Translations under genes and position numbers: made by a program
Shown here: positions 1-64,000 of the stretch, in pieces
Numbering within the stretch: the stretch's first letter is position 1
Layout of the letters: each line of letters starts with the position of its first letter
The notes under the pieces: model-generated
Databases searched by the model: none
Told to the model about the DNA's origin: nothing
Seen by the model: only the letters and a program-made list of their open reading frames with translations
Origin: an uncultured Gammaproteobacteria bacterium
GTDB taxonomy: Bacteria > Patescibacteriota > Patescibacteriia > VMEV01 > CAYQCH01
Assembly (NCBI GenBank): GCA_964503955.1
Contig: CAZDCG010000002.1
Span: forward strand, 205,047-269,046
Direction: 5' to 3'
Length of the DNA stretch: 64,000 nucleotides

Positions 1-245
1 ATGTCTACGACAAGGACCCGAACGCCTTTTCAGACGCCAAACCGCTTTCAGACGTATCCTGGAGCGATTTTGAGGCCCTTGTGGGCTCAGAATGGCACCC
101 GGGCATGAATGCGCCGTTTGACCCGATCGCGACCAAACTCGCCAAAGAGCTTGGCCTAGAGGTTCTCATCATGAAAGGCACCAATCTCCCAAACCTCCGC
201 CGCTACCTTGAAACAGGGGAGTTTGAGGGGACGAGGATAAAATAG
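1..245 (+). CDS. C-terminal fragment of an amino-acid-kinase-family protein, possibly archaeal-type UMP kinase. The 5' end lies outside the window.
   Basis: Frame 3 is open from base 3 to the TAG at 243-245. The translation VYDKDPNAFSDAKPLSDVSWSDFEALVGSEWHPGMNAPFDPIATKLAKELGLEVLIMKGTNLPNLRRYLETGEFEGTRIK resembles the C-terminus of UMP kinases. Confidence 0.35.
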   Translation, partial: VYDKDPNAFSDAKPLSDVSWSDFEALVGSEWHPGMNAPFDPIATKLAKELGLEVLIMKGTNLPNLRRYLETGEFEGTRIK

Positions 246-254
246 CTGCATTCT

Positions 255-1949
255 ATGGCTGCCACCAAAAAGAAAGACGAATCTATTGAGCTTGTTGGGG
301 CTAAACTAAAGTCTCTTAAGATTCAAAATTTTAGGTGTATCGGGGATAAGGCCGTCGAGATCGAACTTGATGATATCGTTGTACTTGTCGGGCCAAATAA
401 TGTTGGCAAAAGTTCAATCTTACGAGCATATGAACTGATAATGAAGCAAGGTTCAACTGCCGGAAACCTCACGAAAGATGATTTCCCAAATTCTGAGATC
501 AATCCTAGTGCCTTACCTACCATTGAATTAGTCACAGCTGTTTCACATGAAAGTAAGCCGGGAGAAGATTGGATAGAAACTACTGATGATGGTGAATTAA
601 TTGTCCGTGAACGATTCTCTTGGACAGATGTGGGCAAAGCAAAGCGCCAGGGGTGGAATGTTAAAGAGAATAACTGGTCTGAAAAAGTACCCTGGGGCGC
701 AAGCAATTATGCTAATTCTAATCGTCCAGAACCGCACAGGGTGAGCCCGTTCGACTCTCCGGAGAAACAGTCTGATGAGATAAATGCTATTTTGGTTTCG
801 ATACTCGAGAGCAAAGACTCTTTTAGGCAAGACCTATTACCCGAGGTTAAAAAACTCCGAATGAAGATCATCGAGGAATCAAAGCAGGAAGTTGAGGCTA
901 TCGAACAATCTTTAGCAAGTTCGATTGGCGCAATATTCCCTGGTTATGAAGTTAAGTTCGATGCAAATCCTGAGGGGGGGTTAGAAAAAGCACTTAGACT
1001 CTGGGAGGGCAACACAACATTAAAGATGGGGCCAAGTGGTCAATATTGTTCGACTATTGATAAGCAGGGAAGTGGTGCGAGAAGGACTCTTCTGTGGAAC
1101 GCCTTAAAAATCATTTCAGAACATAAGAGCAAGGAAGGAAGGCCTCATGTTTTGCTGCTTGATGAACCAGAGATTTGCTTGCATCCGAATGCAATTAGAG
1201 AAGCTTGTCGGGTTTTATATGAGCTGCCAGGTGCAGGCAATTGGCAAGTACTTGTCACGACCCATTCTCCAGCATTTATTGATTTGTCTCGTGATCACAC
1301 TAGTATTGTGCGTGTTGATAGAAGTCCGGCGGGCGTGGTAACTGGAACCACGATTTTTCGACCAGATTCTGTAAACTTTGATGCTGATGACAAAGAAAAC
1401 ATGAAGCTTCTCAATTTATTTGACCCCTATGTAGCTGAATTTTTCTTTGGTGGAAGAACCGTTATTGTAGAAGGGGATACTGAATACACTGCTTTCAACT
1501 ATATCCGTTCATTGTATCCAGAAGAGTTTTCTGACTTGCAAATAGTCCGTGCCAGGGGGAAATCAACGATAGTTTCTCTGGCAAAAATCCTCAATCACTT
1601 TGGCACAGGATATGCGATCTTGCATGACGCGGACAACAAAACAGTGCAAAGAGGTGAGGTTGAAATTACAAGTCCTGCGTGGACTGTTAATGAACGCATA
1701 TCGGAAGTGGTCGGTGAAGCAAAAGAATCTGTTCGACTGGTCGCTTCAGTTCACAATTTTGAAGAAGCGTTTCTGGGGGTAACCGTTAAAAAAGAAAAAC
1801 CTTATACAACATTCATAAATCTCAAAGAAGACAGGGATTTTCAGGAAAAAATCTACAAATTACTACGATACCTAGCTGGGAAATCAGAGGAACTTCCCGA
1901 GGGCGCGTTAGCTTGGAAGAACATCAGTGACTTGGGGGGCCGCTGTTAA
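255..1949 (+). CDS. OLD-family ATP-dependent endonuclease: N-terminal ABC-type ATPase fused to a C-terminal Toprim domain.
   Basis: 564 aa. Walker A is VLVGPNNVGKSS, the ABC signature/Q-loop region is present, and Walker B is LLLDEPEICLHP. The Toprim glutamate motif TVIVEGDTEY and the DxD motif ILHDADNK follow. The size matches P2 Old and GajA (about 570-590 aa). Confidence 0.7.
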   Translation: MAATKKKDESIELVGAKLKSLKIQNFRCIGDKAVEIELDDIVVLVGPNNVGKSSILRAYELIMKQGSTAGNLTKDDFPNSEINPSALPTIELVTAVSHESKPGEDWIETTDDGELIVRERFSWTDVGKAKRQGWNVKENNWSEKVPWGASNYANSNRPEPHRVSPFDSPEKQSDEINAILVSILESKDSFRQDLLPEVKKLRMKIIEESKQEVEAIEQSLASSIGAIFPGYEVKFDANPEGGLEKALRLWEGNTTLKMGPSGQYCSTIDKQGSGARRTLLWNALKIISEHKSKEGRPHVLLLDEPEICLHPNAIREACRVLYELPGAGNWQVLVTTHSPAFIDLSRDHTSIVRVDRSPAGVVTGTTIFRPDSVNFDADDKENMKLLNLFDPYVAEFFFGGRTVIVEGDTEYTAFNYIRSLYPEEFSDLQIVRARGKSTIVSLAKILNHFGTGYAILHDADNKTVQRGEVEITSPAWTVNERISEVVGEAKESVRLVASVHNFEEAFLGVTVKKEKPYTTFINLKEDRDFQEKIYKLLRYLAGKSEELPEGALAWKNISDLGGRC

Positions 1950-1958
1950 GTGCCCCCT

Positions 1959-1987
1959 TTGACAAACTCCCTTATTTATCCTACTAT
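1959..1987 (+). promoter_or_regulatory. Sigma70-like promoter for rplJ-rplL: TTGACA, 17-bp spacer, TACTAT. A structured leader with a GGCGTAC-AGAC-GTACGCC hairpin follows.
   Basis: TTGACA at 1959-1964 and TACTAT at 1982-1987 are spaced exactly 17 bp. A leader of about 290 nt before rplJ is typical of the L10 autoregulatory leader. Confidence 0.4.
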
Positions 1988-2271
1988 TCTCATACCGTAG
2001 ACAGCGGGCAGTCCGAAAGGGCAGAGGCCCCGCCGAGGGAAAAAGCTGAGGAGCTTTCTTTTGTTCTAACCAATAGGCCAGAAGATAGCTCCTCAAAGGT
2101 CGATTTCCAAGATCGTTCTACGGCATAAAAGCCGTTTTTTGTTTGCCTTCCATCTTTAGCGCACTTCTTCGTTGCTTTCTCCGGTGCTCGACGGCGTACA
2201 GACGTACGCCTTACTCCGCTCCTTGAAAGCGCCTCGAATTGCATCTAAATCTGGAAGGCACATAAGTTACT

Positions 2272-2817
2272 ATGGCAAAAAGTAGACTACAAAAAGAAGA
2301 AGCCGTAAAACAGCTCACCGACCAGTTTTCTCAGGCAAAATCAGCGGTCTTTGTCAGCTTCGCTGGCCTCAAGGTCTCCGATATCAGCAATTTCCGTACT
2401 GAATGCCGAAAAAACGACCTCTCTTATGCTGTGGCGAAGAAAACTCTCATCAACATTGCGCTGAAAAATGCCAAGATTGAAGGAGTGGATCTCAGCCAGT
2501 TCGAGAGCGGAATCGGAACTGTTTTTGGTCTTCATGACGAAGTCGCTCCGGCTCAGATCGTTGATAAATTTGCTAAAGATCACCAGGCCATGACTATTCT
2601 TGGCGGCGTGATGACGGAAAACCCGGAAGGGCAGAAATTCCTTTCCGTGGACCAGGTCAAGGCTCTTGCGAAACTTCCTTCAAAAGAAGTTCTCCTCGGC
2701 CGTCTCGTTGGCAGCATCAATGCTCCGGTTTCCGGTTTCGTCAATGTTCTCGCTGGAAATATCCGTGGTTTGGTCAATGTACTAAGCCAGGTCAAAGACC
2801 AGCGTTCACAATCATAA
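2272..2817 (+). CDS. rplJ: 50S ribosomal protein L10.
   Basis: 181 aa. The N-terminus and length are typical of L10. It sits immediately upstream of rplL. Confidence 0.9.
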
Positions 2818-2839
2818 TCACCCTATTAACCAAACAACT

Positions 2840-3256
2840 ATGTCAGAAGAAAAGAAAGACGTGGTGGTACCAGAAAAGTTCAAGGCTCTTGTTGAGCAGA
2901 TCGAACAGATGTCTGTTCTCGATCTTTCAGAACTGGTTTCACTTCTTGAAGATAAATTCGGTGTTTCAGCAGCAGGCGCTCCTGTCATGATGGCCGGCCC
3001 AATGATGGGCGGAGCCGGAGCAGGTGAAGCGGCAGCTGAAAAGACAGAATTCGCGGTAGAATTGACTGATGCTGGCGCGAACAAGATCGCTGTGATCAAG
3101 GCAATCCGCTCTGTGATGACTGAACTCAGCCTTAAAGATGCGAAAGACATCACTGATGGCGCTCCAAAGGTCATCAAGGAAGGCGTGAAGAAGGAAGACG
3201 CGGAAGCGATGAAGAAAGCCATCGAAGAAGCTGGAGGAAAAGTAACCCTCAAGTAA
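2840..3256 (+). CDS. rplL: 50S ribosomal protein L7/L12.
   Basis: 138 aa. It has an Ala/Gly-rich hinge and the C-terminal domain ...[22 protein letters not shown]...[10 protein letters not shown]. Confidence 0.92.
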
Positions 3257-3269
3257 ATCTTCCAAACAA

Positions 3270-3295
3270 AAAGAGCCCTGCGGGACTCTTTTTGT
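3270..3295. terminator. Rho-independent terminator after rplL. It also lies just downstream of the convergent gene ending at 3301.
   Basis: The hairpin AGAGCCC-tgc-GGGaCTCT is followed by TTTTT. Confidence 0.5.
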
Positions 3296-3300
3296 ATTGC

Positions 3301-5619
3301 TTATAATTCGATTCTATAGAGTTTATCAGCCGTAATCACGTAGGCGGCATTCTTCACCAGATCAACAGTCAGGTCCTCAAAAGGGGACGCGCCGTCGGAG
3401 ACATACTGCGCCATAAACGAGCCTGTTTTGTTAAAGACAAGCAGACGGTTTGGTTCAAGGATGTACAAGCGCTGCGTGTCTGCTGACGTAAACAGGCGCT
3501 GGGCATTTTCAAGCGGCGGATCAACCAGTGCCAGCTGAATACGCGGATTGGCGGCCCGCCCGCGCAGGAATTGCAGGACATTGTTTGGCGTAAGCACATA
3601 TACGCTGCCGTCAATGGCGATATCTCGCGCATTCGAAAGGTCGGCTTCTTCCGTCATCCAATTGCTGAACACAGAAAGGCTTGGAAGCTGATTCGAGCGC
3701 AGAATCTGGTTCAGTGAAGGCGCAACTGTGTATAAACGGTTATTGAAGAAAGCGGCTCCCACGAGATCAGCCTGGGTATTGGCTGTGGAGGTGATGGCTT
3801 CCTTGGCCGCGTAATCAACCTGGGTGACATTATTGCGCTGGATCAGCGCGTAGGTACCTTCAACAATGCGCACGGCGCTTGTCATGCCTTGCGCGTCTGA
3901 AGCAATATCGGTCTGCTGAGCAGAAAGGGTCTGAGGATTGATTCTGAGCGCGGACGTAGAAGACTGAGAGAGAATGGTCAGCGCGTCACCGTCAAGGAAA
4001 ATGGCTGCAGCGGGACCTTTGAGCTGCTCGGAAAGATTGTCGACAAGAAGAGATCCTTCTTGCAGGCGGATTTCCTTTCTCAACTTGCGCTGCTGCTCTT
4101 CAAGGCTTGCCATCAGCGTGGATCGTTCAGAGGCGAATTCCTCGATTTCAGGCAGGCTTGTCAAAGAGGCCAGGGTTGTCTGAAGCAATTCCGTGGCATC
4201 GGCTTCGCGGCCTACAATCAGATGGGCATCGATTCGGTTGATGCTATTCCGGATTTGAGCAAGGTTTACGGAGACCTGTTCTTTTTCTTCCTTGGTCTGC
4301 TTTACAGATGACCGCCAGATCGAAAGACCTGTAAATGAGCCCGCCAGCAGAATGATGACAAGGTAGGTAACAGGGGATTTAAGCAGGTTCGGAGTAATAA
4401 AACGTCGAATCGGTCGGATAATACGGTCAAAGATGGAGAGGAGCATCTTTTTCCATGTTGATGTGCGCGTCACAGCCTGGTTTGTGGAGAGCAGGTCCAT
4501 GGTGCTTGGGCGCTGAGATGATCCCGTCCCGCGCACAAGACGAAGAAGGATCAGGAAAGTGTGCTTGACCGCGGTCAGTACTTTCTTAGGCAACGATTGA
4601 TGTTCGTTCCACTTCTCTCCGGCATGTTTAGGTACCCGCTTATCTGGAAAGATATTTTTCAGTTTGTCAGCCGCGGGGCCAAGCAGCTGGGAGAAGTGAA
4701 AACCTGCGGAATTGCCAAGCAGCTTTTGCGTTTGCGCCTCCGTTGTATTGAGATTCTCCATTGATGTTTCGGCTCCAAGATCCAGGCGGCGTTGTACGTC
4801 CTCATTGCGGAGCGGGTAGGGGGAAAGGCGCAGGGAAATGCCTGCCACAAGGCGGTCCGGTCCCTGGAAATGGATCTGATTTTCAATATGCTTGCCGGCC
4901 GGAAGCACGGAAAGGGTAGAAAGAATTTGCTTGAGTTCTGTTAAGGAAATGTAATTGAGTAAATTAGGTGTACAGAAGAAAATCTGGTCGTTTTGCGGGA
5001 TAGAGCTGCTGATGATATTGCGGAAAAACTTCTGCGGAATGCCTTGGGTTTGCAGCTGGTCGGACGTATCAAAGATACTAATAAGTTTTTTGGTTTCAAG
5101 CTGGGCATTGTTGAGCAGCCAGCCTGTTACGTCGCCAAAGCGGCTGACATGAAATTGCATTCTGTTTGGAACCTGGTCAGGAGTCAGCATTCCGATAATC
5201 ATGGACCAGCTATGAACGGGCAGAGGGGCGGAAAAGTCTCGCAGAAAGGCGGTGATTTCCTGATTGATTTTTTGCAGGCATTGCTCAAAGAAATCGTCAG
5301 GAGCAACCGTAATGCGCTGGCCTTCAAAACGATCTTGTTGATACTTGATAATCTGCCTGCAGCGTTCGCCGACTTCGGCAATCACGGAAGGGTTGTCAGC
5401 CGGACCATTTTGAAAAATAAGCAATGAAAAAAATTTATACGGCTGGCCTGAAAAATGCAGGTCGAGCTGCCATGCGTCGCTGACCCCGTTTGTCCGGGGA
5501 TCCTTCTTGAAAAAATGTCCGAAGGGAAGCCGTAGATCGGTCATAGGACAGTGAGTGGGGGCGGTTTCCTTTACAGATGATAGTAGAGTCATTATACTTG
5601 ATTCTCGAGACGTGATCAA
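3301..5619 (-). CDS. Large hypothetical protein with one predicted transmembrane segment and a repeat-containing C-terminal region (possibly beta-propeller).
   Basis: A long ORF of 772 aa. A central hydrophobic helix (VTYLVIILLAGSFTGLSIW) is followed by repeated LY-x-V/I-x-P/A-x-x-L motifs. No family was recognised. Confidence 0.5.
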   Translation of the reverse strand: MITSRESSIMTLLSSVKETAPTHCPMTDLRLPFGHFFKKDPRTNGVSDAWQLDLHFSGQPYKFFSLLIFQNGPADNPSVIAEVGERCRQIIKYQQDRFEGQRITVAPDDFFEQCLQKINQEITAFLRDFSAPLPVHSWSMIIGMLTPDQVPNRMQFHVSRFGDVTGWLLNNAQLETKKLISIFDTSDQLQTQGIPQKFFRNIISSSIPQNDQIFFCTPNLLNYISLTELKQILSTLSVLPAGKHIENQIHFQGPDRLVAGISLRLSPYPLRNEDVQRRLDLGAETSMENLNTTEAQTQKLLGNSAGFHFSQLLGPAADKLKNIFPDKRVPKHAGEKWNEHQSLPKKVLTAVKHTFLILLRLVRGTGSSQRPSTMDLLSTNQAVTRTSTWKKMLLSIFDRIIRPIRRFITPNLLKSPVTYLVIILLAGSFTGLSIWRSSVKQTKEEKEQVSVNLAQIRNSINRIDAHLIVGREADATELLQTTLASLTSLPEIEEFASERSTLMASLEEQQRKLRKEIRLQEGSLLVDNLSEQLKGPAAAIFLDGDALTILSQSSTSALRINPQTLSAQQTDIASDAQGMTSAVRIVEGTYALIQRNNVTQVDYAAKEAITSTANTQADLVGAAFFNNRLYTVAPSLNQILRSNQLPSLSVFSNWMTEEADLSNARDIAIDGSVYVLTPNNVLQFLRGRAANPRIQLALVDPPLENAQRLFTSADTQRLYILEPNRLLVFNKTGSFMAQYVSDGASPFEDLTVDLVKNAAYVITADKLYRIEL

Positions 5620-5651
5620 TCAATTGATTCACAAGAAAAAGGCTATTTTCT

Positions 5652-6272
5652 ATGCTTGTTCAACTATTTGGTTCAAAAACCCGCGTGGCATTGCTCAAGC
5701 TCTTTTTCGATAATGCGGAACGTCCATATTTTGTCCGTGAATTGACCCGCGAGCTGGATGCGCAAATCAATTCCGTGCGCAGGGAATTGGGCAATCTCGT
5801 GGAAATCGGGATTGTGGAGGTGGTGGAGGAAATGCCTGTTATGGCTCTGGAGGAGTGGGAAGAGGTACCAAAAGGTTTGAACAAACGTAAGTTCTACCGC
5901 TTGAATAAATTTTTTGTCCTGCACGACGAACTCTTTTCTCTCTTTTCAAAATCGCATCTTGTTGTTGAGAAGGATCTCATGGATCAGCTGGCCAAGGTCC
6001 GCAACCTTGAGCTGCTTGTTATGACCGGGGTTTTTACCGGCAATACCAATACGAAAACCGACGTTCTGATGGTCGGCAAAGTCGATCGCCAGGAGGTTTC
6101 ATCCTTGATCTCCACATTTGAACAAAAGCTTGAAAAGGAGATCAATTACACCATAATGCCGGTGAAGGAATTCGAATACCGTCGAGAAATCACGGACAGA
6201 TTCCTTTACGATATTCTGGTGAATCACAAAAAGCTGATTCTTGTTGACCGGCTGGGCGTGAGCGGCAAATAG
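5652..6272 (+). CDS. Putative winged-helix transcriptional regulator.
   Basis: 206 aa. The N-terminal wHTH-like stretch (TRVALLKLFFDNAERPYFVRELTRELDAQINSVRRELGNLVEIGIV) resembles ArsR/PadR-like DNA-binding domains. Confidence 0.45.
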   Translation: MLVQLFGSKTRVALLKLFFDNAERPYFVRELTRELDAQINSVRRELGNLVEIGIVEVVEEMPVMALEEWEEVPKGLNKRKFYRLNKFFVLHDELFSLFSKSHLVVEKDLMDQLAKVRNLELLVMTGVFTGNTNTKTDVLMVGKVDRQEVSSLISTFEQKLEKEINYTIMPVKEFEYRREITDRFLYDILVNHKKLILVDRLGVSGK

Positions 6273-6273
6273 T

Positions 6274-6633
6274 ATGTATCTGCTTTTTGATGCAAATCAA
6301 GGGCGTTTTGCGAGATTCAACGATAGTGATACTGATTTGCAATGGGCCGTCGTTGAGCAAGAAGCTTCATTGGCCAGCTTGATCGCGCCTGATATCGACT
6401 CCGTTAAGGGCGTGGTTGTCTGGCAGGGGAAAGGCAGTTTTTCGCAATCCCGCGAAGCTGTTGTAGTGGCCAATATGCTGGCATTAACAAAAGGGGTGAA
6501 GCTGCTGAGTATGCAGGCGGATGAATTGCCACCGTTGAAAGCTCTCATCAACGAACTTGAGGCTTCAGATAAGACTGCTTTAGAGCCGGTCTACTATGCC
6601 GAGCCGAATATCAATTCAGGTGCTATGCAGTAG
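6274..6633 (+). CDS. Short TsaB/YeaZ-like protein (inactive glycoprotease homologue of the t6A pathway). It appears truncated.
   Basis: 119 aa. It begins MYLLFDANQG.., and GKGSFSQSREAVVVANMLALTKGVKLL matches the TsaB G-x-GSFTG-x-R-I/V core. Confidence 0.35.
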   Translation: MYLLFDANQGRFARFNDSDTDLQWAVVEQEASLASLIAPDIDSVKGVVVWQGKGSFSQSREAVVVANMLALTKGVKLLSMQADELPPLKALINELEASDKTALEPVYYAEPNINSGAMQ

Positions 6634-6783
6634 GATGTAGGTGGTAGGCTTGCGGCAACCTCTGAACTCTGAATCCTGAATTCTGGCTCTGGATCTGAAC
6701 TTGGTTCAGATCCAGAATTCTGATCCAGATTTCAGAATTCAGATTTTTTCCAACAGCCTACAACCTACCTCCTACAGCCTGGC
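6628..6783. repeat. Compound nested palindrome of about 150 bp. Outer arms are GTAGG-triplet repeats. The inner arms are about 40 bp, imperfectly inverted, centred on the perfect hairpin CTGGATCTGAAC-ttgg-GTTCAGATCCAG and followed by a T-run.
   Basis: The outer arms GTAGGATGTAGGTGGTAGGCTTG (6632-6654) and CAGCCTACAACCTACCTCCTAC (6754-6775) are reverse complements with a few mismatches. For the inner arms, left is ctgaactctgaatcctgaattctggctctggatctgaac and the reverse complement of right is ctgaattctgaaatctggatcagaattctggatctgaac. TTTTTT runs 6743-6748. Confidence 0.7.
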
Positions 6784-6796
6784 TTTATCCACAATA

Positions 6797-6895
6797 ATCC
6801 TCCGGAATAGGAGGATTTTTGTGTTGACAGGTGCCACTTGGTGGCATACAATGGGTGTAAAGTGGTTTGAGGTGGGGAATTATGGTGAATTCTAT
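6797..6895 (+). promoter_or_regulatory. mraZ promoter region. A perfect inverted repeat (AATCCTCC-ggaata-GGAGGATT) is followed by a consensus sigma70 promoter (TTGACA, 17-bp spacer, TACAAT) whose spacer contains TGCCAC-ttg-GTGGCA. Downstream are GTGG-type repeats about 10 bp apart that resemble MraZ boxes.
   Basis: TTGACA is at 6824-6829 and TACAAT at 6847-6852. Downstream sequence gggtgtaaagtggtttgaggtggggaattatggtg holds GTG(T/G)G repeats with about 10-bp periodicity. MraZ is known to autoregulate by binding direct GTGGG-like repeats near Pmra. Confidence 0.55.
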
Positions 6896-6961
6896 GGAGG
6901 AACCAACCAATCAATGCCCGCTACATCGGCTTCGGCCGTGGATAACCTCGGAATGTCCCGT

Positions 6962-7393
6962 ATGTTTATCGGAGAATACCAACATTCTGTCGACGAGAAG
7001 GGAAGAATGGCCCTTCCGGCACGATTCAGAAAAAAGCTCCAGCAAGGAGCCGTGGTCACCAAGGGACTAGACGAGTGTCTGGTTGTTTATCCGCGCAAAG
7101 AATGGGAAGAGCTCGCCAAACGGCTTTCTTCCTTGCCGATCAGTCAGTCAAATACGCGAGCGTTTTCACGCTTGATGCTTGCTGGCGCCATGGATGTAGA
7201 GCTTGATAAGCAGGGAAGAATGGTTGTTCCTGAATACCTCCGCCAATACGGCCACATTGAGAAAAAGGTTGTTGTCGCAGGTCTTTACAACCGAATCGAA
7301 CTCTGGAATGCCGAGAAATGGGAGGCTTACCGCACCAAAACCGAGGCTGCCAGCAATGAAATTGCCGAGCAGCTGAGTGAACTGGGGGTATAG
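6962..7393 (+). CDS. mraZ: Transcriptional regulator MraZ.
   Basis: MFIGEYQHSVDEKGRMALPARFRKKL... plus a second DxxGR repeat (DKQGRMVVPEYLR), totalling 143 aa. The listed ORF start at 6701 is an upstream in-frame extension through the palindrome and was rejected. Alternative ATG at 6953. Confidence 0.85.
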   Translation: MFIGEYQHSVDEKGRMALPARFRKKLQQGAVVTKGLDECLVVYPRKEWEELAKRLSSLPISQSNTRAFSRLMLAGAMDVELDKQGRMVVPEYLRQYGHIEKKVVVAGLYNRIELWNAEKWEAYRTKTEAASNEIAEQLSELGV

Positions 7394-7475
7394 GTTAACG
7401 AGTTCACGGGTTTGGAAAAACAAACTGACGTAAAACCCGTTAACACATTAACCCGTTAACACGTTAACAGAAGCT

Positions 7476-8411
7476 ATGTCTGACTCCGTCCATCAACCCG
7501 TCATGCCAAATGAAGTCCTTGCATACCTCCAGCCAAAAGAGGGTGGTATGTATCTGGACGGAACAACGGGAGCGGGCGGTCATAGCAGGCTGATCCTTGA
7601 AACGGCAAATGGAAAGGCAACCTTGCTTGGCTTGGACCGGGACGCGGAAATTCTCGCCATTGCCAAAGAGAATCTCAAAGAATTTTCTGGAGTTACTTTG
7701 GTCCATGCTTCTTACGCTCAGGCACTTGAAGCAGCCAAAGAACAGGGATTTGAAGGTTTCGACGGTATTCTGCTCGATCTGGGCGCTTCTTCTTTGCAGT
7801 TTGACCGGCCTGAAAGAGGGTTTTCTTTTAAAGAAGATGGTCCGCTTGATATGCGTTTTGACGTCAGCGGCGGCTTGCAAACGGCTGCTGACATCGTGAA
7901 CACGTATCCGCAAAAAGAACTGGCTCGTATTTTTCGCGAATACGGCGAAGAGAAGCACGCGTCTCTTATCGCCAAGGCCATTGTCACGGACCGCAAAATC
8001 GCTCCTTTTCATTCCACCAGGCAGCTGGCTGATCTGATCAGCCGCATCATGCCGCGAAAGCATACGCTCAGGATTCATCCGGCCACGTGTGTCTTCCAGG
8101 CGCTGCGCATCGAAGTGAATCAGGAGCTTGAAACCATCAAATCCGCCTTGCCGGAGCTGATCGGACTTCTCAAGCAGGGTGGAAGGATCGTGGTGATCTC
8201 GTTTCATTCGCTTGAGGACCGCCTGGTCAAACAGGCATTCCGCGAAGCGGAAATCGACTGCGTCTGTCCTCCGGATTTCCCGGTTTGCAGATGCGACAAG
8301 CAATCGATGATCAAAGTGCTTACAAAAAAACCGGTGCTCCCAACAAAAAAAGAAATCAAAAACAACCTCCGTTCCCGCAGTGCCAAGCTGCGAGCCGCGG
8401 AGCGAAAATAA
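7476..8411 (+). CDS. rsmH: 16S rRNA (cytosine1402-N4)-methyltransferase RsmH/MraW.
   Basis: 311 aa. HQPVMPNEVLAYL...GGMYLDGTTGAGGHS is the SAM-binding motif. It sits next to mraZ and ftsL. Confidence 0.9.
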   Translation: MSDSVHQPVMPNEVLAYLQPKEGGMYLDGTTGAGGHSRLILETANGKATLLGLDRDAEILAIAKENLKEFSGVTLVHASYAQALEAAKEQGFEGFDGILLDLGASSLQFDRPERGFSFKEDGPLDMRFDVSGGLQTAADIVNTYPQKELARIFREYGEEKHASLIAKAIVTDRKIAPFHSTRQLADLISRIMPRKHTLRIHPATCVFQALRIEVNQELETIKSALPELIGLLKQGGRIVVISFHSLEDRLVKQAFREAEIDCVCPPDFPVCRCDKQSMIKVLTKKPVLPTKKEIKNNLRSRSAKLRAAERK

Positions 8412-8416
8412 AATAT

Positions 8417-8755
8417 ATGATCAACGTACGCTCTCTTTCTTTGCCCGCATTTTCAAATATGGCCAATGCCCTTGTTCAGGGGAGAGCCGGTCGTATCGCA
8501 TTGCTCGCTTTGACACTCGCTCTTGGCCTATTGTATGTTCTTCAAATGAACCTCACGGCCACAAAAGGATATGATATCAGAGCTCTTGAGCAGCGCAGAG
8601 AAACGCTAGATAAGCGCGCGCGAGCCCTTCAGCTTGAAGCGATTGAGCTTCAGTCTGTGGAGCGCATTTTGGCGCAGTTGCCGGAACATAACCTTGTACA
8701 GTCAAAACCAGATGCCTTTTTAAGCACAGCTGCTTCCGCCTTTGCCGCGCGGTAA
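8417..8755 (+). CDS. ftsL: Cell-division protein FtsL-like: small bitopic membrane protein with a coiled coil.
   Basis: 112 aa from the ATG at 8417. A single TM (RIALLALTLALGLLYVLQM) is followed by a coiled coil. It lies between rsmH and ftsI. The listed ORF start at 8285 overlaps rsmH and was rejected. Confidence 0.55.
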   Translation: MINVRSLSLPAFSNMANALVQGRAGRIALLALTLALGLLYVLQMNLTATKGYDIRALEQRRETLDKRARALQLEAIELQSVERILAQLPEHNLVQSKPDAFLSTAASAFAAR

Positions 8756-8812
8756 ATCGCGTTCACAAGTTGGGAGCGAAGGCGGCTGGTTGCCGCCTTC
8801 TTTTTTCACATT

Positions 8813-10603
8813 ATGCTCAAGCGATCGTTAAACAAAACACAGCTTTTCGCCAAAATATACACGACTCGGTTGGCTGGTGCTGTGCGTAATTATTTTTCTG
8901 AAGAGCATTTTGACCGCATGTACGCTCTTATCCTCGTTCTCTGCGCGATATCGCTTTTGATCATTGCCCGTTTGTTTACGCTACAGGTGGTTGACCATCC
9001 TTTTTACGCGGCTCTTGCTTCCGATCAGCATGAGATCCAGGCTATTTTACAGGCAAAGCGGGGAGATATCCTGATGCGGGACGCGCAGTCCGATCAGTTG
9101 ATCCCTGTGGCAACGGACAAAGCCTATGTGCAATTGTATTCCGTCCCAAAGCAGATTACGGATCCTGAAAAAACGGCTGAACAGCTTGCTCCTTATGTGA
9201 AACTGACAAAGGAACGGATGATTGAGCTCTTTTCAAAAAAGGATGACCCGTACGAGCCAATTGAGAAAAAGGTCAGCAAAGAGCGTTTTGAGAAGATTAA
9301 GGAATTGAATCTGGCGGGGATTCATGCCGTAGAGGAGATGCATCGCTATTATGTTGATGACAATATCAGCAGCCATGTCATCGGCTTTTTGGGGATGAAA
9401 GATGAAGAACCAACCGGTTTTTACGGCATTGAAGGATATTTCAATAATATCCTCTCCGGTATTCCTGGGTTTTTCTCAAGCGAAAAAGACGTGGCCGGGC
9501 GCTGGATTGTCCTTTCGAACAAAGATGTTATTCAGGCGCAGGATGGAGCGAATATCGTCTTGACCATGGATCATACCGCTCAATATGTCGTTTGTCAGAA
9601 GCTGAACGAAGCGGTTGAGCGGCATGGAGCCGCAGGGGGCGCCGCCATCGTTCTTGAACCGGAAACAGGAAAGATTCTCAGCATGTGTTCTGCCCCGGAT
9701 TTCAACCTGAATTACTACTACGACGTTGAAAGTGCGGCCGTTTACAATAACAAAGCGATTTTTGAAGCCTATGAGCCCGGTTCGGTCTTTAAACCGATTG
9801 TGATGGCGGCGGCGGTGGATTTGGAGTATGTTACTCCCGACACCACCTATGTTGATCCCGGGGCGGTAGAAATCGACGATTTTACCATTCGCAATGCGGA
9901 TGACAAGGTGTATGGCGAGCAGACCATGGTCGGCGTTCTGGAAAATTCCATCAATACGGGAATGATCCATGTAGCCAGGCTGATCGGCCAGGAGCGCTTT
10001 CGCGGTTATCTGGAACGATTCGGATTCGGGGAGCCAACCGGCATCGAATTGCAGACGGAGGTGGCGGGGAATATCAAACCCATTTATAGTCGCGCGGAGA
10101 TTTATCAGGCAACAGCTTCATTCGGCCAGGGGATCACGGTAACGCCTTTGCAGATGGCAGCCGCTTATGGGGCGATCGCCAACGGAGGCAAGCTGATGAA
10201 GCCGTATATTGTCGAAGAAATCCGCCATGCGGACGGGAAAGTTGAAAAACGTTCTCCGCAGCAGGTGCGGCAGGTGCTTTCAACCAGGGCATCGGTGCTG
10301 ATGACCGGCATGCTGACCTCGGTCGTGACGAATGGCCATGCGGGGCTTGCCGATGTTGATGGATACTATGTTGCGGGTAAAACAGGAACCGCCCAGATCG
10401 CGGGACCGGGAGGAAAATACCTTGAAGACGCAACAAATCATTCCTTTGTGGGCTTTGCACCGGCTGATGATCCAAAATTCGTCATCTTCATCCGGCTTGA
10501 AAAGCCGACAAGCGCCCCTTATTCCGCATCAACCGCAGCTCCGCTCTTTTCCGATATCGCGGAATTTCTTCTGAATTATTACGCCATTACTCCTGATTAT
10601 TGA
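8813..10603 (+). CDS. ftsI: Penicillin-binding protein (peptidoglycan D,D-transpeptidase), FtsI/PBP2 class.
   Basis: 596 aa with an N-terminal TM anchor. It has the SxxK motif (SVFKP), the SxN motif (ENSINTG) and KTGT (AGKTGTA). Confidence 0.85.
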   Translation: MLKRSLNKTQLFAKIYTTRLAGAVRNYFSEEHFDRMYALILVLCAISLLIIARLFTLQVVDHPFYAALASDQHEIQAILQAKRGDILMRDAQSDQLIPVATDKAYVQLYSVPKQITDPEKTAEQLAPYVKLTKERMIELFSKKDDPYEPIEKKVSKERFEKIKELNLAGIHAVEEMHRYYVDDNISSHVIGFLGMKDEEPTGFYGIEGYFNNILSGIPGFFSSEKDVAGRWIVLSNKDVIQAQDGANIVLTMDHTAQYVVCQKLNEAVERHGAAGGAAIVLEPETGKILSMCSAPDFNLNYYYDVESAAVYNNKAIFEAYEPGSVFKPIVMAAAVDLEYVTPDTTYVDPGAVEIDDFTIRNADDKVYGEQTMVGVLENSINTGMIHVARLIGQERFRGYLERFGFGEPTGIELQTEVAGNIKPIYSRAEIYQATASFGQGITVTPLQMAAAYGAIANGGKLMKPYIVEEIRHADGKVEKRSPQQVRQVLSTRASVLMTGMLTSVVTNGHAGLADVDGYYVAGKTGTAQIAGPGGKYLEDATNHSFVGFAPADDPKFVIFIRLEKPTSAPYSASTAAPLFSDIAEFLLNYYAITPDY

Positions 10604-11823
10604 CGCTTATGATTGCAAAACGACTTATAGCAAAACAGCAGCCGAAACTTGTTCTTGTTTGCGGGAGTCTTGGTAAAACCTTATTTGCCAAAATCTCCGA
10701 ACAGGTTCTCACAAAGCTTGATCTTTCCGTGGCCTATGCGGAAGTGCAGACCAATCTTCGGTCCGTTGTGGCAGATGTCCACGGAGGAAAATTGAGGGCG
10801 CTCTTCGCTTCCATGGGTTTTGGGCGTTCTTTTGATCTACATCTCTTTGAGTTTCACCCTGATTCTGAAGCACGCAGAGAGCTGCTCGACAGTTATGAGC
10901 GGCGTTATCTGGTCATACCATACATTACGAGGGATGATATTGCCGCGGCAGGCGGTTTGGATAAGTACTTGCAGAGAAATTGCTATTTGAACAAAAAGCG
11001 CGCTAAGGAAACAACGATCATCTTCAATGCGGATATTACCGGGTTAGAGGAGGCTTTGCGCGAAATGGGTGGAGAACGCCTGCATGGTTTCAGTCTTGGT
11101 GATCAGGACGCTGAGCTGACGGCGGTTTCGCCTGAATTCAAGCTTCCTGAAGACGCGGCGATCACCAACGATCATCGCATTCAGGGGATATTGTTCAAAG
11201 CAAAGAATGGCGGAAGCACATTGCCTATGCGCGTTCTGGGTGGGATCGGCGATGCCTATATCTGCGCGCATCTTGCTGTCCTTGAGCTGCTTCGTCTGCT
11301 TGAATTAAATCAGATTGACGGGCTTGCCATTCTCAAAGAAATGCGGGCACTGCCCGGCCGTGCCAAGCTTATTGCCGGCATCAAGAAAACGCTGCTGGTG
11401 GATGATTCCTATGATATGGAAGTGGAAAGCGCGCTTTCGATCTTTGCGGCAGGCGGCACCGTTCCTTTGCAGAAAGGGCATCGCCGCATTGCGGTGGTAG
11501 GCGATTTGCTGCATCAGGGAGAGCAAACAAGCGAGCAACATTTCAGCATTGGCGAACGGCTCGCAAAAGCAGGATATGACGCTGTTGTGGGCATTGGCGA
11601 ACGCGTGCTTGAAACATTGCAAAGCGCGATTGAAAATGGAATGAATGAACAGGCGGTTTTCCATTTCACCGATCCGCATGAAGCGGGGAAATTTATTCAG
11701 CATGAACTCAAACAGGGCGATCTGGTGGTGGTAAAAGGTGCCAAAGAGCAAAAGCTTGAGTCTATTGTCAAAGAGTTGATGGCCTTCCCTTTGCAGGCGA
11801 AAGATGATTTGCTCGTCAGATAA
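10600..11823 (+). CDS. Mur ligase family protein, possibly a reduced MurF/MurE-like enzyme.
   Basis: 407 aa, with an ATGA overlap onto the ftsI stop. The P-loop is VLVCGSLGKT and the Mur-ligase C-terminal motif is LLVDDSYDME. It is shorter than canonical Mur ligases. Confidence 0.5.
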   Translation: MTLMIAKRLIAKQQPKLVLVCGSLGKTLFAKISEQVLTKLDLSVAYAEVQTNLRSVVADVHGGKLRALFASMGFGRSFDLHLFEFHPDSEARRELLDSYERRYLVIPYITRDDIAAAGGLDKYLQRNCYLNKKRAKETTIIFNADITGLEEALREMGGERLHGFSLGDQDAELTAVSPEFKLPEDAAITNDHRIQGILFKAKNGGSTLPMRVLGGIGDAYICAHLAVLELLRLLELNQIDGLAILKEMRALPGRAKLIAGIKKTLLVDDSYDMEVESALSIFAAGGTVPLQKGHRRIAVVGDLLHQGEQTSEQHFSIGERLAKAGYDAVVGIGERVLETLQSAIENGMNEQAVFHFTDPHEAGKFIQHELKQGDLVVVKGAKEQKLESIVKELMAFPLQAKDDLLVR

Positions 11824-11911
11824 GTCTGATACAAACTTCTATAACGCTAAAGCCCCCTGCAAACCTCTCGGTCCGTAGGGGGCTTTCGCTTTGCAGCTCT
11901 CGGCTTGGGAG

Positions 11912-12271
11912 CTAGGCGGCCTGCTTGAGCAGGTCCTTGATGAAGGGCTTCCGCTTGATCTCGTTCTGGCGGGACCACTCGCGGCCGAGCCGGTTGAGGG
12001 CGCGGGCGCAGATCGCGTCGAGCTTGCGGAGGCGCTCGTCCGTGACCTCGTCGGTGCGCCACTTCTTCTTGCGGCAGAGCGCGCGCCACACGATGCCGAT
12101 GAAGTAGTCGGCGGGGTGGATGAAGGGCGACCGGTTGGCCCTGCCCCTGCGAAGGAGCTCCTTGAGCCCCCTCTGCGCGTCCGTCGAGCTCTTGTAGTAG
12201 ATGTCGTAGGTCTCGGGGAACCCCTCGTTGCTCAAGGTGAAGGTTCGAGGGGCGGGGGACGTCGTCATCAT
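11912..12271 (-). CDS. Hypothetical protein in a high-GC cassette with GC3 near 100%. Probably horizontally acquired.
   Basis: 119 aa. A strong SD (AGGAAGGTGA) sits 7 nt upstream of the ATG. Codon third positions are almost all G/C, unlike the neighbouring genes. No family recognised. Confidence 0.5.
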   Translation of the reverse strand: MMTTSPAPRTFTLSNEGFPETYDIYYKSSTDAQRGLKELLRRGRANRSPFIHPADYFIGIVWRALCRKKKWRTDEVTDERLRKLDAICARALNRLGREWSRQNEIKRKPFIKDLLKQAA

Positions 12272-12476
12272 GAAAGATCACCTTCCTTCCGCAAAGCGGA
12301 TTTATCAATATACTGAACGTTGAGAAAAGAGTCAACTGCACAGCTTTTTTGTCGTAAATTTTTGACAACAAAGCTCTGAAAAACAGGCATGGTTTTAGCT
12401 GTTTTGACAGAAATGCTCAAATAACTGGATTGCTACCTTTGCATGCTAAAATTGTCATAGCCCTAATCCAACTCCT

Positions 12477-13478
12477 ATGGCCAAACATGTTTCAATGGTT
12501 TTGACATTAATCCTGGCGGCTTGCCTGATACAACCGGTATCCGCGCAAAGCGAGCTGGTCCTTGATATCGTATTTCCGGTAGACGGTCCGCACAGTTTTC
12601 AAAATGACTTTGATCATCCCCGCGCGGGGCATACGCATGAAGCCACGGATATTCTGGCTGAAAAAATGACGAAGGTTCTCGCCGCGCAGGCAGGGTGCAT
12701 CAGCTATATGCCGATTCCCGAACCTTCATGGGGGTATGCCATCTATATCCGCGGCGTGGACGGCTACTCATATGCGTATTTGCATCTCAATAACGATACG
12801 CCTGGAACGGACGATGGGAGCGGAGGTCCTGAAAACGCGTATGCTCCCGGACTTTCTCGCGGGGACTGCGTGGAGAAGGGGCAGCATATCGGCTGGGTAG
12901 GAGACAGCGGCAATGCCGAAAGTATTGCGTCGCATTTGCATTTTGAAATCGAGGATGAAGAAGGCAACCGCGTCAATCCTTATTTCAGTCTGCTCAATGC
13001 CGTGGGCGCGGCAAGCTACAATCCAGAAGTGGAAAGGGAATTGAGCCAGACCATCAATATGGATTTGCAAATCACGCAAGCGCCGGGACTTACGCATTGC
13101 CAGTCAAATACGTTGATTAAATCGCTTTCCTCCGATTCGGTCTATTATTGCGGAGCGGATGGACGCCGCTATGTATTCCCCAACCAGGCGATCTATTTCA
13201 GCTGGTATAAAAACTTCGACGAGGTGATCACAATCAGCGATGAGCAGCTCGCGGCTATTCCGCTTGGTAAAAATGTGACGTATAAGCCCGGCGTGCGTCT
13301 GGTCAAAATCCAGACCGATCCGAAGGTGTACGCAGTCGGCCATGGGGGATTATTGCGCTGGGTAACTTCTCCGGAAACGGCAGAAAACCTGTATGGGGCA
13401 AATTGGGCAAAGCAGGTGGATGATATTCCCGAAGTATTTTTCCTGGACTACCAGATCGGTGATCCTGTGAATTTTTAG
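12477..13478 (+). CDS. Secreted M23/LytM-family metallopeptidase with an extra C-terminal domain.
   Basis: 333 aa. Signal peptide is MAKHVSMVLTLILAACLIQPVSAQS. The M23 motifs are HxxxD (HTHEATD) and GDSGNAESIASHLHFE. Confidence 0.75.
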   Translation: MAKHVSMVLTLILAACLIQPVSAQSELVLDIVFPVDGPHSFQNDFDHPRAGHTHEATDILAEKMTKVLAAQAGCISYMPIPEPSWGYAIYIRGVDGYSYAYLHLNNDTPGTDDGSGGPENAYAPGLSRGDCVEKGQHIGWVGDSGNAESIASHLHFEIEDEEGNRVNPYFSLLNAVGAASYNPEVERELSQTINMDLQITQAPGLTHCQSNTLIKSLSSDSVYYCGADGRRYVFPNQAIYFSWYKNFDEVITISDEQLAAIPLGKNVTYKPGVRLVKIQTDPKVYAVGHGGLLRWVTSPETAENLYGANWAKQVDDIPEVFFLDYQIGDPVNF

Positions 13479-13592
13479 GCAGGGCCTTAAAAACAAGAAC
13501 GCACCGCAGGGACCGCTTGCCCGCCTCTGGAGGGGGATACGGTCGCCTTGCGGTGCGTGTGGCGGGGGAAGCTGTGAGGCATCCCCGCGCTT

Positions 13593-14126
13593 CTAGTCGA
13601 GATGGCTCAGGCTTTGCCAGCCGGCAAAGGTCGATCTCATCTCGAACGGCTCAAACCAGCTCGGCTCATGACTCCATACCGGAACCATCTTCGAGCCGTA
13701 GTTGATGGCCTGGCCGGTGCCGAGTGTGAGCCGCGGGTGGATTCCGGAGATCTCCTCCTGAATGCTCTCGTAGGCATCCTGGCGAGACTCAAGCTCAGCC
13801 AGCTGCCGGCTGAAGAATTCGCCGGTGCCCTGCGGATCGCAGAAGAACTCCTCGATGAGGAATTCCCTCCACGCGTACTTCGCGAAGATGGCGGTCACAC
13901 CGGACGTGTACAGCTGATCCTCGACACCAAGTGCGTAGATCGCGCTTCGGTAGTCGTGGATCGTGCTTCCGCCTTGGCGGTGAGAACGAAGGATCAGGAT
14001 GCCTTCCTTGTAGTGGATGTCGAGTTCCTCGCTCCGGTGGAATTTCCGGCTCAGGAGCTCTTCGTCGAGAAGCACCTCGCACTTGATGGCGAGAATGTTC
14101 ATGTTCTTCTGCAAGATACCTCCCAT
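13593..14126 (-). CDS. Hypothetical protein in a second high-GC cassette.
   Basis: ORF of 177 aa; the likelier start is at 14102 (MNILAIKCEV...). GC3 is strongly elevated relative to the backbone. No family recognised. Confidence 0.45.
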   Translation of the reverse strand: MGGILQKNMNILAIKCEVLLDEELLSRKFHRSEELDIHYKEGILILRSHRQGGSTIHDYRSAIYALGVEDQLYTSGVTAIFAKYAWREFLIEEFFCDPQGTGEFFSRQLAELESRQDAYESIQEEISGIHPRLTLGTGQAINYGSKMVPVWSHEPSWFEPFEMRSTFAGWQSLSHLD

Positions 14127-14457
14127 TGCTTAAGAGGGATTCACCCACACCGCTCCTCTCAAGCTTGTTGAAAAGAATGGTGAGGGGGGAGGCAGCACCT
14201 CTGATAACCATGATTTTCCACTTCGGATAACCACGCTAATGTATCACGAAAACGAGCTTTTGTCAAGGAAAATGGCAATTTTTCTTGAAAAATAGTCAAG
14301 ATTGTGGTTTACTCTCTTTGCGTAGCACCCGCTGCGCTTTGTTTTATGAAGACCACCCCCTGGCCCCCTCCTTATCAAGGAGTGGGAAGTAAGACCGCCA
14401 GCATTTGTCTGAGAGTCTGGTAAATCTGAAAAGTCTGAAAGGTCTTCGCGACAGCGA

Positions 14458-14532
14458 GGCCCCATCGTCTAGCGGCTAGGACGCCAGGTTCTCATCCTGG
14501 AAACCGGGGTTCGATTCCCCGTGGGGTCACCA
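14458..14532 (+). tRNA. tRNA-Glu (anticodon CTC).
   Basis: Cloverleaf GGCCCCA/TGGGGTC acceptor, anticodon arm CCAGG-TTCTCAT-CCTGG, T-arm CGGGG-TTCGATT-CCCCG, CCA encoded. Confidence 0.85.
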
Positions 14533-14606
14533 AAAAGAAACTAGTTCGAGCACTCGAGAAGGGTCGGTGCCGAATCCAAAAAGGACTACGAAAGTAGTTT
14601 CTTTTT
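14532..14606. repeat. 12-13 bp inverted repeat (AAAAAGAAACTAG ... TAGTTTCTTTTT) immediately 3' of tRNA-Glu, enclosing a CTCGAG-centred palindrome. It could be the tRNA terminator or the island junction (att remnant).
   Basis: The arms are at 14532-14544 and 14595-14606. The loop contains ttcgagcactcgagaa. Confidence 0.5.
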
Positions 14607-14638
14607 GTTGTAGTAAAATACAACAAAGCTTGCTATAC
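14604..14638 (+). promoter_or_regulatory. C-box-like operator (TTGTTGTA-gtaaaa-TACAACAA) overlapping the promoter of the controller gene. An extended -10 (TGcTATACT) follows.
   Basis: A perfect 8-bp inverted repeat at 14604-14625, and TATACT at 14633-14638, sit 10 bp upstream of the C-protein ATG. This matches the known autoregulatory architecture of R-M controller proteins. Confidence 0.5.
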
Positions 14639-14647
14639 TGTTTTCAT

Positions 14648-14860
14648 ATGACTATGCAACAAGATGCCCAAAAATTAGGGGAAAATCTTAAAAGAATACG
14701 GTCAGAGAAAAACATCACACAGAGCAAGCTTGCGGAAATTTTAGATGTCGATCGATCTTTTGTTAGCAATATTGAAAATGGGAAAACTAACCCGACACTC
14801 TCAACTATTACTAAACTTGCAAAGGCGCTTGACGTGCAAATTGAGAAATTGATCAAATAA
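14648..14860 (+). CDS. XRE-family HTH protein, a candidate R-M controller (C) protein.
   Basis: 70 aa from the ATG at 14648 (MTMQQDAQKLGENLKRIRSEKNITQSKLAEILDVDRSFVSNIENGKTNPTLSTITKLAKAL). It ends 3 bp before the methyltransferase start. Confidence 0.7.
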   Translation: MTMQQDAQKLGENLKRIRSEKNITQSKLAEILDVDRSFVSNIENGKTNPTLSTITKLAKALDVQIEKLIK

Positions 14861-14863
14861 CAC

Positions 14864-15847
14864 ATGAAGAAGATTTTATATCAAACAAGTTTAGGAAAAT
14901 ACGTTTTGGGTGATTCCAAAGCTCTTATTGAGAAAGGTGAACTGGATCAATACAAAAATAAGATCCAGCTAGTTTTATTTTCTCCGCCATTTCCTTTGAA
15001 TGCCAAGAAGAAGTATGGGAATAAACTCGGAAAGGAATATAAAAAGTGGTTGTCTGATCTTGCACCTCTATTTGCGAAGTTATTGAAAAAGGACGGTTCT
15101 ATCGTTGTAGAGATGGGAAATGCATGGGAACCTAAGCGTCCAATACAGGCACTACTATCCCTTGAGTCATTGATGGCTTTCGTGAGTAATCCTAAAGCTG
15201 ACCTGCGTTTATGTCAGGAGTTCATTTGCTACAACCCCTCACGCCTCCCGTCGCCAGCTCAATGGGTTACAGTCAATCGGATACGCACGATCGATAGCTA
15301 CACACATGTATGGTGGATGGCAAAATCAGACTTTCCTAAGGCAGACAATCGTCGAGTTCTCAGACCGTACAGCAAGAGCATGCTCCAGCTTCTCAAGCGC
15401 AAGAGTTATAACTCCGGCAAGAGACCATCGCAACACAGCATCAGCGAGAAAGGTTTTCTTACGAATAACAAAGGGAGCATCATGCACAATGTCCTCGAGC
15501 TTGAACAGATGGACGAAGAGAGGGACTTGCGCCTCCCGACAAATATGTTTAGTTTTGCAAACACAAATTCCAATGATTTTTTCTCAACGCAATGCCGTAA
15601 GAAAAACATACCCATACACCCGGCACGAATGCCGACGTCACTTGCAAACTTTTTTATTGAATTTCTGACCGAACCCGGCGACATAGTCTTTGATCCATTT
15701 GCCGGGACAAATACCACCGGCTATTGTGCAGAAAAGTTAAAAAGAAAATGGCTGTCAGTGGAGATCGACAAAGATTATGGTAAGCAGTCGATCATCAGGT
15801 TCAAAGAACCAAAACTTACCAAGAAATTAACTATTAAGAAGATATGA
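14864..15847 (+). CDS. Type II DNA methyltransferase, beta class (N6-adenine or N4-cytosine).
   Basis: 327 aa. Motif IV SPPF (LVLFSPPFP) is near the N-terminus and motif I (FxGxG-like, IVFDPFAGTNTTG) near the C-terminus. This is the circularly permuted beta order, as in M.PvuII and M.RsrI. Confidence 0.8.
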   Translation: MKKILYQTSLGKYVLGDSKALIEKGELDQYKNKIQLVLFSPPFPLNAKKKYGNKLGKEYKKWLSDLAPLFAKLLKKDGSIVVEMGNAWEPKRPIQALLSLESLMAFVSNPKADLRLCQEFICYNPSRLPSPAQWVTVNRIRTIDSYTHVWWMAKSDFPKADNRRVLRPYSKSMLQLLKRKSYNSGKRPSQHSISEKGFLTNNKGSIMHNVLELEQMDEERDLRLPTNMFSFANTNSNDFFSTQCRKKNIPIHPARMPTSLANFFIEFLTEPGDIVFDPFAGTNTTGYCAEKLKRKWLSVEIDKDYGKQSIIRFKEPKLTKKLTIKKI

Positions 15848-17832
15848 GCACAAAATCAGTCATCAAGAATCTAGCTTCCGTTGACATCCTTACTGCGGCA
15901 AAAGACCCCGGTGCTCTTATTGGACGTCCTTTCTATTTGGACTACGAAAAAGCATGCGTCCTTGTACCGGACGCTTGGAAAATGAAAGTCGGTGGGATAC
16001 CGCAAGGTGCATTCCTACTTGCTTTTTATGAGAACGATGAGGGTATCTCTGAAGCTCTGCTTTTGCGAGCACTTGGACCCAAAGGTTTACCTACTGACAG
16101 CGACGTGACTAGTTCAATGATCGAATACTACAAAGACAATCTTAAAACAGCAGACGTTAAAGGTAGCCAGCTTGATGACTTTACTCGTTACCACTTCAGC
16201 TTCTCAGGATTGGAGTGTCGCATCCTTGGGACCTTCTACAAAGATAAGTCTGGGACTGTAGTTTTTGGTGCAGATCTCGAAAACTTCTATAGTGCTCATA
16301 ATTACACTGTCTACAAGCCGTCGGGCAAAGTTCTAGAACAAATTGTGAACTATAAGGACTTGAACGAAGTAGCAGGAGGTGTGAGTGATGTGAAGATCGG
16401 GAATGTTCGATACAGTTCAAGTTTACGTTTTCAGGACGATATCGAAAAGGTACCCGTTTACATCAGCCCTAAAGACTTTATCGGCAAGCGAACCGCTCTC
16501 TTCGGTATGACTCGTACAGGTAAGTCGAACACGGTAAAGAAAATCATTGAAGCAACGGTTGAAATCAGCCAAAAAGCAAAGAGGAAAAATGGCACAGATG
16601 CGAGCACCGAACCTTTTACGAAGTCTGGCTTGACCAAAGAATCAATAGGCCAAATCATCTTCGACATCAACGGAGAATATGCAAATGCAAACCTACAGGA
16701 CGATGGTACGGCGATCTTCGAGATGTATAAAGACGATGTTGTTCGTTACAGCTTACTAGAAAAGCCAGGATTCAAGGTCATGAAGACAAACTTTTTTGAC
16801 GACATTGATGCTGGCTTTGAGTTGCTGTGCTCGCTGTTAGCTATGGACGACGCACGTTTCGTTTCTAACTTTCGCTCCATCGAGCTGACCGTTCCACAAG
16901 AACTGGAAGACGATCCGAGCTTTAAGGTAAGGCATGCGCGACGAGTTGCGGCGTACAAGTGTTGTTTGCACCAAGCTGGCTTTAAGCATAAGGACACAAC
17001 TATCAAATTCTCCGGAGAAGCGACTCTCAATGCTTTAGCAAGTGGAATTGACCCATCAAAGGGAATCTCATACGATCAAGCTGTGAACTGGTTCACAGCA
17101 GTGTGGGAGGCCACCGGAGAGAATGACTTTTTCGAGAATTATAAAAAGAAACATGAGGGTCGAGAATGGGCCGATGAAGACCTTAAAGCCCTGCTCGTGA
17201 TGCTCACACGCAAGCGTAGTCCCGGCTCTGGTAAAGGCGCAGACTGTAGCGGATTTAGGGTGTTTAAGCCTGCACTGAATTTGCATACAGAAAGTGTCGA
17301 CAAGCCCTACGCAATTGAAATTCTAGAGACCTTGAGGCAAGGTAAAATTGTGATCGCTGATCTATCGCAGGGTAATCCAGAAATAATTCAGCTCTACTCG
17401 GAGAAAATCTGCCAGAGAATATTTGCTGATGCGATGAATAATTTCATTGCAGCAAAAAGCAATAATTTTATTCAGATGTACTTCGAAGAAGCTCACAATC
17501 TTTTCCCAAAGCAGACAGATAAAGATCTCAGTAAAATATATAACCGCTTGGCAAAAGAGGGGGCAAAACTTCATCTCGGTATCGTCTACGCTACACAAGA
17601 AGTTAGTTCTATCAGCTCCAACATCCTCAAAAACACCCAGAATTGGTTTATTGCTCACCTTAACAACGAGGATGAGTTAAAGGAACTCAAAAAGTATTAC
17701 GACTTTACTGACTTCACTACCGGGCTTACCCGATTCAGCCCCAACACAGACAAGGGTTTTGTTCGTATGAAAACATACTCTAATCCGTTTGTAGTACCTG
17801 TTCAGATCGACCGATTTACAGCGAAGAAATAG
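15844..17832 (+). CDS. HerA/FtsK-superfamily ATPase (DUF87-like) with an N-terminal HAS-barrel-like region and a large insertion.
   Basis: 662 aa, with an ATGA overlap onto the methyltransferase stop. Walker A is ALFGMTRTGKSNTVKKII. The HerA-type IFDINGEY motif follows. Walker B is FIQMYFEEAHNLFP. The HerA C-terminal signature is LGIVYATQEVSSISSNILKNTQNWFIAHLNNEDE (compare TQRPs...lsQcnT...RL.N..D). Confidence 0.65.
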   Translation: MSTKSVIKNLASVDILTAAKDPGALIGRPFYLDYEKACVLVPDAWKMKVGGIPQGAFLLAFYENDEGISEALLLRALGPKGLPTDSDVTSSMIEYYKDNLKTADVKGSQLDDFTRYHFSFSGLECRILGTFYKDKSGTVVFGADLENFYSAHNYTVYKPSGKVLEQIVNYKDLNEVAGGVSDVKIGNVRYSSSLRFQDDIEKVPVYISPKDFIGKRTALFGMTRTGKSNTVKKIIEATVEISQKAKRKNGTDASTEPFTKSGLTKESIGQIIFDINGEYANANLQDDGTAIFEMYKDDVVRYSLLEKPGFKVMKTNFFDDIDAGFELLCSLLAMDDARFVSNFRSIELTVPQELEDDPSFKVRHARRVAAYKCCLHQAGFKHKDTTIKFSGEATLNALASGIDPSKGISYDQAVNWFTAVWEATGENDFFENYKKKHEGREWADEDLKALLVMLTRKRSPGSGKGADCSGFRVFKPALNLHTESVDKPYAIEILETLRQGKIVIADLSQGNPEIIQLYSEKICQRIFADAMNNFIAAKSNNFIQMYFEEAHNLFPKQTDKDLSKIYNRLAKEGAKLHLGIVYATQEVSSISSNILKNTQNWFIAHLNNEDELKELKKYYDFTDFTTGLTRFSPNTDKGFVRMKTYSNPFVVPVQIDRFTAKK

Positions 17833-17837
17833 CCGCT

Positions 17838-19187
17838 ATGTCTTACTCAAGCCGAGACGGTCGACGACCAAATGAATACGCCAGCAAATCCTCACACGGG
17901 TACATTATTCGTGATCCGGAAGTTTCGGAGTTTTTGGATAAATGCAATCTGCCAAAAACGGCGGAAGAGGTTGACGTGCCGACTAACCTCCAATTCGATC
18001 TGGGGGCACCAGAAAACCCAATAAAACATATTATTGCTATTGATGGTGGTCGATCCGAAGTGTTCGTAAGGAAAGATTTTCCATCGTCCACACTCACGTT
18101 CTTTCAATTTGGCGCACTATTTTTCAAGACGGAAGACCTTGAAGCAATATCAAAAAAGGCGTTCATCGATCCGGAGGACATGGCAAAGCTCAACACTATC
18201 GAAAGGTACAAATTGGCTTTGCCAACAAAAAACATTCTCTTGAAGGATGCGGCCTCTTTCAAAGAATCATTCCGAAAGTCACTGTTTGATTTCTTTATGA
18301 AAGGGTTGAGTGGCGAGACTTTCGCAGAGACACTGCGCTGGCTCATCTTTCAGGAATTTGATACTCCAATTGATGGGTACAATCTTTCTACCTGCCCTAA
18401 TTGTGGCGCAAGTGATATTCTTCTAGGTACAAAAATAAAAAAGACTAACTTTTCGTACCAGTGTCCACACTGCAAGGGGGAGATATTTATTACTGATATT
18501 TTCCGCCTGCATGAGGCTATCGATGACGAGCTTGGTGCCGGTGGAGTCTTGGGGTACGTGAATGTACTGATCGAGCAGATCATTATCGTCTATTTGATTA
18601 AAGCAATATTAGAGACCAAACCTTCGATTCTGAGCGAAACACTTTTTATAAAAGACGGACCACTTGCATTCTTTGGTCAGACAGCAAACATGCAAAAGCC
18701 ATTGAGGAAATTGACCACCTTTCTTTCTGAAAAGCACAATCTTTTTCTTGCTGGTTTAGAGAAAAGCGGACCTTTCGTAGAGCATGCAGATGAAATCGGA
18801 AGAAAATTAATGCCAGGGACTGTCTTGCTTTTGGACAACGCTTATATCTATAAATACATTTTGCCCGGTAAGGTTGATAACACAGCCCCATACGCCCGAA
18901 GTTCTTACTACTCCGGAAAAATGATTTTTAAGTCAACAGACGGGAAAATATATGTAGTAACTATGCCTACCAAGAACGCCGAAGTCGTTTTAGCTCCCAA
19001 GAAAAGTGACTTTCATAATTTGGACGTCATCCTCGCTAACATCCAGAAATTACGTTGTGATATGTACGACAATTCGCTTTTCCCAGTAGCTCTTGCGAAC
19101 AAGCTTGTATCTCTCGCAAATCATCCAAGCTCAGCGATTCTTGAAAAATTTGCAAAGAAAACAATTACATCAAAAACGACTCTTTAG
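17838..19187 (+). CDS. Putative nuclease partner of the HerA-like ATPase. It may be NurA-like (RNase H-like fold) with an inserted zinc ribbon.
   Basis: 449 aa, 5 bp after the HerA-like gene. IIAIDGGRSEV resembles NurA motif I and FIKDGPLAFFG resembles the later D-G-x-L motif. A CPNCG...CPHCKG zinc ribbon is present. The family assignment is tentative. Confidence 0.4.
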   Translation: MSYSSRDGRRPNEYASKSSHGYIIRDPEVSEFLDKCNLPKTAEEVDVPTNLQFDLGAPENPIKHIIAIDGGRSEVFVRKDFPSSTLTFFQFGALFFKTEDLEAISKKAFIDPEDMAKLNTIERYKLALPTKNILLKDAASFKESFRKSLFDFFMKGLSGETFAETLRWLIFQEFDTPIDGYNLSTCPNCGASDILLGTKIKKTNFSYQCPHCKGEIFITDIFRLHEAIDDELGAGGVLGYVNVLIEQIIIVYLIKAILETKPSILSETLFIKDGPLAFFGQTANMQKPLRKLTTFLSEKHNLFLAGLEKSGPFVEHADEIGRKLMPGTVLLLDNAYIYKYILPGKVDNTAPYARSSYYSGKMIFKSTDGKIYVVTMPTKNAEVVLAPKKSDFHNLDVILANIQKLRCDMYDNSLFPVALANKLVSLANHPSSAILEKFAKKTITSKTTL

Positions 19188-19232
19188 TCGTGCTCTGGGA
19201 GCTTTCATTTAGGCTTTTTGTTTCGTAATAAT

Positions 19233-19278
19233 TTTTGACTGAGTTATGTATAGATAACCACAAATTACTGAGTCAAAA
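19233..19278. repeat. Imperfect 12-bp inverted repeat (TTTTGACTGAGT ... ACTGAGTCAAAA) in the convergent gap between the nuclease gene and the recombinase 3' end. It is either a bidirectional terminator or a recombinase site.
   Basis: One mismatch between arms and a 22-bp spacer. It overlaps the recombinase stop codon. Confidence 0.35.
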
Positions 19279-20599
19279 CCTTCCCATTCTTCAAAACTAA
19301 CTCACTACTCACGCACTCCAATACCGATCTTTGCTCTAAAACACTTCCGTCTCGCAGCACAAACTTGGCGTAGTCTTTGAGATCTATCGGTTCAATCTTT
19401 TCGGTCTTTTTCTTGCCCAAGAACATCGCTTGGAGCTTTTTAAACTTTTGAATCTCGCTGTCTAGTTTGGCGGTCAATTTCACCCTATCAAGGCTGATGG
19501 TGTCGACCATCTTTAACAATGCTTCAACTAGTTCTGTTTCGTTGAGAGCTGAATTTTTGCAATGCCTATCTTTGGATTTGGTACATCTGTAGTAGACATG
19601 GCGATTCACTCCTCCTGCTTTTATCTTCTTAAACTTCTCATCCGCTGTAATGCCAGATCCACATTCACCACACGTCATAAGACGTGTAAATGCAAATTCT
19701 TTCCCCTGTGATTTAATCACCTGTGATTTTATTGATTTGCGTGTTTCATCGAACAATTCTTTGGTTATTATTGGCTTGTGTTTCCCGTCATACCAAGCTC
19801 CACTTCCTTGAGGGAATTCAAACCGACCGTAATAAAACGTATTATCAATAATCTTAAAAACATTACCTAGGCTCAAATGAAAACCTCGATGTGTTTTAAA
19901 ATCAAGCTCGTATTTAAGCCATTTATGAACTCGTGAGACACTCCATTTTTCATAAGCGATTTTTTCAAATATCTGTCGTATTATCTCCGCTCGTTCAGGA
20001 TCCAGTTCAACTTCACATTTGGCGGTTCTATCATTCACTTTTCTGTAGCCTGTTGGTGGCTGAGCCGGCCATAACCCCATTTCACAGCGTGTTCTCATAC
20101 CTCGTTTAACATTGATACTCTTGTTATCATTTTCAAGCTTTGCTTGGCTACAAAGAATCATCAGCAAGAATTTATCACTTGGCGAATTGGTGAATGTCTG
20201 GCCAAATGTTTTTATCTGAATCAATTTTTTTTGATCCATTCGATCGACCAGTTTCCCCAGATCGCCAGCGTTTCGGCTTAAACGATCTGGAGCCCAGGTG
20301 ATAACTCCATCAAAAATTCCTGAATCAATATCTTTTACCAGTTCTTCAAAAACAGGTCTTGTCCCAGATTCTTTAGCCGAGTGGGATTCTCTACGAATTT
20401 CAGACACCAAAAGATTTTCTCGTTCCGCAATTTGCGTCATCTCCTTGATTTGAGAATCAATGGATAATGCCTGCTTTTCATCGCCCTCGGTGGATTTACG
20501 AGCGTATAAACAATATTTTAGGTTGGGTTGAGCTTCTGTCATGTATTTATTAATGACAGATACCAATACATCTGCTAAGTCTATGCAGAATAGCCCCAT
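19265..20599 (-). mobile_element. Large serine recombinase (phage/ICE-type integrase).
   Basis: The N-terminal resolvase catalytic domain has YARKSTEGDEKQALSIDSQ (serine nucleophile region) and DRLSRN. The C-terminal recombinase domain has the zinc ribbon CGECGSG...YYRC. The likely true start is at 20542 (MTEAQPNLKYCLYARKS). Confidence 0.8.
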
Positions 20600-20605
20600 T
20601 ATTGC

Positions 20606-21001
20606 CTAATCGTCCCGGTGTTTACGTGGGCGTTTCTTGGTTTTTTCTTCTGAAAAATTAACAAATTCTATTCTATTCACTTTCATATTTGTATTTAGGG
20701 TCTCAAAGAAGTTCTTTGGTCTCGGTTTAACGTATTTCTTCTTATTATTATTCAACCAATATTCGATCGCTCGCATACTTCCTGTTTTAATGTTGTTTAT
20801 CAGCTTGCTCTCAGCCAAGTCGCTTACTGATTCTGCCCCCATATCCAATGCTTCGTCCATTTGTTTCTTAAACTCTGGATCTTCTTTGCGCCAACGATAA
20901 ACAGAGTTTCTGGCTATGCCAACTTTTTCACACGCAGCCGAAACAATTGGGACCAGCTTCAGTTCTTCGATAAATTTTTTAGCTAATCGCGGCTTTTTCA
21001 T
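20606..21001 (-). CDS. Small HTH protein resembling a terminase small subunit or an excisionase-like regulator, co-transcribed with the serine recombinase.
   Basis: 131 aa. VGIARNSVYRWRKEDPEFKK is a typical HTH_23/TerS-like motif. Its stop lies 6 bp before the recombinase start. Confidence 0.45.
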   Translation of the reverse strand: MKKPRLAKKFIEELKLVPIVSAACEKVGIARNSVYRWRKEDPEFKKQMDEALDMGAESVSDLAESKLINNIKTGSMRAIEYWLNNNKKKYVKPRPKNFFETLNTNMKVNRIEFVNFSEEKTKKRPRKHRDD

Positions 21002-22264
21002 CTCCTTTTATGATAGTGGCTTTGCCCCCAGTTAAACGCTCCCAACGTCTGATGATCAAGTCACAGAAAACTGGTTCCAGCTCTATTCCATATACTCGTC
21101 GCTTAAGCTGCTCGCAAGCAATAAGGGTGCTTCCTGAGCCGGAAAAGCTGTCCAAGATTATTTCTCCCGGCTTGGTACAGCGTAATATCGCTTTTTGATG
21201 AAGCTGTGGGGGCTTGGAGGTCGCATGCTCGTAGTCTTGGCCTGCAAGCCTCTTTACACTCCAAATGTCGCTGATTTCTTCCAGCATGGCATTCCCTGTA
21301 GATATATCTTTGTTCAGCACCTCCGTTAAATTAGTCATGTTTTTAGCAATAGAGGGTTTGCCTCTTGTGCCATAAACGCATGGTTCATAACATTTATTGA
21401 AGGCTACGCCAGGGGTAGGATTATGGCCATTTTTAATCCACAAACAAACGCGCTTATTATCAATGCCTAGTTCTTGATAGAGAGTTTGTATCAACCAAAT
21501 ATATTTTTGATCGCACCAGTAGAAGATATGCGCATTCTGCTTACTGACCAAAAGTGCTGTTTCCATGCTTTTTTTAATAAGTTTACGGTAATCAGCCTCA
21601 CTTCTGTTATCTTGAACTGATCCGCCATAGCTTTTTTTACCACCAATGCCAGCGTTGTAATCGATTTGTATGTTATAGACAGGGTCGCTGTATATCATTG
21701 AAGCCGATTTCTCCTCGAATAATTTCTTCACCACAGTAGGATCAGTTGAATCACCGCATATCAGTCTGTGTTCACCCATGATAACCAGATCACCAAGTTG
21801 AGTTAGCGGCTCCTTTATCTTTTTCAACTCCTTTTCGATCTCAAAATCATCGTCGTTAACCTCGGAGTTCTCATTCCAATGGCTTGCCAGCTCCACAGGC
21901 TCGAAACCAACATCAACTAAGGTTTCCATCTCAAAAAGCTTTAGAAGCTCATAATCCCAAGTCCCGTCATTATGGTTGCTCTCTAGCGAAATCTTGTCTT
22001 TTTCCTCTGCGGTAAGAGCTCGATCAGGGACAAGAACTGTAACCTCTGTATCCCTAAATCTTTGAGAGCTTTTTTACGTTGATTTCCAGAAAGAATTACT
22101 CCTTCCGTATCAACTTTCAAAACGTCATGAAACCCTCGCTCACTAATTCTTTCCTTCAATTTGAGAAAAGAAGCTTTACTTATCTTTCTCGGATTGTTTT
22201 TCCAGAGTTTTAGGTCAGAAACCTTGCGTTTCTCTGGACGCCATACGATTGTCGGCTTAGACAT
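20979..22264 (-). pseudogene. ParB-like nuclease domain fused to a DNA methyltransferase (phage-type). It is split by a single frameshift near 22048-22052.
   Basis: The upstream ORF (21983-22264) encodes a ParB-N domain, ...ILSGNQRKKALKDLGI. A -1/+2 frame then continues TEVTVLVPDRALTAEEKDKISLESNHNDGTWDYELL into the methyltransferase ORF (20979-21929). That ORF carries motif IV IYSDPVYN and motif I LDSFSGSGST. An A6 homopolymer lies 20 nt upstream of the shift. Confidence 0.6.
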
Positions 22265-22461
22265 ATTTTTATGTACTTAATTGTTAATAAAAAAATACCC
22301 GCGAATGGTCCAGTTGACTGGACACACTCACGGGTATTTCCCTGCGAGGAGTATTGATTTGTGAGGTAAGTATATATGCACCCGTTGGGAGTGTAAAGGC
22401 CTTGTGCTAGCTCATACATTTGCTTGCTTTTTTGTATAAAATGATTTATACTCTTTATACT

Positions 22462-23082
22462 ATGATAAAAGATCTCAAAGAAAAAGATAAACGGGCGTTT
22501 GCCCTTATCCGCAATAAGCTCATCCATGGCGATCAAAGCCCCACATTACGGGAAATTAATGAGGTTACAGGCGGTAAATCTCCCCGTTCAGCAAGCCTTG
22601 TTGTCAATCGTCTAATAGATGCCGGTCTCATAAAAAAGGTCGGGAGAGATTTTGTTTTAACGGCACCACCTAAGGGAAATTCTATTAGCACCGTTGATGT
22701 TCCTCTCGTAGGAGCTGTTTCATGCGGAATGCCGGTGCTAGCAGAAGAGAACATTCAGGACTATATTCCTGTCTCCACAGCTATGGCGAAAAGTGGTAGC
22801 AAATATTTTCTGCTTCGCGCGATTGGTGATTCAATGAATGATGCTGGAATTAATCCTGGCGACCTTCTCCTTGTTCGACAACAGCCAACCGCTAACGACG
22901 GTGAAAAAGTAGTCGCTCTTATCAACGATGAAGCTACCGTGAAAGTCTTTGAGAAAGCAAAAGACGCCGTAATATTGAAACCAAAATCAAAAAACAAAGA
23001 ACATAAACCTATAATATTAACTGATGATTGCATGATCCAAGGTGTTGTTACTGCGGTACTTCCCGGGGATTTATGTGAGTAA
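22462..23082 (+). CDS. LexA-like repressor (wHTH plus S24 peptidase).
   Basis: 206 aa from the ATG at 22462. The S24 catalytic motifs are AIGDSMNDAGINPGDLLLV and a downstream Lys (KVFEK). The N-terminal domain is LexA-like. Confidence 0.7.
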   Translation: MIKDLKEKDKRAFALIRNKLIHGDQSPTLREINEVTGGKSPRSASLVVNRLIDAGLIKKVGRDFVLTAPPKGNSISTVDVPLVGAVSCGMPVLAEENIQDYIPVSTAMAKSGSKYFLLRAIGDSMNDAGINPGDLLLVRQQPTANDGEKVVALINDEATVKVFEKAKDAVILKPKSKNKEHKPIILTDDCMIQGVVTAVLPGDLCE

Positions 23083-23086
23083 ATAT

Positions 23087-23326
23087 ATGCCAAAGAAAAA
23101 TATACACACTGTGTACAACACAAGTAGAAAAATGTGGGAAACAAAAAAAGAAGGACAAAAGAAGTCCCTGGCAAGCTCTCGAACAAAGGCAACAGCTATG
23201 CAAAAGTCTGTTCGTGAAGCCAAAAAAGCTCAGGCTGAGCATGTCATTCATAATAAAGACGGTAAGATAAGAGATCAGGACAGTTACGGAAAAGACCCAA
23301 ACCCACCAAAAGATAAGAAGCACTAA
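23087..23326 (+). CDS. DUF2188-family small protein.
   Basis: 80 aa. MPKKNIHTVY...HVIHNKDGKIRDQDSYGKDPNPPKD matches the conserved DUF2188 pattern (xVVPxxGGWxV ... VHxxDGRIRxxxSYGxDPxPP). Confidence 0.5.
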   Translation: MPKKNIHTVYNTSRKMWETKKEGQKKSLASSRTKATAMQKSVREAKKAQAEHVIHNKDGKIRDQDSYGKDPNPPKDKKH

Positions 23327-23327
23327 T

Positions 23328-24218
23328 ATGACCTGGGAAGATACTTTTAAATCTTGGGGGGCTGCTCCAAGTACAACGGAGCAACAAAAGATGGAAAATG
23401 CGGAGACGGCCATAAGAAAAGCCATTGAAGCAAATTCTCAATTGTCGTGCATGGATATATCATTCATACCTCAAGGTTCTTATAAATCAAAAACGAATGT
23501 AAGGAACGATAGTGATGTTGATATTTGTGTTTGTTTAAATTCGACTTTTTTTCCCAGATATCCTATTGGTAAGACAAAGGAACATTACGGGAATATAGGT
23601 GGAACTATTACTTTTTCAGCTTTCAAGAACTTGGTTCAAAGAGCGCTCGAAGATTATTTTGGCAAGGAAAGTGTCGATCGCGGTAATAAAGCTTTTGATA
23701 TCCACTCAAACACGTACAGAGTCGATGCCGATGTCGTTCCTGCTTTTGCGTATAGGTATTATTACGATACAGGTTTCAAATGGCACGATCCTGAGGGTAT
23801 TTGCTTCTTAGCTGATGACGGCACAAAGATTATAAACTGGCCACACCAAGTCTACGAAAACTGCAAAAACAAACACACTGTAACAGGACAAAGATATCGC
23901 AAAGTAACAAGAATTTTAAAAAGACTAAGAAACAGGATGCAAGAGGAAGATATTATTGAAGCAAGAGATATTCCCTCATTTTTGATCCAAAGCATGGTGT
24001 GGGGAGCACCTGATGATCATTTCAATAGGGACACCTACTCTGCGGATGTTCGCGCTGTGCTTGCGCATTGTCATAACGAGACATTGCCAAACGGAAATCA
24101 CGCTGATCTGCGAGAAGTCAACAATATTAAACTAATTTACGGAACTCACCAGCCCTGTACAAGAGAAAGGGCTCACGCTTTTTTTGCTAAGTCATGGGAC
24201 TATATTGGATTTAAATAA
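23328..24218 (+). CDS. SMODS-domain nucleotidyltransferase (cGAS/DncV-like, CD-NTase-type), the CBASS-like cyclase.
   Basis: 296 aa. It has the GS...DxD motif (QGSYKSKTNVRNDSDVDICVCL) and a third acidic residue in YRVDADVVPAF. The N-terminal pattern is typical of SMODS. Confidence 0.6.
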   Translation: MTWEDTFKSWGAAPSTTEQQKMENAETAIRKAIEANSQLSCMDISFIPQGSYKSKTNVRNDSDVDICVCLNSTFFPRYPIGKTKEHYGNIGGTITFSAFKNLVQRALEDYFGKESVDRGNKAFDIHSNTYRVDADVVPAFAYRYYYDTGFKWHDPEGICFLADDGTKIINWPHQVYENCKNKHTVTGQRYRKVTRILKRLRNRMQEEDIIEARDIPSFLIQSMVWGAPDDHFNRDTYSADVRAVLAHCHNETLPNGNHADLREVNNIKLIYGTHQPCTRERAHAFFAKSWDYIGFK

Positions 24219-24222
24219 ACAC

Positions 24223-24846
24223 ATGGATAAGGTAAATGCCACGGTTAGGGTATATGTTCAAATTCTCGCTTTTCTTGTCATTTGGAGCATTACCATTCTC
24301 GTTACTAAAACGTATTCTGTTTTTGATTTTTGGACGGCAGTTAAATTAATCCCACAAGCAATTTCAGCCTACGCACTCTTAGGAATTATCTTTGTAAAAT
24401 GGCTCTGGCGTTTGAAGTTTTTACAAGGTTGGTTGATAAAAATACCAGATCTTCAAGGAACCTGGCGAGGCGAACTTAAAAGTGACTGGATAAACCCTGA
24501 AACTGGTAAGGGTATTGATCCAATACCTGTGCTTTTAGTTATCCGACAAACCTTTTCGAGTATTCAATGCACCATGATGACACGAGAATCCTCAAGTTAC
24601 AGTACCACCGCAAATATCAACGCCGCTCCTAATAGCGAAGACCTCTATTTAACATATAATTATACTAATAGACCTAAAGCGACGATCAGAGATAGAAGTG
24701 CAATTCATGATGGGGCCTCTATACTAAAGATTATCTCAAAACCAAATAGATTTCTTGAAGGAGAATATTGGACAAGTCGTAAAACCCGCGGGGAGATAGC
24801 ACTTGTTTTTGATTCAAAGGATCTTAAGGAAAAAATTGAGTTTTGA
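24223..24846 (+). CDS. Two-TM membrane effector with a beta-rich C-terminal domain (S-2TMbeta-like), the CBASS-like effector.
   Basis: 208 aa, starting 5 bp after the SMODS gene. Two TM helices (VRVYVQILAFLVIWSITILV and AISAYALLGIIFVKWLW) are followed by a beta-strand-rich region. Confidence 0.5.
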   Translation: MDKVNATVRVYVQILAFLVIWSITILVTKTYSVFDFWTAVKLIPQAISAYALLGIIFVKWLWRLKFLQGWLIKIPDLQGTWRGELKSDWINPETGKGIDPIPVLLVIRQTFSSIQCTMMTRESSSYSTTANINAAPNSEDLYLTYNYTNRPKATIRDRSAIHDGASILKIISKPNRFLEGEYWTSRKTRGEIALVFDSKDLKEKIEF

Positions 24847-25145
24847 AGCACTTAAAAAAGCAAAAGTGACGACAGCCCGTTACTTTTCATCTCTAATCCG
24901 TGTCACTTTTGTCACTATTTATGAGAGAGGATGATAAGTTGAACATGAAAAACTGGACTTATGAAGAGAGAGAAAATCTAATTGGATTCTTTGAATTATT
25001 GCTTGAAGTAGATAGACGAAATAACCCACATCTTTTCACTAAAAATAGCTCTCTCGAGAAGGGTCGAGTAGATAAACAAGGATAGAAGCCCAAAGGCCTT
25101 ACTGGGCAAGGAAATATTTTGGTCGCATCTCGAAAAGGCTCACCA

Positions 25146-25172
25146 CAAAAACCGCTCAAAGAGCGGTTTTTG
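25146..25172 (+). terminator. Rho-independent terminator.
   Basis: AAACCGCTC-aaa-GAGCGGTTT followed by TTTG. Confidence 0.6.
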
Positions 25173-25186
25173 TAATCTAGCGTCTA

Positions 25187-25210
25187 AGATCTACATCTGT
25201 ATCTAGATCT
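25187..25210. repeat. Inverted repeat AGATCTA-catctgtatc-TAGATCT, with further ATCTAG copies nearby. It is a candidate island boundary or recombination site.
   Basis: Perfect 7-bp arms lie about 340 bp after the last island gene, just after a terminator. GC composition returns to backbone values downstream. Confidence 0.35.
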
Positions 25211-25326
25211 AGGCAACGTCATAATCTTCTTCATGTTTTAGGTATAGATGCATATGCAGAATGTAAGATACAAATCCCGGTGCCGCTTCGTGGGATTATC
25301 TGATATAGTAAGACGGAACTTAAACG

Positions 25327-25899
25327 ATGAAGCATATGTCTGACAAGAAATTATTATCCTCTAAGCAGCGTGAAGAATTGCTGGCTGTGCTCAAGGCGCG
25401 TTTTGAAGAAAATAAGCATCGCCACAAAGGCATGGACTGGAAAAAGGTAGAAGCGAGGCTAAAAACCAAAGCAACAAAACTTTGGGCATTGAACCAAATG
25501 GAGAAAACGGGGGGCGAGCCCGATGTGGTTGGATTTGATAAGAAGAGCGGGGAATATCTCTTTGTGGATTGTTCTGAGGAAAGTCCGAAAGGCCGCCGAA
25601 GCCTCTGTTATGACCAGCAGGCCCTGAAAGATAGAAAGGAGCATAAGCCCAAAGACAGCGCTGTGCATATGGCAGAGTCTATGGGGATTGAGCTGTTGTC
25701 AGAGGACGAGTATCGAAAACTGCAACGGCTTGGAGAATTTGATGCGAAAACCTCAAGCTGGGTAAAGACACCTGCTGAGATCCGCAAGCTTGGCGGTGCG
25801 CTGTTTTGCGATCGCCGCTACGATATGGTTTTCATGTATCACAACGGTGCTCAATCTTACTACGCGGCCAGAGGGTTTCGAGGCTCTTTAAGAGTATAG
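25327..25899 (+). CDS. Hypothetical protein (DUF4256-like).
   Basis: 190 aa. The MK..LS.KQ.EELL..L..RFE.N..RH start resembles DUF4256. The assignment is uncertain. Confidence 0.35.
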   Translation: MKHMSDKKLLSSKQREELLAVLKARFEENKHRHKGMDWKKVEARLKTKATKLWALNQMEKTGGEPDVVGFDKKSGEYLFVDCSEESPKGRRSLCYDQQALKDRKEHKPKDSAVHMAESMGIELLSEDEYRKLQRLGEFDAKTSSWVKTPAEIRKLGGALFCDRRYDMVFMYHNGAQSYYAARGFRGSLRV

Positions 25900-25970
25900 C
25901 CATGCAGTGTCTGCCGCTGGTCTGGCAACGTTTTGCGCATTTGGTACATTTGGCCCCTTTAACCACGTTT

Positions 25971-26474
25971 ATGAGAGTCCCCAAACGCCGTTCTGAACAA
26001 TCAATCAAACGAGATGAAGGGCTTTTTCTTGTCACAAAAGAGGCGCTTGACCGTCTTCATAAAACGCTTGAGCGGCTTGAGAAATCACTGCCTAAGCTTA
26101 TTGCTGAAGTCGAGCATACAAAATCCCATGGTGATTTCTCCGAAAATGCTGCCTACCAGGATGCCAAAGCCACGCTCAGGCGCACGCATAACCGCATCGC
26201 GAGCCTCAAAGACCGCATCAAGCGCGCGGTACTCATTGAAAAAGGGCCGAGCTCCACGGGTGAAATACAGGTCGGCTCTACAGTCATTCTTGAAACAAAT
26301 GGAAGGCAAATTACTTTTGAAATTCTTGGATCCCATGAATCAGATCCCGGCCGCGGCCGCATTTCAAATCAATCTCCGCTTGGAAAGCTCTTGCTGGGTA
26401 AAAAACCAGGGGATCGCGTTGAGCTGACACTGCCGGAGCGCATGGTTTCGTATAAAATCCTCGAAGTTCGTTGA
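25971..26474 (+). CDS. greA: Transcription elongation factor GreA.
   Basis: The N-terminal coiled coil (LVTKEALDRLHKTLERLEK...) and the C-terminal FKBP-like domain (GEIQVGSTVILE...GRISNQSPLGKLLLGKKPGDRVEL) are present. Confidence 0.8.
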   Translation: MRVPKRRSEQSIKRDEGLFLVTKEALDRLHKTLERLEKSLPKLIAEVEHTKSHGDFSENAAYQDAKATLRRTHNRIASLKDRIKRAVLIEKGPSSTGEIQVGSTVILETNGRQITFEILGSHESDPGRGRISNQSPLGKLLLGKKPGDRVELTLPERMVSYKILEVR

Positions 26475-26505
26475 GGCTCTGTGATATACTTTCAAAAACA
26501 AAGAT

Positions 26506-27237
26506 ATGAATGATTTTTCTGATTTTGAACAAATAGAGAAGGCACCCAAATCAGGCAAGGGGGGTGAAACATATAAATGGGCCGCAATAGGGTTGCTGAT
26601 TCTGATGCTTGTGCTGGCATTATTCACCACCAAGTTCTGGCGCGAGCAGCAAAACCAAAAGCAACTCGTAACCCAATTGCAGGAATTGCTTGATGAATCT
26701 CAATCGGAGCTGCTGGATATGCTTGATGAACAGGCGGAACTGCGGGGCCGGCTCGCTGCTTTTGAAAATGAATTCGGTTCGATTGAGCCAATACTATTGA
26801 ACAATAAAATTGAACTTGCCATTGGGGAGCTTGGCCGGGATATGTCTATTTTCAAGCATCCGGAGGTTGAAACGCTCTACTTCTTCACGGATCTATCTGC
26901 GGAGGAGCCTGCTATCTGGTCCTATGATGTCCGTGATGATCAAACGTATCGAGATTCAGGGGAAATCGATATCGCCGCCGCGAAGAAAACCTTGCTTGAA
27001 CAGACATCCGGCAATTCCATTACGTTTGTGAAAATGGAAGGGAATCAGCTTCTTTTTCTGCAGGATACGGAATCCGTACAAAATGAGGAGTGTTATTCAA
27101 CGTGGCTCTCAGAAAATCTCTTTTCTATAAACATTGCCGGATCGTCTCAGCAAAAGGAGCGATACCAGGCTGATGCAGCATTATTGGAAAACGAAGAGAC
27201 ACGGGTAAGCGCCTGTCTTGAAGAACAAGGATTATGA
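26506..27237 (+). CDS. Hypothetical membrane-anchored protein.
   Basis: 243 aa, with a single N-terminal TM (WAAIGLLILMLVLALFTT) followed by a coiled coil. Confidence 0.45.
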   Translation: MNDFSDFEQIEKAPKSGKGGETYKWAAIGLLILMLVLALFTTKFWREQQNQKQLVTQLQELLDESQSELLDMLDEQAELRGRLAAFENEFGSIEPILLNNKIELAIGELGRDMSIFKHPEVETLYFFTDLSAEEPAIWSYDVRDDQTYRDSGEIDIAAAKKTLLEQTSGNSITFVKMEGNQLLFLQDTESVQNEECYSTWLSENLFSINIAGSSQQKERYQADAALLENEETRVSACLEEQGL

Positions 27238-27647
27238 ACTACTGGTTAGTCAAATCAGAACCGGAAACCTATTCTTTTGATGATTTGAAACGAGATAAGC
27301 GCACGGTCTGGGACGGCGTGCGTAATTTCGCGGCCAGAAATAATTTGCGGGATATGAAAAAAGGAGATCTCGCCTTGTTTTATCATAGCGGGAAGGGGAA
27401 AGAGATTGTGGGTATTGCCAAAGTAACAAAAGAAGCATTCCCTGATCCAACCGCCGACGCTGCTGAACGCGAAACATGGTCTTCTGTTGAGCTAAGCTAT
27501 GTCAAAGCGCTTAAAACGCCGGTTACCTTGGCTGATGCGAAGAAAGATAAACAGCTTGCTTCCATGCAGCTAGTGACGCATTCTCGTTTATCGGTTCAAA
27601 AAGTGAAGCCCGCTGAATACGCCAAGATATTGAAAAAGAGCGAATGA
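27234..27647 (+). CDS. EVE (PUA-like) domain protein.
   Basis: 137 aa. The N-terminus MNYWLVKSEPETYSFDDL is typical of EVE-domain proteins. Confidence 0.7.
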   Translation: MNYWLVKSEPETYSFDDLKRDKRTVWDGVRNFAARNNLRDMKKGDLALFYHSGKGKEIVGIAKVTKEAFPDPTADAAERETWSSVELSYVKALKTPVTLADAKKDKQLASMQLVTHSRLSVQKVKPAEYAKILKKSE

Positions 27648-27726
27648 GAATTCAAATCACAGCCGATCAGCCAAGGTCGGCTTTTTTGAACCGGATTCAA
27701 CGGTAAACAAACATGAAAAACCCTCC

Positions 27727-27786
27727 TTGACAGAGGGGGGCTTGGTTCATATAATTTGATTAGCACTCAGTATGTTAGACTGCTAA
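27727..27786 (+). promoter_or_regulatory. Consensus sigma70 promoter (TTGACA, 17-bp spacer, TATAAT) followed by a CIRCE operator (TTAGCACTC-N9-GACTGCTAA) in front of hrcA.
   Basis: TTGACA is at 27727-27732, TATAAT at 27750-27755 and CIRCE at 27760-27786, with one mismatch to the consensus TTAGCACTC-N9-GAGTGCTAA. Confidence 0.8.
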
Positions 27787-27787
27787 T

Positions 27788-28471
27788 ATGACCGAGCGGC
27801 AAAGCCAGCTGCTAAAACAACTTATCGAATCCCATATCGCAACGGCAGAGCCGGTGGCTTCTTCATTGCTGGCGGAAAAGCAGAAAGTGAGTTCAGCAAC
27901 GGTCCGCAATGAAATGGCCGCGCTTGAAAAAGAAGGGTATATCCGGCAGCCGCATACATCCGCCGGCCGTATTCCGACGCTGAAAGGGTATCAGCACTAT
28001 TTGCAGCACTTTCTTGCTCCAAAAACGCCCTCACAGGGGCAGCAGGAAAGTCTGGCCAGGGCTGCGGAAGGGGGCGACCATGTGCGCTCCGTCGCAAAGG
28101 AGCTGGCTGAGCATGCTGATATCGCCGTATTGGTGGCATTTGCCAATAATGATTTCTACTATACCGGCTTGTCGAAATTATTTGCTCAGCCTGAATTCAT
28201 TCATTCTGAGACCATTATTGATATCTCGCTGGTGCTTGATGCATTGGACGACACGCTTGAGCAATTATACGGATCAGCCGGCGAAGAGGTGAATATTCTG
28301 ATTGGAAACGAGAATCCATTTTCTCCGCAATGCAGCCTGCTTATTACCAAAAGCCCGGTTCGTGAATTCGAAGGAGTCATGGCGCTGCTCGGTCCGGTCC
28401 GCATGAACTATAACCGCAATGCCGGGCTCCTCTCATTTACCAAAATGCTTTTAACAAAAAAACATGCTTAA
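27788..28471 (+). CDS. hrcA: Heat-inducible transcription repressor HrcA.
   Basis: 227 aa. MTERQSQLLKQLIESHIATAEPVASSLLAEK...VSSATVRNEMAALEKEGYIRQPHTSAGRIPT is the HrcA N-terminal wHTH. It is preceded by CIRCE. Confidence 0.85.
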   Translation: MTERQSQLLKQLIESHIATAEPVASSLLAEKQKVSSATVRNEMAALEKEGYIRQPHTSAGRIPTLKGYQHYLQHFLAPKTPSQGQQESLARAAEGGDHVRSVAKELAEHADIAVLVAFANNDFYYTGLSKLFAQPEFIHSETIIDISLVLDALDDTLEQLYGSAGEEVNILIGNENPFSPQCSLLITKSPVREFEGVMALLGPVRMNYNRNAGLLSFTKMLLTKKHA

Positions 28472-29042
28472 CAAATCACTGATTACCAAGCTGAAGAAAG
28501 ATTACCAATCGCACCAGGACATGCGCCATCAACTGATTCAGCAGTCCAATGCGGCATTGCGAAGCTCAAAACAGGCTATTTTCAGCCTGCATCGCGATGA
28601 TCTTTCTGCCGCCAAGCAGCTATTGGCCGATGTTGAGAGGACTTTTCTCGCTTTACAGAAAGGGTTGTTGAAAAAACATCCCCAGCTCAAGCAGCAGGGG
28701 GCGTATCTGGCGGCTCTGGAGGAATTCGTGGAAGCAAGCCTTTTATACCAGGTATTTACTGCGGGCAGCATAGGTCCGATCGCGAAAGTTGAAATCGGCG
28801 CGGACCAGTATATCGGCGGGCTTTGCGATCTGACCGGGGAACTGACCAGGCAGGCCGTGCTCAAAGCAACGGAGCAGGATTATGAAACGGTGGAACAATA
28901 TTACAGTCTGGTTGAGGAGACAGTTGGCGCACTGCTGCAGTTTGACTTGGTTAGCCATCTCCGTCAGAAATATGACGACGCAAAGCGCAATCTGAAGAGA
29001 CTTGAGGGGATTCGATATGACATATCGTTGAGACAAGGTTAA
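28464..29042 (+). CDS. Translin-family-like protein.
   Basis: 192 aa. ADQYIGGLCDLTGELTRQAV matches the translin (E/Q)Y..GL.DLTGEL.R signature. The upstream LAALEEFVEASLLYQVF matches the conserved EE..EA..F helix. Confidence 0.45.
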   Translation: MLNKSLITKLKKDYQSHQDMRHQLIQQSNAALRSSKQAIFSLHRDDLSAAKQLLADVERTFLALQKGLLKKHPQLKQQGAYLAALEEFVEASLLYQVFTAGSIGPIAKVEIGADQYIGGLCDLTGELTRQAVLKATEQDYETVEQYYSLVEETVGALLQFDLVSHLRQKYDDAKRNLKRLEGIRYDISLRQG

Positions 29043-29090
29043 GGAGTTAATGTGTTCATGGGTTAACGCGTTAGCCCGTTAACAGAAGCT

Positions 29091-29561
29091 ATGGAAGAAG
29101 AAATCAAGCAAGAAGAATCAAAAGAGCCTGAGCATGAGCATCATATCGACTACAAAGATGCCTGGCTGCGCGTGCAGGCGGACTATCAGAACCTCCTCAA
29201 AGAAACAGCCAAGAAGCAGGCAGATTACGCACGTTACGCCAATGAAGAGCTGCTCAAAGATCTGCTGCCTGTCGCGGAACACTTTTCACAGGGACTGAAG
29301 TATATACCTGCGGAGCATCATAAGACTGACTGGATGATCGGCTTCTTGCAGATCAAGAAGATGCTCGATGAGTTTCTCCAAAAGCAGGGAGTTGAACGAA
29401 TCCAGACAGTTGGAGAGATGTTCAACCCTGAGATTCATGAAGCGGTTGCAAACCGGAAAGAAGAGGGGAAAGAATCCGGAACCATTCTTGAAGAAGTATC
29501 AGGCGGCTACAAGCTCAATGGCAAGATTGTTCTGACACCCAAAGTGATTGTTGCAGAATAA
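29091..29561 (+). CDS. grpE: Nucleotide exchange factor GrpE.
   Basis: 156 aa. RVQADYQNLLKETAKKQAD (coiled coil) and the C-terminal beta domain FNPEIHEAV...VLTPKVIVAE are present. Confidence 0.85.
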   Translation: MEEEIKQEESKEPEHEHHIDYKDAWLRVQADYQNLLKETAKKQADYARYANEELLKDLLPVAEHFSQGLKYIPAEHHKTDWMIGFLQIKKMLDEFLQKQGVERIQTVGEMFNPEIHEAVANRKEEGKESGTILEEVSGGYKLNGKIVLTPKVIVAE

Positions 29562-29660
29562 CTCGTTAGCCCGTTAACGCGTTAACATAAAAATACATTC
29601 TTATCTTTAACTTGGAGCGTCGCAGGCATTTCGCATGCGGCCCTCCAGCCACAAACCCAT

Positions 29661-30104
29661 ATGTCAATCATCAAATGGACACCAATGTTTCCCTGGGGAG
29701 ATGACTTCGACAAGATGTTTGAAGACATGCTTCCCTCAAGAATGTCAGATGGCATGAAGGGCTTCATGCCGGCCGTTGACGTTTACGAAACCAAAAAAGA
29801 CGTTATGGTTGAAATGTCTGTCGCGCATATTGATCCGGAAAAAGTGGATATCTCTATCAAGAACAATGTTCTGCACGTGAAAGGCTCAACAGAAAAGAGA
29901 TCGGAGGTAGAAGATAAAAACTATTTCCGAAGAGAAATCCGATCAGGAAGTTTTTACCGCACGATCCCGCTTCCAACCGAGGTAATCCCGGAAAAGACAA
30001 CCGCGATCCACGAAGATGGCGTGCTCCGCATCGCCATGCCGAAAGCAAAGAAGAATGTAGGAACGGAAATCAAGGTGCAGGTGAAAAAGGGGAAGAAGAA
30101 ATAG
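29661..30104 (+). CDS. Hsp20/alpha-crystallin-family small heat-shock protein.
   Basis: 147 aa. The alpha-crystallin domain core is PAVDVYETKKDVMVEMSVAHIDPEKVDISIKNNVLHVKG...FYRTIPLP. Confidence 0.8.
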   Translation: MSIIKWTPMFPWGDDFDKMFEDMLPSRMSDGMKGFMPAVDVYETKKDVMVEMSVAHIDPEKVDISIKNNVLHVKGSTEKRSEVEDKNYFRREIRSGSFYRTIPLPTEVIPEKTTAIHEDGVLRIAMPKAKKNVGTEIKVQVKKGKKK

Positions 30105-30275
30105 CTGCATGTTTGATGCGCTCTCACTCATGAAGCATGGGGGAGAGGCATCGAGGATGCAATCCTCAGACATAACAGACGCACAGACTTAATAGACTCA
30201 CAAATAAAAAGCATTGGCGTGAGTGAGGGGCTGGTGTCTGATACTTCTATCGTTAACACTGTAAAGCAAGTCTCT

Positions 30276-32171
30276 ATGCCAAAGATCCTCGGAATCGATT
30301 TGGGTACCACCAATAGCGCGATGGCTGTCATTGAAGGAGGTCAGCCCAAAATCATCGAAAATAAAGAAGGAAATCGAACCATGCCTTCCATGGTTGCTTT
30401 ATCAAAAAGCAAAGAGCGCCTGGTTGGCCTTCAAGCAAAACGCCAGGCGGTGACCAATCCGCAGAATACGATTTATTCAGTAAAGCGCCTGATCGGCCGC
30501 CGCTGGGATGACGCGGAGGTGCAGCGGGATGTGAAGCTCTTTCCATTCGGCATCAAACAGGCCGGAGAAGGCGTGAAGGTGCAGCTGGGAGATAAGGACT
30601 ATACGCCGCAGGAAATCTCAGCCATGGTCCTGCAAAAGCTGAAAGCTGACGCAGAAGAACGCCTTGGAGAAAAGATCACCGAAGCGGTGATCACTGTTCC
30701 GGCATATTTTGACGATTCTCAGCGCCAGGCAACAAAAGACGCGGGGAAAATCGCAGGGCTTGAAGTGAAGCGTATCATCAATGAGCCAACTGCCGCAGCG
30801 CTGGCTTATGGATTCAATAAGAAAAAGGGGGAAAAGATCGCTGTTTACGACCTTGGTGGCGGTACGTTTGATGTTTCCGTACTCGAAGTGTCTGAAGATA
30901 CGGTAGAAGTAAAGGCGACCAATGGCGATACGCATCTTGGCGGCGACGACTTTGACCAGCGCATCATCCAGTGGATGCTTGATGAATTCAAAAAGGATCA
31001 GGGCATTGATCTCAGCCAGGACCAGCTTGCTTTGCAGCGCCTCAAGGAAGCTGCTGAAAAGGCAAAGCATGAGCTTTCTAGCACGGCGGAAACCGAAGTA
31101 AATCAGCCGTTTATCACTTCCGACGCGTCCGGACCAAAGCATTTGATTCTAACCTTGACTCGATCCAAGCTTGAAGAGCTTGTCATGGATTTGGCTGAAC
31201 GTACGCTTGAGCCATGCCGCAAAGCATTGGCTGATGCCGGGATGAAAACATCCGATATCGACGAGATCATCATGGTCGGAGGTATGACCCGCATGCCGTT
31301 GATTCAGAAGAAAGTAGAAGAATTCTTCGGGAAAAAACCGAATCTGAGCATTAATCCTGACGAAGTCGTTGCGCTTGGAGCCGCTGTTCAGGCGGGTGTT
31401 TTACAGGGAGACGTAAAAGACATTCTCTTGCTTGACGTAACCCCGCTTTCATTGGGAATCGAAACCATGGGCGGAGTGATGACGCGCCTGATCGACCGCA
31501 ATACCACCATTCCAACTTCAAAGGAACAAACCTTCTCTACGGCGGCCGACAATCAGCCATCCGTGGAAATCCATGTCCTGCAGGGAGAACGCGAAATGGC
31601 CTCAGACAACAAAACGCTCGGCCGCTTTACGCTTAGCGGTATTCCGCCGGCTCCTCGCGGCGTTCCGCAGATTCTTGTAAAGTTTGATATCGACGCGAAC
31701 GGCATTCTTAATGTCAGCGCGAAGGATCAGGCCTCCGGCAAAGAGCAGTCAATCACCATCCAGGCATCTACTTCACTATCTAAAGACGAAGTTGAACGCA
31801 TGACCAAGGAAGCCGAGGCGCATGCGGACGAAGACAAGAAGAAGCGTGAATTGATTGAAACCCGAAATCTGGCTGATACCATGGTTTATACCACCGAAAA
31901 GATGATTGCTGACAATAAAGACAAGATCCAGGAGGCGCAACAGAAGGAATTGGAAGAGTTGATCGCCAAAGTAAAGGAAGTGAAAGACGGCGACGATATT
32001 GAGGCGATCAAATCAGCCGGCGACGCACTTTCAAAGAAGGCGCAGGAAATCGGCGCCGGTCTGTATCAGCAGCAATCCCAATCCGACCAGAATACGGGCG
32101 AACAAAAAAATGATTCAGGGCCAAAAGAGGCGGAATTCGAAGACGTGAAACCTGAAGAGGAGTCAAAGTAA
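30276..32171 (+). CDS. dnaK: Chaperone DnaK (Hsp70).
   Basis: [18 protein letters not shown]..., [12 protein letters not shown], and a GGMTRMP-like segment. The listed ORF start at 30219 is an N-terminal extension. Confidence 0.95.
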
Positions 32172-32178
32172 CATTGAC

Positions 32179-32262
32179 GAGACTCACAGACACACAGACG
32201 AGATAGACTTACAGACAGTTTTTGTCTGTGTGTCTGAAAAGTCTGAGAAGCCTGTGAGTCTC
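32179..32262 (+). repeat. Nested hairpin between dnaK and dnaJ. Outer arms are GAGACTCACAG/CTGTGAGTCTC and inner arms CAGACACACAGAC/GTCTGTGTGTCTG. It ends 2 nt before an ATG.
   Basis: Perfect outer arms at 32179-32189 and 32252-32262. Perfect inner arms at 32187-32199 and 32224-32236. A TTTTT run lies in the loop. Confidence 0.7.
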
Positions 32263-32272
32263 CATGCGCAGC

Positions 32273-33379
32273 ATGGGCAAAGACTATTATAAAATCCTCG
32301 GTATCGATAAGAATGCTTCACAGGAAGACGTGAAGAAGGCTTTTCGCAAGCTTGCGCACAAATATCATCCCGACAAGAAGGATACCGGGGACGAAGCCAA
32401 GTTCAAAGAAATCAACGAGGCGTACCAGATCCTTGGCGATGAACAAAAGCGCCGCCAGTACGACCAATTCGGCAGCGCGGCCTTTGGCAATGGAGGTACG
32501 GGCGGATTCAACTGGCAGGACTTCGCGCGCCAGGGAGCTGGATTTGGCGGGCAGGGCATGCATTTTGATTTCGGCGATTTTGATCTTGGCGACTTGTTCG
32601 GCCAGGCATTTGGTTTTGGAGGCGGCCGTTCAAGGCGCGCGTCTACCGGTCCGCAGCGGGGAGCTGATATCCGTGCGGCGATCCGGATAACATTTGAGGA
32701 GGCCGTACATGGAGTGCAGAAAGAACTCTCTTTAGAGCGTACGGTGACCTGCGATCATTGTCAGGGAAATGGCGCTGAGCCGGGAACAAAAATCAATGTA
32801 TGTGAAGACTGCGGGGGAACAGGCAGGCGCGTACATGCGCAAAATACGCCGTTTGGCACGTTTCAAACCCAGTCGGTTTGTCCAAGCTGCCGAGGACAGG
32901 GGAAAATACCTGAATCAATCTGCAGCAAATGCCAGGGGAGAGGCGTTTACAGCAAGCATCAAACCCTGAATATCAGGATTCCTGCGGGAATTGATTCAGG
33001 AGAAACCCTGCGCATTTCAGGCGAAGGAGAAGCAGGGCTTCGAGGAGGACCGGCCGGCGATTTATATGTGGAGATCCGCGTTCAGGAAAGCAAGTTATTT
33101 GATCGCGAGGGGTACGACATTATCTCAAAGCTGATCGTTAATATAAGCACGGCCGCATTAGGCGGGAAAATGGAAGTACAGACGATTGATGGTCCTGTAT
33201 CGTTGAAAATACCAGCTGGAACACAAAGCGGAACGGTGCTTAAGCTTAAAGGCAAGGGAATTGAAAAATTGCATGGCCGCGGACAAGGCGACCACCTTGT
33301 TGAAGTGATCGTTAAGACACCGGAAAACCTGTCGCGCAAGGCAAGAAAGCTGCTTGAGGAATTGGATAGCGAAATCTGA
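32273..33379 (+). CDS. dnaJ: Chaperone DnaJ, with J domain, G/F-rich region, zinc-finger CxxCxGxG repeats and C-terminal domains.
   Basis: DYYKILGIDKNASQEDVKKAFRKLAHKYHPDK. Four C-x-x-C-x-G-x-G repeats are present (CDHCQGNG, CEDCGGTG, CPSCRGQG, CSKCQGRG). Confidence 0.9.
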   Translation: MGKDYYKILGIDKNASQEDVKKAFRKLAHKYHPDKKDTGDEAKFKEINEAYQILGDEQKRRQYDQFGSAAFGNGGTGGFNWQDFARQGAGFGGQGMHFDFGDFDLGDLFGQAFGFGGGRSRRASTGPQRGADIRAAIRITFEEAVHGVQKELSLERTVTCDHCQGNGAEPGTKINVCEDCGGTGRRVHAQNTPFGTFQTQSVCPSCRGQGKIPESICSKCQGRGVYSKHQTLNIRIPAGIDSGETLRISGEGEAGLRGGPAGDLYVEIRVQESKLFDREGYDIISKLIVNISTAALGGKMEVQTIDGPVSLKIPAGTQSGTVLKLKGKGIEKLHGRGQGDHLVEVIVKTPENLSRKARKLLEELDSEI

Positions 33380-33726
33380 TAACAGGCTTGAAGAGATTAA
33401 GCAGACCTGCCAGACGTCAAACTGGCGGTTCTATCTTTTTGCCTGGTTGATCCAGCCAGTCTCGTTCGTCTAATGATACACATGGAAAACACCGTTGTAC
33501 TACCTTTTGTGGGGTTTTCCTTTATGCCAGTCAGAGCAGATGGCAAATCCATTTCACACTTCGCCACCTTCTTGAAAGTCAAACAACGTCCCAAAAAGTC
33601 CATTGCGGCGTTAAAAAAGGAAAATCGCGTGAAGAACTTGCGAAAATTTCCGGTAGAGAAGATTCTCGGCAAACTCGTCCACAGAAAAGCGTCCGAGGTG
33701 TGATATGCTTTATCAATGGACTTCCT

Positions 33727-34149
33727 ATGGAACAAACAAGAAAACCGGTACCTAAAGCTCTTCGCACGTGGTTTCTTATCCACTTTCTCGTGGATTATGC
33801 TTTTGCGATTCCCTTATTTCTCTCGCCTCGAAAGTATATGGATTTCATGCACTGGCCGATTATCGATCCGGTCACAGGGCGGCTGGTTGCTTCTGCTTTA
33901 TTCGCGATCGGCGGCATCTCGCTGCTTGCGCGTAATGCCTCCACGGAGGTCTATAAAGCTCTCTTAAAGATGAAAGTAATCTGGTCAGCCGGCGGGATCA
34001 TTTCACTTATTATCGGTTCGTTCAATATCTTACTTTGGAGCGAGGTTTTGCTGGGTTCGATTTTCTTTGTATTCCTCGCGGTTTGGGTTTATTATCTGGA
34101 TCTGTTGTCAAAAAAACCTGTTGAGAAAATCGAGGAAGAAATCTGGTGA
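33727..34149 (+). CDS. Hypothetical integral membrane protein with four predicted TM segments.
   Basis: Hydrophobic helices throughout. The start is taken at the internal ATG (MEQTRKPVPK...). No family recognised. Confidence 0.4.
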   Translation: MEQTRKPVPKALRTWFLIHFLVDYAFAIPLFLSPRKYMDFMHWPIIDPVTGRLVASALFAIGGISLLARNASTEVYKALLKMKVIWSAGGIISLIIGSFNILLWSEVLLGSIFFVFLAVWVYYLDLLSKKPVEKIEEEIW

Positions 34150-34219
34150 AGATGCTTATCGCGGTGCCAGGCAGAAATGCCTGGTTTTTTTGTATGAAAA
34201 CCGGAGGTGATTTGCATGT

Positions 34220-34996
34220 ATGCGGCCGATGTGGACGGGAGCACTCAGCTTTGGACTGATCAATATCCCGGTGAAGTTGTACAGCGCAGCCAGGGAACAA
34301 TCCATAAAGCTGCGAATGCTTGAAAAAGGGACGCTCTGTCCTATCGGGTATGTGCGCGTATGCAAAGAAACAGGCAAAGAGGTTCCTTATGAAAAGATCG
34401 TCAAAGGATATGAATTTGAAAAAGGCGATTTCGTTGTTTTGGAGGATGAAGATTTCGAGCGGGCGAACGTAGAAAAGACCAAAACCATTGATATTGTCGA
34501 ATTCGTGGATGAAAAGGAGATTGGCACTGAATACTACGACAAACCTTATTATCTGGAACCGGAGAAACGAGCTCAGAAGGCCTATGCCTTGCTTTGCGAA
34601 TCGCTAAAGCGGTCAAAAAAGGTCGGCATCGCAAGAATGGTCCTTCGCACCAAGGAGCATATTGCGGAGCTGAAGCCGCATGGCAATATGCTGATGCTGC
34701 ATCAGTTGCGATTTCAGAACGAGATCAGGCCTGCTGAGGATTTGTCTATCCCCGAAAATCAAACGTATTCGAAAGCGGAGATCAATATGGCGTTGATGCT
34801 TATTGAACAGCTTACGTCGCATTTCAAGCCGGGTGACTTCAGTGACACATATACACAAGAGCTTTTCCGCGTGATCGGCGAAAAGAAAAAAGGGAAGAAA
34901 CCGAAAAAGAAAGGAAAAGAGCCCGAATATACGCGAATGCAGGATATCATGGAGGCGCTGAAGAAAAGCCTTGAGAAAGAGCGGATCCGCGGATGA
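34220..34996 (+). CDS. ku: Ku protein (non-homologous end joining).
   Basis: 258 aa. MWTGALSFGLINIPVKLYSA is the hallmark Ku N-terminus. The basic, lysine-rich C-terminal tail is present. Confidence 0.85.
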   Translation: MRPMWTGALSFGLINIPVKLYSAAREQSIKLRMLEKGTLCPIGYVRVCKETGKEVPYEKIVKGYEFEKGDFVVLEDEDFERANVEKTKTIDIVEFVDEKEIGTEYYDKPYYLEPEKRAQKAYALLCESLKRSKKVGIARMVLRTKEHIAELKPHGNMLMLHQLRFQNEIRPAEDLSIPENQTYSKAEINMALMLIEQLTSHFKPGDFSDTYTQELFRVIGEKKKGKKPKKKGKEPEYTRMQDIMEALKKSLEKERIRG

Positions 34997-37401
34997 ATGC
35001 TATGCCCCTCAAGCAGTATCAAAGCAAACGGCGCTTTTCAGAAACTCCTGAACCGCGAGGCAAAAGTACCCCAAAGAAAAAAGGGAAACGGTTCTGCGTG
35101 CAGAAACATGCCGCGTCTCACGTGCATTTCGATTTCCGCGTTGAAATAAACGGAGTGCTCAAAAGCTGGGCTGTCCCAAAAGGCCCATCGATGAATCCCT
35201 CTGACAAACGCATGGCGCTGCTTGTCGAAGACCATCCGCTTGATTATCTTTCCTTTGAAGGTTATATCCCGCAAGGGAATTACGGAGCCGGCAAGGTGAT
35301 TGTCTGGGATATTGGAACGTTTCAGCCGCTAACGGGGAAATCTCCAGCAATGCAGTTCAAGCAGGGAGTGATGCACTTCGTACTTGAGGGGAAGAAATTG
35401 CGAGGGGAATTTACCTTGATTAAAACAGGAAAAGAGAAGCAATGGCTCCTGATCAAAAAAAGTGATCAGTACATTTCAAAGCAAAATTTCCGTTTGAATA
35501 TCGATTCAGCTCTTTCGCATTCGACCCTGCTTGATAAGCGAGAATCGCACCCGGAGCATAAAAAGAAGATGCCGGCATTCTTTTCACCCATGCTTGCCAC
35601 CCTCGTGGACGAAGCGTTTGATGACAAAGGATGGGACTTTGAACTTAAATGGGACGGATATAGAGCTTTGGCATTTATCGACAAAAAAACACATCTTTTT
35701 TCCAGGCGGGGAATCCTTTATGATCGCAAATATCCTGAAATTCTTGAAGCTGTTTCATTCATCTCCGAGCGAGCTATCCTAGACGGAGAAATTATTGCTC
35801 TTGATGAGAAAGGAAAACCGAGTTTTCAGCTGCTGCAAAATCCGGAAAAACCTAAAGCGCTGCAATATATTGTTTTCGATCTTTTATTTTTGCACGGCAA
35901 GGATTTGCGAACCTATCCGTACCGGGAACGGAGAAACCTCCTTGAATCCATCCTCCCTAAGCATGACCCAAGGCTTGTATTGAGTCCGGTTGTAGAAAGA
36001 GCCGGCAAGAAGCTGCTAAAAGAATCCATCAAACGGGGATTTGAAGGGGTGATCGGCAAAAAGAACGATTCCATCTATGTCCCGGGGAAACGTTCCGCTG
36101 AATGGGTAAAGGTGAAAACCACGCATCGCCAGGAAGCGGTTATCGGTGGTTTTACGCGGCCCAAAGGATCTCGAAAGGGATTTGGATCCTTGCTTCTGGG
36201 CATCTACAAAAAGCATAGGTTAATCTATGCAGGAAATTGCGGAACCGGGTTTGATGACCGGCTCATTCAGGATCTCCATCGCCATCTTGAAAAGGTGGTT
36301 ATTTCTCAATCACCGTTTGCGGATTATCAGCACGATAAAAACGCGGTCTGGGTAAAACCAAAGCTGCTTTGCGAGGTGAAATTCACTGAATGGACCAAGG
36401 AAGGGAAAATGCGCCATCCGGTCTTTATTGGATTAAGGCAGGATAAACCAGCAAAGGAGGTTAACAGGGAACAGCCAAAGCAGAGAAATACCAAAAGAAC
36501 ATTTAATTTTCTTACCCATCAGGACAAAGTCTTTTGGCCGGAGGAAGGCTATACCAAAGGCGATTTGCTGGCGTACTATCAGGCGGTCCACTCGTTCATT
36601 TTGCCGTATCTGAGGGACAGGCCATTATCCATGCTTCGCCACCCAAACGGTATAAAGGGCAAGAGCTTCTTTCAAAAGAATGTTGAATATGACGTGCCGG
36701 ATTTCATGGAGACAAGAAAGATCCGTTCTGAACATGAAGGCAGGGCTATACGTTATCTCATCGCCAATAATCTCGAAGCACTTTTGTATGTGGTAAATCT
36801 AGGCTGTATCGAGTTAAATCCCTGGAATTCAAGGATTGAGTCTCTTGATCATCCAGATTATCTGATCATTGATATTGATCCTTCAACGAATGGATTCAAG
36901 GATGTTGTGCAGGTAGCAAAAACCGCTAGAAAGGTTCTTGATGAAGCCTGTGTCGAATCCTACTGCAAAACATCCGGAAAGCGGGGATTGCATGTGCTTG
37001 TGCCCATGCCCATGGGAGCAGCTTATACGTACGAGCAGACCAGGGTTTTTGCTGAATTGCTGGCGAATGTTATTCATGCTGAGCTGCCGGGTCTCACCAG
37101 CGTCGAGCGTTCACCAGCCAAACGAAAAGGAAAAATCTATCTGGATTTTCTTCAGAATCGCAAAGCGCAGACGCTGGCATCGCCGTATTGCGCGCGTCCG
37201 TGGCCCGGAGCGACTGTTTCCGCCCCATTGGAGTGGAAGGAAGTAAATAGCCGGCTGAACCCCGCGAAGTTTACCATCAAAACCATGCCTGACCGGCTGA
37301 AAAGAAGAGGGGACCTCTGGGAGGGAATGCTGGAACAGAAAACGGATTTAGATTATGCCGTAAGCTGCTTAGAACGATATCTGAAGAAGAGAAGATCATA
37401 A
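34993..37401 (+). CDS. ligD: Multidomain ATP-dependent DNA ligase LigD (phosphoesterase, ligase and polymerase/primase domains).
   Basis: 802 aa, with an ATGA overlap onto the ku stop. The phosphoesterase domain has FCVQKHAASHVHFDFRVE. The ligase domain has the KxDG motif (ELKWDGYRA). The C-terminal LigD polymerase domain is present. Confidence 0.85.
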   Translation: MNAMPLKQYQSKRRFSETPEPRGKSTPKKKGKRFCVQKHAASHVHFDFRVEINGVLKSWAVPKGPSMNPSDKRMALLVEDHPLDYLSFEGYIPQGNYGAGKVIVWDIGTFQPLTGKSPAMQFKQGVMHFVLEGKKLRGEFTLIKTGKEKQWLLIKKSDQYISKQNFRLNIDSALSHSTLLDKRESHPEHKKKMPAFFSPMLATLVDEAFDDKGWDFELKWDGYRALAFIDKKTHLFSRRGILYDRKYPEILEAVSFISERAILDGEIIALDEKGKPSFQLLQNPEKPKALQYIVFDLLFLHGKDLRTYPYRERRNLLESILPKHDPRLVLSPVVERAGKKLLKESIKRGFEGVIGKKNDSIYVPGKRSAEWVKVKTTHRQEAVIGGFTRPKGSRKGFGSLLLGIYKKHRLIYAGNCGTGFDDRLIQDLHRHLEKVVISQSPFADYQHDKNAVWVKPKLLCEVKFTEWTKEGKMRHPVFIGLRQDKPAKEVNREQPKQRNTKRTFNFLTHQDKVFWPEEGYTKGDLLAYYQAVHSFILPYLRDRPLSMLRHPNGIKGKSFFQKNVEYDVPDFMETRKIRSEHEGRAIRYLIANNLEALLYVVNLGCIELNPWNSRIESLDHPDYLIIDIDPSTNGFKDVVQVAKTARKVLDEACVESYCKTSGKRGLHVLVPMPMGAAYTYEQTRVFAELLANVIHAELPGLTSVERSPAKRKGKIYLDFLQNRKAQTLASPYCARPWPGATVSAPLEWKEVNSRLNPAKFTIKTMPDRLKRRGDLWEGMLEQKTDLDYAVSCLERYLKKRRS

Positions 37402-37454
37402 ATGATGCAGGATTTCTCAGGTCCGGGCTTGTTCGCCTGGTGTCTGGCGCATCA

Positions 37455-37508
37455 AAAAGCCGGAATGCAGCGGCGCAACGAATTACGCTCGTACATTCCG
37501 GCTTTTTG
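37455..37508. terminator. Bidirectional terminator hairpin between ligD (+) and tRNA-Tyr (-).
   Basis: AAAGCCGGAATG-(26 nt)-CATTCCGGCTTT followed by TTTT. The reverse complement gives a T-run for the minus strand. Confidence 0.5.
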
Positions 37509-37594
37509 TGGTGGGCCGGGAGGGATTCGAACCCCCGAAGGCTGATGCCAGCAGATTTACAGTCTGCCCCGTTTGACCGCTTCGGTACCGACCC
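37509..37594 (-). tRNA. tRNA-Tyr (anticodon GTA) with a long variable arm.
   Basis: The reverse complement reads GGGTCGG...GCAGA-CTGTAAA-TCTGC...long variable arm...TTCGAATCC...CCGGCCC-A-CCA (86 nt). Confidence 0.8.
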
Positions 37595-38138
37595 TTGAAG
37601 ATAAAAAACATGGTGCTCCTTTGCACCAGTTATAGGCAAAGTATATGAGAAAAGCAGGTATTAGTCAATTTGGCGAATGTTTTGTATAGTCAGACGCAAG
37701 GAGGGCTTGTGAAGGACATTCGGTATTTCTTGTTTATTCCTTCCAAACTTGACCCGGAGGAAATCACAGCCGATCTTGAGGATATGGGGCTTAAGGCTTC
37801 CGCGGATCCGGAGGGGACGCTGGTGTACGTTTACAGCAGTATGGCGGCCACCACCATTATCCATCTCGAGAGGCTGCATGGTATCCTGTCATTCACGCCG
37901 GACCAGGTAACCATGTGAGAGTGAGCAAGGGGGCAAGGGGCTTGCGGTCAAGCGGGCCCCCCGCTTAGACTATTGCAAAACAAGAGGGTTTCTGGTATGA
38001 TTCGATTAACTGGCAGCCATGCCGGTTTTTCATATCTATCCTTGATTCCAAGGTTGTAGGCCTGCCTGAGCCGTTCCCTATAAACAGGCCCTCTAGAAGA
38101 ATCGATTATACGGCGGGGAGCAGAAGAGAGCGTATTGT

Positions 38139-38214
38139 GCCGGGATAGCTCAGCTGGTAGAGCAGCTGTTTTGTAAACAGCGGGTCGCAGGTTCGAATCC
38201 TGTTCCCGGCTCCA
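38139..38214 (+). tRNA. tRNA-Thr (anticodon TGT).
   Basis: GCCGGGA...GCTGT-TTTGTAA-ACAGC...GCAGG-TTCGAAT-CCTGT-TCCCGGC-T-CCA (76 nt). Confidence 0.85.
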
Positions 38215-38298
38215 TCTTTCTTCTCTCTTTCTCGTCGTCATCGATTAGAGGCCGGCTCAGGCAGCAGCTTACGTGAATGTGTTAATTCTGATACACTT

Positions 38299-38454
38299 AT
38301 GTCACAAGACAATCTCGCAAAGCTCGAGTGCACATCTTGTAAGCGCGTGAACTATCACAGTCACCGCAATAAGAAACGCGTGAAAGAAAAGCTCTTGCTC
38401 AGCAAGTTCTGCAAACACTGCGTGAAGCACGTCGAGCACAAAGAAGTTAAATAA
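38299..38454 (+). CDS. rpmG: 50S ribosomal protein L33. It is below the 60-aa cutoff of the ORF track.
   Basis: 51 aa: MSQDNLAKLECTSCKRVNYHSHRNKKRVKEKLLLSKFCKHCVKHVEHKEVK. It has the L33 zinc ribbon (CxxC...CxxC) and the conserved ...HKE(V/I)K ending. Confidence 0.8.
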   Translation: MSQDNLAKLECTSCKRVNYHSHRNKKRVKEKLLLSKFCKHCVKHVEHKEVK

Positions 38455-38474
38455 ACAAACATTGAGGCGGGGAT

Positions 38475-39539
38475 ATGAAAGAGATCAAAAAATTGCCTTC
38501 CTATTTCCTGATTGCTTTGGTTCTGGCCAGCTTGTACTTCGCTTACATCCTGTTCAGGCCCTTTATCGCAGTCATCGTGATGGGGGCAATTTTTGCGTTG
38601 ATGCTGCACTGGCTCTACAAATGGCTGCTTGCAAAGCTCAAAGGACGCGACTCTCTTGCGGCCCTTTTGACGGTGCTGGCTTTTGTGCTGGTGATTATTA
38701 TTCCGGTAGGGAATTTTGTCGCATTGCTGGTCAAAGAGAGCATTGATTCGCTGCCGAAACTTGAGCAGCGCATCGCAAGCGGCGAAGTTTCTGAGGCATT
38801 CAACCAAACAGTTGATCAGTTAAAAGTCTGGCAGGAACGTTTCCTGCCCTTTGTTGATTTCAGCTCAATCGACTTCCGTGCATTGATTCTTGATATTGGC
38901 CGCAAATTCTCAAATTTCATTGTCGCGAACGCGTCTGTCATTCTGAGCGGAACAACCAATTTCATCATCAGCCTGTTCTTCATGCTGATCACAATGTACT
39001 ACCTGCTTAAAGACGGAGAGCGGTTTGTTGTACGCGTGATGAAGCTTACGCCGATGCCGAGCAAGTACGATGTGCGCTTATTTGAGAAATTCCGCGATAT
39101 GAGCCGCTCCACCGTGCTTGGTTCACTGGTAACGGCGGTCGCTCAAGGCATCCTGGCATCAATCGCATACGCGATTGCGGGGCTTCCTCCGCTCTTTTTA
39201 GGTGTTGCAACCGGCGTCGCCTCGCTGATTCCCGTGGTGGGAACAGGGCTCGTCTGGGTACCTGTTGCGATTGTCCTGGCTATTGCCGGCAAATGGTTTG
39301 CCGCAATTTTCCTGGCTGCCTATGGAGTCCTTGTCATCGGCCTTTCGGACAATATCATCCGAACCTATGTCATCGGTTCAAAAACCAAGATTCATCCATT
39401 GCTGATCTTCTTCAGCATTTTTGGCGGTGTAGCCCTTTGGGGAGTGCTTGGCATCATCTTTGGACCGCTGCTGCTTTCTATGATCCTGACTGTCTTTCAT
39501 ATTTACGAACTTGAATACGATACTCTTTTAGAGAAATAG
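38475..39539 (+). CDS. AI-2E family transporter (PerM/YdiK-like, UPF0118).
   Basis: 354 aa, polytopic. The N-terminal pattern FLIALVLASLYFAYILFRPFIAVIVMGAIFALML and overall topology are typical of AI-2E permeases. Confidence 0.7.
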   Translation: MKEIKKLPSYFLIALVLASLYFAYILFRPFIAVIVMGAIFALMLHWLYKWLLAKLKGRDSLAALLTVLAFVLVIIIPVGNFVALLVKESIDSLPKLEQRIASGEVSEAFNQTVDQLKVWQERFLPFVDFSSIDFRALILDIGRKFSNFIVANASVILSGTTNFIISLFFMLITMYYLLKDGERFVVRVMKLTPMPSKYDVRLFEKFRDMSRSTVLGSLVTAVAQGILASIAYAIAGLPPLFLGVATGVASLIPVVGTGLVWVPVAIVLAIAGKWFAAIFLAAYGVLVIGLSDNIIRTYVIGSKTKIHPLLIFFSIFGGVALWGVLGIIFGPLLLSMILTVFHIYELEYDTLLEK

Positions 39540-39543
39540 ATCT

Positions 39544-40605
39544 ATGGCGGAAGAAACAACAAATAAAAAGGAGGAAATGATGAAAACGGAAGAGCCGGTT
39601 GCTGATCAGCCTGCAAAATCAGAGAAAGAAAAGTCTACGGCAAAAAAGAAGCCGAAGTCTGCGGCGAAAAAACCCGCGAAAAAATCCGTGAAGACCAGGC
39701 CGGCTGCTGAGAAAGCGGCAAAATCCGAGTTGAAGGAAACCGCGGCGAAGAAGCCTCTGACATTCGCCCAGGATCAGAAGAAGGTGACGATCACAAAAAA
39801 AGCAAAGAAAGGCTCGTTTGCGGCCATTTTCGTCGCGATTATTGTCTTTCTATTCTTGTCAGCGGCATTGTATCAGACCAGGCAATTATCTCAGCAGAGC
39901 AAAATGGAAGTTTCTTCTATCCGAGAAGACGTCACAAGCGAAGTAGATTCTCTGAAAAGCCATTTGCAGACCATTGCAGATGAGTTAAAACAGCAAAAGC
40001 TTAAAGAGTCTGAACAGGTATTTACTGTCTATACGAATGATGTCTTGGGCGTCTCTTTTCAATATCCGCCAGAAATGGGGGAAGTGACAGAAGAAGCCGT
40101 TGCATCAAGCGGAGAAGGTGATGACAGTTCTGAAATCGTCACGTTGAGCTTTACGAATAATCCGGATATCTGGCTCATCCTCAGCACGGAAAACGCTCAA
40201 TCAGAAGACCCGCTCGTCTATGCCGGCGGTGAAGCTGATCTCTCGCAACTCTGCGTTGATCCGCTTGCGATTGCGGATCGCTCGTATTGCGACCGCATCG
40301 TTGTCTCCGGACAATCAACGCATAGCCTTGTCTTTACGATCGGTGAAGAGGAACAAATCGACGGTGTTGTCAAAACCGTCCCGCTTAACGCAAGCGGTCC
40401 ATACAAAGGCATGACAATCAATCTGGCATTAGGCAAGCCTCCTGTGAGAGGAAGAAACCTATTCGCGCCGCAGAATGCGTCCGATGAGACAGTGGTGCTT
40501 GAAGATTTCCTCAGAAATCTAATTAAACGGGAGAAGCTTTCTCTGATTGTAAAAGAAAATCTGGAAGCTTTTGATAAAATCGTTGAGACAATTCAGGTTA
40601 AGTAG
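39544..40605 (+). CDS. Hypothetical protein with a lysine-rich N-terminus and a single TM.
   Basis: 353 aa. The N-terminus is rich in K, A and E. TM helix (FAAIFVAIIVFLFLSAALY). No family recognised. Confidence 0.45.
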   Translation: MAEETTNKKEEMMKTEEPVADQPAKSEKEKSTAKKKPKSAAKKPAKKSVKTRPAAEKAAKSELKETAAKKPLTFAQDQKKVTITKKAKKGSFAAIFVAIIVFLFLSAALYQTRQLSQQSKMEVSSIREDVTSEVDSLKSHLQTIADELKQQKLKESEQVFTVYTNDVLGVSFQYPPEMGEVTEEAVASSGEGDDSSEIVTLSFTNNPDIWLILSTENAQSEDPLVYAGGEADLSQLCVDPLAIADRSYCDRIVVSGQSTHSLVFTIGEEEQIDGVVKTVPLNASGPYKGMTINLALGKPPVRGRNLFAPQNASDETVVLEDFLRNLIKREKLSLIVKENLEAFDKIVETIQVK

Positions 40606-40679
40606 ATCAAATGAAAAAACAGCTCCATGCGGTGCTGTTTTTATTTGATATCAAGTACTTGTTTGCTCCGGAAGTTGAG

Positions 40680-40753
40680 TGGCACGGGCGCTAGGACTCG
40701 AACCTAGAATGGCGGTTTTGGAGACCGCAGTGTTACCATTACACCACGCCCGC
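40680..40753 (-). tRNA. tRNA-Trp (anticodon CCA).
   Basis: The reverse complement reads GCGGGCG...GCGGT-CTCCAAA-ACCGC...CTAGG-TTCGAGT-CCTAG-CGCCCGT-G-CCA. Confidence 0.8.
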
Positions 40754-40832
40754 AGAGAGTATGCTACACTGTTATGAGCGATGTGTTGAGATATTACCCT
40801 ATCACTGATCGACTGTAAAGAACGCTGTTTCT

Positions 40833-41465
40833 ATGTTTAAAGACCGTACAGAAGCCGCGGAGCTTCTTGCCGATTATATCTTAGACTTTAACTGGCGCGA
40901 CCCTGTTGTGATCGCTTTGCCAAGAGGCGGGGTGCCGGTCGGAGAGGTTATTGCCCGCAAACTGAAGGCTCCTCTTGATCTTGTTGTGCCAAGAAAAATA
41001 GGAAATCCGAAGAATCCGGAGTATGCGCAAGGAGCGATAACGGAAACGGGAGACTTTATTCTCAATCCTGATCACCCGGAAATTTTTTCTGAGCCCTGGT
41101 TTGAAGAAGTGATTAAAAAAGAACAGGAAGAAGCCCAACGAAGAATGGCGCTCTATCTTGGAGGACGAAAAAGAATTCCGCTGAAAAACCGGCAAGTCAT
41201 CCTCGTGGACGACGGCATGGCAACTGGCTTAACCATGCGCGCTGCGATACAATCAATACGCCACCAAAAACCCAGAAGCATAACGGTTGCCGTTCCTGTT
41301 GCTCCTCCTGAAGTGGTCGCCGATATCGGCCGCCAGGCAGATCATGTGATCTGCATCAAGCGCCCGAAAATTTTCATGGCAGTGGGCGCTCACTATCAGG
41401 ATTTCCCCCAGATCACCGATGATCAGGTGATCTCAATCATGAAAACAAAAAAGAATCGTTTATGA
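40833..41465 (+). CDS. Type I phosphoribosyltransferase family protein.
   Basis: 210 aa. The PRPP-binding motif is VILVDDGMATGLTM. The N-terminus ALPRGGVPVGEVIA is typical of PRTases. Confidence 0.6.
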   Translation: MFKDRTEAAELLADYILDFNWRDPVVIALPRGGVPVGEVIARKLKAPLDLVVPRKIGNPKNPEYAQGAITETGDFILNPDHPEIFSEPWFEEVIKKEQEEAQRRMALYLGGRKRIPLKNRQVILVDDGMATGLTMRAAIQSIRHQKPRSITVAVPVAPPEVVADIGRQADHVICIKRPKIFMAVGAHYQDFPQITDDQVISIMKTKKNRL

Positions 41466-42331
41466 TCATTGCGACATCGTTTAGCAGCCAGCTGGCAAAG
41501 AAGGTTGCTCAACGAACAAAAACGCCACTGATGACCGTAAAACGCGGTTTATTTCCTGATGGAGAGCGGTACTACCGTTTGGTCTACCGCCGGCAGCCAA
41601 GATCGGCCTATTTGATCGGTGCCGTCACGCATGATCCGGAATCGCTGTTTGAATTGATTTGTCTGGCAGAAGCGGCGCAGCAGAACGGTATCGCTCTTAA
41701 GTCAGTGATTATCCCGTACCTTGCCTATGGCCGCCAGGATGATATTTACGAGAAAGGGGAGCCGATCATGGCCCAATGCATCGCTCATGCGCTGACCAGA
41801 ATTCCCGCGGTTCGGTTTCACGTTATTTCTTTGCATAGCGATAAAGTACGCGATTATTTAGGGCCGCATGACGAAATCGATGCCCTGGACCTTGTTAAAA
41901 AACGCATTCGTTTCAATAAGTATTCCACCATTGTCGCGCCGGATGAAGGAGCGGCCAAGCGCGCGCATGCGGTAGCGCAACCGACTCAGCGCGTGATCGT
42001 TTTGCCAAAAACACGCAAGAATAAGCTGAATATTTTACGGCCCGCAATTACTCTGCCTGATCTTCGTGGAGAGCACGTGTTAATCGTGGATGATATGATC
42101 GATACCGGCAAGACAATGCTGACGGCAGTCGCTTTGCTTAAGAAAGCCGGAGTCAAGCAAATTGATCTTGCGGCAGCTCACGCAGTTTGGTCGCCTAATG
42201 CCGTGAAGTTGCTCCGAGAAAAAATCGTTTCAAATCTGTATTTCACCAATTCTCTCAATGTCAAGAAACATCCAAAAATGCGCATCATTGATCTATCCGA
42301 AGTGATTGCTGAGCGTATAAGCCGCATATGA
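41462..42331 (+). CDS. prs: Ribose-phosphate pyrophosphokinase-like (PRPP synthetase family).
   Basis: 289 aa. It has the DGERYYRL-like N-domain and the PRPP-binding loop VLIVDDMIDTGKTM. Confidence 0.65.
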   Translation: MIIATSFSSQLAKKVAQRTKTPLMTVKRGLFPDGERYYRLVYRRQPRSAYLIGAVTHDPESLFELICLAEAAQQNGIALKSVIIPYLAYGRQDDIYEKGEPIMAQCIAHALTRIPAVRFHVISLHSDKVRDYLGPHDEIDALDLVKKRIRFNKYSTIVAPDEGAAKRAHAVAQPTQRVIVLPKTRKNKLNILRPAITLPDLRGEHVLIVDDMIDTGKTMLTAVALLKKAGVKQIDLAAAHAVWSPNAVKLLREKIVSNLYFTNSLNVKKHPKMRIIDLSEVIAERISRI

Positions 42332-42966
42332 CGCAGGAGCATAAGAAATCGCTAGGCTTCCTTCGCCTGCCATTAAGTGTTGATGGTTTTGTTTCACGAA
42401 AACTCATACACATAGGTGTGAGCCTCTTCTTTGCTGTTCTTTCCTTTCATGCAAATCCGGAATATCTTATGCCGCTTGCGGGAGCCGCTTGTCTGGTGAT
42501 ATTTGCGATTGAGTCAGTCCGCCTTTCCACGCCGGTGAAAGAAGTCATCAACGGAGCCATGGACCCCATCCTGAAAAACCGTGAAAAAAAGCAATTCACT
42601 TCCGTTTTTTGGAGCGCGATTGCAGCGTTTGTCGGCAGCGCATTCGGCAATCCGCTGGCAATAAGCTATGGGTTTGCGGTCTTTGCGCTGGCTGATCCTG
42701 CCGCCGCGGTGATCGGGCGTCAAATCAAAGGGCCGAAACTTCATCAAAAAAAGACATTACTCGGCTTTTTTGCTTTTTTCTTCGTTGCATCCGCGATAAC
42801 GCTCTTCTACTTATCATTTGCACATTATGTCGGCAATAGCTATCTAGCAGCTCTTGCCGCCGGCTTGATGCTGGCGACGGTTGAACTGTTCAGCGATAAA
42901 ATCGATGACAATTTCTCAGTGCTTTTATCAGCAACTCTTGTAATGATTTTACTCGCTGGAATATGA
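42328..42966 (+). CDS. Polytopic membrane protein, possibly of the CTP-transferase/dolichol-kinase-like (CdsA/DGK1/SEC59) superfamily.
   Basis: 212 aa with 6-7 TM helices. Assignment is by overall topology only. Confidence 0.35.
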   Translation: MTQEHKKSLGFLRLPLSVDGFVSRKLIHIGVSLFFAVLSFHANPEYLMPLAGAACLVIFAIESVRLSTPVKEVINGAMDPILKNREKKQFTSVFWSAIAAFVGSAFGNPLAISYGFAVFALADPAAAVIGRQIKGPKLHQKKTLLGFFAFFFVASAITLFYLSFAHYVGNSYLAALAAGLMLATVELFSDKIDDNFSVLLSATLVMILLAGI

Positions 42967-43862
42967 CGAATTTCTGGGTATTGATCGCGGTGGCAGGGTA
43001 TCTTACCATGGCGGTTTCTCAGCTCATCGACAAGGCGTTGCTCAACATTGCGTTCAAGGAGGCAAAATCTTTTGTTTTCCTCATTGGCGCGCTTAACATA
43101 TTCGCCCTGGTTCTGCTTCCATTTGGTGTAAGCTGGGTTTCCTGGCCGTTCTTTGCATGGGCCTGCATTGCGGGAGCCTTGTTCATTTTCGCTCTGATCC
43201 CGTTTCTCTCCTCCTTGCAGGGCGATGACGCGTCCCGCGTTATTCCGCTTGTAGGCGGCCTGGTTCCGCTTTTTTCATTTTTAGGCGAATGGCTGCTCTT
43301 TAACGCCCGATTTTCAGCGCAGCAACAGATAGCCTTTACGCTGCTTGTTGCCGGTTCCGTTGTGCTTACATTCACGCGCGCGCCTGAAAAAAAGCGCTCC
43401 TGGCTTTCTATCATCAAGGCTGTATTTGCCTCATTCTTATTTGCCGCAAGCTTTTTATTGACGGACTACGTATTTTCTCAGACGAGCTTCATCAATGGCT
43501 TCTTCTGGATGAGGGCCGGCTCATTCGGCGCGGCTTTGTTTCTTCTGGCTTCTGCCCAGGTCAGAAAGGGAATTGTCGAGTTTTTCACAAAGCATGGCTT
43601 GGGTATCAAGTCAGCGTATTTTGGAACGCAAGCGCTTAACGGCGCCGGATTTGTGATGCAGAATTACGCGATTAGCCTGGCGAATGTCAGCCTGGTCAAT
43701 GCATTACAGGGGAGCCAGTATCTGTTTATTTTAATTGTTGTTGCGCTTGCGTCCAGATTCAAGCCGGGGATCTTGAACGAACGTATTACCGTCTGGTTAT
43801 TTCTCGAAAAATTGACGGCGGTTTTCTTGATCATTGGAGGAATCGCCTTGCTGACTTTATGA
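42963..43862 (+). CDS. DMT-superfamily (EamA-like) transporter.
   Basis: 299 aa, about 10 TM, with duplicated halves. Confidence 0.45.
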   Translation: MTNFWVLIAVAGYLTMAVSQLIDKALLNIAFKEAKSFVFLIGALNIFALVLLPFGVSWVSWPFFAWACIAGALFIFALIPFLSSLQGDDASRVIPLVGGLVPLFSFLGEWLLFNARFSAQQQIAFTLLVAGSVVLTFTRAPEKKRSWLSIIKAVFASFLFAASFLLTDYVFSQTSFINGFFWMRAGSFGAALFLLASAQVRKGIVEFFTKHGLGIKSAYFGTQALNGAGFVMQNYAISLANVSLVNALQGSQYLFILIVVALASRFKPGILNERITVWLFLEKLTAVFLIIGGIALLTL

Positions 43863-44884
43863 AGCATTCCTGGAAGCGATATCTGCTGAGATTTTTCCTT
43901 TTCTCCGTTCTGCTCATAAGCGCGATCAGCCTGTTTTTGGTTTTACCATTCAAACCTGAGAAGAACGAGAATGCCTTGCTTGGATTTACCTTCAGCGTGA
44001 AAGCGGCAGAATCGCTGGGGCTTGATTGGAAGGCGGCCTACGATGAAATCATCAATGAATTGTCTCCCGATATCGTCCGTATTCCGGTCTACTGGGATAT
44101 TCTCCAGCCGGAAGAAAATAGCTTCTCCTGGGAGCAAACCGACTACCAGCTTGAACGGCTGTTGGACACCGATACCAAGGTTATTCTGGCAGTCGGACAT
44201 AAGCTCCCACGATGGCCGGAATGTCATTTGCCAGCCTGGACAAGCGGCCTTTCGCCGGAGCAGCTGCGTGTCCGGCTTTTTTCAATGGTCGACGAGGTTG
44301 TGCAACGATACAAGGAGCATCCGAATCTTCATTCCTGGCAGGTACAAAATGAATTGCTTTTTCCATTTGGTATATGTCCCGAATGGACCAAGAATCGGAA
44401 GGATTTAAAAGCATTGATCGCTCTTGTGCAGACGCTCGATGCAAATCATCCTGTTACGACTTCAGACAGCGGTGAATTAAGCTCCTGGCTCAGAACGGCG
44501 ACCCTGCCGATCGATGCCTTGAACATCAGCCTTTATCGAGCCGTCTATGGCGACTGGCATGGATATTTTTACTGGCCGGTCAACCCCTATTTCTACCGCC
44601 TGCACGCGGCAATCATGCGTCCATTTGTAGAACAGATCCAAATTTCTGAATTGCAGATGGAGCCATGGGGGCCGGCAGCTGTTCAGGAGCTCAGCACGGC
44701 CGAATCCTACAAATCATTTCATCCGTATCATTTCGCGGATAGAATCGACTTTGCCAAGCGCACGGGTGCTTCGGTAATTCTCGCCTGGGGGGTAGAGTGG
44801 TGGTACTATATGAAAGAATTGCGCGAAGAACCTTTGTATTGGCAAGAAGCGCTCAATGTGTTTCAGCAATCATATGCCGAATAA
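43859..44884 (+). CDS. Putative glycoside hydrolase (TIM-barrel, GH5/GH113-like) with an N-terminal TM anchor.
   Basis: 341 aa. Catalytic-like motifs are WQVQNELLFPFG (NEL, candidate acid/base) and ISELQMEPWG (candidate nucleophile E). Confidence 0.45.
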   Translation: MKHSWKRYLLRFFLFSVLLISAISLFLVLPFKPEKNENALLGFTFSVKAAESLGLDWKAAYDEIINELSPDIVRIPVYWDILQPEENSFSWEQTDYQLERLLDTDTKVILAVGHKLPRWPECHLPAWTSGLSPEQLRVRLFSMVDEVVQRYKEHPNLHSWQVQNELLFPFGICPEWTKNRKDLKALIALVQTLDANHPVTTSDSGELSSWLRTATLPIDALNISLYRAVYGDWHGYFYWPVNPYFYRLHAAIMRPFVEQIQISELQMEPWGPAAVQELSTAESYKSFHPYHFADRIDFAKRTGASVILAWGVEWWYYMKELREEPLYWQEALNVFQQSYAE

Positions 44885-46286
44885 CCGCAAACACCCTGGC
44901 TTTATTCCCAAAGAACCTCATCAGCATAAGCCGCTGGATTTTCCTGAACATTTTCTATGGGGCGCGGCAACCTCCGCGCATCAGATTGAAGGTTGGAATG
45001 ACAAAAACGACTGGTGGGAGTGGGAGCATAAGAGCGGAACAATCGCTGACGGACAATTGTCGGGACGCGGACCGGATCATTATCATCTGTATAAAAAGGA
45101 TCATGATCTGCTAGAAGCTCTTTCGCTTGGCGCGTACCGTCTTTCTATTGAATGGAGCAGGATTGAGCCAACACCGGGGAAATTCAATGAGGAAGCGATT
45201 CAGCACTACCATGACGTTCTTGCTGACCTAAAACGGCGCGGCATCAAAGTCATGCTAACGCTGCATCATTTCACCATTCCGCAATGGTTTGCCCGCAAAG
45301 GGGGATTTGAAAAGAGGAGAAATGTTGCGGATTTTGTCAGATATGCAGAACGGTGTTTTGACGAATACCGTGATCTGGTTGATTTCTGGATAACCATCAA
45401 CGAACCGAATATTTATTCAATGATGTCGTATCTGCTTGGGATCTGGCCGCCTGGCAAGATTTCCTATTGGAGCTGTTATAACGTATTCGCGAATCTGGCC
45501 GCCGCCCATAAGGAAGTTTACAAATACATGCATGCGCAAAAAGCGGATGTTCAGGTTGGCGTTGCCATGAATGTGACATCTTTTTATAACTACAATAATC
45601 GATCGCTATTCGGCTGGCTCAGTGTGAATGTGATGGATTGGGTCTGGAATCATTGGTTTCTTGAAAAGACAGCCGGTACGCATGATTATCTGGGGATGAA
45701 CTATTATGTCCACAAACGCGTAAAAGGGATCAGCTCGCGTAATCTCGGCGCGCTCATGCGGGATAATCAAGGGGAGGGCAGAGAGAGGACGGATCTGGAT
45801 TGGGAGATCTTTGCGCCGGGTTTTTTTGACGCGCTGGTGAATTATTCGCAATACAAATTGCCGATATATGTAACCGAGAACGGGATCTCAACGTTGAATG
45901 ACCATGAGCGAGCGCGGTATATCGTTTCCTATGTGAAAGAGCTCTATCACGCCGTGAAAACCGGCGTGGATGTCCGCGGCTATTTCTATTGGTCCCTTAT
46001 GGACAATTTTGAGTGGGACAAGGGCTATAAATCACGTTTCGGATTGGTGAAAGTGGATTATCGAACACTTGAAAGAGAAATTCGGGCCAGCGCCAGACTC
46101 TACGGCCGTATCGCGGAACGAAACGGGATAGAACATGATTTGCTTAGATTTGTGGGGCATGGGGTTGATCCGGAAGCTTTTCTGAAAGAACGACAATCTG
46201 AGGAAGGGGAACCAGAGGAATATGCGTTTCCGAGAAGCCGTCAAAACGGGCGGACAAGGCGGAAGACGAACCGCCGTCAAGATTAA
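44874..46286 (+). CDS. Glycoside hydrolase family 1 (beta-glucosidase-like).
   Basis: FLWGAATSAHQIEGW (GH1 N-terminal signature), TINEPN (acid/base Glu) and YVTENG (nucleophile Glu). The low-complexity basic C-terminal tail may be over-extended. Confidence 0.85.
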   Translation: MPNNRKHPGFIPKEPHQHKPLDFPEHFLWGAATSAHQIEGWNDKNDWWEWEHKSGTIADGQLSGRGPDHYHLYKKDHDLLEALSLGAYRLSIEWSRIEPTPGKFNEEAIQHYHDVLADLKRRGIKVMLTLHHFTIPQWFARKGGFEKRRNVADFVRYAERCFDEYRDLVDFWITINEPNIYSMMSYLLGIWPPGKISYWSCYNVFANLAAAHKEVYKYMHAQKADVQVGVAMNVTSFYNYNNRSLFGWLSVNVMDWVWNHWFLEKTAGTHDYLGMNYYVHKRVKGISSRNLGALMRDNQGEGRERTDLDWEIFAPGFFDALVNYSQYKLPIYVTENGISTLNDHERARYIVSYVKELYHAVKTGVDVRGYFYWSLMDNFEWDKGYKSRFGLVKVDYRTLEREIRASARLYGRIAERNGIEHDLLRFVGHGVDPEAFLKERQSEEGEPEEYAFPRSRQNGRTRRKTNRRQD

Positions 46287-46938
46287 GCGCTGATTCAAGC
46301 GGGAGCTCTTCAAGCAAGAGATTTGCTGCCTGGTAAAGGGTGACCGTACTGCGGTCGAAGATGATCACATAAAAGGCTTTGTCAGACCCGGTGGCAACGA
46401 TGGTCCTGCGGGCTGATTGGCCCGAATCTTCTCGAATTGCTGGTTGAGCATTTTTTATCAGAAAGGGGAATGTCTGAATCGCGGACAGGCCCGCAAGATC
46501 GGTTGGCAGGGTAGAGACAATCGATGCCGTACTGTTTCCCATGAGAAGGTATCCTGACTGGTTCTCATCATAGCTTCTGGTTCCTCTTTCCTCGCCGTCA
46601 ATAATCAGTCTGCCGGTCGGTTGTGACGCTTCATCAAAATACCCTCCGTTGAACAAAAGGCTGCGGTTTGGCTGCCGCAGTACCCATTCCTCTATGTGTT
46701 TTGGCTCGGTTTCATGAAATAATTGAGCTTGAATCAAATCAGTTTTAAGCCGATATGCCGTAAAGAATACGCTCCTTTCTCCGAGTTGCTTGCTGAATTC
46801 CTTGCGGGAGAAGGCAGGAGAAAGCTGCTCCCATTCCATCGCTTGCTCGGGAGAGGGCGAGATGCGTTCAGGGATCCGGCAGCTGATTCCGGTTAAAGCG
46901 ATAAGCGCGAGCAGGATGAGTATGCGTTTCATGCGCAT
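46144..46938 (-). CDS. Secreted phosphodiester-glycosidase-like protein (DUF2233/NAGPA-like).
   Basis: 264 aa. Signal peptide is MRMKRILILLALIALTGISC. The ...NLDGGSSSAL motif is typical of the family. It overlaps the GH1 3' end by 143 bp. Confidence 0.45.
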   Translation of the reverse strand: MRMKRILILLALIALTGISCRIPERISPSPEQAMEWEQLSPAFSRKEFSKQLGERSVFFTAYRLKTDLIQAQLFHETEPKHIEEWVLRQPNRSLLFNGGYFDEASQPTGRLIIDGEERGTRSYDENQSGYLLMGNSTASIVSTLPTDLAGLSAIQTFPFLIKNAQPAIREDSGQSARRTIVATGSDKAFYVIIFDRSTVTLYQAANLLLEELPLESALNLDGGSSSALSARFDGFSETHIPLVPLPQIVVLSEKLPDQPHAPQI

Positions 46939-46968
46939 GGGTTAATTCTGTGATATACTTATTTTACT

Positions 46969-47424
46969 ATGGATTCCGCCGAACATGTAATTTTTAATTA
47001 TTCGCAGATCAACGATTCTATTTTTTTAGGAACGAATTTCTGCTGTTCCGGTCATTTTTCCCAGGATCTTCTTGAGAAGGGGATTCGCGCTGATATCAGC
47101 CTTGAAGCTGAGAGATTGGACCAGCCCGGGGGCGTTGATTACTATTTGTGGCTCCCGACCATTGATCATACGGCTCCGACCATCAATGCTCTTGTTTTAG
47201 GGGTTCAGATGCTGCATGTGATGAGCCAAAGAAAAATCAAAACCTATATTCATTGTAAAAACGGGCATGGCAGAGCACCAACGCTTTTAGCGGCATATTT
47301 CATTTCGCAGGGACAAAGCGTGAAACAGGCAATTCGCACAATCGCCAAAAAACGGCCTGAAATACACATAGAGCCTGTGCAGGTGGCTACTCTTGAGGAA
47401 TTTAAGCGTACTGTTCGTTGGTAA
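46969..47424 (+). CDS. Dual-specificity/protein-tyrosine phosphatase.
   Basis: 151 aa. The CX5R active-site loop is HCKNGHGRAPT. Confidence 0.65.
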   Translation: MDSAEHVIFNYSQINDSIFLGTNFCCSGHFSQDLLEKGIRADISLEAERLDQPGGVDYYLWLPTIDHTAPTINALVLGVQMLHVMSQRKIKTYIHCKNGHGRAPTLLAAYFISQGQSVKQAIRTIAKKRPEIHIEPVQVATLEEFKRTVRW

Positions 47425-47959
47425 CCGTATGGGGACATTTATTCCGGTAAAACTTGTCAGAATAGTAACCATTATCGGCCTGGTCTTGGCTGTTATCTTG
47501 TTTATCGCGATGGCGGTTCTACAGGCAATTTACCAGCCGCCGGCAGCTCAACCTGAGGACGCTCCTGCTTATCAGCCAGAAATATCAGCTCCGGAAGCTT
47601 ATGAATTCCTGAACACGTATTTTGATCAAATAAAAAGAGGGAATATAGACATTCTATTGAGCGATTTCTGGACGGATTCCGTCAGAGGTGAGATCGTTGC
47701 AAAGTGCGCGGATCCTCTCGGCCAAACAACTGATTCCTTGACAGTTCTCTGGGGGAAATGCGCCTCGCTTTCCGGTATTCGCGTTGAGATCATCGACATT
47801 GTCAAAACCGACGACGGGTATGAAGCTCTGATTCAGCTATACGATGCGAATGATCAAATTGCCGGCGTGGAGCTCAGGCCGGAGCGCGCGCTGGGGCTTC
47901 GTGTCCGCTTGATGCAGACCGATCAGGGATTACGTACTCCTGATTGGTATTTCCTTTAA
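47393..47959 (+). CDS. Hypothetical membrane-anchored protein.
   Basis: 188 aa, with a single TM (IVTIIGLVLAVILFIAMAV). Confidence 0.4.
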   Translation: MRNLSVLFVGNRMGTFIPVKLVRIVTIIGLVLAVILFIAMAVLQAIYQPPAAQPEDAPAYQPEISAPEAYEFLNTYFDQIKRGNIDILLSDFWTDSVRGEIVAKCADPLGQTTDSLTVLWGKCASLSGIRVEIIDIVKTDDGYEALIQLYDANDQIAGVELRPERALGLRVRLMQTDQGLRTPDWYFL

Positions 47960-47992
47960 GGAAATCTCCTTGAATAACTATCAATAAACCTT

Positions 47993-48334
47993 ATGATTTG
48001 GATTCTTCGCCTCTTGATCAATGCTGCCGCCCTGATGGCTCTTCCGTATCTCATCAACGGCATTCAGGTAGAGAGCTTTTATATCGCTGTTGTCACGGCG
48101 GTCATTCTTGGCTTAATCAATATTTCGATCAAGCCGCTTGTGCACTTTTTAACCTTGCCGTTGAGTGTCTTAACTCTTGGCGTTTTTGCATTGATTGTGA
48201 ACGGGCTATTCTTCTGGTTTGTCGCAAGTTTTATCGATGGTTTTGCCGTAGCCGGTTTCTGGCCGGCTTTTTGGGGGGCATTGGTTATGACTCTGGTCTC
48301 ATGGATGACAAATCAGCTTTTGGATACAAAGTGA
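47993..48334 (+). CDS. Four-TM membrane protein of the DUF360/phage-holin-4-like family.
   Basis: 113 aa. The pattern INAAALMALPYL...GFWPAFWGALVMTLVSW is typical of the YvlD/DUF360 family. Confidence 0.45.
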   Translation: MIWILRLLINAAALMALPYLINGIQVESFYIAVVTAVILGLINISIKPLVHFLTLPLSVLTLGVFALIVNGLFFWFVASFIDGFAVAGFWPAFWGALVMTLVSWMTNQLLDTK

Positions 48335-48335
48335 T

Positions 48336-49262
48336 TTACTCGCAGCGTTTGCCAAGGAGTTGTTGATATCCTCTCAGGAAAGCGTCCGCAGAAAGGACGC
48401 TTTTTCCTTCCGGCTGCAAAAGCGTGATTTGCAGCGGAGCGTCGGAAGCCTGAATATAGAGATGATCGTCTGCCGCAAAGACGGTACCGGGTGCATGGGG
48501 CTGGTCGGTTTGCGGTACGAGGTTTGCTTGTAAAATCTTTATGCGAGGACCGTCTTCAAACTTTGTCCAAGCAATGGGTTTGTCGTAATACGCCCGGATC
48601 TGGCGGTCGATCTGAGCGGCGGTTTTCTTCCAATCAATTTTTGCGTCCTCTTTGGAGATCAGCTTTGTATAGGTTGCCTGCTCATGATCCTGCTCAAGAG
48701 GCTTTAGTTTGCCTTTGAGGATGTCAGGGAGGCACTTTGTCAATGTATCTGCTCCTTCCTGGGCCAATTTTGCGTGCAGCGACTGATAGGTGTCGGCAGG
48801 CGATATGGGGACATGTTTGATGAAATAAACCGGACCATGATCCATTTTTTCATCCATTTGCATAATCGAAATCCCTGAGACTTCATCGCCGTGCAGAATC
48901 GCGGATTGAATCGGGCTTGCGCCGCGATGAAAAGGGAGGATTGATCCATGCACATTAATCGCGCCTTGCTTTGGAATCGCCAGCAAATCTTTTGAGATAA
49001 TCTGCCCGTAAGCCGCGACGATGAATACATCAGGGTTAAGGTCGGTCAGAAGCTGTTTGAGTTCCTCGGCGCGCTCAGGCTGGGCGATTCTCAGCCGGTG
49101 ATGGTCGCAAACATCCTTTACCGGGGGAGGAGTAATGGTTTGTTTTCTGCCAACTGGGCGGTCCGGCTGGGTAACTACCAGCTCCGGAAAATAAAAATCG
49201 CTGAGCAGCTTCTCTAATATGGCGACAGCGAAATCGGATGTACCAAAAAAGACGAATTTCAT
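48336..49262 (-). CDS. fmt: Methionyl-tRNA formyltransferase.
   Basis: 308 aa. MKFVFFGTSDFAV..., the SLLP-like motif (GSILPFHRGASPIQ) and the C-terminal Fmt domain are present. It is adjacent to def. Confidence 0.85.
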   Translation of the reverse strand: MKFVFFGTSDFAVAILEKLLSDFYFPELVVTQPDRPVGRKQTITPPPVKDVCDHHRLRIAQPERAEELKQLLTDLNPDVFIVAAYGQIISKDLLAIPKQGAINVHGSILPFHRGASPIQSAILHGDEVSGISIMQMDEKMDHGPVYFIKHVPISPADTYQSLHAKLAQEGADTLTKCLPDILKGKLKPLEQDHEQATYTKLISKEDAKIDWKKTAAQIDRQIRAYYDKPIAWTKFEDGPRIKILQANLVPQTDQPHAPGTVFAADDHLYIQASDAPLQITLLQPEGKSVLSADAFLRGYQQLLGKRCE

Positions 49263-49277
49263 AAAAAAGAAGCCCTG

Positions 49278-49775
49278 TTAAAGGGCGGGCGCAATTTCAG
49301 GGATTTCAGCGCGGTCAAAATCTTCGATCCGGTCGATAAAGAGCACGCCGTTGAGATGGTCAATTTCGTGCTGGATCACGCGCGCAAAAAGCCCCTTGGC
49401 ATCATGAACCTGCGGGTTGCCATCAATGTCAAGACTTTCAACAACGATTGACTTGCTTCGTTTTACAAATCCGAATTCTCCGGGAACGCTGAGACAGCCT
49501 TCTTCACCCAGTTCCTCCTCTTTAGAGCGTGAAACGATTTCCGGATTGACAAAGGGGATGGCTCCGCCTTTTGTTTCGACGACGATGACGCGCGCGTCAA
49601 CGCCCACCTGAATGGCGGCTAGTCCGATGCCATTTTCCTTTCGCATGGTATGAGCCATGTCCATGACAAGCTCCTTGACGCCTTCAGCCTGAACATCCTG
49701 AACGGGTTTTGCGGTACGGCGCAAAAACGGGTCAGGTTCGGCAAGGACACGCAATCTTTTCGGTTTTTTAGGCAT
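49278..49775 (-). CDS. def: Peptide deformylase.
   Basis: 165 aa. The motifs are GIGLAAIQVG, EGCLSVPG and HEIDHLNG. Confidence 0.9.
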   Translation of the reverse strand: MPKKPKRLRVLAEPDPFLRRTAKPVQDVQAEGVKELVMDMAHTMRKENGIGLAAIQVGVDARVIVVETKGGAIPFVNPEIVSRSKEEELGEEGCLSVPGEFGFVKRSKSIVVESLDIDGNPQVHDAKGLFARVIQHEIDHLNGVLFIDRIEDFDRAEIPEIAPAL

Positions 49776-49777
49776 GG

Positions 49778-51649
49778 TTAGGCAAACGGCGTTAAATCGA
49801 TAATAAGCCTACTATAAACAGATTTTAATGATTTGTCAAGGTTGTAGCTGGACAGGATCTTTGGGGTGAGAAGATCCCAGCGAAGAGATTTTTTCCCTTG
49901 TTTATCAAGCTCTTCGCTTGGTCCGATAAAACTGATTCCTTCGTTGCTAAGTTCCTGCAGCACTGACGTGATTTTTTTCACTTCAGGCAATTCTGCGTGT
50001 TTTGGATCACGCAGAATAAGGCGGCTTGCATGGCGGAAAGGCGGAAAGCCAAAACTCTTGCGCGCGGCAAGCTCTTTGACGAGAAAAGAAGGGTAGTCGC
50101 GGCTGATGATTTGTTCAACCAGGGGCGAATGTTCAGGAAGCCTTGTTTGGACAGTCACGCGGGCCTGGAAGTAATCATGCGCTTCAATGGCGGCCTGCTG
50201 GATCGTTGTAAGAAACTGTTCGCTTGCCCGGTAATCGGGCGCAAAGAGCTGGTTTTCTGGGTTGAAGAGAATTACATCGGAAAGGTTTTTCACTCCCGCA
50301 TAATAGAGCTTCTTGAGAAGTCCTGGTGTTGTGATGTAGATGCCTTGCGCATGCGTATCGGCTTTTTCAAGCAGGCCGCTTGTGATGGGGATGAGTTTCC
50401 AGGAAAAAGGAGCAAGAGCGGTCATGACACCCTGGATACCGGCTCCAAACGGAAGAATTCTTGGTCCGCCGCATTGTGGGCAGACAACAGGCAATGGGAA
50501 TTCTTTTTCGCATTGCGGGCAGCGAAGTTTATCAGCATAAACCTGTAAAGTTTTCGCGCATCCGTCGCAATACCATTGATGGCGGCAATTCAGACAGTGA
50601 AGCGTCCGGCCAAGCCCTTTGTGTGAAACCACAATCGCGGCTGAGGAACCCTTTTCCTGAACCGTTTCAAGCAGCTCTTCAATCGACGGATGCAGGAGAG
50701 GCTTTGACGATTCGTGATAGACGATTGAAAGAGGAGGAAGAGCTGGGGAAAGGCGGTTGAATCTCCGGCCGGCTGCTGTTTCCACCCGCGGCGCATAAGC
50801 AACAAAGAAAAGTTTTGCCTTAAGCTGCTCAGCAAGCAGGCGGGCGGCGATGCGATTATCAAGAAATGGAAGGGCGTCCCATTGCTTATGCTCCGGCTTT
50901 TCTTCCTGATCCACGACAATGGTTGCTAAGTCTGGCAATGGGGCAAAGAGGGCTGAGCGCGTACCGATAATCACCTGATTGCCTTGTTTCATTTCTTCCC
51001 AGATCCTTGTCTGGGCGGACTTGCTTTGATCATGTCCTTTCCAGAGAATGCACCTTTTTTCCGAGTCGTGGAGGAGATTTGCCAATTCCAAGGCGTCAAT
51101 AAACTGCGGGGTTATAATCAAAACACTGCCTTGCGAAGAGCGGATGAGCTCTCGATAGGCGGAAATTTTTTGACTCAAGGAGAAAACCTGCAGAATGGCG
51201 GAACGGTCTTTCTTGTCTGTTTCAAACCCTGTTGGGATCGGTTTGATCAGCACCGGAGGAGGGGAAATCTGCAGAGTATCCGCTGGAGGATGTTTCTCCT
51301 TTGCTGCGCGCGTCAACAGATGGGGAGCAAAGGTGAAAAAAAGGAGAGAAAGCGGAACATTGTACCATTTAGCAAGTATTTGTACGGTTTTGATATGCTC
51401 TCTTGTCCAACTTGGCGAGCTTTCCATGAGGGCTGAAACAGGTTTGATCTGTTTCCATGCGCTTGTTTCCGTGCGCGCGGTCACAACCCCGAATATTTGT
51501 CCGTTCCGAAAGGGAACTTTTACAATCGATCCGACGGTGATCGACGCGGCAATGTCTTTATCGTCAACCCGGTACGTAAAAACAGAAGCTGCATGCGGCA
51601 GCCTCTTGAACGGAACAACATCGACGAAAAAAGGTTTATTTGCGGACAT
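49778..51649 (-). CDS. priA: Primosomal protein N' (PriA), reduced form.
   Basis: 623 aa. It has the N-terminal 3'-DNA-binding domain, a partial helicase core, and Cys4 zinc-binding motifs (CLNCRHQ...CDGC; CPQCEKE...CPQCGG). Confidence 0.75.
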   Translation of the reverse strand: MSANKPFFVDVVPFKRLPHAASVFTYRVDDKDIAASITVGSIVKVPFRNGQIFGVVTARTETSAWKQIKPVSALMESSPSWTREHIKTVQILAKWYNVPLSLLFFTFAPHLLTRAAKEKHPPADTLQISPPPVLIKPIPTGFETDKKDRSAILQVFSLSQKISAYRELIRSSQGSVLIITPQFIDALELANLLHDSEKRCILWKGHDQSKSAQTRIWEEMKQGNQVIIGTRSALFAPLPDLATIVVDQEEKPEHKQWDALPFLDNRIAARLLAEQLKAKLFFVAYAPRVETAAGRRFNRLSPALPPLSIVYHESSKPLLHPSIEELLETVQEKGSSAAIVVSHKGLGRTLHCLNCRHQWYCDGCAKTLQVYADKLRCPQCEKEFPLPVVCPQCGGPRILPFGAGIQGVMTALAPFSWKLIPITSGLLEKADTHAQGIYITTPGLLKKLYYAGVKNLSDVILFNPENQLFAPDYRASEQFLTTIQQAAIEAHDYFQARVTVQTRLPEHSPLVEQIISRDYPSFLVKELAARKSFGFPPFRHASRLILRDPKHAELPEVKKITSVLQELSNEGISFIGPSEELDKQGKKSLRWDLLTPKILSSYNLDKSLKSVYSRLIIDLTPFA

Positions 51650-52370
51650 ATTGGCCGATAAGCAAAGGCGTTTCTTGCATATCCCAGTACAACTCCTGGT
51701 AGAGGCACTCGTTCTTGATCAGCTCGATAAGAAGTTCATACGCGGCGAAGAAATCAGGGGGGATCGTTTCCGGCTCAGAAGGGTGGTCGGCCAGCGACTG
51801 CATATGCAATATCTGCTCGCGAAGCGCATGGCAGTAAGCAAGAAAATGCTGTTTTTTCTTCTGATCAGAAAAACCAAATGAGATTGGCAGCAAAAGAGCA
51901 TAAGGCTCATTTGCAAGTTCTTCTTTGATGGATTCAGTAATGATCTGAGACTGCTTTTGATCGGGAAAACCCGTCAAATGCAGAGGAAGAATACTCGTCT
52001 GGTTTAAACCTTCGGGAAAGAGCGCATGAAGCACAAGGCTTGTCTGATATCCGATGTGAGGATAATCAATCGGCTCGGCAAGAGATCCCAGTTTTGGCAT
52101 GAGCCGGTGGTAGGCATCCCACCAGAAAGGTGCATCTTCATCAATGGACAGATTTCCAAGGTCCTTGAGCGTGATCTGCAATTTTGGGTGTACCTGCATT
52201 GCAAGGATCCCTTGCCGCTCGACATCAGCTTCTCCGCGCAAAATGAGAAGTTTTTTTATCGAACGGTTTTGCAATTCGCGCCGGACGGCTGTAAGAGCCT
52301 TGGTCAGCGCGCCATTGTTTTGCTCCAGCAAAAGCGGGGAACTGGAAATGAGAGCGGCGTATGCGAGCAT
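51636..52370 (-). CDS. Hypothetical protein.
   Basis: 244-aa ORF in an operon with priA. No motif recognised. Confidence 0.4.
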   Translation of the reverse strand: MLAYAALISSSPLLLEQNNGALTKALTAVRRELQNRSIKKLLILRGEADVERQGILAMQVHPKLQITLKDLGNLSIDEDAPFWWDAYHRLMPKLGSLAEPIDYPHIGYQTSLVLHALFPEGLNQTSILPLHLTGFPDQKQSQIITESIKEELANEPYALLLPISFGFSDQKKKQHFLAYCHALREQILHMQSLADHPSEPETIPPDFFAAYELLIELIKNECLYQELYWDMQETPLLIGQYVRK

Positions 52371-52375
52371 AGAAG

Positions 52376-53794
52376 CTAGAGAGATTGCTGGTGTTCATCC
52401 GCCATCTCAGATGCTTCTTCATCTGTGATCGGCGAGGATACCGTGATCATATCTCCCGTCTGGTGAAGGATGAGGAGCTGATCTGAAATTGTCTGGATGC
52501 GGTCCCATTTGTACCCGAGCGAATTGAAGGTATACTCTGAATCAATCGGATGTTTTTTCCCATTTGAAATCACGTACACGGTCGGATCGGACGGACTTTT
52601 GACCAGGTAACCGTCTTTAAGCATGACAGGCGCCCCTTTTGTATAGCGGGACAATTCCTCTACAGTACCTTTGCGCACACGCAAATTCGGAAAATTGAGC
52701 GTAAGCAGTTCTGGGGCTACAAGAGGGGATTTCACGCCGTTTTTAACGAAATAGATGCCGTAGGTTTCCGGGTCCTGAATCAGGCTGCCTAGCGGTTCAA
52801 GCGACGCGCTGGTAATGGGAGCGCCTTCTTTGAAGAAATCAAGTTCAGCCGGGGTGACATCAACGACTTCATCTTCTGTATAACCGAGCTGGCGGAAGAC
52901 AAAGTCATCCGCAATCAGGCGGCGCTCATTATCAACCAGCAAATAGACCTGCCCATTGGCGAGACGCAGAATGCTTTGTTCAGGGTACGCAATAGGAGAG
53001 CCTGTCGGATACTGTTCAAGAGCCTGCAGCGGAACCTGAATAATGTTTTCTTTATTATAACGTGTTGTTAGGGCCGACAGGCTGGTGAACGGATGCCGCA
53101 CGCCATTGCGGAGCAGCCAGACGCCTGGTTCGCCGTATGCCTGAAGCAATGAACCGTCCGGGTAGGAGAGGAGGGTTCCAAACCAGCTGTCCCAGAGGCG
53201 CGCAAAAAGTTTATTCCCTTGAATATGCGGCGTGTAATTGTACAATGCTGCGGTTGATGAATTTTTAATAAAGACTTCCTGTCCGTTGATCGTGTAGGTT
53301 GCTCCTGGTTTGTAATAGAATTGATCAATATTTTCAACAAAATACCGTGTTCTTGCCGCCGCATGGTCAAGCTGTTTTGAAAAGCCTTTGAATTTCATGA
53401 CAATCGGGTGTTCAGGCGAGCAGGAATCGCAAAGCGCATATCCCGTGGCCCAGCTTATTTGCGTATCATACGGCTCAGGATCGGTAATCAGGCCCTGTTC
53501 TTTTTGCAGAAGAACGAGGAGATAGCGCGGGTTGACCCTGTTTCGAAGCGCCGCGTCATGGATAATCATGGCCGCGGTTTTGAGGTGGCCGTCGATATCG
53601 ATATCAAAATAATTTTTGAGAACACCCGAGTGCTCATCAAGGAAATCCTGTATTTCCTCAACATTCATGGAGCCGTAGGCAAAGAGGTCTGCATCCTGGA
53701 TGATGAGGCCCGGATCGTATGTGAATGCGCGGGCAGGGGAAGCGAACGGAAAAACCAAAGAAATCACCAGAAAATAAAGGGGAATTTTTTTCAT
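52376..53794 (-). CDS. Secreted protein with four tandem repeats of about 60 aa, possibly cell-wall associated.
   Basis: Signal peptide MKKIPLYFLVISLVFPFASPARA. Repeat motifs are VWLLRNGVRHPF, VYLLVDNERRLI, IYFVKNGVKSPL and VYVISNGKKHPI. Confidence 0.5.
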   Translation of the reverse strand: MKKIPLYFLVISLVFPFASPARAFTYDPGLIIQDADLFAYGSMNVEEIQDFLDEHSGVLKNYFDIDIDGHLKTAAMIIHDAALRNRVNPRYLLVLLQKEQGLITDPEPYDTQISWATGYALCDSCSPEHPIVMKFKGFSKQLDHAAARTRYFVENIDQFYYKPGATYTINGQEVFIKNSSTAALYNYTPHIQGNKLFARLWDSWFGTLLSYPDGSLLQAYGEPGVWLLRNGVRHPFTSLSALTTRYNKENIIQVPLQALEQYPTGSPIAYPEQSILRLANGQVYLLVDNERRLIADDFVFRQLGYTEDEVVDVTPAELDFFKEGAPITSASLEPLGSLIQDPETYGIYFVKNGVKSPLVAPELLTLNFPNLRVRKGTVEELSRYTKGAPVMLKDGYLVKSPSDPTVYVISNGKKHPIDSEYTFNSLGYKWDRIQTISDQLLILHQTGDMITVSSPITDEEASEMADEHQQSL

Positions 53795-53861
53795 AGTGAA
53801 AAGATTTTAACACGCAAAACCTCGCCTGACAAATGAAAAAGGGCCGTTGCGGCCCTTTTTG

Positions 53862-56507
<2,646 letters not shown>

Positions 56508-56524
56508 AATGTGGGAATGGTGTT

Positions 56525-56600
56525 TTAGCACTCGCATTCGTTGAGTGCTAATCTCAGAATACTATGCCTGCTTTCATGGGTCAAGCGCGCGGATATCGCC
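56525..56600 (-). promoter_or_regulatory. Perfect CIRCE operator (TTAGCACTC-gcattcgtt-GAGTGCTAA) immediately downstream of a sigma70-like promoter (TTGACC, 17-bp spacer, TATTCT) for clpB.
   Basis: CIRCE is at 56525-56551. On the minus strand the sequence reads cTTGACCcatgaaagcaggcatagTATTCTgag. Confidence 0.8.
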
Positions 56601-56760
56601 ATAAATCAGTGCGCTCTGTCATAAAATTTTGACGTGCTTTTGCCACACAACACCATTGAATATTGTAACGTTTGATGAGGATACAGGCTGAAAAAAGGCT
56701 TATCTCAGCCTTGACATCTTTATCCTCACTGGTCACCATGGATCATTCCAAGGAGGAGAC

Positions 56761-57558
56761 ATGGCCAGAAGGAAACGATCGTTCTTTTTCATCATACCGT
56801 TGCTGGCGGCCGGATGTTCCGGGCTGCCTGAAGAGAGAGAACTTCCGCATCTGGACGCGGCCAATGAGACGATCATGGTTTACAGCGACCATGTCAGAGG
56901 GCGCATCGCGGAGCGGATGCTTGAACACCAGCGCCAGTCCCAGAATCTTGCCGATTTGATTGCCTTCTACGGAGACATCAAGGCCAACGGGCCCGGCTGG
57001 TTCGAGGAAGACAATGCCGAGACCAAGGCCTTTACCAGGGTTCTCTCGGTCATGACGCATATCCAGAGCTTGCAAGTTGCCAATGGCAATGACTTGTTCT
57101 CGGTTGCATGCGTGCAGGCTGAGGAGGCGATCCGGCTCAGGCAGCTGGCGGAGAAGTGCGGCGCGCAGGTCCCGCAGCGTACCAATTATCTGCTGCTTGC
57201 TCAGCAGTATGAGGAATTTTCCAAGCAGAACATCGCGCTTGGCGAATCCTTTTTCAAGAAGGCCCGCACGACGGGGAATGAGTACCACACCTTCCTGGTG
57301 CAGAACGGAAGGTTGCCGGACATCAACGTGGACGACACGCAGATCGTGATCAAGGAGCCGGTGGCTGTTCCGGTGCCTGTGATCCCGTTGCCCGTTCCGC
57401 CTCAGCCGCAAGAGCCCCCGGCTGCACCGGCACCGGATATCCAGCCTGAGCCCACACCAGCACCCGATCAGCAGCCGCCTGCCGCGCCTGAGGATCCTCC
57501 GGTTCGTCTGGGGCAACCGCTTTCCGGTCAACCCGCTCCAGCCGTTCCCCCCAAGTAG
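56761..57558 (+). CDS. Lipoprotein with a proline-rich C-terminus, in a compositionally GC-rich segment.
   Basis: The lipobox signal is FFFIIPLLAAGCSG. The C-terminal PVPVIPLPVPPQPQEPPAAPAP tract is present. Confidence 0.5.
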   Translation: MARRKRSFFFIIPLLAAGCSGLPEERELPHLDAANETIMVYSDHVRGRIAERMLEHQRQSQNLADLIAFYGDIKANGPGWFEEDNAETKAFTRVLSVMTHIQSLQVANGNDLFSVACVQAEEAIRLRQLAEKCGAQVPQRTNYLLLAQQYEEFSKQNIALGESFFKKARTTGNEYHTFLVQNGRLPDINVDDTQIVIKEPVAVPVPVIPLPVPPQPQEPPAAPAPDIQPEPTPAPDQQPPAAPEDPPVRLGQPLSGQPAPAVPPK

Positions 57559-57568
57559 GCTTGCCTGT

Positions 57569-58219
57569 ATGCAAAAAAAAGAGCAATATAGGCCCACGAG
57601 AGAAAGGTGGGTATCTGCACTCATGAAGCTCTTTTTGGCAAGCTTTGCTGGTTTAGCTCTGCTTGCGGGATCAGGGTGCGCGTCTTCCTCCTTGAGAGAA
57701 CCGCCTGCGCAGGCGGCCAAGACGCATACCGGCTTGAACCGACCGCTTCAGCCGCCGCCTCTTGCGGGGGATCTGGGCGAAGCCGGCGAGGATTACCGAA
57801 AACAGGTCAGGCACCGCATGTCGCAGCGGACAACCGAGATCCGTCAGCTGCAGATAAAAGCGGAACTGGCTCAGTCCCGTATTCACAGGGCTGTTCTGTC
57901 TGGAGCTGTGGAAGGCGTGGAAGAGGACCTCGTCCAGTTTATCCGACTGCGCGACGAAATCCTTCTGCTGCGAAGAGCCGCTGAGCAGGAATTCCTCCTG
58001 CTTTCGGCATTTCTCAGCGACGCGTCTGTTCTCCTGAGCAGGCAGAAGGAACAAGGCCCGATCGCTCTTGCGTATCGGGATCTCTCGCGGGAATACCGTG
58101 CAGAGGCGCTGCAAACACGCCAGCTTGTTGAAAGCGCCGAGCGGCAGCGAGAAGAAGCTGTCGACTTGCAGGACCGCGTGCTCAATGCGGCCCGGCAAGA
58201 AAGGAGCCCTACGGATTAA
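57569..58219 (+). CDS. Lipoprotein with a coiled-coil region.
   Basis: Lipobox LLAGSGCASS. The likely start is at 57623 (MKLFLASFAG...). Confidence 0.45.
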   Translation: MQKKEQYRPTRERWVSALMKLFLASFAGLALLAGSGCASSSLREPPAQAAKTHTGLNRPLQPPPLAGDLGEAGEDYRKQVRHRMSQRTTEIRQLQIKAELAQSRIHRAVLSGAVEGVEEDLVQFIRLRDEILLLRRAAEQEFLLLSAFLSDASVLLSRQKEQGPIALAYRDLSREYRAEALQTRQLVESAERQREEAVDLQDRVLNAARQERSPTD

Positions 58220-58251
58220 TTCCCGCAGGGCTCCTTCGCTTATCAGGCAAG

Positions 58252-59475
58252 GTGTCTTATACTGTCTGTATGAATCCGCAACAAACTCATATTCTTGGCG
58301 TGAAAGTCGATTTACTGCAGTCCTCTGAAGTTCAGGGGACGATTGCTTCGTGGCTGAAACAGAAAAGCTTTCATCATCTTATTACCTTGAATCCTGAGAT
58401 CGCCTTGCTTGCCGAGGAAAATCCGGACTATCGAAAAATCCTGAACCGGGCAGATCTGACCACCGTTGACGGCGTGGGGCTGCAGGTTGGCGCTCTTCTC
58501 CTTGGGACAAATGTTCCTGAGAGATGCACGGGAAGGCAGGTGATCGACTTTATTTGCAAGGAAGCAGTGCGCCTGAACAAAAGTCTTTTTTTGCTTGGCG
58601 GGAGAGGGGAGACATCGGCAAAAGCATCCAGACGCTTGGAGGAACTTTATCCCGGATTACGCATAGCCGGCGCGCAGGAGGGAGTAAAATCGGAAGAGTT
58701 TAGCTACCGCCAGCCTGAGCTCATTGAACGCATTAATGCTTCTAAGGCCGAAATTCTGCTGGTTGCCTTCGGGGCGCCAAAGCAGGAGATATGGATTGCG
58801 GAGAATGCCAAAGACTTGAAGCATATTCAAATTGCCGTTGGCGTGGGCGGACTATTCGATTATTTGGCCGGCAATGTCGCAAATCCGCCGAAATTCGTTC
58901 AGACTATCGGGTTGGAGTGGCTCTTCCGCTTGATCACGCAGCCGTATCGTTTCAAGCGGATTTTCCGAGCCGTGGTTGTTTTTCCGTGCCGGGCGTTCAT
59001 CTGGAGGATCCGCATGCTGCTGCATTACAGGGAAAATGTACTGGGCGTGATTCAAAACCAGCGCGGACAGCTGCTGCTTGTAAGCCCTGCCTGGAGTGAT
59101 GTGGAAAAATGGCAATTTCCACAAGGAGGCATAGACGGCGGAGAAAGCAGGGAAGCGGCAATCCTGAGAGAAATGGCAGAAGAGCTTGGCACATCAAAAT
59201 TCCGCATAAGGCAGATGAAAAAAGATGCTTACGCGTATAAATGGCCCCGCTGGTACCGGGTATTGCGCGGGTATAAAGGGCAAAGACAGAGTATTTTTCT
59301 GCTCGATTTTCTTGGTTCAGATGAGGAAATAGATTTAGAAAAAGAGAACGAACTTTCCGCCTGGAAATGGTGCGATCCGGGCCAGCTCCTTTCAGAACTT
59401 TCACCCCCAAGAAGAGCGATCGGCCAGATCGCCCTGAATGCCTTTGGTCTGATTGACGAAAGACCTGAAAAATGA
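58252..59475 (+). CDS. Fusion of a WecG/TagA/CpsF-family glycosyltransferase and a NUDIX hydrolase.
   Basis: The N-terminal 245 aa match WecB/TagA features (LTTVDGVGL..., GAPKQE). The C-terminal domain carries the Nudix box GGIDGGESREAAILREMAEELG. Confidence 0.6.
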   Translation: MSYTVCMNPQQTHILGVKVDLLQSSEVQGTIASWLKQKSFHHLITLNPEIALLAEENPDYRKILNRADLTTVDGVGLQVGALLLGTNVPERCTGRQVIDFICKEAVRLNKSLFLLGGRGETSAKASRRLEELYPGLRIAGAQEGVKSEEFSYRQPELIERINASKAEILLVAFGAPKQEIWIAENAKDLKHIQIAVGVGGLFDYLAGNVANPPKFVQTIGLEWLFRLITQPYRFKRIFRAVVVFPCRAFIWRIRMLLHYRENVLGVIQNQRGQLLLVSPAWSDVEKWQFPQGGIDGGESREAAILREMAEELGTSKFRIRQMKKDAYAYKWPRWYRVLRGYKGQRQSIFLLDFLGSDEEIDLEKENELSAWKWCDPGQLLSELSPPRRAIGQIALNAFGLIDERPEK

Positions 59476-59490
59476 CAATATTTCTTCACT

Positions 59491-61005
59491 ATGGATATTC
59501 GAACTAGGTATGCGCCAAGCCCGACGGGATTTCTGCATATCGGCGGTGTACGAACCGCTCTTTTTTGTTATGCCTGGGCAAAGAAAAACGGAGGAACATT
59601 TCTTTTGCGCATTGAAGATACCGATCAGGAGCGTTTTGTCTCCGGCGCTGTCCAGCAAATTATCGATTCATTGACCTGGGTGGGGCTGCTCCCTGATGAA
59701 GGCGTTGTTGCATCAAATAACGACCAGATCGAAGAAAAAGGTCCTCGCGGACCATACGTGCAATCCCAAAGAATAGATCTGTACAATAAATTTGCTCAAC
59801 AGCTTATCAGCGAGAAAAAAGCTTATAAATGCTGGTGTTCTTCTGAACGCTTAGACGCGATGCGGGCCGCGCAGCGCGCCGCCAAACAGATGCCAAAATA
59901 TGACCGTCATTGTTACCACCTGGACGATGCACGGCGCCAGGAACTTGAGCAGTCGGAAGAACCATATGTCATCCGTTTTTTTGTGCCGGAAAAAACAAAT
60001 GTTGCATGGAATGACATTGTTTTTGGGGAAATGAAATTCGAGCAGGATCAGCTTGATGATTTCGTGATTTTAAAGAGCGACCGATTTCCAACCTATAACT
60101 TCGCCAATGTTATCGATGATCATTCCATGGAGATTTCGCATGTTATCCGCGCGCAGGAATTCCTCTCAAGCACGCCAAAGCATCTCCTGCTCTACGAGGC
60201 ATTCGGGTGGAATCCTCCTGTTATTGTCCATGTTCCATGGGTTTTAGGGACGAATAAGCAGAAACTCAGCAAACGCCATGGAGATGTTGCCGTTGATGAG
60301 TACCGCAAAAAGGGAATTTTGCCGCAAGCCTTGATCAATTATCTGGCTTTGCTTGGCTGGAACCCAAAAGACGGTTCGGAAATCATGTCTCTGAGCGAAA
60401 TTGTCGAAAAATTCGACCTTCAGGATATCCAAAAGTCAGGTGCGGTTTTTGACTATGAGAAGCTGCTTTGGATGAATGCGACCTATATCCGCCAGATGAG
60501 CGGGGAAGAGCTGCTTGAAGCCGCATTGCCGTTTTTAGGCGATTATGTCCGCCGTGAGAGCGATGAAACCTTTCAAAACCTGCTTTCGGGAAAGACTTTG
60601 TCAAGAAATCAGTTGATCAGTATGCTGGCACTTGAGCAGGAACGGATTAAGGCTCTTCATGAAATCGGAGAAAAAATGGCTTTTCTGCTTAAATCAAAAC
60701 TGGAATATGAACCGGCAGTGCTTGTCTGGAAAAAGGGGACAGTGTCTGACGTGCAGATGATTCTCCCTCTTGTGAAAGCCGAACTTGAACATCTCAGCGA
60801 CTGGTCCGCAGTTTCGATCCGCGAAGCACTGCAGCGAGTTGTTCAGTCCTCCGCAAAAGGAGTCGGTGATATCTTCTGGCCGGCACGCGTTGCTTTAAGC
60901 GGACAGCAATCAAGCCCAAGCCCTGAAGAAATCGCGGAGATTATAGGCAAAGAGGAATCCATTGCCCGCATAAACGCAGCGATCGACATGGCTGCCTCGC
61001 TTTGA
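59491..61005 (+). CDS. gltX: Glutamate--tRNA ligase.
   Basis: The HIGH motif is PTGFLHIGGVRTALF and the KMSKS motif is KLSKR. The length of 504 aa fits. Confidence 0.9.
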   Translation: MDIRTRYAPSPTGFLHIGGVRTALFCYAWAKKNGGTFLLRIEDTDQERFVSGAVQQIIDSLTWVGLLPDEGVVASNNDQIEEKGPRGPYVQSQRIDLYNKFAQQLISEKKAYKCWCSSERLDAMRAAQRAAKQMPKYDRHCYHLDDARRQELEQSEEPYVIRFFVPEKTNVAWNDIVFGEMKFEQDQLDDFVILKSDRFPTYNFANVIDDHSMEISHVIRAQEFLSSTPKHLLLYEAFGWNPPVIVHVPWVLGTNKQKLSKRHGDVAVDEYRKKGILPQALINYLALLGWNPKDGSEIMSLSEIVEKFDLQDIQKSGAVFDYEKLLWMNATYIRQMSGEELLEAALPFLGDYVRRESDETFQNLLSGKTLSRNQLISMLALEQERIKALHEIGEKMAFLLKSKLEYEPAVLVWKKGTVSDVQMILPLVKAELEHLSDWSAVSIREALQRVVQSSAKGVGDIFWPARVALSGQQSSPSPEEIAEIIGKEESIARINAAIDMAASL

Positions 61006-62333
61006 ATTTTGAGAGGGCGGATATCTGTGGCATAATAAAAGCGCTCAATGCGCTTTTTATGTTACAACGAGTTCTCAAATCCATCTGGTTCATCAGTCTG
61101 GTCGCGGTCACCGCGGCCTTAATACATCCGTCCTTGCCTTTGGCTTGGGCGCAGACGATCGATTTCCGCACATCCGAGGAGATCAAAACGCTCAATCTCG
61201 AGATTTCAAAAAAATCCGACCTAATCGAGGAACTGGGGGAAAGAGCGCAGGAATTAGCCAAGCTGATTGCGGAAAATCAGGAGCAAGCAACGACTTTGGA
61301 ACATGAGCTTGCGCTGATCAACAATCGAATTGCCAAACTTGAGCTGGATATTGAAAGGCGCAGGGAAGAGGTGTCGGCAACCGAGCTTGAGATTAAAGAA
61401 ACGAATCTCCAGCTGGAAGAGAAAGAACGATCAATTGATTTTCAAAAAGTACAGCTTTCAAGCCTGATCCGCGAGCTGCATAGACAAGACAAACGAGGAA
61501 ATCTGGAGATTTTGTTTGTGCATGACAGCTTGTCTAGCTTTTTCAGCTATGTGCGCCACCTCGAAGACGTGCAAGCCAATGTGCAGGTTTCACTCGCAGG
61601 TTTGAAAGACGGCAAGCGCCATCTCGAAGTCTTTGAGCGGGAATTGGAACTTGAAAAGGCAAATCTCCAGCAATTGCTTCTTGAGCTGCAGGTTGAGCAG
61701 GAGAAACTCGAACAGGAAAAAGCCGGGCAGGAAGCGTTGATCGAAGAAACGGAACTCTCCGAGGCGGAATTTCAGAAACGGCTAGGCGAGATCCGCTTCC
61801 AGCAGCGCGTGGCCGATGAAGAAATCCGCAATCTGGAGGTGGAAATCAAGGAGAAATTGCGCCAGGCCCAGCTGAAGAATCCGAATCTTGTTCTAAACCC
61901 CGGCCAGCTCCTTTGGCCCATTCCAAATCAGGGAATTACAACGTATTTCCATGATCCTGGCTATCCGTTCCGCCATATCGTCGGCGAACATTCAGGGCTT
62001 GACCTTCGCACCCTGATCAACGGAACTCCTCGCATGGGAATGCCTTTGCGCGCGCCGGCCTCAGGAATCGTGGTAAAAACGATCGCGAATGGAAAATTTA
62101 CCGGCAATGCCATTTTCCTCTCCCATGGAGATCTGATGACGGTGTTTTACCACCTCAGCGAAATCTACGTGCAACCCGATCAATTCGTGAATATCGGTGA
62201 TACGATCGGCGCGACAGGCGGAGCCCCGGGGCATCCCGGCGCAGGGCTTTCAAGCGGCCCTCATTTGCACTTTGAAGTGCGCCAGAACGGCATTCCCGTA
62301 GATCCTTGCGCGTATCTTTCGCCAAGCTGCTAA
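61002..62333 (+). CDS. Coiled-coil M23 peptidase, EnvC-like murein hydrolase activator.
   Basis: Signal/TM, a long coiled coil, and a C-terminal M23 domain (HSGLDLR..., GPHLHFEV). Confidence 0.7.
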   Translation: MNFERADICGIIKALNALFMLQRVLKSIWFISLVAVTAALIHPSLPLAWAQTIDFRTSEEIKTLNLEISKKSDLIEELGERAQELAKLIAENQEQATTLEHELALINNRIAKLELDIERRREEVSATELEIKETNLQLEEKERSIDFQKVQLSSLIRELHRQDKRGNLEILFVHDSLSSFFSYVRHLEDVQANVQVSLAGLKDGKRHLEVFERELELEKANLQQLLLELQVEQEKLEQEKAGQEALIEETELSEAEFQKRLGEIRFQQRVADEEIRNLEVEIKEKLRQAQLKNPNLVLNPGQLLWPIPNQGITTYFHDPGYPFRHIVGEHSGLDLRTLINGTPRMGMPLRAPASGIVVKTIANGKFTGNAIFLSHGDLMTVFYHLSEIYVQPDQFVNIGDTIGATGGAPGHPGAGLSSGPHLHFEVRQNGIPVDPCAYLSPSC

Positions 62334-63211
62334 GTATGTCTAAAAAAGAAAATAAACAATTTTTCGACGGCTTTCTGCTTGGAGCCATTCTTGGCGGTCT
62401 CATTCTCTCAACGCTTATCGCGGCAGCTCTCTTTGCGGATGGGGAAGAGGCGGGAGAAACAATGCCGCCGATCTCACTGCAATCAACGCTTCAAAACCAG
62501 CTCGAGCAAACGGGCCAAGCATATGATCTGGCCTTGATTTCGCGGGATAAGGGAAGATCCGTGACCATCGGCGAACCCCGGCAAACGTATGAAATCCGCT
62601 CCTCGTTTACAAATCATGACGGATCAGTCATTTTCAGGCTTCTATCCGATAATGCGCCTGCTTCTGCAAACCAATCAGATTGTTATCCTTCGCAAACGAA
62701 TCTCTTCGCGACCGTATGGGCAGAAAATGGAGAACAGTTGTCCGAAATCTATCAACTCGGGCCTTCCGATTCAGTCACGAGCTGGCAAACCTGCGTAAAT
62801 ATCCATGGTTTTGCAGATAACAGCTTGTATTTCACAATACTAAGCTTTGGCGGCATTGAGCAATATCAGCAGTTGATGATTATCGACGAAAAAGGGGAAC
62901 TGCATGAAGGACCTTCGTATGGTATTTCTTTCGCCTCTGATACGGTGCAGTACCCCATCCTGCACATTTGGAGCTATCAGGACAATTCACTGGTCCAAAT
63001 TCAACGCTCAGAGGCTGAATACAGCGATCTTAAAGGGCTTGGCGCATCAAGGCAGCAAATTAATCTTGAAAGTGTATTAGAAGCGAATGCAAAGCTAAAA
63101 ACCAGCGAGGCTGTCCAGGTCAATCTGCACGCAAAGCATAATAGAACAGCATATGAACAGGGAATTGAAATCCAAACAGCAGACGGGCAAAACATCATTC
63201 TTTCGTGGTGA
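62306..63211 (+). CDS. Hypothetical membrane-anchored protein.
   Basis: 301 aa with an N-terminal TM (FLLGAILGGLILSTLIAAALFA). Confidence 0.4.
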   Translation: MRVSFAKLLSMSKKENKQFFDGFLLGAILGGLILSTLIAAALFADGEEAGETMPPISLQSTLQNQLEQTGQAYDLALISRDKGRSVTIGEPRQTYEIRSSFTNHDGSVIFRLLSDNAPASANQSDCYPSQTNLFATVWAENGEQLSEIYQLGPSDSVTSWQTCVNIHGFADNSLYFTILSFGGIEQYQQLMIIDEKGELHEGPSYGISFASDTVQYPILHIWSYQDNSLVQIQRSEAEYSDLKGLGASRQQINLESVLEANAKLKTSEAVQVNLHAKHNRTAYEQGIEIQTADGQNIILSW

Positions 63212-63599
63212 TTCTCATGATCAAAGAGTAGACGAGCTTTTTAAACGAGCTAAATCGTTGCTAAAACTCAAAAAAGCTTCCTGGCGGCCGATGACCGGCA
63301 GAAAAGCTCCCGTAAATACGGCAAAGGATTATTCACTGGGGTATACCGATCTTGAAACCCATGTTATTACAATCGACATTTACACGCCCAAGCACCGGCG
63401 TCCAAAAAGCCTGAATGGAATTTTGCGCGTCCTGGCTCATGAATTTGCCCATTTGCAAAAACCGCCGTTCAGACAGCGCCATAGGGGACGATGGATTACG
63501 AGAATGCATTATCCGGAGTTCTATCATCAGGTAAATAAAAACATCGAGGTCTTTAAGAAAGACAGGCAACTTGGTTCGCTCTTTAAAAAATCAGATTAG
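63153..63599 (+). CDS. Putative zinc metallopeptidase (SprT-like/DUF45 family).
   Basis: 148 aa. The HExxH motif is VLAHEFAHL. Confidence 0.45.
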   Translation: MNRELKSKQQTGKTSFFRGDSHDQRVDELFKRAKSLLKLKKASWRPMTGRKAPVNTAKDYSLGYTDLETHVITIDIYTPKHRRPKSLNGILRVLAHEFAHLQKPPFRQRHRGRWITRMHYPEFYHQVNKNIEVFKKDRQLGSLFKKSD

Positions 63600-64000
63600 C
63601 CGAGAAATTGAGTTGTCTATACTCCCCAAGCTTAAGAGAGGAGGAGGGAAGGGATGAACAGTGTCCCTGATCTAAAATAATATAGCGTCGCACAATATAT
63701 CTTATGCGACGCCATAGAACATGCCAAATAGATCCAGGGGTACAAGTACTCACCACTTCTTGGCAAAAAAGGCCCCTAAAATGCCTAACGGTATCCAGAT
63801 TGAGACAAAGATGGCGGAGTTGAGATAGTCCAAGGCAAAAATACCTGAAATGAACCAGATGGTCATCGCCGCCGCGATGAGTCGTTTCAGGACTGATGCA
63901 TGATCTACAATAAACTTATTGATATCCATAGATGTATTTATCTGTAGTATACCCGATTAGGAAAACGCAGATCAATGTACTCCCTCACCTCTTCTTTGAT

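Follow-up and report, generated by a model that had tools for sequence, protein, structure and literature searches.

Foreign genes in a bacterial genome can be marked by the GC content of their codon positions. In the Lawrence-Ochman model of amelioration, with the equations as quoted in PMC7042692, a GC3 more than 8 points above that of the genome counts as atypical, and GC3 is the first to be lowered as the gene adjusts to its host. Bacterial orphan genes are usually AT-richer than their own genome (PMC3514957). Small orphans of atypical composition are familiar from ORFan islets at tRNA-proximal sites, and compact units with scarcely more than one ORF from integron gene cassettes. To find small orphans acquired at a variable site is in itself routine. 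The two genes described here, in a 64,000-nt stretch of contig CAZDCG010000002.1 (the window), show the reverse of the pattern usual for AT-rich bacterial orphans, with GC3 near 100% and GC1 host-like, and distant relatives show it again in genes unrelated to these.

Results

The base composition of the two genes is foreign to the backbone. ORF1 (11912..12271, minus strand; GC1/GC2/GC3 = 0.53/0.47/0.97) encodes an orphan protein of 119 aa with a pI of 10.2, and ORF2 (13593..14114, minus strand; 0.57/0.38/0.79 over the frame 13593-14126) one of 169-173 aa with a pI of 5.0. Measured against 44 backbone genes of the window, a non-overlapping set with a mean GC3 of 0.513 (sd 0.048, maximum 0.59), both are strong outliers, at z = 9.6 and 5.8 respectively, and differ in composition as the genes of an acquired islet do. 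A first-pass annotation had put their GC3 near 100% and at about 75% and called it foreign in this genome, which these values bear out. It had also given about 65% GC for both segments, and while this holds for 11880-12290 (64.7%), the segment 13510-14200 comes to 59.0%; the whole window has 47.7% GC. In ORF1 the third-position GC is 1.00 over most of the gene (90-nt windows) and the high third-position GC of its frame is limited to the ORF: upstream of the start codon the signal is lost within 20-30 nt, and the DNA between the genes there (12272-12476) has 38% GC. The coding regions of both ORFs show strict three-base periodicity. Between them lies a native M23 peptidase gene with a signal peptide (12477..13478, plus strand; Pfam PF01551), whose ordinary composition (GC 0.51, GC3 0.57) is as first described.

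Each gene shows the layout of a self-contained minus-strand unit: a putative promoter in a host-type AT-rich region, a Shine-Dalgarno site, a periodic coding region and a predicted GC-rich hairpin terminator. For ORF1, AGGAAGGTGA (12278..12287, minus strand), read from the sequence as the Shine-Dalgarno site, stands 6 nt ahead of the ATG, in agreement with the strong site and the 119-aa product of the first-pass annotation. A sigma-70-like promoter, TTGACT-17-TATATT (12307..12335, minus strand; 10/12 matches, a consensus match only), sits in AT-rich, host-like DNA. An imperfect hairpin with 23-nt arms (11843..11892; inverted repeat I1 together with terminator-like sites), which folds as RNA into a 10+6 bp hairpin, is placed between the stop of the murF-like gene (11823) and that of ORF1 (11912) and is probably a two-way terminator common to both genes.

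ORF2 has a candidate sigma-70-like promoter, TTGACA-17-TACATT with an extended TG (14238..14266, minus strand; 10/12 matches). Two copies of TGGTTATC[C/A]GA[A/G]GTG, 23 nt apart (direct repeat D14; 14196..14233, minus strand), fall between this promoter and the start of the gene, an arrangement suggestive of an operator. While the plausible start claimed for ORF1 and the length of about 170 aa claimed for ORF2 both stand, the start of ORF2 is ambiguous. It may be TTG 14114 (173 aa) or ATG 14102 (169 aa), from which GGGAGG (14119-14124) is 4 nt and 16 nt away, respectively; the frame is open up to ATG 14126 (177 aa), which has no Shine-Dalgarno site. On the 3' side, the stretch 13479-13592 is 67% GC with no codon periodicity, and it is non-coding since strains differ by indels at 13495 and 13582. 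Within it a GC-rich hairpin with 13-nt arms, followed by TCTTGTTTTT on the minus strand (13499..13558; inverted repeat I7), is the probable terminator of ORF2. The predicted fold of ORF1 is a beta-hairpin followed by four helices (AlphaFold2, pLDDT 61.7); the model of ORF2, with a pLDDT of 41, was unusable.

Both proteins are orphans, as the first-pass annotation had suggested in finding no recognised family for them, and their sole sequence relatives are cluster mates 98-99% identical to them. Searches of Pfam, PADLOC and NCBIfam, including families of anti-phage defence and toxin-antitoxin systems, gave no match at E <= 1 for either protein, PHROGs gave no acceptable match (best E = 0.056), and tblastn against phages and plasmids found no relatives; a single match to a Streptomyces plasmid (E = 0.8) was taken as noise. 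With ORF2 as query, 1.84 billion proteins were searched exhaustively and yielded only ORF2 itself, and pattern scans of IMG/VR and JGI metagenomes found nothing for ORF1, ORF2 or a 375-aa gene of the relative L015. The model of ORF1 had no Foldseek match in the PDB (best E 1.3) or BFVD (best E 0.57). Among PDB sequences, a match of ORF1 to the HERV-K capsid N-terminal domain (E = 0.23-0.7) was rejected, the alignment not being colinear and Foldseek failing to recover it, and one of ORF2 to ScoE (E = 0.4) was treated as noise. No paralogues of the genes were found in the window; one tblastn match there (E = 0.004) was dismissed, lying antisense to native genes. In the collections searched, neither eukaryotes nor viruses yielded a homologue.

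The two genes are placed in a variable stretch between the murF end of a block conserved across the lineage (L10-L12...mraZ-rsmH-ftsL-ftsI-murF) and tRNA-Glu(CTC) (14458..14532, plus strand), which marks off the mobile, low-GC defence island to its right. Synteny runs from L10 to murF and ends there: in the relatives L014, L015, L017 and L018 and in a JGI contig the upstream order is kept and divergence begins directly after murF. With the order breaking at this point in every relative, and with tRNA-Glu and a serine-recombinase element adjoining, the site has the marks of a variable region or integration hotspot. The only recombinase nearby (19265-20599) is part of the low-GC island, and the neighbouring systems are restriction-modification and CBASS. 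At the cassette borders themselves neither a mobility gene nor convincing direct repeats of the cassettes' own were found, such as an islet would have, nor were att sites. The host encodes the NHEJ genes Ku and LigD. Both genes are present in all conspecific variants and absent from the four relatives named, whose MurF identities are only 34-48%; even the closest relatives sampled, at 48% in MurF, are very distant, and the databases have no intermediate ones. A scan of genome contigs for the M23 gene matched only L007, a non-syntenic relative.

Between strains the M23 gene carries 10 synonymous and no nonsynonymous differences and is under strong purifying selection. ORF1 and ORF2 together carry 5 nonsynonymous and 2 synonymous differences, a contrast with the M23 gene that is significant by Fisher's test (p = 0.0034), and they evolve under weak constraint; ORF1 accounts for 2 nonsynonymous and no synonymous differences, and dN/dS of ORF2 is 0.41. 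Both genes predate the split of the sampled strains and were present in their common ancestor.

Discussion

It seems probable that ORF1 and ORF2 are unrelated, real protein-coding genes which were acquired independently by recent horizontal transfer, entering the host separately; neither a donor lineage nor a homologue outside the cluster mates was found in the databases searched. It is composition and distribution that point to transfer. Recent acquisition, which the first-pass annotation had offered alongside chimeric assembly, is the best reading because the extreme composition is confined to the genes, both are orphans, they are weakly constrained between strains, and synteny breaks at their site beside the tRNA gene and the mobile island. 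Insertion would probably have been illegitimate, since the cassette borders have no repeats, att sites or recombinase and Ku and LigD could join foreign fragments at breaks.

A rather unlikely alternative is that the foreign DNA has lost its function in this host or never had one here, the ORFs being neutral passengers kept open by nothing but the scarcity of stop codons in GC3-rich sequence. The excess of nonsynonymous over synonymous changes, set against none nonsynonymous in the M23 gene, would suit passengers, as would the failure to match any family, fold or homologue and the low pLDDT of the ORF2 model; moreover, long antisense ORFs span both cassettes, so that such sequence evidently stays open with ease. 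However, all three sequence variants of each ORF are intact and of equal length, indels between strains are confined to outside the coding regions, each ORF comes with promoter-like, Shine-Dalgarno and terminator sequences, and dN/dS of ORF2 is below 1.

It is very unlikely that the genes are native and that their third positions were pushed to G or C in place, by codon selection or local GC-biased gene conversion. Such a process would explain why GC1 and GC2 are host-like with GC3 alone extreme, why the high-GC signal of ORF1 stops at the start codon, and why high-GC3 genes also occur in distant relatives. Nevertheless, the highly expressed native genes for L10, L7/L12, DnaK and ClpB have a GC3 of 0.48-0.55, so this host does not select for G/C-ending codons. 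Furthermore, relatives have no orthologues of the two genes, high-GC3 genes from one genome are unrelated to those from another, and the GC-richness of ORF2 extends into its non-coding 3' stretch.

The compositional discontinuity is all that speaks for a chimeric contig in which the assembler joined reads of a high-GC organism, and we regard this as extremely unlikely. A chimera would demand four false junctions, each repeated at 100% identity, since all junctions were recovered at that identity in the independent per-run Logan assemblies of eight sequencing runs; they are identical in Logan contigs of SRR11843815, 16, 17, 27, 30, 34 and 35. Two diverged strain variants, L001 (97.8% identical) and L019 (98.9%), also have the genes at the same sites, with SNPs of their own in the flanks, and ORF1 was found as well in the unrelated run SRR5690606. 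Despite the striking change in composition the contig is sound here, and the suspicion of misassembly raised on first pass can be set aside. That the patches are GC-rich structured non-coding RNAs with spurious ORFs has virtually no probability left: GC-rich patches are often RNA genes in AT-leaning genomes and the full ORF1 transcript folds with z = -3.45, but this value stems from the terminator hairpin (z = -1.31 for the coding region alone), Rfam gives the tRNA only at both the gathering and E <= 1 thresholds, and strict three-base periodicity is a coding signature.

If the genes were acquired by two separate recent transfers, as we favour, the evidence does not bear out an actinobacterial source. 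The Actinobacteria-like codon usage of the first-pass annotation is unsupported, as the proteins have no homologue in Actinobacteria or any other organism searched, GC1 lies off the high-GC equilibrium line and ORF1 favours CTC over CTG (8:1) and CCC over CCG (5:0). These preferences are not the typical actinobacterial ones, and a C-ending preference with moderate GC1 and GC2 is closer to GC3-rich eukaryotes than to high-GC bacteria. The Lys, Glu and Gln codons are all G-ending. Relative to the bacterial equilibrium line, GC1 is 5.2 SE below expectation in ORF1 (GC3 = 97%) and 2.7 SE below in ORF2; by the same line the GC1 of ORF1 should be 74%, against a host-like 53% observed, and the implied donor GC would be 76.7%. 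Low GC1 together with an abrupt 5' edge at the start codon is not to be expected had a block simply been transferred from a bacterium of high GC. The coding composition points instead to a source with GC pressure on codons and not on the whole genome, which would not be a typical actinobacterial chromosome.

Within the ~120 kb examined, four of five related genomes carry unrelated orphans with a GC3 of 0.66-0.97, and the high-GC3 genes of these relatives and of the window showed no homology to one another. Several of the orphans share the codon preference (CTC >> CTG, CCC >> CCG) and depart by 5-6 SE from the bacterial GC1/GC3 line, in the direction opposite to amelioration. It is conceivable, though unlikely, that the lineage habitually takes up genes from one source with codon-level GC pressure, which could be a eukaryotic host rich in GC3, or viruses of that host. 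Were this so, such orphans would be traces, at the molecular level, of the organism that partners an uncultivated bacterium, and if the recurrence were genome-wide it could reveal the organisms or viruses exchanging DNA with the lineage. In L015 the gene caller chose the antisense frame of such a high-GC3 gene, a caution that callers can be misled in this way.

What the proteins do can only be guessed at, and the guess may well be wrong: ORF1 would be a cytoplasmic protein, small, basic and for the most part helical, that probably binds nucleic acid, and ORF2 an acidic alpha/beta protein. The adjoining defence island would make a part in conflicts between genomes plausible.

Like integron gene cassettes, the two units are compact, hold scarcely more than one ORF and have a foreign composition from the ORF onward. 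They differ in being separated by a native gene and in having an own promoter each; inspection of the 3' hairpins by eye found no attC-type sites with R''/R' or RYYYAAC/GTTRRRY cores, and no integron integrase or tyrosine recombinase was found among the neighbouring ORFs scanned (part of the ORFs of the window). With the eukaryote-like or host-derived genes of intracellular or epibiotic bacteria they share the C-ending preference for CTC and CCC and moderate GC1 and GC2, although the searches gave no homologue from a eukaryote or virus and bacterial expression signals are present. In terms of the Lawrence-Ochman model (PMC7042692), the cassettes are atypical, with GC3 far more than 8 points over the genome, but the deviation of ORF1 (GC1 low, GC3 high) is opposite to amelioration. 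From the ORFan islets they differ in that GC3 is decoupled from GC1, unlike in a gene drifting from a high-GC donor towards host composition, in that no mobility gene or repeat borders them, and in that the cassettes are far GC-richer where bacterial orphans are usually AT-richer than the genome (PMC3514957). They nevertheless share with such tRNA-proximal islets an atypical composition, a lack of homologues, small size, promoters of their own, weak constraint and a position where synteny breaks, with a tRNA gene and a mobile element integrated alongside.

Two GC3-rich orphan genes flank an M23 peptidase gene

Two small genes on the minus strand, ORF1 (11912-12271, 119 aa) and ORF2 (13593-14126, a 177-aa open frame), lie either side of the native gene for an M23 peptidase (12477-13478; Pfam PF01551). 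GC at codon positions 1, 2 and 3 is 0.53, 0.47 and 0.97 for ORF1 and 0.57, 0.38 and 0.79 for ORF2, bearing out the extreme third-position values (GC3) of close to 100% and about 75% reported in the first-pass annotation. Relative to 44 non-overlapping backbone genes (mean GC3 0.513, sd 0.048, maximum 0.59) these deviate by 9.6 and 5.8 sd, respectively, while the composition of the peptidase gene is, as had been stated, ordinary (GC3 0.57). The compositional anomaly is genuine and far from random. Overall GC of the window is 47.7%; the value of about 65% originally given for both segments is right for 11880-12290 (64.7%) but too high for 13510-14200 (59.0%). Resolved by phase, third-position GC is 1.00 across most of ORF1, and the signal is lost within 20-30 nt before the start codon, in intergenic DNA of 38% GC. 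Plus-strand ORFs of 141 and 189 aa over the two cassettes (each gene with its surroundings) have high GC at position 1, which identifies the minus-strand frames as the coding ones. These ORFs were rejected as genes, being the stop-free antisense frames expected of GC3-rich genes.

Both cassettes are separate single-gene units on the minus strand. For ORF1, a sigma-70-like promoter (TTGACT-17-TATATT, 12335-12307) precedes a Shine-Dalgarno sequence, AGGAAGGTGA (12278-12287), an ATG start at 12271 and a stop at 11912, and an imperfect hairpin with 23-nt arms (11843-11892) is common to ORF1 and murF, which meet tail-to-tail. The ORF1 coding region folds no more than shuffled sequence (z = -1.31); the score for the whole transcript (z = -3.45) is owed to the terminator. 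ORF2 has a promoter-like TTGACA-17-TACATT with an upstream TG (14266-14238) and, just downstream in its leader, two operator-like copies of TGGTTATC[C/A]GA[A/G]GTG, 23 nt apart (14196-14233), a repeat pair that, judged by sequence, looks like a regulator binding site. A Shine-Dalgarno GGGAGG (14119-14124) serves either TTG 14114 (173 aa) or ATG 14102 (169 aa), both used by gene callers. The stop at 13593 is followed by a non-periodic stretch of 67% GC containing a hairpin (13499-13558) with a T-run on the minus strand; inter-strain indels are located in this 3' stretch and none in the coding region. An RNA family search across the cassette region gave no match.

That neither protein belongs to a recognised family was upheld, with no match for either in Pfam, PHROGs, PADLOC or NCBIfam and nothing at a meaningful level among PDB sequences. 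A word-indexed search of 5.8 billion clusters returned only cluster mates 98-99% identical to ORF1 and ORF2, and an HMMER search of all 1.84 billion representatives with ORF2 recovered nothing but the query. Neither was matched by tblastn in 50,697 phage and 72,556 plasmid records, and scanning IMG/VR and JGI metagenomes for their sequence patterns was equally negative. ORF1 is basic (pI 10.2, 26 Lys+Arg in 119 residues) and is predicted to form a beta-hairpin followed by four helices (pLDDT 61.7, pTM 0.54); Foldseek found no match to this model in the PDB or BFVD. ORF2 is acidic (pI 5.0) and its model was unusable (pLDDT 41).

Strain variants and selection

Per-run contigs from the Logan assemblies were retrieved by exact-protein look-up. 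Those from SRR11843815, 16, 17, 27, 30, 34 and 35 cover ORF1, the M23 gene, ORF2 and their flanks at 100% identity to the window, and a single contig extends over 2477-15222. Two diverged strain variants, L001 (SRR11843836; 97.8% identity over 11707-12627) and L019 (SRR11843834; 98.9% over 12534-14314), have the cassettes at the same place, and each carries private SNPs in its native flanking sequence; the cassettes are older than the split of the sampled strains. A slightly altered ORF1 protein is also present in the unrelated run SRR5690606. The most variable stretch between strains is the ORF1-M23 intergenic region (12340-12461), with 11 of the 20 L001 differences, among them the replacement of a 5-nt block at 12417-12421; just two fall in ORF1.

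Between the window and L019 the M23 gene shows 10 synonymous and no nonsynonymous changes (dN 0, dS 0.050) and ORF2 shows two and three (dN 0.0076, dS 0.018, dN/dS 0.41), while ORF1 compared with L001 has none and two (dN 0.0073, dS 0). Pooled, the cassettes have five nonsynonymous to two synonymous changes against 0 to 10 for M23 (Fisher p = 0.0034). Selection on the cassettes is weak or diversifying, in line with what recent accessory genes should show. The main rival reading, that the cassettes are foreign DNA but functionally inert, seems unlikely; both reading frames are unbroken in all variants. Chimeric assembly, suggested at first, is excluded, since it needs four false junctions, which are not credible when the junctions are reproduced across runs and in two diverged strain variants.

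The cassettes lie at a synteny break

Even the closest MurF homologues share no more than 48% identity, so sampling of the lineage is poor. Comparison with contigs of distant relatives (L014, L015/L016, L017 and L018) and one JGI contig revealed a conserved order of L10, L7/L12, a 760-aa protein, two small genes, mraZ, rsmH, an ftsL-like gene, ftsI and murF. After murF the genes differ in every relative compared, which places the cassettes at a break in synteny. L014, L017 and L018 stop 1.1-1.4 kb downstream of murF, a hint that the sequence at this shared junction varies between strains or is repeated. A 772-aa protein without a Pfam domain (3301-5619, minus strand), encoded between L7/L12 and the mraZ cluster, occupies the same place in every relative examined.

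No repeats or mobility genes were found at the cassette borders. To their right are a tRNA-Glu(CTC) (14458-14532) and a low-GC (about 0.40) integrated element (14567 to about 25300) encoding an XRE regulator, two N6/N4 DNA methyltransferases, a HerA-like ATPase, a 449-aa zinc-ribbon protein, a TerS-like HTH protein, a LexA-like S24 repressor, a large serine recombinase (19265-20599, minus strand) and a CBASS pair (SMODS nucleotidyltransferase, 23328-24218; Cap15, 24184-24846). An OLD-family protein with AAA_15 ATPase and OLD-like TOPRIM domains (255-1949) is a candidate defence nuclease. Ku (34220-34996; Pfam E = 1.5e-51) and a full-length LigD (34993-37401) that combines phosphoesterase, ligase and primase-polymerase domains make up a complete bacterial non-homologous end-joining pair, which could allow foreign fragments to be captured without homology. 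Secreted proteins active on the cell wall appear to be plentiful in the lineage; a secreted 472-aa protein (52376-53794, minus strand) has repeats that resemble the M23 protein's C-terminal domain, and another M23 peptidase is encoded at 61002-62333 (plus strand).

Codon-position GC and the donor

At bacterial equilibrium GC1 = 0.615·GC + 26.9, GC2 = 0.270·GC + 26.7 and GC3 = 1.692·GC - 32.3 (Lawrence and Ochman, as quoted in PMC7042692). By the relations as quoted, the GC3 of ORF1 would correspond to a donor of 76.7% GC with an expected GC1 of 74%; the observed 53% is 5.2 SE low. GC1 of ORF2 is 2.7 SE below expectation, and the native M23 and MurF fall on the line. As amelioration in a 48% GC host should lower GC3 first, the cassettes deviate in the wrong direction for an ageing bacterial import. 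ORF1 prefers CTC to CTG (8:1) and CCC to CCG (5:0), has three AGG codons and ends codons in C more than G (C3 0.59, G3 0.38). The usual actinobacterial preference is for CTG and CCG, unlike ORF1, whose C-ending bias may be closer to that of some GC3-rich eukaryotes and Thermus-type bacteria. The label Actinobacteria-like therefore fails, on GC1 for both genes and on codon choice for ORF1. ORF2 differs from ORF1 in codon usage (CCG 5:0, AGC-rich, GC3 0.79), which argues that the two cassettes probably have separate histories.

Orphans of elevated GC3 also occur in the distant relatives: 375 aa in L015 (15908-17035, minus strand; GC3 0.86 against a genome median of 0.24), 117 aa directly after murF in L014 (0.66 against 0.37) and 96 aa in L017 (0.71 against 0.33). 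The first lies in a 58% GC patch (15776-17200) of a 38.6% GC genome (GCA_964352335.1, CAYGRO010000007.1), favours CTC over CTG (20:8) and CCC over CCG (8:1), and has a GC1 6.1 SE below the quoted equilibrium. It has only a weak TPR hint, and no relatives in metagenome and viral scans; a 474-aa ORF called there in the collection is an antisense frame. No similarity was found among these orphans, ORF1 and ORF2. In a third GC-rich patch of the window (56761-58219, GC 0.58-0.60), two lipoprotein-like orphan ORFs stand next to each other, the first of 265 aa with a Pro-rich tail and the second of 216 aa; each carries a lipobox signal peptide, and Pfam matched neither. GC at their codon positions, in contrast to ORF1, agrees with the quoted bacterial relations for a donor of 55-61% GC, so this patch resembles a more ordinary import.

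Discussion

Recent horizontal acquisition, as first proposed, is the most likely explanation of the cassettes. We think it probable that two orphan genes entered a variable junction independently and fairly recently, and that they have host-like predicted expression signals and are under weak constraint. The direction and shape of the anomaly and its recurrence in relatives leave a modest, rather low chance that the donors come from one shared pool, non-bacterial or viral. The cassettes belong to an already known kind of feature; they are unusual in being GC-richer than their host, in having GC3 decoupled from GC1 and in their recurrence in relatives.

Follow-up and report, generated by a model that had tools for sequence, protein, structure and literature searches.

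The closest relatives of known structure for the two large proteins considered here belong to TdpABC, a phosphorothioate defence of thermophiles (cryo-EM structures of TdpAB, 8wet and 8wfd; An et al., Nat Chem Biol 2025) which combines a HerA-like hexameric ATPase (TdpA) and a NurA-like nuclease (TdpB) with a DNA-modification enzyme (TdpC). In the literature, Tdp is listed among the phosphorothioate-based restriction-modification (R-M) systems. The modification reportedly blocks both ATP-driven translocation and nuclease action of TdpAB on self DNA. As TdpAB belongs to this system, a modification-linked HerA/NurA defence pair has had a precedent since 2025. A related set of genes occurs in the element ICETh1 of Thermus thermophilus, which is integrated at a tRNA and carries a recombinase. 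Its operon is co-transcribed and comprises Tth111II, the NurA-like TTC1878, TdtA (TTC1879) and a PF01555 methylase (TTC1880), with junctions of 4, 2 and -4 bp. TdtA and the NurA-like gene are both required for DNA donation, and transfer is reported to be affected only slightly when the methylase is lost.

The present operon was detected in a window of 64,000 nucleotides (the whole stretch of DNA that was analysed) from an uncultured Gammaproteobacteria bacterium. Its features and those next to it are as follows:

14458 to 14532, plus strand: tRNA-Glu (CTC) gene found with ARAGORN, abutting the operon at the left boundary of a low-GC island
14584 to 14599, plus strand: imperfect palindrome GACTAC-GAAA-GTAGTT, read from the sequence
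14604 to 14627, plus strand: perfect 9-nt inverted repeat TTTGTTGTA-N6-TACAACAAA, found by repeat search, with 100% complementary arms
14634 to 14639, plus strand: TATACT, a -10-like hexamer read from the sequence
14648 to 14860, plus strand: controller (C) protein of 70 aa with an XRE-type HTH (HTH_3, 2.6e-17; PADLOC Control_protein, 1.4e-13)
14864 to 15847, plus strand: beta-class DNA methyltransferase of the M.PvuII family (PF01555, N6_N4_Mtase, 2.5e-28; PADLOC MTase_II, 2.7e-75)
15844 to 17832, plus strand: HerA/FtsK-family ATPase, TdpA-like, 662 aa (PF01935, DUF87/HerA, 7.5e-12; PADLOC HerA, up to 2.6e-21)
17838 to 19187, plus strand: NurA-family (RNase H-like) nuclease, TdpB-like, 449 aa
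19176 to 19191, minus strand: terminator-like hairpin from a consensus scan, lying where the operon ends and the nuclease and recombinase genes converge
19265 to 20599, minus strand: large serine recombinase gene in convergent orientation to the operon (Resolvase, 5.2e-21; Recombinase, 3.6e-11; Zn_ribbon_recom, 5e-09)

The four open reading frames (14567-14860, 14864-15847, 15844-17832 and 17838-19187) all run in the same direction on the plus strand, and re-reading of the junctions gave a 3-bp gap between the C and methyltransferase genes, a 4-bp ATGA overlap (-4 bp) between the methyltransferase and ATPase genes and a 5-bp gap between the ATPase and nuclease genes. The tightly coupled four-gene operon of the original prediction was borne out in this way, the identities given to its genes proved right by profiles, PDB matches and folds, and every motif quoted for the methyltransferase, the ATPase and the 449-aa protein was found in the translations. 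No gene for a single-polypeptide, Mg-dependent Type II endonuclease occurs in the operon, the remaining two genes being HerA-like and NurA-like, and none of its reading frames is of Type IIG size. Between about 14 and 25 kb, the GC content drops from 0.55 to 0.39-0.44, and the operon has as neighbours the tRNA gene, the recombinase, a second methyltransferase and a CBASS-like pair. The large serine recombinase is likely to be the mobility gene of this island. The terminator-like hairpin is a weak feature, since the region has no more of these sites than shuffles do, and a low-power test for palindrome avoidance gave no signal in the window.

The C protein is, by its sequence, of the true R-M controller type, with C.AhdI (6.1e-10) and C.BclI (3e-09) as its best PDB matches. 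Its longest reading frame opens at GTG 14567, and an internal ATG at 14648 gives a protein of 70 aa. The ATG is most likely the start, given that this size fits C.AhdI (74 aa), C.BclI (77 aa) and the C-like genes in two other loci (L040 and L028), and that the TATACT hexamer then falls 8 nt upstream of it. From the position of this hexamer, the C transcript would be leaderless or near-leaderless; a consensus promoter scan of the upstream region had no match to a full sigma-70 promoter. The perfect inverted repeat is operator-like, overlaps the expected -35 position and is a putative C operator, and the imperfect palindrome is a possible distal C-box; a motif containing GTAGT is also present ahead of the C-like gene of L028. 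An XRE controller behind a C-box-like palindrome had been foreseen, and the repeat is real, with the gene start most likely to be moved to ATG 14648. The notion of a C-controlled cassette fared less evenly: the C gene is present here, but in only two other loci did a C-like gene turn up ahead of the methyltransferase, and it is an occasional accessory rather than a conserved part of the system. In this copy it precedes the methyltransferase as well as the effectors, which differs from the classical C-R arrangement, so the operon layout does not explain a "methylate first, restrict later" timing.

The methyltransferase is matched over its full length by M.PvuII (1boo, 1.3e-59 over residues 2-320). 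It has the permuted SPPF...FxGxG order that had been described for it, with SPPF (motif IV) towards the N-terminus and FAGTNTTG towards the C-terminus. Its orthologues are named cytosine-N4-specific or M.PvuII by their sources, and the enzyme is predicted to modify N4-cytosine. The central region is conserved to the same degree as the catalytic motifs, so the cassette apparently has one fixed specificity.

The ATPase scores 46.3 bits against PF01935, for which the curated cut-off (gathering score) is 23.2, and this domain is present in all listed homologues. TdpA (8wet_A) is both its best PDB sequence match (3.7e-18) and its best Foldseek match (1.8e-14), with the HerA-DUF4297 and SIR2-HerA complexes as the next-best structural matches. 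Foldseek aligns the model, whose pLDDT is only 67, to TdpA and HerA over nearly the full length, and the N-terminal region of this model, a possible HAS-barrel, is beta-rich, with strands between residues 25 and 157. The HerA/FtsK clade is characterised by Walker A and Walker B motifs, a glutamine sensor-1 and a preceding arginine finger (PMC10853773), all of which are present here, the last two roles being assigned by position. The translation contains GMTRTGKS, IFDINGEY, EEAH, ATQ, NTQ and HLNNEDE, the hallmarks on which the HerA assignment had been based, and 35 homologues show no variation in Walker A (G221-T230) and Walker B (E548/E549) or at R568 and Q585; R568 would be the arginine finger and Q585 the sensor. 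Membership of the MADS system (mad1-8) was considered and rejected: a weak, partial match of the ATPase to mad8 (1.4e-09) was the sole one, and no mad model was found for the C protein, the methyltransferase or the nuclease among the PADLOC matches listed (best 25 families for the first two).

The 449-aa protein contains IAIDGG, KDGPLAFF and CPxC...CPxC, the last being a zinc ribbon inserted at about residues 181-217. Its fold is RNase H-like and NurA-like and matches archaeal and Deinococcus NurA, with TdpB as the closest solved relative by both sequence and fold. D69 (IDGG), D273 (KDGPL), E308, E226, D229, E231 and E246 do not vary among 37 sequences, and D69, D273 and E308 form a putative catalytic-type acidic set. 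For the window's own protein, no match at E 0.1 or better was obtained to the Pfam NurA family (PF09376); this family is reached by 17 of 37 close homologues (56-90% identical; best 2.1e-08), and several homologues carry precomputed PF09376 matches or NCBI NurA names. The proposed NurA-like partner is upheld by its fold and by the PF09376 matches of its close homologues, and not by one of its own. The profile searches that had been suggested for the two large proteins placed the ATPase in HerA/DUF87 and gave the 449-aa protein no Pfam or PADLOC match to SIR2 or DUF4297, nor any PADLOC model at all; membership of a non-nuclease family, the outcome named as contrary to the prediction, was not seen.

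The arrangement was surveyed in other genomes as a triad of methyltransferase, ATPase and nuclease genes, with linkage counted over 64 assessable loci. The triad, mostly lacking C, was detected in at least 207 species genomes from many bacterial phyla and from the archaeal Methanosarcinales. Its distribution is patchy, comprising about 0.1% of species genomes scattered over phyla at 50-60% identity, and degraded copies exist. An orthologous methyltransferase gene lies directly upstream of the ATPase and nuclease genes, in the same order, in 55 of the 64 loci (86%), where the methyltransferase and ATPase genes most commonly share 4 bp (ATGA), as here, and 1-5 nt usually separate the ATPase and nuclease genes. 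The three genes show correlated pairwise divergences (Mantel r 0.77-0.87, p 0.001). These observations bear on whether the pair is a housekeeping HerA-NurA machine for double-strand-break end resection which happens to neighbour an unrelated R-M methylase. The NurA fold match and the NCBI name "DNA double-strand break repair nuclease NurA" of several homologues would suit such a role, but the patchy spread at this identity, the low-GC island location beside a recombinase, the degraded copies and the tight methyltransferase coupling all speak against it, as does the lack of an Mre11/Rad50 partner in the neighbourhoods examined. This reading was already disfavoured and appears highly improbable.

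Linkage to a modification enzyme extends to distant relatives of the ATPase-nuclease pair, which are joined to non-orthologous methyltransferases in other gene orders or of other classes. The order is methyltransferase-HerA-nuclease in Deferribacter and HerA-nuclease-methyltransferase in Halorarius, and in a Vibrio prophage the pair occupies the int-xis slot together with a D12-class methyltransferase. Related effector pairs are thus combined with different modification enzymes. Intact pairs also occur where no methyltransferase was found in the sequence examined, namely at five Nostocales loci and on three cyanobacterial plasmids, and one Gemmataceae locus has an intact pair between housekeeping genes with no methyltransferase nearby. 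It had been held that HerA-partner operons common in housekeeping contexts and free of a methyltransferase would contradict the prediction; such pairs do exist, but they are few, with a housekeeping setting at the Gemmataceae locus. Their existence indicates that the pair is not always lethal without a linked methyltransferase, or that an unlinked one protects. Pairs without an adjacent methyltransferase often sit behind an HTH regulator, which, like the structural similarity of the ATPase to HerA-DUF4297 and SIR2-HerA, would agree with an abortive effector triggered on infection by a phage cue and not by missing methylation, the methyltransferase being a co-travelling orphan or a protection against some other nuclease. 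This seems quite unlikely, considering that the methyltransferase gene is translationally coupled to the ATPase gene in 86% of assessable loci, co-diverges with both effectors and stays linked through changes of gene order and methyltransferase class, as is not expected of a passenger gene.

The nearest flanking genes of the triad encode AbiEii (10 of 66), ResIII or Type III Res (7 of 66) and AAA_15/SMC_N-type (OLD-type) ATPases (13 of 72), and PD-(D/E)XK nucleases, Type I HsdM, GmrSD, recombinases and transposases are also found; a related triad (L093) adjoins a large serine recombinase, as here, and a LexA-like gene. Since ICETh1 carries a co-transcribed NurA-like/TdtA/PF01555 set whose first two members are needed for donation, and the window operon likewise adjoins tRNA and recombinase genes, the pair could instead be a DNA-processing or DNA-export module of an integrative element, in the way proposed for NurA-TdtA in transjugation, with a methylase that, for example, marks or protects the transferred DNA. 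This is an unlikely explanation: the triad occurs in many contexts without recognisable transfer genes, including small-genome Patescibacteria, archaea and a prophage int-xis slot, it is flanked mainly by defence and toxin-antitoxin genes, the nearest solved structures come from a defence system, and its gene order and protein sizes are unlike those of ICETh1, with the Type IIG enzyme absent.

The R-M-like reading of the operon put forward in the original prediction is well supported by the comparative genomics, through triad order, co-divergence, scatter, defence context and the methyltransferase linkage of distant relatives. It appears reasonably probable that the operon is a horizontally mobile, methylation-based R-M-like defence cassette in which restriction is carried out by a HerA translocase and a NurA nuclease rather than by a classical endonuclease. 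In such a cassette, the M.PvuII-family enzyme would place N4-methylcytosine on one fixed host target sequence. The ATPase hexamer with its bound nuclease dimer would engage unmarked DNA and degrade it processively in an ATP-driven manner, whereas methylated DNA would not be engaged, or would stall or release the machine, by analogy with the blocking of TdpAB by phosphorothioate. In the window copy, the C protein would bind palindromic operators in the promoter of its own gene, which is predicted to give a near-leaderless transcript, and may tune expression of the whole operon as the island enters a new host. A protein that reads the methylation state of the target would be expected; no dedicated methylation-reader domain was identified in the cassette, and it is hard to see how a ring translocase in contact with the DNA backbone would sense methylation of a base, which counts against the cassette reading. 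The pairs lacking a methyltransferase, the minor reported effect of the methylase and the donation role of its partner genes in ICETh1, the position of C ahead of the methyltransferase, the lack of a PADLOC model for the nuclease and the missing palindrome-avoidance signal in the low-power test likewise count against it.

Among known systems, the HerA-DUF4297 and SIR2-HerA anti-phage systems (Nezha / Gao_Her) also join a HerA-family scaffold to an effector, and their PADLOC models and PDB structures match the ATPase; however, their effector is DUF4297 or SIR2, while here it is NurA-like and accompanied by a linked modification enzyme, which suggests marking of self and non-self, not abortive infection. 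The archaeal and Deinococcus end-resection pair shares both protein families, folds and gene adjacency, but the present pair is mobile, defence-linked and methyltransferase-coupled, and is less similar to it than to TdpAB. With PvuII-type C-controlled Type II R-M systems, the operon shares an M.PvuII-family methyltransferase, a C.AhdI/C.BclI-type C protein and an upstream palindrome. Those systems have a Type II endonuclease, in whose place the ATPase-nuclease pair is found here, and a C-R unit, whereas the C gene here precedes the methyltransferase gene in the same direction and is absent from most copies of the cassette. ICETh1, compared by architecture only, also couples NurA-like, HerA-like and PF01555 methylase genes near a tRNA and a recombinase, but in the order nuclease-ATPase-methylase and with an extra Type IIG enzyme; its nuclease (377 aa) and ATPase (568 aa) are smaller and its methylase (410 aa) larger. 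The configuration had been considered uncharacterised. A methylase-coupled version of the HerA/NurA pair was indeed not found described in the literature, although Tdp and ICETh1 mean that it is not without precedent. As in Tdp, the ATPase and nuclease genes are adjacent (5 bp apart) and each has a Tdp protein as its top solved relative, yet the similarity is remote: structural alignments give about 12-18% identity, and in sequence the ATPase aligns well to TdpA over its C-terminal ~160 residues only. The nuclease carries a zinc ribbon and exceeds TdpB in length by about 90 residues, and the hosts are mostly mesophilic and of many phyla rather than thermophiles. By domain content, no sulfur-transfer or DndC-like counterpart of TdpC was found among the operon proteins or neighbours; TdpC phosphorothioation is replaced by an M.PvuII-type base methyltransferase, and the backbone sensing of TdpAB does not carry over as it stands to a methyl group on a base. 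The cassette is probably a widespread, methylation-based version of the TdpAB-type system.

ORF calling in the window has recovered the four co-directional genes of the original prediction on the plus strand (14567-14860, 14864-15847, 15844-17832 and 17838-19187), joined as claimed by a 3-bp gap, a 4-bp ATGA overlap and a 5-bp gap, and every motif quoted for them has been found in the translations. The most likely mechanism of this operon, and a fairly probable one, is methylation-based restriction under autoregulation by the C protein, in which a methyltransferase (MTase) would act with an ATPase-nuclease pair resembling TdpA and TdpB, the motor and nuclease of the phosphorothioate-based Tdp defence system.

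The MTase is assigned by Pfam to N6_N4_Mtase (2.5e-28) and aligns over its full length to the PvuII system's own N4-cytosine methyltransferase, M.PvuII (1.3e-59, residues 2-320 against 6-301). The beta-class motif order attributed to it, with SPPF first and the FxGxG-type motif last, has been confirmed, and its orthologues are annotated by their sources as cytosine-N4-specific or as 'Modification methylase PvuII'. Since the central, presumed target-recognition part of the sequence is conserved as strongly as the catalytic motifs, the cassette of MTase, ATPase and nuclease genes probably keeps one target specificity. Within the window, no 4- or 6-bp palindrome shows avoidance beyond z = -2.5, and CAGCTG occurs 29 times against 36.5 expected; the comparison has too little power to argue in either direction.

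For the 662-aa ATPase, a match to the Pfam DUF87/HerA central domain above the curated cut-off (7.5e-12) upholds the HerA assignment. Walker A (G221-T230), Walker B (E548/E549), R568 and Q585 are invariant in 35 homologues, with the roles of arginine finger and sensor-1 assigned by us to the last two, and a helical insert of ~180 residues is present. Among proteins of solved structure, TdpA is the nearest in sequence (3.7e-18), with DUF4297-HerA, SIR2-HerA and archaeal HerA behind it, and TdpA chains also rank first (1.8e-14) in a Foldseek comparison using a moderate AF2 model (pLDDT 67), in which the highly conserved C-terminal 110 residues are unmodelled.

The 449-aa partner had been described as NurA-like. 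Pfam returns zinc-ribbon matches alone for the window protein itself, while the NurA profile PF09376 is reached by 17 of its 37 close homologues (best 2.1e-08), and several homologues have been named NurA by NCBI. An acidic set comprising D69 (IDGG), D273 (KDGPL), E308 and others is invariant, with a CPxC...CPxC zinc ribbon inserted at residues ~181-217, and the protein is a divergent NurA, predicted to be a nuclease, as its partner is predicted to be a translocase. Its kinship to TdpB and NurA has been revealed by fold comparison and not by the search of PDB sequences, where the family profile found nothing meaningful (best E 0.34, a ribosomal protein); PADLOC and NCBIfam gave zinc-ribbon noise only. 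Membership of MADS, prompted by a weak mad8 match of the ATPase in the PADLOC comparison, was rejected.

More than 2,398 members of the nuclease family are present in a 90%-clustered database, and an exhaustive profile search yields 930 clusters of it at 50% identity. Full-length members are nearly all 430-490 aa long, with no larger fusions among the 150 matches listed, and the ATPase and MTase families are comparable in size and conservation. Relatives are encoded in at least 207 genomes in a scan of one genome per species, a lower bound because just two peptide patterns were used; Chloroflexota, Cyanobacteria, Bacteroidota, Firmicutes, Deinococcota, Planctomycetota, Patescibacteria, Omnitrophota and Methanosarcinales are included. 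Of the 64 loci with sufficient upstream sequence, 55 have an orthologous MTase (56-94% identical) directly 5' of the ATPase and co-directional with it, most commonly with a 4-bp overlap, and the ATPase-nuclease gap is usually 1-5 nt. The pairwise divergences of the three genes correlate (Mantel r 0.77-0.87, p 0.001; 47 complete loci), so that the cassette travels as one unit. In one homologous locus, L007, the three genes differ in their identity to the window (MTase 94%, nuclease 89%, ATPase only 74%), which suggests recombination inside the cassette; in another, L006, the values are 90%, 92% and 96%. Degraded copies (L036, L039, L055, L060, L083, L092) occur, as expected of accessory genes.

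The C protein matches HTH_3 in Pfam (2.6e-17) and the PADLOC 'Control_protein' models (1.4e-13). Among all PDB sequences its closest are C.AhdI (6.1e-10) and C.BclI (3e-09), with C.Esp1396I lower in the list; these best matches are all genuine restriction-modification (R-M) controllers, in agreement with the type proposed. The most probable start of the gene is the ATG at 14648 and not position 14567, because the resulting 70 aa fit the size of C.AhdI, C.BclI and the C-like genes of two other loci, L040 and L028. The palindrome reported 5' of the gene is real, and the upstream region contains the following features:

14584-14599, imperfect palindrome GACTAC-GAAA-GTAGTT, just 5' of the perfect repeat, read from the sequence
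14604-14627, perfect 9-nt inverted repeat TTTGTTGTA-N6-TACAACAAA, upstream of the C gene, from a repeat search
14634-14639, TATACT hexamer, 8 nt from the ATG at 14648, assigned by eye as -10

The spacing of the TATACT hexamer and the absence of a Shine-Dalgarno sequence before this ATG suggest a near-leaderless transcript; in a promoter scan, no stretch upstream of C matched the sigma-70 consensus in full. Elsewhere, the predicted four-gene arrangement recurs as the MTase-ATPase-nuclease triad and seldom with a C-like gene, which was found 5' of the MTase only in L040 and L028, so that C is an optional regulatory add-on and no defining part. Unlike in a classical C-R unit, C stands ahead of the MTase as well as the effectors, a position that cuts against a simple R-M reading.

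The operon abuts tRNA-Glu(CTC) at the edge of an ~11-kb low-GC stretch, which looks like an integrated element or prophage remnant:

14200-25000, low-GC stretch, GC 0.39-0.44 against 0.50-0.56 in the ~5 kb upstream and 0.46-0.50 downstream
19265-20599, minus strand, large serine recombinase, in the low-GC stretch
20606-21001, small-terminase-like (Sf6) HTH gene, 131 aa, overlapping the second-MTase unit
within 20979-22264, minus strand, second PF01555 methylase, 316 aa (8e-31)
22420-23082, LexA/CI-like S24 peptidase, in the low-GC stretch
23328-24846, plus strand, two overlapping ORFs, SMODS-like/Cap15 pair

The window holds no second copy of the tRNA-Glu 3' end as an att site; this fits a serine recombinase and defines no right island boundary. 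Of the last two ORFs, the first (296 aa) matches SMODS and NTP_transf_2 weakly (E ~4e-4 to 8e-4), and the second (220 aa) clearly contains the cyclic-dinucleotide receptor domain Cap15 (6.2e-22); the two resemble a minimal CBASS-like pair within this island. A 93-aa ORF upstream of the second methylase has no Pfam match and resembles a ParB N-terminal domain by eye; together they may represent a split phage-type ParB-methylase (20979-22264). The region at 11800-14250 is GC-rich (0.53-0.56), with several long overlapping ORFs on both strands; its only Pfam match is an M23 peptidase gene (12477-13478), and a 177-aa ORF at 13593-14126 (minus strand) has none.

In other genomes, the triad lies directly beside Type III Mod/Res genes in L006, L090 and L093, beside a UvrD-PD-(D/E)XK protein and a ResIII helicase in L001, and beside PRTase-CE and ORC/CDC6-like genes in L004. 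When the single nearest ORF on each side is taken for all loci, counts that are not phylogenetically independent (about eight Clostridia and twelve Bacteroidota loci), the upstream ORFs include AbiEii (10/66) and ResIII (7/66), as well as HsdM, GmrSD_N, C5 methylase, TnsA-like nucleases, integrases and transposases, and the downstream ORFs include OLD/ABC-type ATPases with AAA_15, SMC_N or AAA_23 domains (13/72), PD-(D/E)XK (3/72) and resolvases (2/72). Despite this non-independence, the neighbourhoods are clearly defence islands and mobile elements; housekeeping end resection by the HerA-NurA pair is highly improbable.

Directly 3' of the nuclease in Bacteroidota-type loci (L034, L044, L046, L049, L055, L056, L059, L063, L064, L069, L070, L085) there is a ~730-790-aa gene, with anything from a few-nt overlap to a 15-nt gap, followed in L063 by ~297-aa and ~266-aa genes; such genes may extend the operon or belong to a second defence system beside it. 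In Clostridia loci (L075, L077, L079, L081-L084) a 307-aa ORF overlaps the MTase start by ~7 nt. These ORFs are probably among the ten upstream neighbours with an AbiEii nucleotidyltransferase toxin domain and, if so, would represent a type IV toxin-antitoxin module next to the cassette.

An adjacent orthologous MTase is missing in 9 of the 64 assessable loci, which cuts against a simple R-M reading. L016 has a diverged MTase copy on the opposite strand, L051 (Salirhabdus) has other MTases nearby and L083 is truncated; no MTase was found in the examined flanks of five Nostocales loci and one Gemmataceae locus, nor around a cyanobacterial plasmid pair, the sole one of three plasmid matches with annotation read. 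In these MTase-less loci the ATPase and nuclease genes are intact, and an unlinked host MTase may protect the genomes. It is distinctly unlikely that the pair is an infection-triggered HerA-type effector with the MTase as a passenger. On a Tolypothrix plasmid (L089), the pair is preceded by an XRE-type HTH gene; repeated ATCAAAT-type motifs 5' of the latter (4540-4660) are possibly operators, and an 816-aa protein with RNase_T exonuclease and STAND/AAA_16 NTPase domains is encoded downstream (8912-11362). An MTase is linked to more distant relatives of the pair (25-33% identity) as well, in different ways:

Deferribacter megaplasmid: MTase, ATPase (IS-split), NurA; 404-aa PF01555 MTase with the opposite motif order
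Halorarius plasmid: ATPase, nuclease, MTase, HTH; 425-aa PF01555 MTase with the opposite motif order
Vibrio prophage: int, ATPase, nuclease, then MTase (other strand), xis; D12-class MTase (N6-adenine family)
Salirhabdus (L051): ATPase, nuclease, MTases downstream; D12-class and PF01555 MTases

One effector type combined with interchangeable modification enzymes, including TdpC of the Tdp system, is the signature of self/non-self marking. In the Deferribacter plasmid pDF308 (L086, 3126-6924), the DUF87 ATPase gene is interrupted by IS200/IS605 (tnpA and tnpB), and this copy is thus inactivated.

Under methylation-based restriction, the M.PvuII-type enzyme would place N4-methylcytosine at a single fixed site. 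DNA lacking this mark would be engaged by a nuclease dimer together with a TdpAB-like ATPase hexamer and degraded processively, driven by ATP, and the C protein would autoregulate the operon from the palindromic operators. Two further points count against this reading in its simple form. No base-methyl reader domain has been identified in the effectors, and in ICETh1, a Thermus thermophilus integrative element, an analogous operon of NurA-like, HerA-like (TdtA) and PF01555 methylase genes is needed for DNA donation, with loss of the methylase having minor effects on transfer. The donation requirement speaks for a role in element DNA processing or transfer, as for TdtA, which is nonetheless unlikely for the window operon. 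The boldest proposal, tentative and rather unlikely, is a single holoenzyme of the three conserved proteins in which the MTase would recognise the target for methylation and restriction alike, so that Type I/III logic would be built on an FtsK/HerA ring motor and NurA instead of an SF2 helicase and PD-(D/E)XK nuclease. Such a holoenzyme is compatible with the prevalent MTase-ATPase ATGA overlap, with equal rates of divergence in all three genes, with a recognition region that is fixed in the MTase and with effectors that lack an obvious reader domain; if real, it would represent ATP-dependent R-M of a new mechanistic type, present across bacteria and archaea.

If methylation-based restriction is confirmed, HerA/NurA-type motor-nucleases would constitute a general restriction module coupled to several DNA marks, namely phosphorothioate in Tdp, N4-methylcytosine in the window operon and the marks of other methylase classes in its distant relatives. 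The R-M repertoire would gain a widespread, unusually well-conserved cassette (at least 207 species genomes) spanning both prokaryotic domains, small-genome Patescibacteria included; the question would arise of how a ring translocase tells a base methyl group apart, and the Thermus NurA-TdtA-methylase operon would be open to testable reinterpretation. The PADLOC v2 models do not match the cassette as a system, and the nuclease matches none of them, so that such loci have probably been missed in defence-system counts.

The TdpA hexamer reportedly encircles duplex DNA, and phosphorothioate on self DNA is said, from the work of An and colleagues in 2025, to inhibit both ATP-driven translocation and nuclease activity. 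Tdp has been described as the third phosphorothioate-based R-M system, with tdpC alone making the modification (PMC12914056), and TdpABC is listed among such systems (PMC13223576). Because of Tdp, a HerA/NurA-type pair in modification-based defence has been an established concept since 2025; the window operon differs in that its modification gene encodes a base methyltransferase. The original prediction had regarded the operon as a candidate undescribed system. For a methylase-coupled MTase-HerA-NurA system this stands to the extent that no description was found in open-access full texts, an earlier mention elsewhere being possible, while the pairing as such was preceded by TdpAB and ICETh1. 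Since these two are already known, the window cassette is classified as a methylation-coupled member of the HerA/NurA-type restriction class.

What the first reader, a model, noticed from the sequence alone, without database searches (positions are those of the whole stretch)
14533..25230. Low-GC integrated island at tRNA-Glu carrying a serine integrase and three defence modules
Composition falls to roughly 38% GC against a backbone of about 50%. The segment starts directly after tRNA-Glu and an inverted repeat (14532-14606). Its contents are the C-M-HerA-NurA operon, a convergent large serine recombinase with a TerS/excisionase-like HTH gene, a ParB-methyltransferase (frameshifted), a LexA-like repressor, a DUF2188 gene and a SMODS+2TM pair. 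It ends near a terminator and an AGATCTA inverted repeat (25146-25210), after which core genes (greA etc.) resume. The integrase is internal, so this may be two adjacent elements or a decayed composite.
Basis: partly seen in the sequence, partly recalled or inferred. Interest (0 to 1): 0.7.

Follow-up and report, generated by a model that had tools for sequence, protein, structure and literature searches.

The report
Defence-cargo island inserted at tRNA-Glu
A 10.6-kb piece of foreign DNA sits at the end of a tRNA-Glu gene in a Patescibacteria (CPR) genome; it belongs to a large, apparently undescribed family of phage-derived serine-integrase islands that carry interchangeable anti-phage defence cassettes between these very small bacteria.

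Summary
I correct the right end to 25145 (TCACCA repeated at 14527-14532 and 25140-25145). The terminator and the AGATCTA repeat beyond it are host DNA.

Relatives show this is one element, not a composite. Dozens of Patescibacteria contigs carry the same backbone at tRNA-Glu:
- a small Cro/C1-type HTH control protein, then cargo bay 1;
- a convergent large serine recombinase (75-88% identical across lineages), a small terminase subunit (sometimes also the large one) and a ParB-methyltransferase;
- a divergent CI-like S24 repressor, then cargo bay 2, a 57-aa ORF and a conserved arm.

The bays hold different defence systems in different copies. Here bay 1 holds a methyltransferase-HerA-NurA trio and bay 2 holds a type I CBASS. 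Among solved structures the trio is closest to TdpAB, the restriction part of the phosphorothioate-based Tdp system.

Host core genes are at most 69% identical to anything else, while island genes reach 88-90%.

I found no empty site and no excised circle for this copy, so its present mobility is inferred. I rate it a new variant of a known kind.

The parts
14458..14532 (+). tRNA-Glu(CTC), the integration target. Its last six bases, TCACCA (14527-14532), are repeated at the right end.
   Evidence: ARAGORN; Rfam tRNA 60.5 bits; coordinates of TCACCA.
14533..14607 (+). Left att arm supplied by the element (P'). It comprises the spacer aaaagaaacta, the conserved motif GTTCGAGCACTCGAGAAGGGTC (14544-14565, which includes the 14-bp repeat at 14553-14566), a hairpin (14544-14575) and a terminator-like hairpin (14577-14607).
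   Evidence: The motif occurs in 80 metagenome loci. Within one subtype the sequence is 100% identical from the motif onward, while the upstream tRNA bodies differ. L098 has this same arm joined to a non-tRNA block. Fold.
14607..14624 (+). Palindrome GTTGTAGTAAAATACAAC, a putative operator for the control protein. It is conserved in front of the HTH gene in relatives that carry different cargo.
   Evidence: Sequence. GTTGTAGTnnAATACAAC follows the motif in 20 of 81 sites, with near variants in many more.
14648..14860 (+). 70-aa Cro/C1-type HTH control (C) protein; the backbone gene that opens cargo bay 1.
   Evidence: Pfam HTH_3 2.6e-17; PADLOC control protein 1.4e-13; 69% identical to the L079 HTH that heads a type I restriction-modification operon.
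14864..15847 (+). Bay 1 cargo: N6_N4 DNA methyltransferase (327 aa).
   Evidence: Pfam N6_N4_Mtase 2.5e-28; PADLOC MTase_II 2.7e-75.
15844..17832 (+). Bay 1 cargo: HerA-family ATPase (662 aa), closest to TdpA among solved structures.
   Evidence: Pfam DUF87 7.5e-12; PADLOC HerA 2.6e-21; best Protein Data Bank sequence hit TdpA 8wet, 3.7e-18.
17838..19187 (+). Bay 1 cargo: NurA-fold nuclease with an inserted zinc ribbon (449 aa).
   Evidence: Some homologues carry PF09376 or the NCBI name NurA. AlphaFold model pLDDT 79.7. Best Foldseek hits are TdpB 8wfd_G (9e-9) and Deinococcus NurA 7f6d_G (2.3e-6). Conserved IAIDGG and KDGPLAF motifs.
19265..20542 (-). Large serine recombinase (425 aa from Met20; the open frame runs to 20599), intact.
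   Evidence: Pfam Resolvase + Recombinase + Zn_ribbon_recom; more than 100 homologues at 80-88% identity in Patescibacteria; conserved YARKSTE serine motif; Protein Data Bank hits to SPbeta SprA/YokA and the TP901-1 integrase.
20606..21001 (-). Terminase small subunit-like HTH protein (131 aa), a backbone gene.
   Evidence: Pfam HTH_Tnp_1_2 1.7e-8 and Sf6_terminase 1.4e-4; PHROG terminase small subunit 2e-10; 47-50% identical to homologues that sit next to a terminase large subunit in L078, L084 and L085.
20979..22264 (-). ParB-domain N6_N4 DNA methyltransferase, a backbone gene, interrupted by one frameshift near 22045-22052.
   Evidence: tblastn with the 424-aa L078 homologue: residues 6-81 in one frame, 71-419 in another; frames shown.
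22265..22461 (.). Divergent control region between the repressor operon and the methyltransferase-terminase-integrase operon.
   Evidence: Sequence; best promoter-like site of the island, 22397-22369 on the - strand, 10 of 12. Its function is inferred.
22462..23082 (+). CI/LexA-like S24 repressor (206 aa), the backbone gene that opens cargo bay 2.
   Evidence: Pfam Peptidase_S24 1.6e-28; PHROG transcriptional repressor 1.4e-21; found at the same position in L078, L085, L089 and L177.
23087..23326 (+). DUF2188 protein; also follows the repressor in L078.
   Evidence: Pfam DUF2188 1.3e-11; PADLOC candidate PDC-S16 1.4e-22; 52% identical to the L078 copy.
23328..24846 (+). Bay 2 cargo: type I CBASS, made of a CD-NTase (23328-24218) and a Cap15 two-transmembrane effector (24184-24846).
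   Evidence: PADLOC cyclase 8.3e-115 and 2TM effector 3.2e-77; Pfam Cap15_CD_rec 6.2e-22.
24901..25085 (+). TGTCACTTTTGTCAC motif (24901-24915) and a conserved 54-57-aa ORF (24921-25085) that runs through the second copy of CTCGAGAAGGGTCG (25053-25066).
   Evidence: 53% identical to the L078 ORF; homologues at the same end of L078, L079, L085 and L089; repeat statistics.
25097..25145 (+). Right att arm of the element (P): CCTTACTGGGCAA ... GGTCGCATCTCGAAAAGGCTCACCA, ending in the repeated TCACCA (25140-25145).
   Evidence: The same block ends the related islands, and the sequence after CAC differs in each genome. The block is joined directly to spacer + motif in attP-like junctions.
25145..25173 (+). 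Host terminator, probably the original tRNA-Glu terminator; not part of the island.
   Evidence: Perfect 13-bp inverted repeat (I23). A terminator follows the block in L078, L087 and L089 too. A relative's tRNA-Glu is followed directly by a terminator.

Best explanation
The segment 14533-25145 is one integrative island. A large serine recombinase inserted it at the 3' end of tRNA-Glu. It belongs to a widespread Patescibacteria family with a phage-derived backbone and two bays that hold exchangeable defence cassettes.

Shown:
- The backbone recurs at tRNA-Glu in many different genomes.
- The element's two arms are conserved up to the base run TCAC(CA), and the host sequence differs beyond it.
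- The cargo differs between copies.

Inferred:
- The recombinase joins the element's attP (right arm + left arm) to the tRNA's 3' end. The element brings a new trailer and terminator for the tRNA.
- The CI-like S24 repressor keeps the methyltransferase-terminase-integrase operon silent. It is co-transcribed with DUF2188 and the CBASS pair, so that defence is expressed in the resident state.
- After repressor cleavage the integrase excises the island. The terminase small subunit would direct its packaging into a helper phage's capsid, or the circle could spread by DNA uptake.
- In bay 1 the control protein delays expression so that the methyltransferase marks host DNA first. The HerA motor with the NurA nuclease then degrades unmarked DNA, as TdpAB does for DNA lacking phosphorothioate.

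This copy has lost the large terminase subunit and has a frameshift in its ParB-methyltransferase. It may therefore move poorly or not at all.
For: Foreign origin:
- GC and tetranucleotide composition set the segment apart.
- The host PBP2 is at most 69% identical to any other protein. The island's recombinase reaches 88% and its NurA 90% identity to proteins from other Patescibacteria.

Family:
- The same gene order appears in L078, L079, L085, L087, L089, L090, L163 and L177, with other cargo: Thoeris, type I, type III and MmeI-type restriction-modification, Shedu, T5orf172 with a helicase, DUF4238, and a diversity-generating retroelement.
- tRNA-Glu is adjacent in L079, L080, L083 and L084, and in most of the 80 scanned loci.

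Boundaries:
- In the largest subtype (10 sites) pairwise identity is 0.34-0.74 upstream of TCAC. It is 0.81-0.94 in the spacer and 1.00 for more than 80 nt after it.
- The right arm is conserved, and the sequence after CAC is unique to each genome.
- Junctions of right arm + spacer + motif, the predicted attP, exist in 11 loci.

Other support:
- The recombinase is always convergent with the tRNA, 77-104 bp or 3-7.6 kb from the motif.
- A census of 108 bay 1 ORFs from 38 loci is dominated by restriction-modification and defence families.
- The recombinase is intact.
- The backbone is phage-like: PHROG terminase small subunit and repressor, and terminase large subunit 3.3e-76 in relatives.
- The HerA-NurA pair is closest to TdpA and TdpB.
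- The methyltransferase-HerA-NurA trio is conserved in Dehalococcoides and in an archaeon.
Against: - No empty site and no circular junction was found for this genome. Every same-strain contig that reaches a junction shows it occupied.
- Contig L001 starts exactly at 25140, but L175 from another sample starts at 25130. Contig breaks therefore prove nothing.
- The exact crossover dinucleotide is unresolved. The first 3-6 nt after CAC vary within a subtype.
- The role of the three CTCGAGAAGG(G/C)TC copies is unknown.
- No replication gene or capsid gene was found in any member, and no helper phage was identified.
- The ParB-methyltransferase is frameshifted and the large terminase subunit is absent here.
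- The defence function of the methyltransferase-HerA-NurA trio is untested, and PADLOC has no model for its nuclease.
Confidence: 0.8

Rival explanations
1. This is a fixed remnant of a prophage or island. It entered at tRNA-Glu in the past, has since decayed, and can no longer move; its defence genes are now ordinary chromosomal genes.
For: - The ParB-methyltransferase is frameshifted.
- There is no terminase large subunit and no 139-aa gene, both of which several relatives have.
- No structural genes are present.
- No empty site or circle was found in five samples of the same strain.
Against: - The recombinase is full-length with all conserved motifs.
- Both att arms are intact and match the family.
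- Several relatives also lack the large terminase subunit (L079, L087, L119, L163), so its absence is a common variant rather than decay.
- The frameshift is a single base and could be an assembly error.
Confidence: 0.2
2. This is a phage satellite. The island is silent until a helper phage infects or is induced. It then excises and uses its own small terminase subunit (plus the large one in some members) to be packaged into the helper's capsids.
For: - The backbone has an integrase, a CI-like repressor, a terminase small subunit and in some members a large subunit.
- No capsid, tail or lysis genes occur in any of the complete islands of 4-16 kb.
- The islands carry defence cargo, as P4-like and PICI satellites do (own knowledge).
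Against: - No replication module was detected.
- No helper phage with related terminase genes was found. Every IMG/VR hit to the large terminase subunit is another island of this family.
- Packaging was not tested.
Confidence: 0.25
3. These are two adjacent elements or a composite: a restriction-modification cassette at 14567-19187, and a separate integrase element at 19265-25200.
For: The integrase is 4.7 kb from the left end. The two halves are transcribed convergently.
Against: - The same layout, with varied cargo between the left arm and the convergent integrase, recurs across the family.
- The HTH control gene and its operator at the left end are backbone, being 69-90% identical between islands with different cargo.
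- No att-like repeat lies between 19187 and 19265.
Confidence: 0.04
4. The crossover lies inside the perfect 14-bp direct repeat CTCGAGAAGGGTCG (14553-14566 and 25053-25066). The island would then be exactly 10,500 bp, and the conserved block to its right would be host DNA.
For: The repeat is perfect and unexpected by chance (0.01 expected per window). A rebuilt attB would have the dyad ACTCGA-GAAGGG-TCGAGT.
Against: - None of 81 motif sites is followed by the block, which is the structure this model predicts for an empty site.
- The spacer and motif travel with the element subtype, not with the host tRNA.
- The block is followed by a host terminator in each genome.
- A relative's tRNA-Glu has no motif downstream.
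Confidence: 0.04

Closest known systems
Elements integrated by large serine recombinases (SPbeta prophage with SprA, TP901-1, the SCCmec Ccr cassettes)
   Same: The recombinase has the same three-domain build (resolvase, recombinase and zinc-ribbon domains). Its best sequence matches among solved structures are SPbeta SprA/YokA and the TP901-1 integrase, and NCBIfam's best match is CcrB. Integration is site-specific with only a short shared core. In the simplest family members the recombinase gene sits next to attP.
   Different: The target is the 3' end of a tRNA gene, a habit better known for tyrosine integrases (own knowledge). Most members have a cargo bay inserted between the recombinase gene and attP. 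The arms carry three copies of a 14-bp motif and a tRNA-end-like block of unknown role. The hosts are Patescibacteria.
Phage satellites that carry defence hotspots (P4-like elements, PICIs and the minimalist PICMIs)
   Same: Islands of 4-16 kb with an integrase, a master repressor, a packaging gene (terminase small subunit) and variable defence cassettes at fixed positions. The comparison with satellites rests on my own knowledge of those families.
   Different: The integrase is a serine rather than a tyrosine recombinase. No primase or replication module and no capsid-remodelling gene were detected. No helper phage is known. Some members keep a large terminase subunit.
TdpABC, the phosphorothioate-based restriction system of thermophiles (TdpC modifies; TdpA-TdpB restrict)
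   Same: The island's HerA and NurA-fold proteins have TdpA and TdpB as their best matches among solved structures. As in Tdp, they sit next to a DNA-modification gene in a three-gene unit. PMC12914056 states that the tdpABC cluster needs only tdpC to make the phosphorothioate mark. That TdpAB degrades unmodified DNA is from my own memory of the Tdp work.
   Different: The modification gene is an N6/N4 DNA methyltransferase, not TdpC. A Cro/C1-type control protein precedes the operon. The NurA protein has an inserted zinc ribbon. PADLOC 2.0 has no model for this nuclease. No experiment exists for this trio as far as I could find.
Type I CBASS with a Cap15 effector
   Same: A CD-NTase followed by a Cap15 two-transmembrane beta-barrel effector, with no Cap2/Cap3 genes (PADLOC 8.3e-115 and 3.2e-77; Pfam Cap15_CD_rec).
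   Different: Nothing notable except its position: it lies downstream of a CI-like repressor and DUF2188 in a mobile island of a CPR bacterium.
Archaeal and bacterial HerA-NurA DNA-end resection complexes
   Same: The same two folds in adjacent genes.
   Different: Here the pair is fused into an operon with a methyltransferase and a control protein on a mobile island. In other taxa it sits beside other defence genes. This points to restriction rather than repair.

Membership tests
Island integrated by a large serine recombinase | Recombinase with resolvase catalytic domain, recombinase domain and zinc ribbon, and an intact catalytic serine motif | tested here: met
   Pfam 5.2e-21, 3.6e-11 and 5e-9; invariant YARKSTE and full-length alignment with six homologues.
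Island integrated by a large serine recombinase | Defined att arms flanking the element, with a short shared core | tested here: met
   TCACCA at 14527-14532 and 25140-25145. The left and right arms are conserved across the family up to CAC, and host sequence differs beyond it. The exact crossover dinucleotide is not resolved.
Island integrated by a large serine recombinase | The same element family inserted at the same target in unrelated genomic contexts | tested here: met
   tRNA-Glu (TTC or CTC) is adjacent in L079, L080, L083, L084, L085 and L089, and in most of 80 metagenome loci with different flanking genes.
Island integrated by a large serine recombinase | An empty target site in close relatives of this host | tested here: inconclusive
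   No empty site appears in same-strain contigs. The nearest relative found (PBP2 67% identical) has a tRNA-Glu followed directly by a terminator with no element arm, but in a different gene order.
Island integrated by a large serine recombinase | Excision or circular attP junction for this copy | not testable with these tools
   Reads cannot be mapped here. attP-like junctions of relatives exist inside longer contigs, probably as tandem arrays.
Phage satellite (PICI / P4-like) | Integrase plus master repressor plus a packaging-redirection gene, with no structural genes | tested here: met
   Complete relatives of 4-16 kb have no capsid or tail genes by Pfam or backbone tblastn.
Phage satellite (PICI / P4-like) | Its own replication module (primase or replication initiator) | tested here: not met
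   No such domain occurs in the window island or in the backbones of relatives.
Phage satellite (PICI / P4-like) | Induction and packaging by a helper phage | not testable with these tools
   Searching virus contigs with the terminase large subunit returned only further islands of this family.
Intact prophage | Capsid, portal, tail and lysis genes | tested here: not met
   None in 14533-25145. L084/L177, at first taken for a prophage, has the same island backbone.
TdpABC-like modification-dependent HerA-NurA restriction | HerA-family hexameric ATPase paired with a NurA-fold nuclease | tested here: met
   The best structural and sequence matches are TdpB and TdpA.
TdpABC-like modification-dependent HerA-NurA restriction | TdpC phosphorothioate-forming enzyme as the modification partner | tested here: not met
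   The adjacent gene is an N6_N4 DNA methyltransferase. The same methyltransferase partner occurs in Dehalococcoides and in an archaeon.
TdpABC-like modification-dependent HerA-NurA restriction | Degrades unmodified invading DNA and spares modified host DNA | not testable with these tools
   Needs phage challenge and methylome experiments.
Type I CBASS | CD-NTase plus a single effector, with no Cap2/Cap3 or HORMA/TRIP13 genes | tested here: met
   PADLOC cyclase 8.3e-115 and 2TM effector 3.2e-77; Cap15_CD_rec 6.2e-22; no further genes lie between 24846 and the 57-aa ORF.
C-protein-controlled restriction-modification operon | Small HTH control gene with an upstream palindromic operator, ahead of the modification and restriction genes | tested here: met
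   PADLOC control protein 1.4e-13; palindrome at 14607-14624, conserved in relatives. Its regulatory action was not tested.
tRNA-targeting island with a tyrosine integrase | Tyrosine recombinase next to the tRNA, and duplication of the tRNA's 3' part | tested here: not met
   No tyrosine recombinase domain is present. Only 6 bases of the tRNA are repeated.

The most novel reading that the evidence does not exclude
These islands would be the main vehicle that moves anti-phage defence between Patescibacteria lineages. They would form a phage-satellite-like family that keeps a nearly invariant serine integrase, always lands on tRNA-Glu, and rides in helper-phage capsids using its own terminase. 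It would offer two standard sockets, one controlled by a C protein and one by a CI-like repressor, into which any defence cassette can be plugged. One such cassette would be a methylation-based counterpart of the Tdp system (methyltransferase + HerA + NurA) not yet recognised as a restriction class.
Probability: 0.25. Interest if true: 0.8.

Novelty: new variant of a known kind. Interest (0 to 1): 0.6.

Why it matters
Patescibacteria have very small genomes and few known mobile elements, and how they acquire defence genes is poorly understood. One published survey reports genomic islands with restriction-modification genes in these bacteria, but its text never mentions a recombinase, an integrase or a tRNA site (PMC12455944).

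This study yields four things:
- A single island family with a highly conserved integrase and a fixed landing site at the 3' end of tRNA-Glu.
- Two cargo bays in that family. Together these give a concrete, searchable route for defence exchange across the radiation.
- A ready way to find new defence systems, by reading what sits in the bays.
- Predicted attP and attB sequences for a compact serine integrase, which could be tested as a genome-engineering tool.

Separately, the methyltransferase-HerA-NurA trio is widespread in bacteria and archaea. It looks like a methylation-based relative of TdpAB, and current defence-finder models do not cover its nuclease.

Tried and rejected
1. Crossover inside the 14-bp repeat CTCGAGAAGGGTCG (my first model). 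Rejected after the metagenome scan: no site has the predicted empty-site structure, and the motif travels with the element.

2. Synteny through DUF4256. The single genome-collection scan returned only distant relatives from other phyla (75% or less). This gene is itself horizontally spread and useless for finding the empty site.

3. Exact-protein look-ups of flank genes (DUF4256, the M23 peptidase and near-identical variants). They returned only contigs of the same strain with the island present, or contigs too short.

4. Contig breaks as a sign of a mixed population. L001 starts exactly at 25140, but L175 starts at 25130, so this is not evidence.

5. The right-arm block as a tRNA or another known RNA. 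ARAGORN finds nothing on the rebuilt site, and Rfam shows only noise.

6. L084 as a true prophage or helper phage. The full contig (L177) shows the same island backbone with no structural genes.

7. Megablast of the island against phage and plasmid collections: no match.

8. A profile of the NurA-like family against Protein Data Bank sequences: no hit. The fold search was needed instead.

9. attP-like junctions as excised circles. No contig has terminal overlaps, and L122 has no backbone genes upstream of its junction. These are arrays or remnants, not proven circles.

10. Literature searches for a described serine-recombinase island family in Patescibacteria, or for a methyltransferase-HerA-NurA defence system: none found in the held library.

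Full report
**Observation**

The composition drop is real. GC is 0.37-0.45 from about 14500 to 25400. For 14533-25139 it is 0.412, against 0.490 for the rest of the window. No other 10.6-kb window falls below 0.476. The tetranucleotide distance to the rest is 0.348, against a maximum of 0.183 elsewhere.

tRNA-Glu(CTC) lies at 14458-14532 (Rfam 60.5 bits).

The gene list is right (Pfam, PADLOC, NCBIfam, PHROGs):
- a 70-aa Cro/C1-type HTH control protein, an N6_N4 methyltransferase and a HerA ATPase;
- a 449-aa protein, discussed below;
- a convergent large serine recombinase and a terminase-small-subunit-like HTH protein;
- a second N6_N4 methyltransferase with a ParB-like N-terminus;
- an S24 CI/LexA-like repressor, DUF2188, a CD-NTase and a Cap15 effector.

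The ParB-methyltransferase is split by one frameshift near 22045-22052.

The 449-aa protein has no direct Pfam NurA hit. Some homologues at 56-65% identity carry PF09376 or the NCBI name NurA. A model built on 21 sequences (pLDDT 79.7) matches NurA-fold structures first: TdpB 8wfd_G (9e-9), Deinococcus NurA 7f6d_G (2.3e-6), then the Thermococcus, Thermotoga, Sulfolobus and Pyrococcus proteins.

**Host and foreign origin**

The host's PBP2/FtsI has its nearest named relatives in Parcubacteria, the Patescibacteria group and Uhrbacteria. It is at most 69% identical to any other protein in 5.8 billion.

The island's recombinase has more than 100 homologues at 80-88% identity. Where the sources give a name, it is Paceibacterota, Nomurabacteria, Moranbacteria or Patescibacteria. 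The NurA protein has homologues at 90% identity from Yanofskybacteria, Parcubacteria and Doudnabacteria.

Island genes that are far closer to those of distant lineages than any core gene is, together with the composition, show horizontal acquisition.

**A family, not a one-off**

Contigs encoding close homologues of the recombinase show one architecture. In the window's orientation it reads:
- tRNA-Glu, a conserved left arm, and the small HTH control gene;
- cargo bay 1;
- then, on the opposite strand, the recombinase, sometimes a terminase large subunit, the terminase small subunit, the ParB-methyltransferase and sometimes a 139-aa gene;
- a divergent S24 repressor (an HTH regulator in L079), sometimes followed by DUF2188;
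- cargo bay 2;
- a conserved 54-57-aa ORF and a conserved right arm.

Bay 1 holds different cargo in different copies:
- type I restriction-modification with AbiJ (L079);
- an MmeI-type enzyme plus a helicase and T5orf172 (L085);
- type III restriction-modification (L087);
- type I restriction-modification plus Shedu (L089);
- methyltransferase-HerA-NurA (the window).

Bay 2 holds Thoeris (L078), a metallo-beta-lactamase-fold trio (L085, L089), a 1380-aa protein (L079) or CBASS (the window).

A census of 108 bay 1 ORFs from 38 distinct loci is dominated by restriction-modification and defence families. These include ResIII, EcoRI-type and N6 methylases, T5orf172, DUF4238, HNH, GmrSD and type I, II, III and IIG PADLOC models.

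Complete islands measured between their arms span 4.0 to 15.8 kb.

In every locus long enough to show both features, the recombinase gene is convergent with the tRNA. Its 3' end is 77-104 bp from the left arm in a clade about 76% identical to the window's recombinase, where bay 1 is empty. It is 3-7.6 kb away in the 80-87% clade.

**Boundaries**

I first found a perfect 14-bp direct repeat, CTCGAGAAGGGTCG, at 14553 and 25053 (0.01 expected by chance) and took it for the crossover. A scan of the metagenome collection for the surrounding motif, GTTCGAGCACTCGASAAGGSTC, returned 80 loci, which is the cap.

- None of the 81 sites has the structure that model predicts for an empty site.
- Within one element subtype the sequence is identical from the motif onward for more than 80 nt, while the tRNA bodies upstream differ. 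They include both TTC and CTC anticodons, different T arms, one pseudo-tRNA block and one non-tRNA sequence.
- Mean pairwise identity is 0.34-0.74 upstream of TCAC, 0.81-0.94 in the spacer and 1.00 after it.
- Spacer, motif, hairpins and operator therefore belong to the element.

On the right side, a conserved block (CCTTACWGGGCAA ... GGGTCGCATCTCGAnnAGGCTCAC) ends each island. It is followed by sequence unique to each genome, usually a terminator.

The two arms are found directly joined in 11 loci, as predicted for attP, probably in tandem arrays. One of these, L098, has the window's own unusual spacer (aaaagaaacta) joined to a block instead of a tRNA.

In the window the arms meet the host at TCACCA (14527-14532 and 25140-25145). 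The rebuilt attP has the dyad CTCGAA-23 nt-TTCGAG, centred on the base after TCACCA. This follows from the sequences.

The terminator at 25145-25173 is then the tRNA's original terminator. In the nearest relative I could find (PBP2 67% identical), a tRNA-Glu ending in TCACCA is followed directly by a terminator with no element arm, although the gene order there differs.

**What is not shown**

- I found no empty site and no circle for this genome.
- The start of contig L001 at exactly 25140 is suggestive. It is weakened by L175 starting at 25130.
- The exact crossover dinucleotide is open.
- So is the role of the three copies of the 14-bp motif. The third copy, at 25129, has three mismatches.
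- The tRNA-end-like block matches no tRNA or Rfam family.

**Mechanism**

The backbone is phage-derived:
- a CI-like S24 repressor (PHROG 1.4e-21);
- a terminase small subunit (2e-10; six of its seven PHROG hits);
- in relatives, a terminase large subunit (3.3e-76).

No member has capsid, tail, lysis or replication genes. L084, which I first took for a prophage, proved to be the same island with a diversity-generating retroelement and a type III restriction-modification system between the large terminase subunit and the integrase. Searching virus contigs with the large terminase subunit found only further islands.

The rest is inference from established knowledge:
- S24 repressors cleave themselves when RecA is activated.
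- Phage lambda co-transcribes rexAB with cI.
- C proteins delay restriction when a restriction-modification system enters a new cell.

From this I infer a resident state in which the repressor operon expresses DUF2188 and CBASS. I infer an induced state that expresses the ParB-methyltransferase, terminase and integrase for excision and transfer. I infer a C-controlled bay 1.

The route of transfer is unknown. It could be helper-phage capsids or DNA uptake.

**The bay 1 cassette**

Among solved structures, the island's HerA matches TdpA best (3.7e-18). This is ahead of the HerA proteins of the SIR2-HerA and DUF4297-HerA systems. Its nuclease matches TdpB best.

The Tdp system is a phosphorothioate-based restriction system in which tdpC alone makes the mark (PMC12914056). 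That TdpAB degrades unmarked DNA is from my memory of that work.

Here the partner gene is an N6/N4 methyltransferase. The same three-gene unit (about 330, 644-664 and 446-448 aa) sits beside other defence genes in Dehalococcoides and in a Methanomarinus archaeon. The nuclease family has about 2,400 members at E ≤ 1e-5 among the scored candidates.

PADLOC 2.0 has no model for the nuclease. I found no paper describing the trio as a defence system. I read it as a methylation-based relative of TdpAB; this is untested.

**Comparison and verdict**

This is a serine-recombinase island. Its domains, intact motifs, arms and target all meet the definition. The empty site and excision for this copy remain unproven.

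It works like a defence-carrying phage satellite but fails one defining feature, a replication module, so I do not file it as one.

The CBASS pair is an ordinary type I system.

In the held literature, one survey reports Patescibacteria genomic islands with restriction-modification genes, but its text never mentions a recombinase, an integrase or a tRNA site (PMC12455944). Searches combining serine recombinase terms with Patescibacteria terms listed no paper that describes such a family.

My rating is a new variant of a known kind, interest 0.6. The island itself is an ordinary kind of object. The size and uniformity of its family in a poorly understood radiation, its fixed sockets for defence cargo, and the methyltransferase-HerA-NurA cassette are worth following up.

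Noticed in passing
L078 about 2700-3000 and L079 about 1380-1480 (minus strand of each locus): Copies of a long hairpin unit (GGGGTCGCGAACACTTTG...TTAGTGATTCGTGACC) lie just outside the right end of the related islands. In L079 one abuts an 18-nt copy of the tRNA-Glu 3' end (GACTCCCCGTAGGGTCAC). They may be older att remnants or a small repeat element.
   Followed up: no
L087 18028-18142, L092, L098, L102, L111, L113, L116, L122, L128, L149 5030-5070: About a third of the distinct motif sites are preceded by the element's own right-arm block instead of a tRNA. These are attP-like junctions inside longer contigs, which implies tandem arrays or remnants piling up at this site. How a serine recombinase would build such arrays is unclear.
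   Followed up: partly
window 14553-14566, 25053-25066, 25129-25142: Three copies of CTCGAGAAGG(G/C)TC(G/A), two perfect and one with three mismatches, are spread over both att arms. One copy lies inside the 3' end of the conserved 57-aa ORF. Their function is unknown; they may be accessory protein-binding sites.
   Followed up: partly
window 24901-24915: The direct repeat TGTCAC-TTT-TGTCAC lies just upstream of the 57-aa ORF and is conserved in L078, L079 and L087. In L087 it is fused directly to the 14-bp motif, with the ORF deleted. It may be an operator.
   Followed up: no
window 25327-25899: The DUF4256 gene next to the island has its best relatives (75% or less) in Ignavibacteria, Acidobacteriota and Bacteroidota rather than Patescibacteria. 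It may itself be an older horizontal acquisition at this hotspot.
   Followed up: partly
L177 (= L084 contig) 9579-17400: A related island carries a diversity-generating retroelement (bAvd + reverse transcriptase) and a type III restriction-modification system between the terminase large subunit and the integrase. This is a third cargo position.
   Followed up: partly
L085 1386-2590: A DUF5343 + HEPN_Swt1 gene pair lies immediately beyond the right arm of a related island. L086, otherwise identical, diverges inside this pair. This could be a second element or an assembly chimera.
   Followed up: no
L182, L183, L184 (ends of the loci): Contigs of a related Patescibacterium from three samples all stop at the same base inside a tRNA-Glu gene. 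This suggests that the tRNA-Glu locus is a point of variation or repetition there too.
   Followed up: partly
window 27234-27647 and 27788-28471: An EVE-domain protein and HrcA lie downstream of greA. I noted them only from the gene tables of the matching contigs.
   Followed up: no
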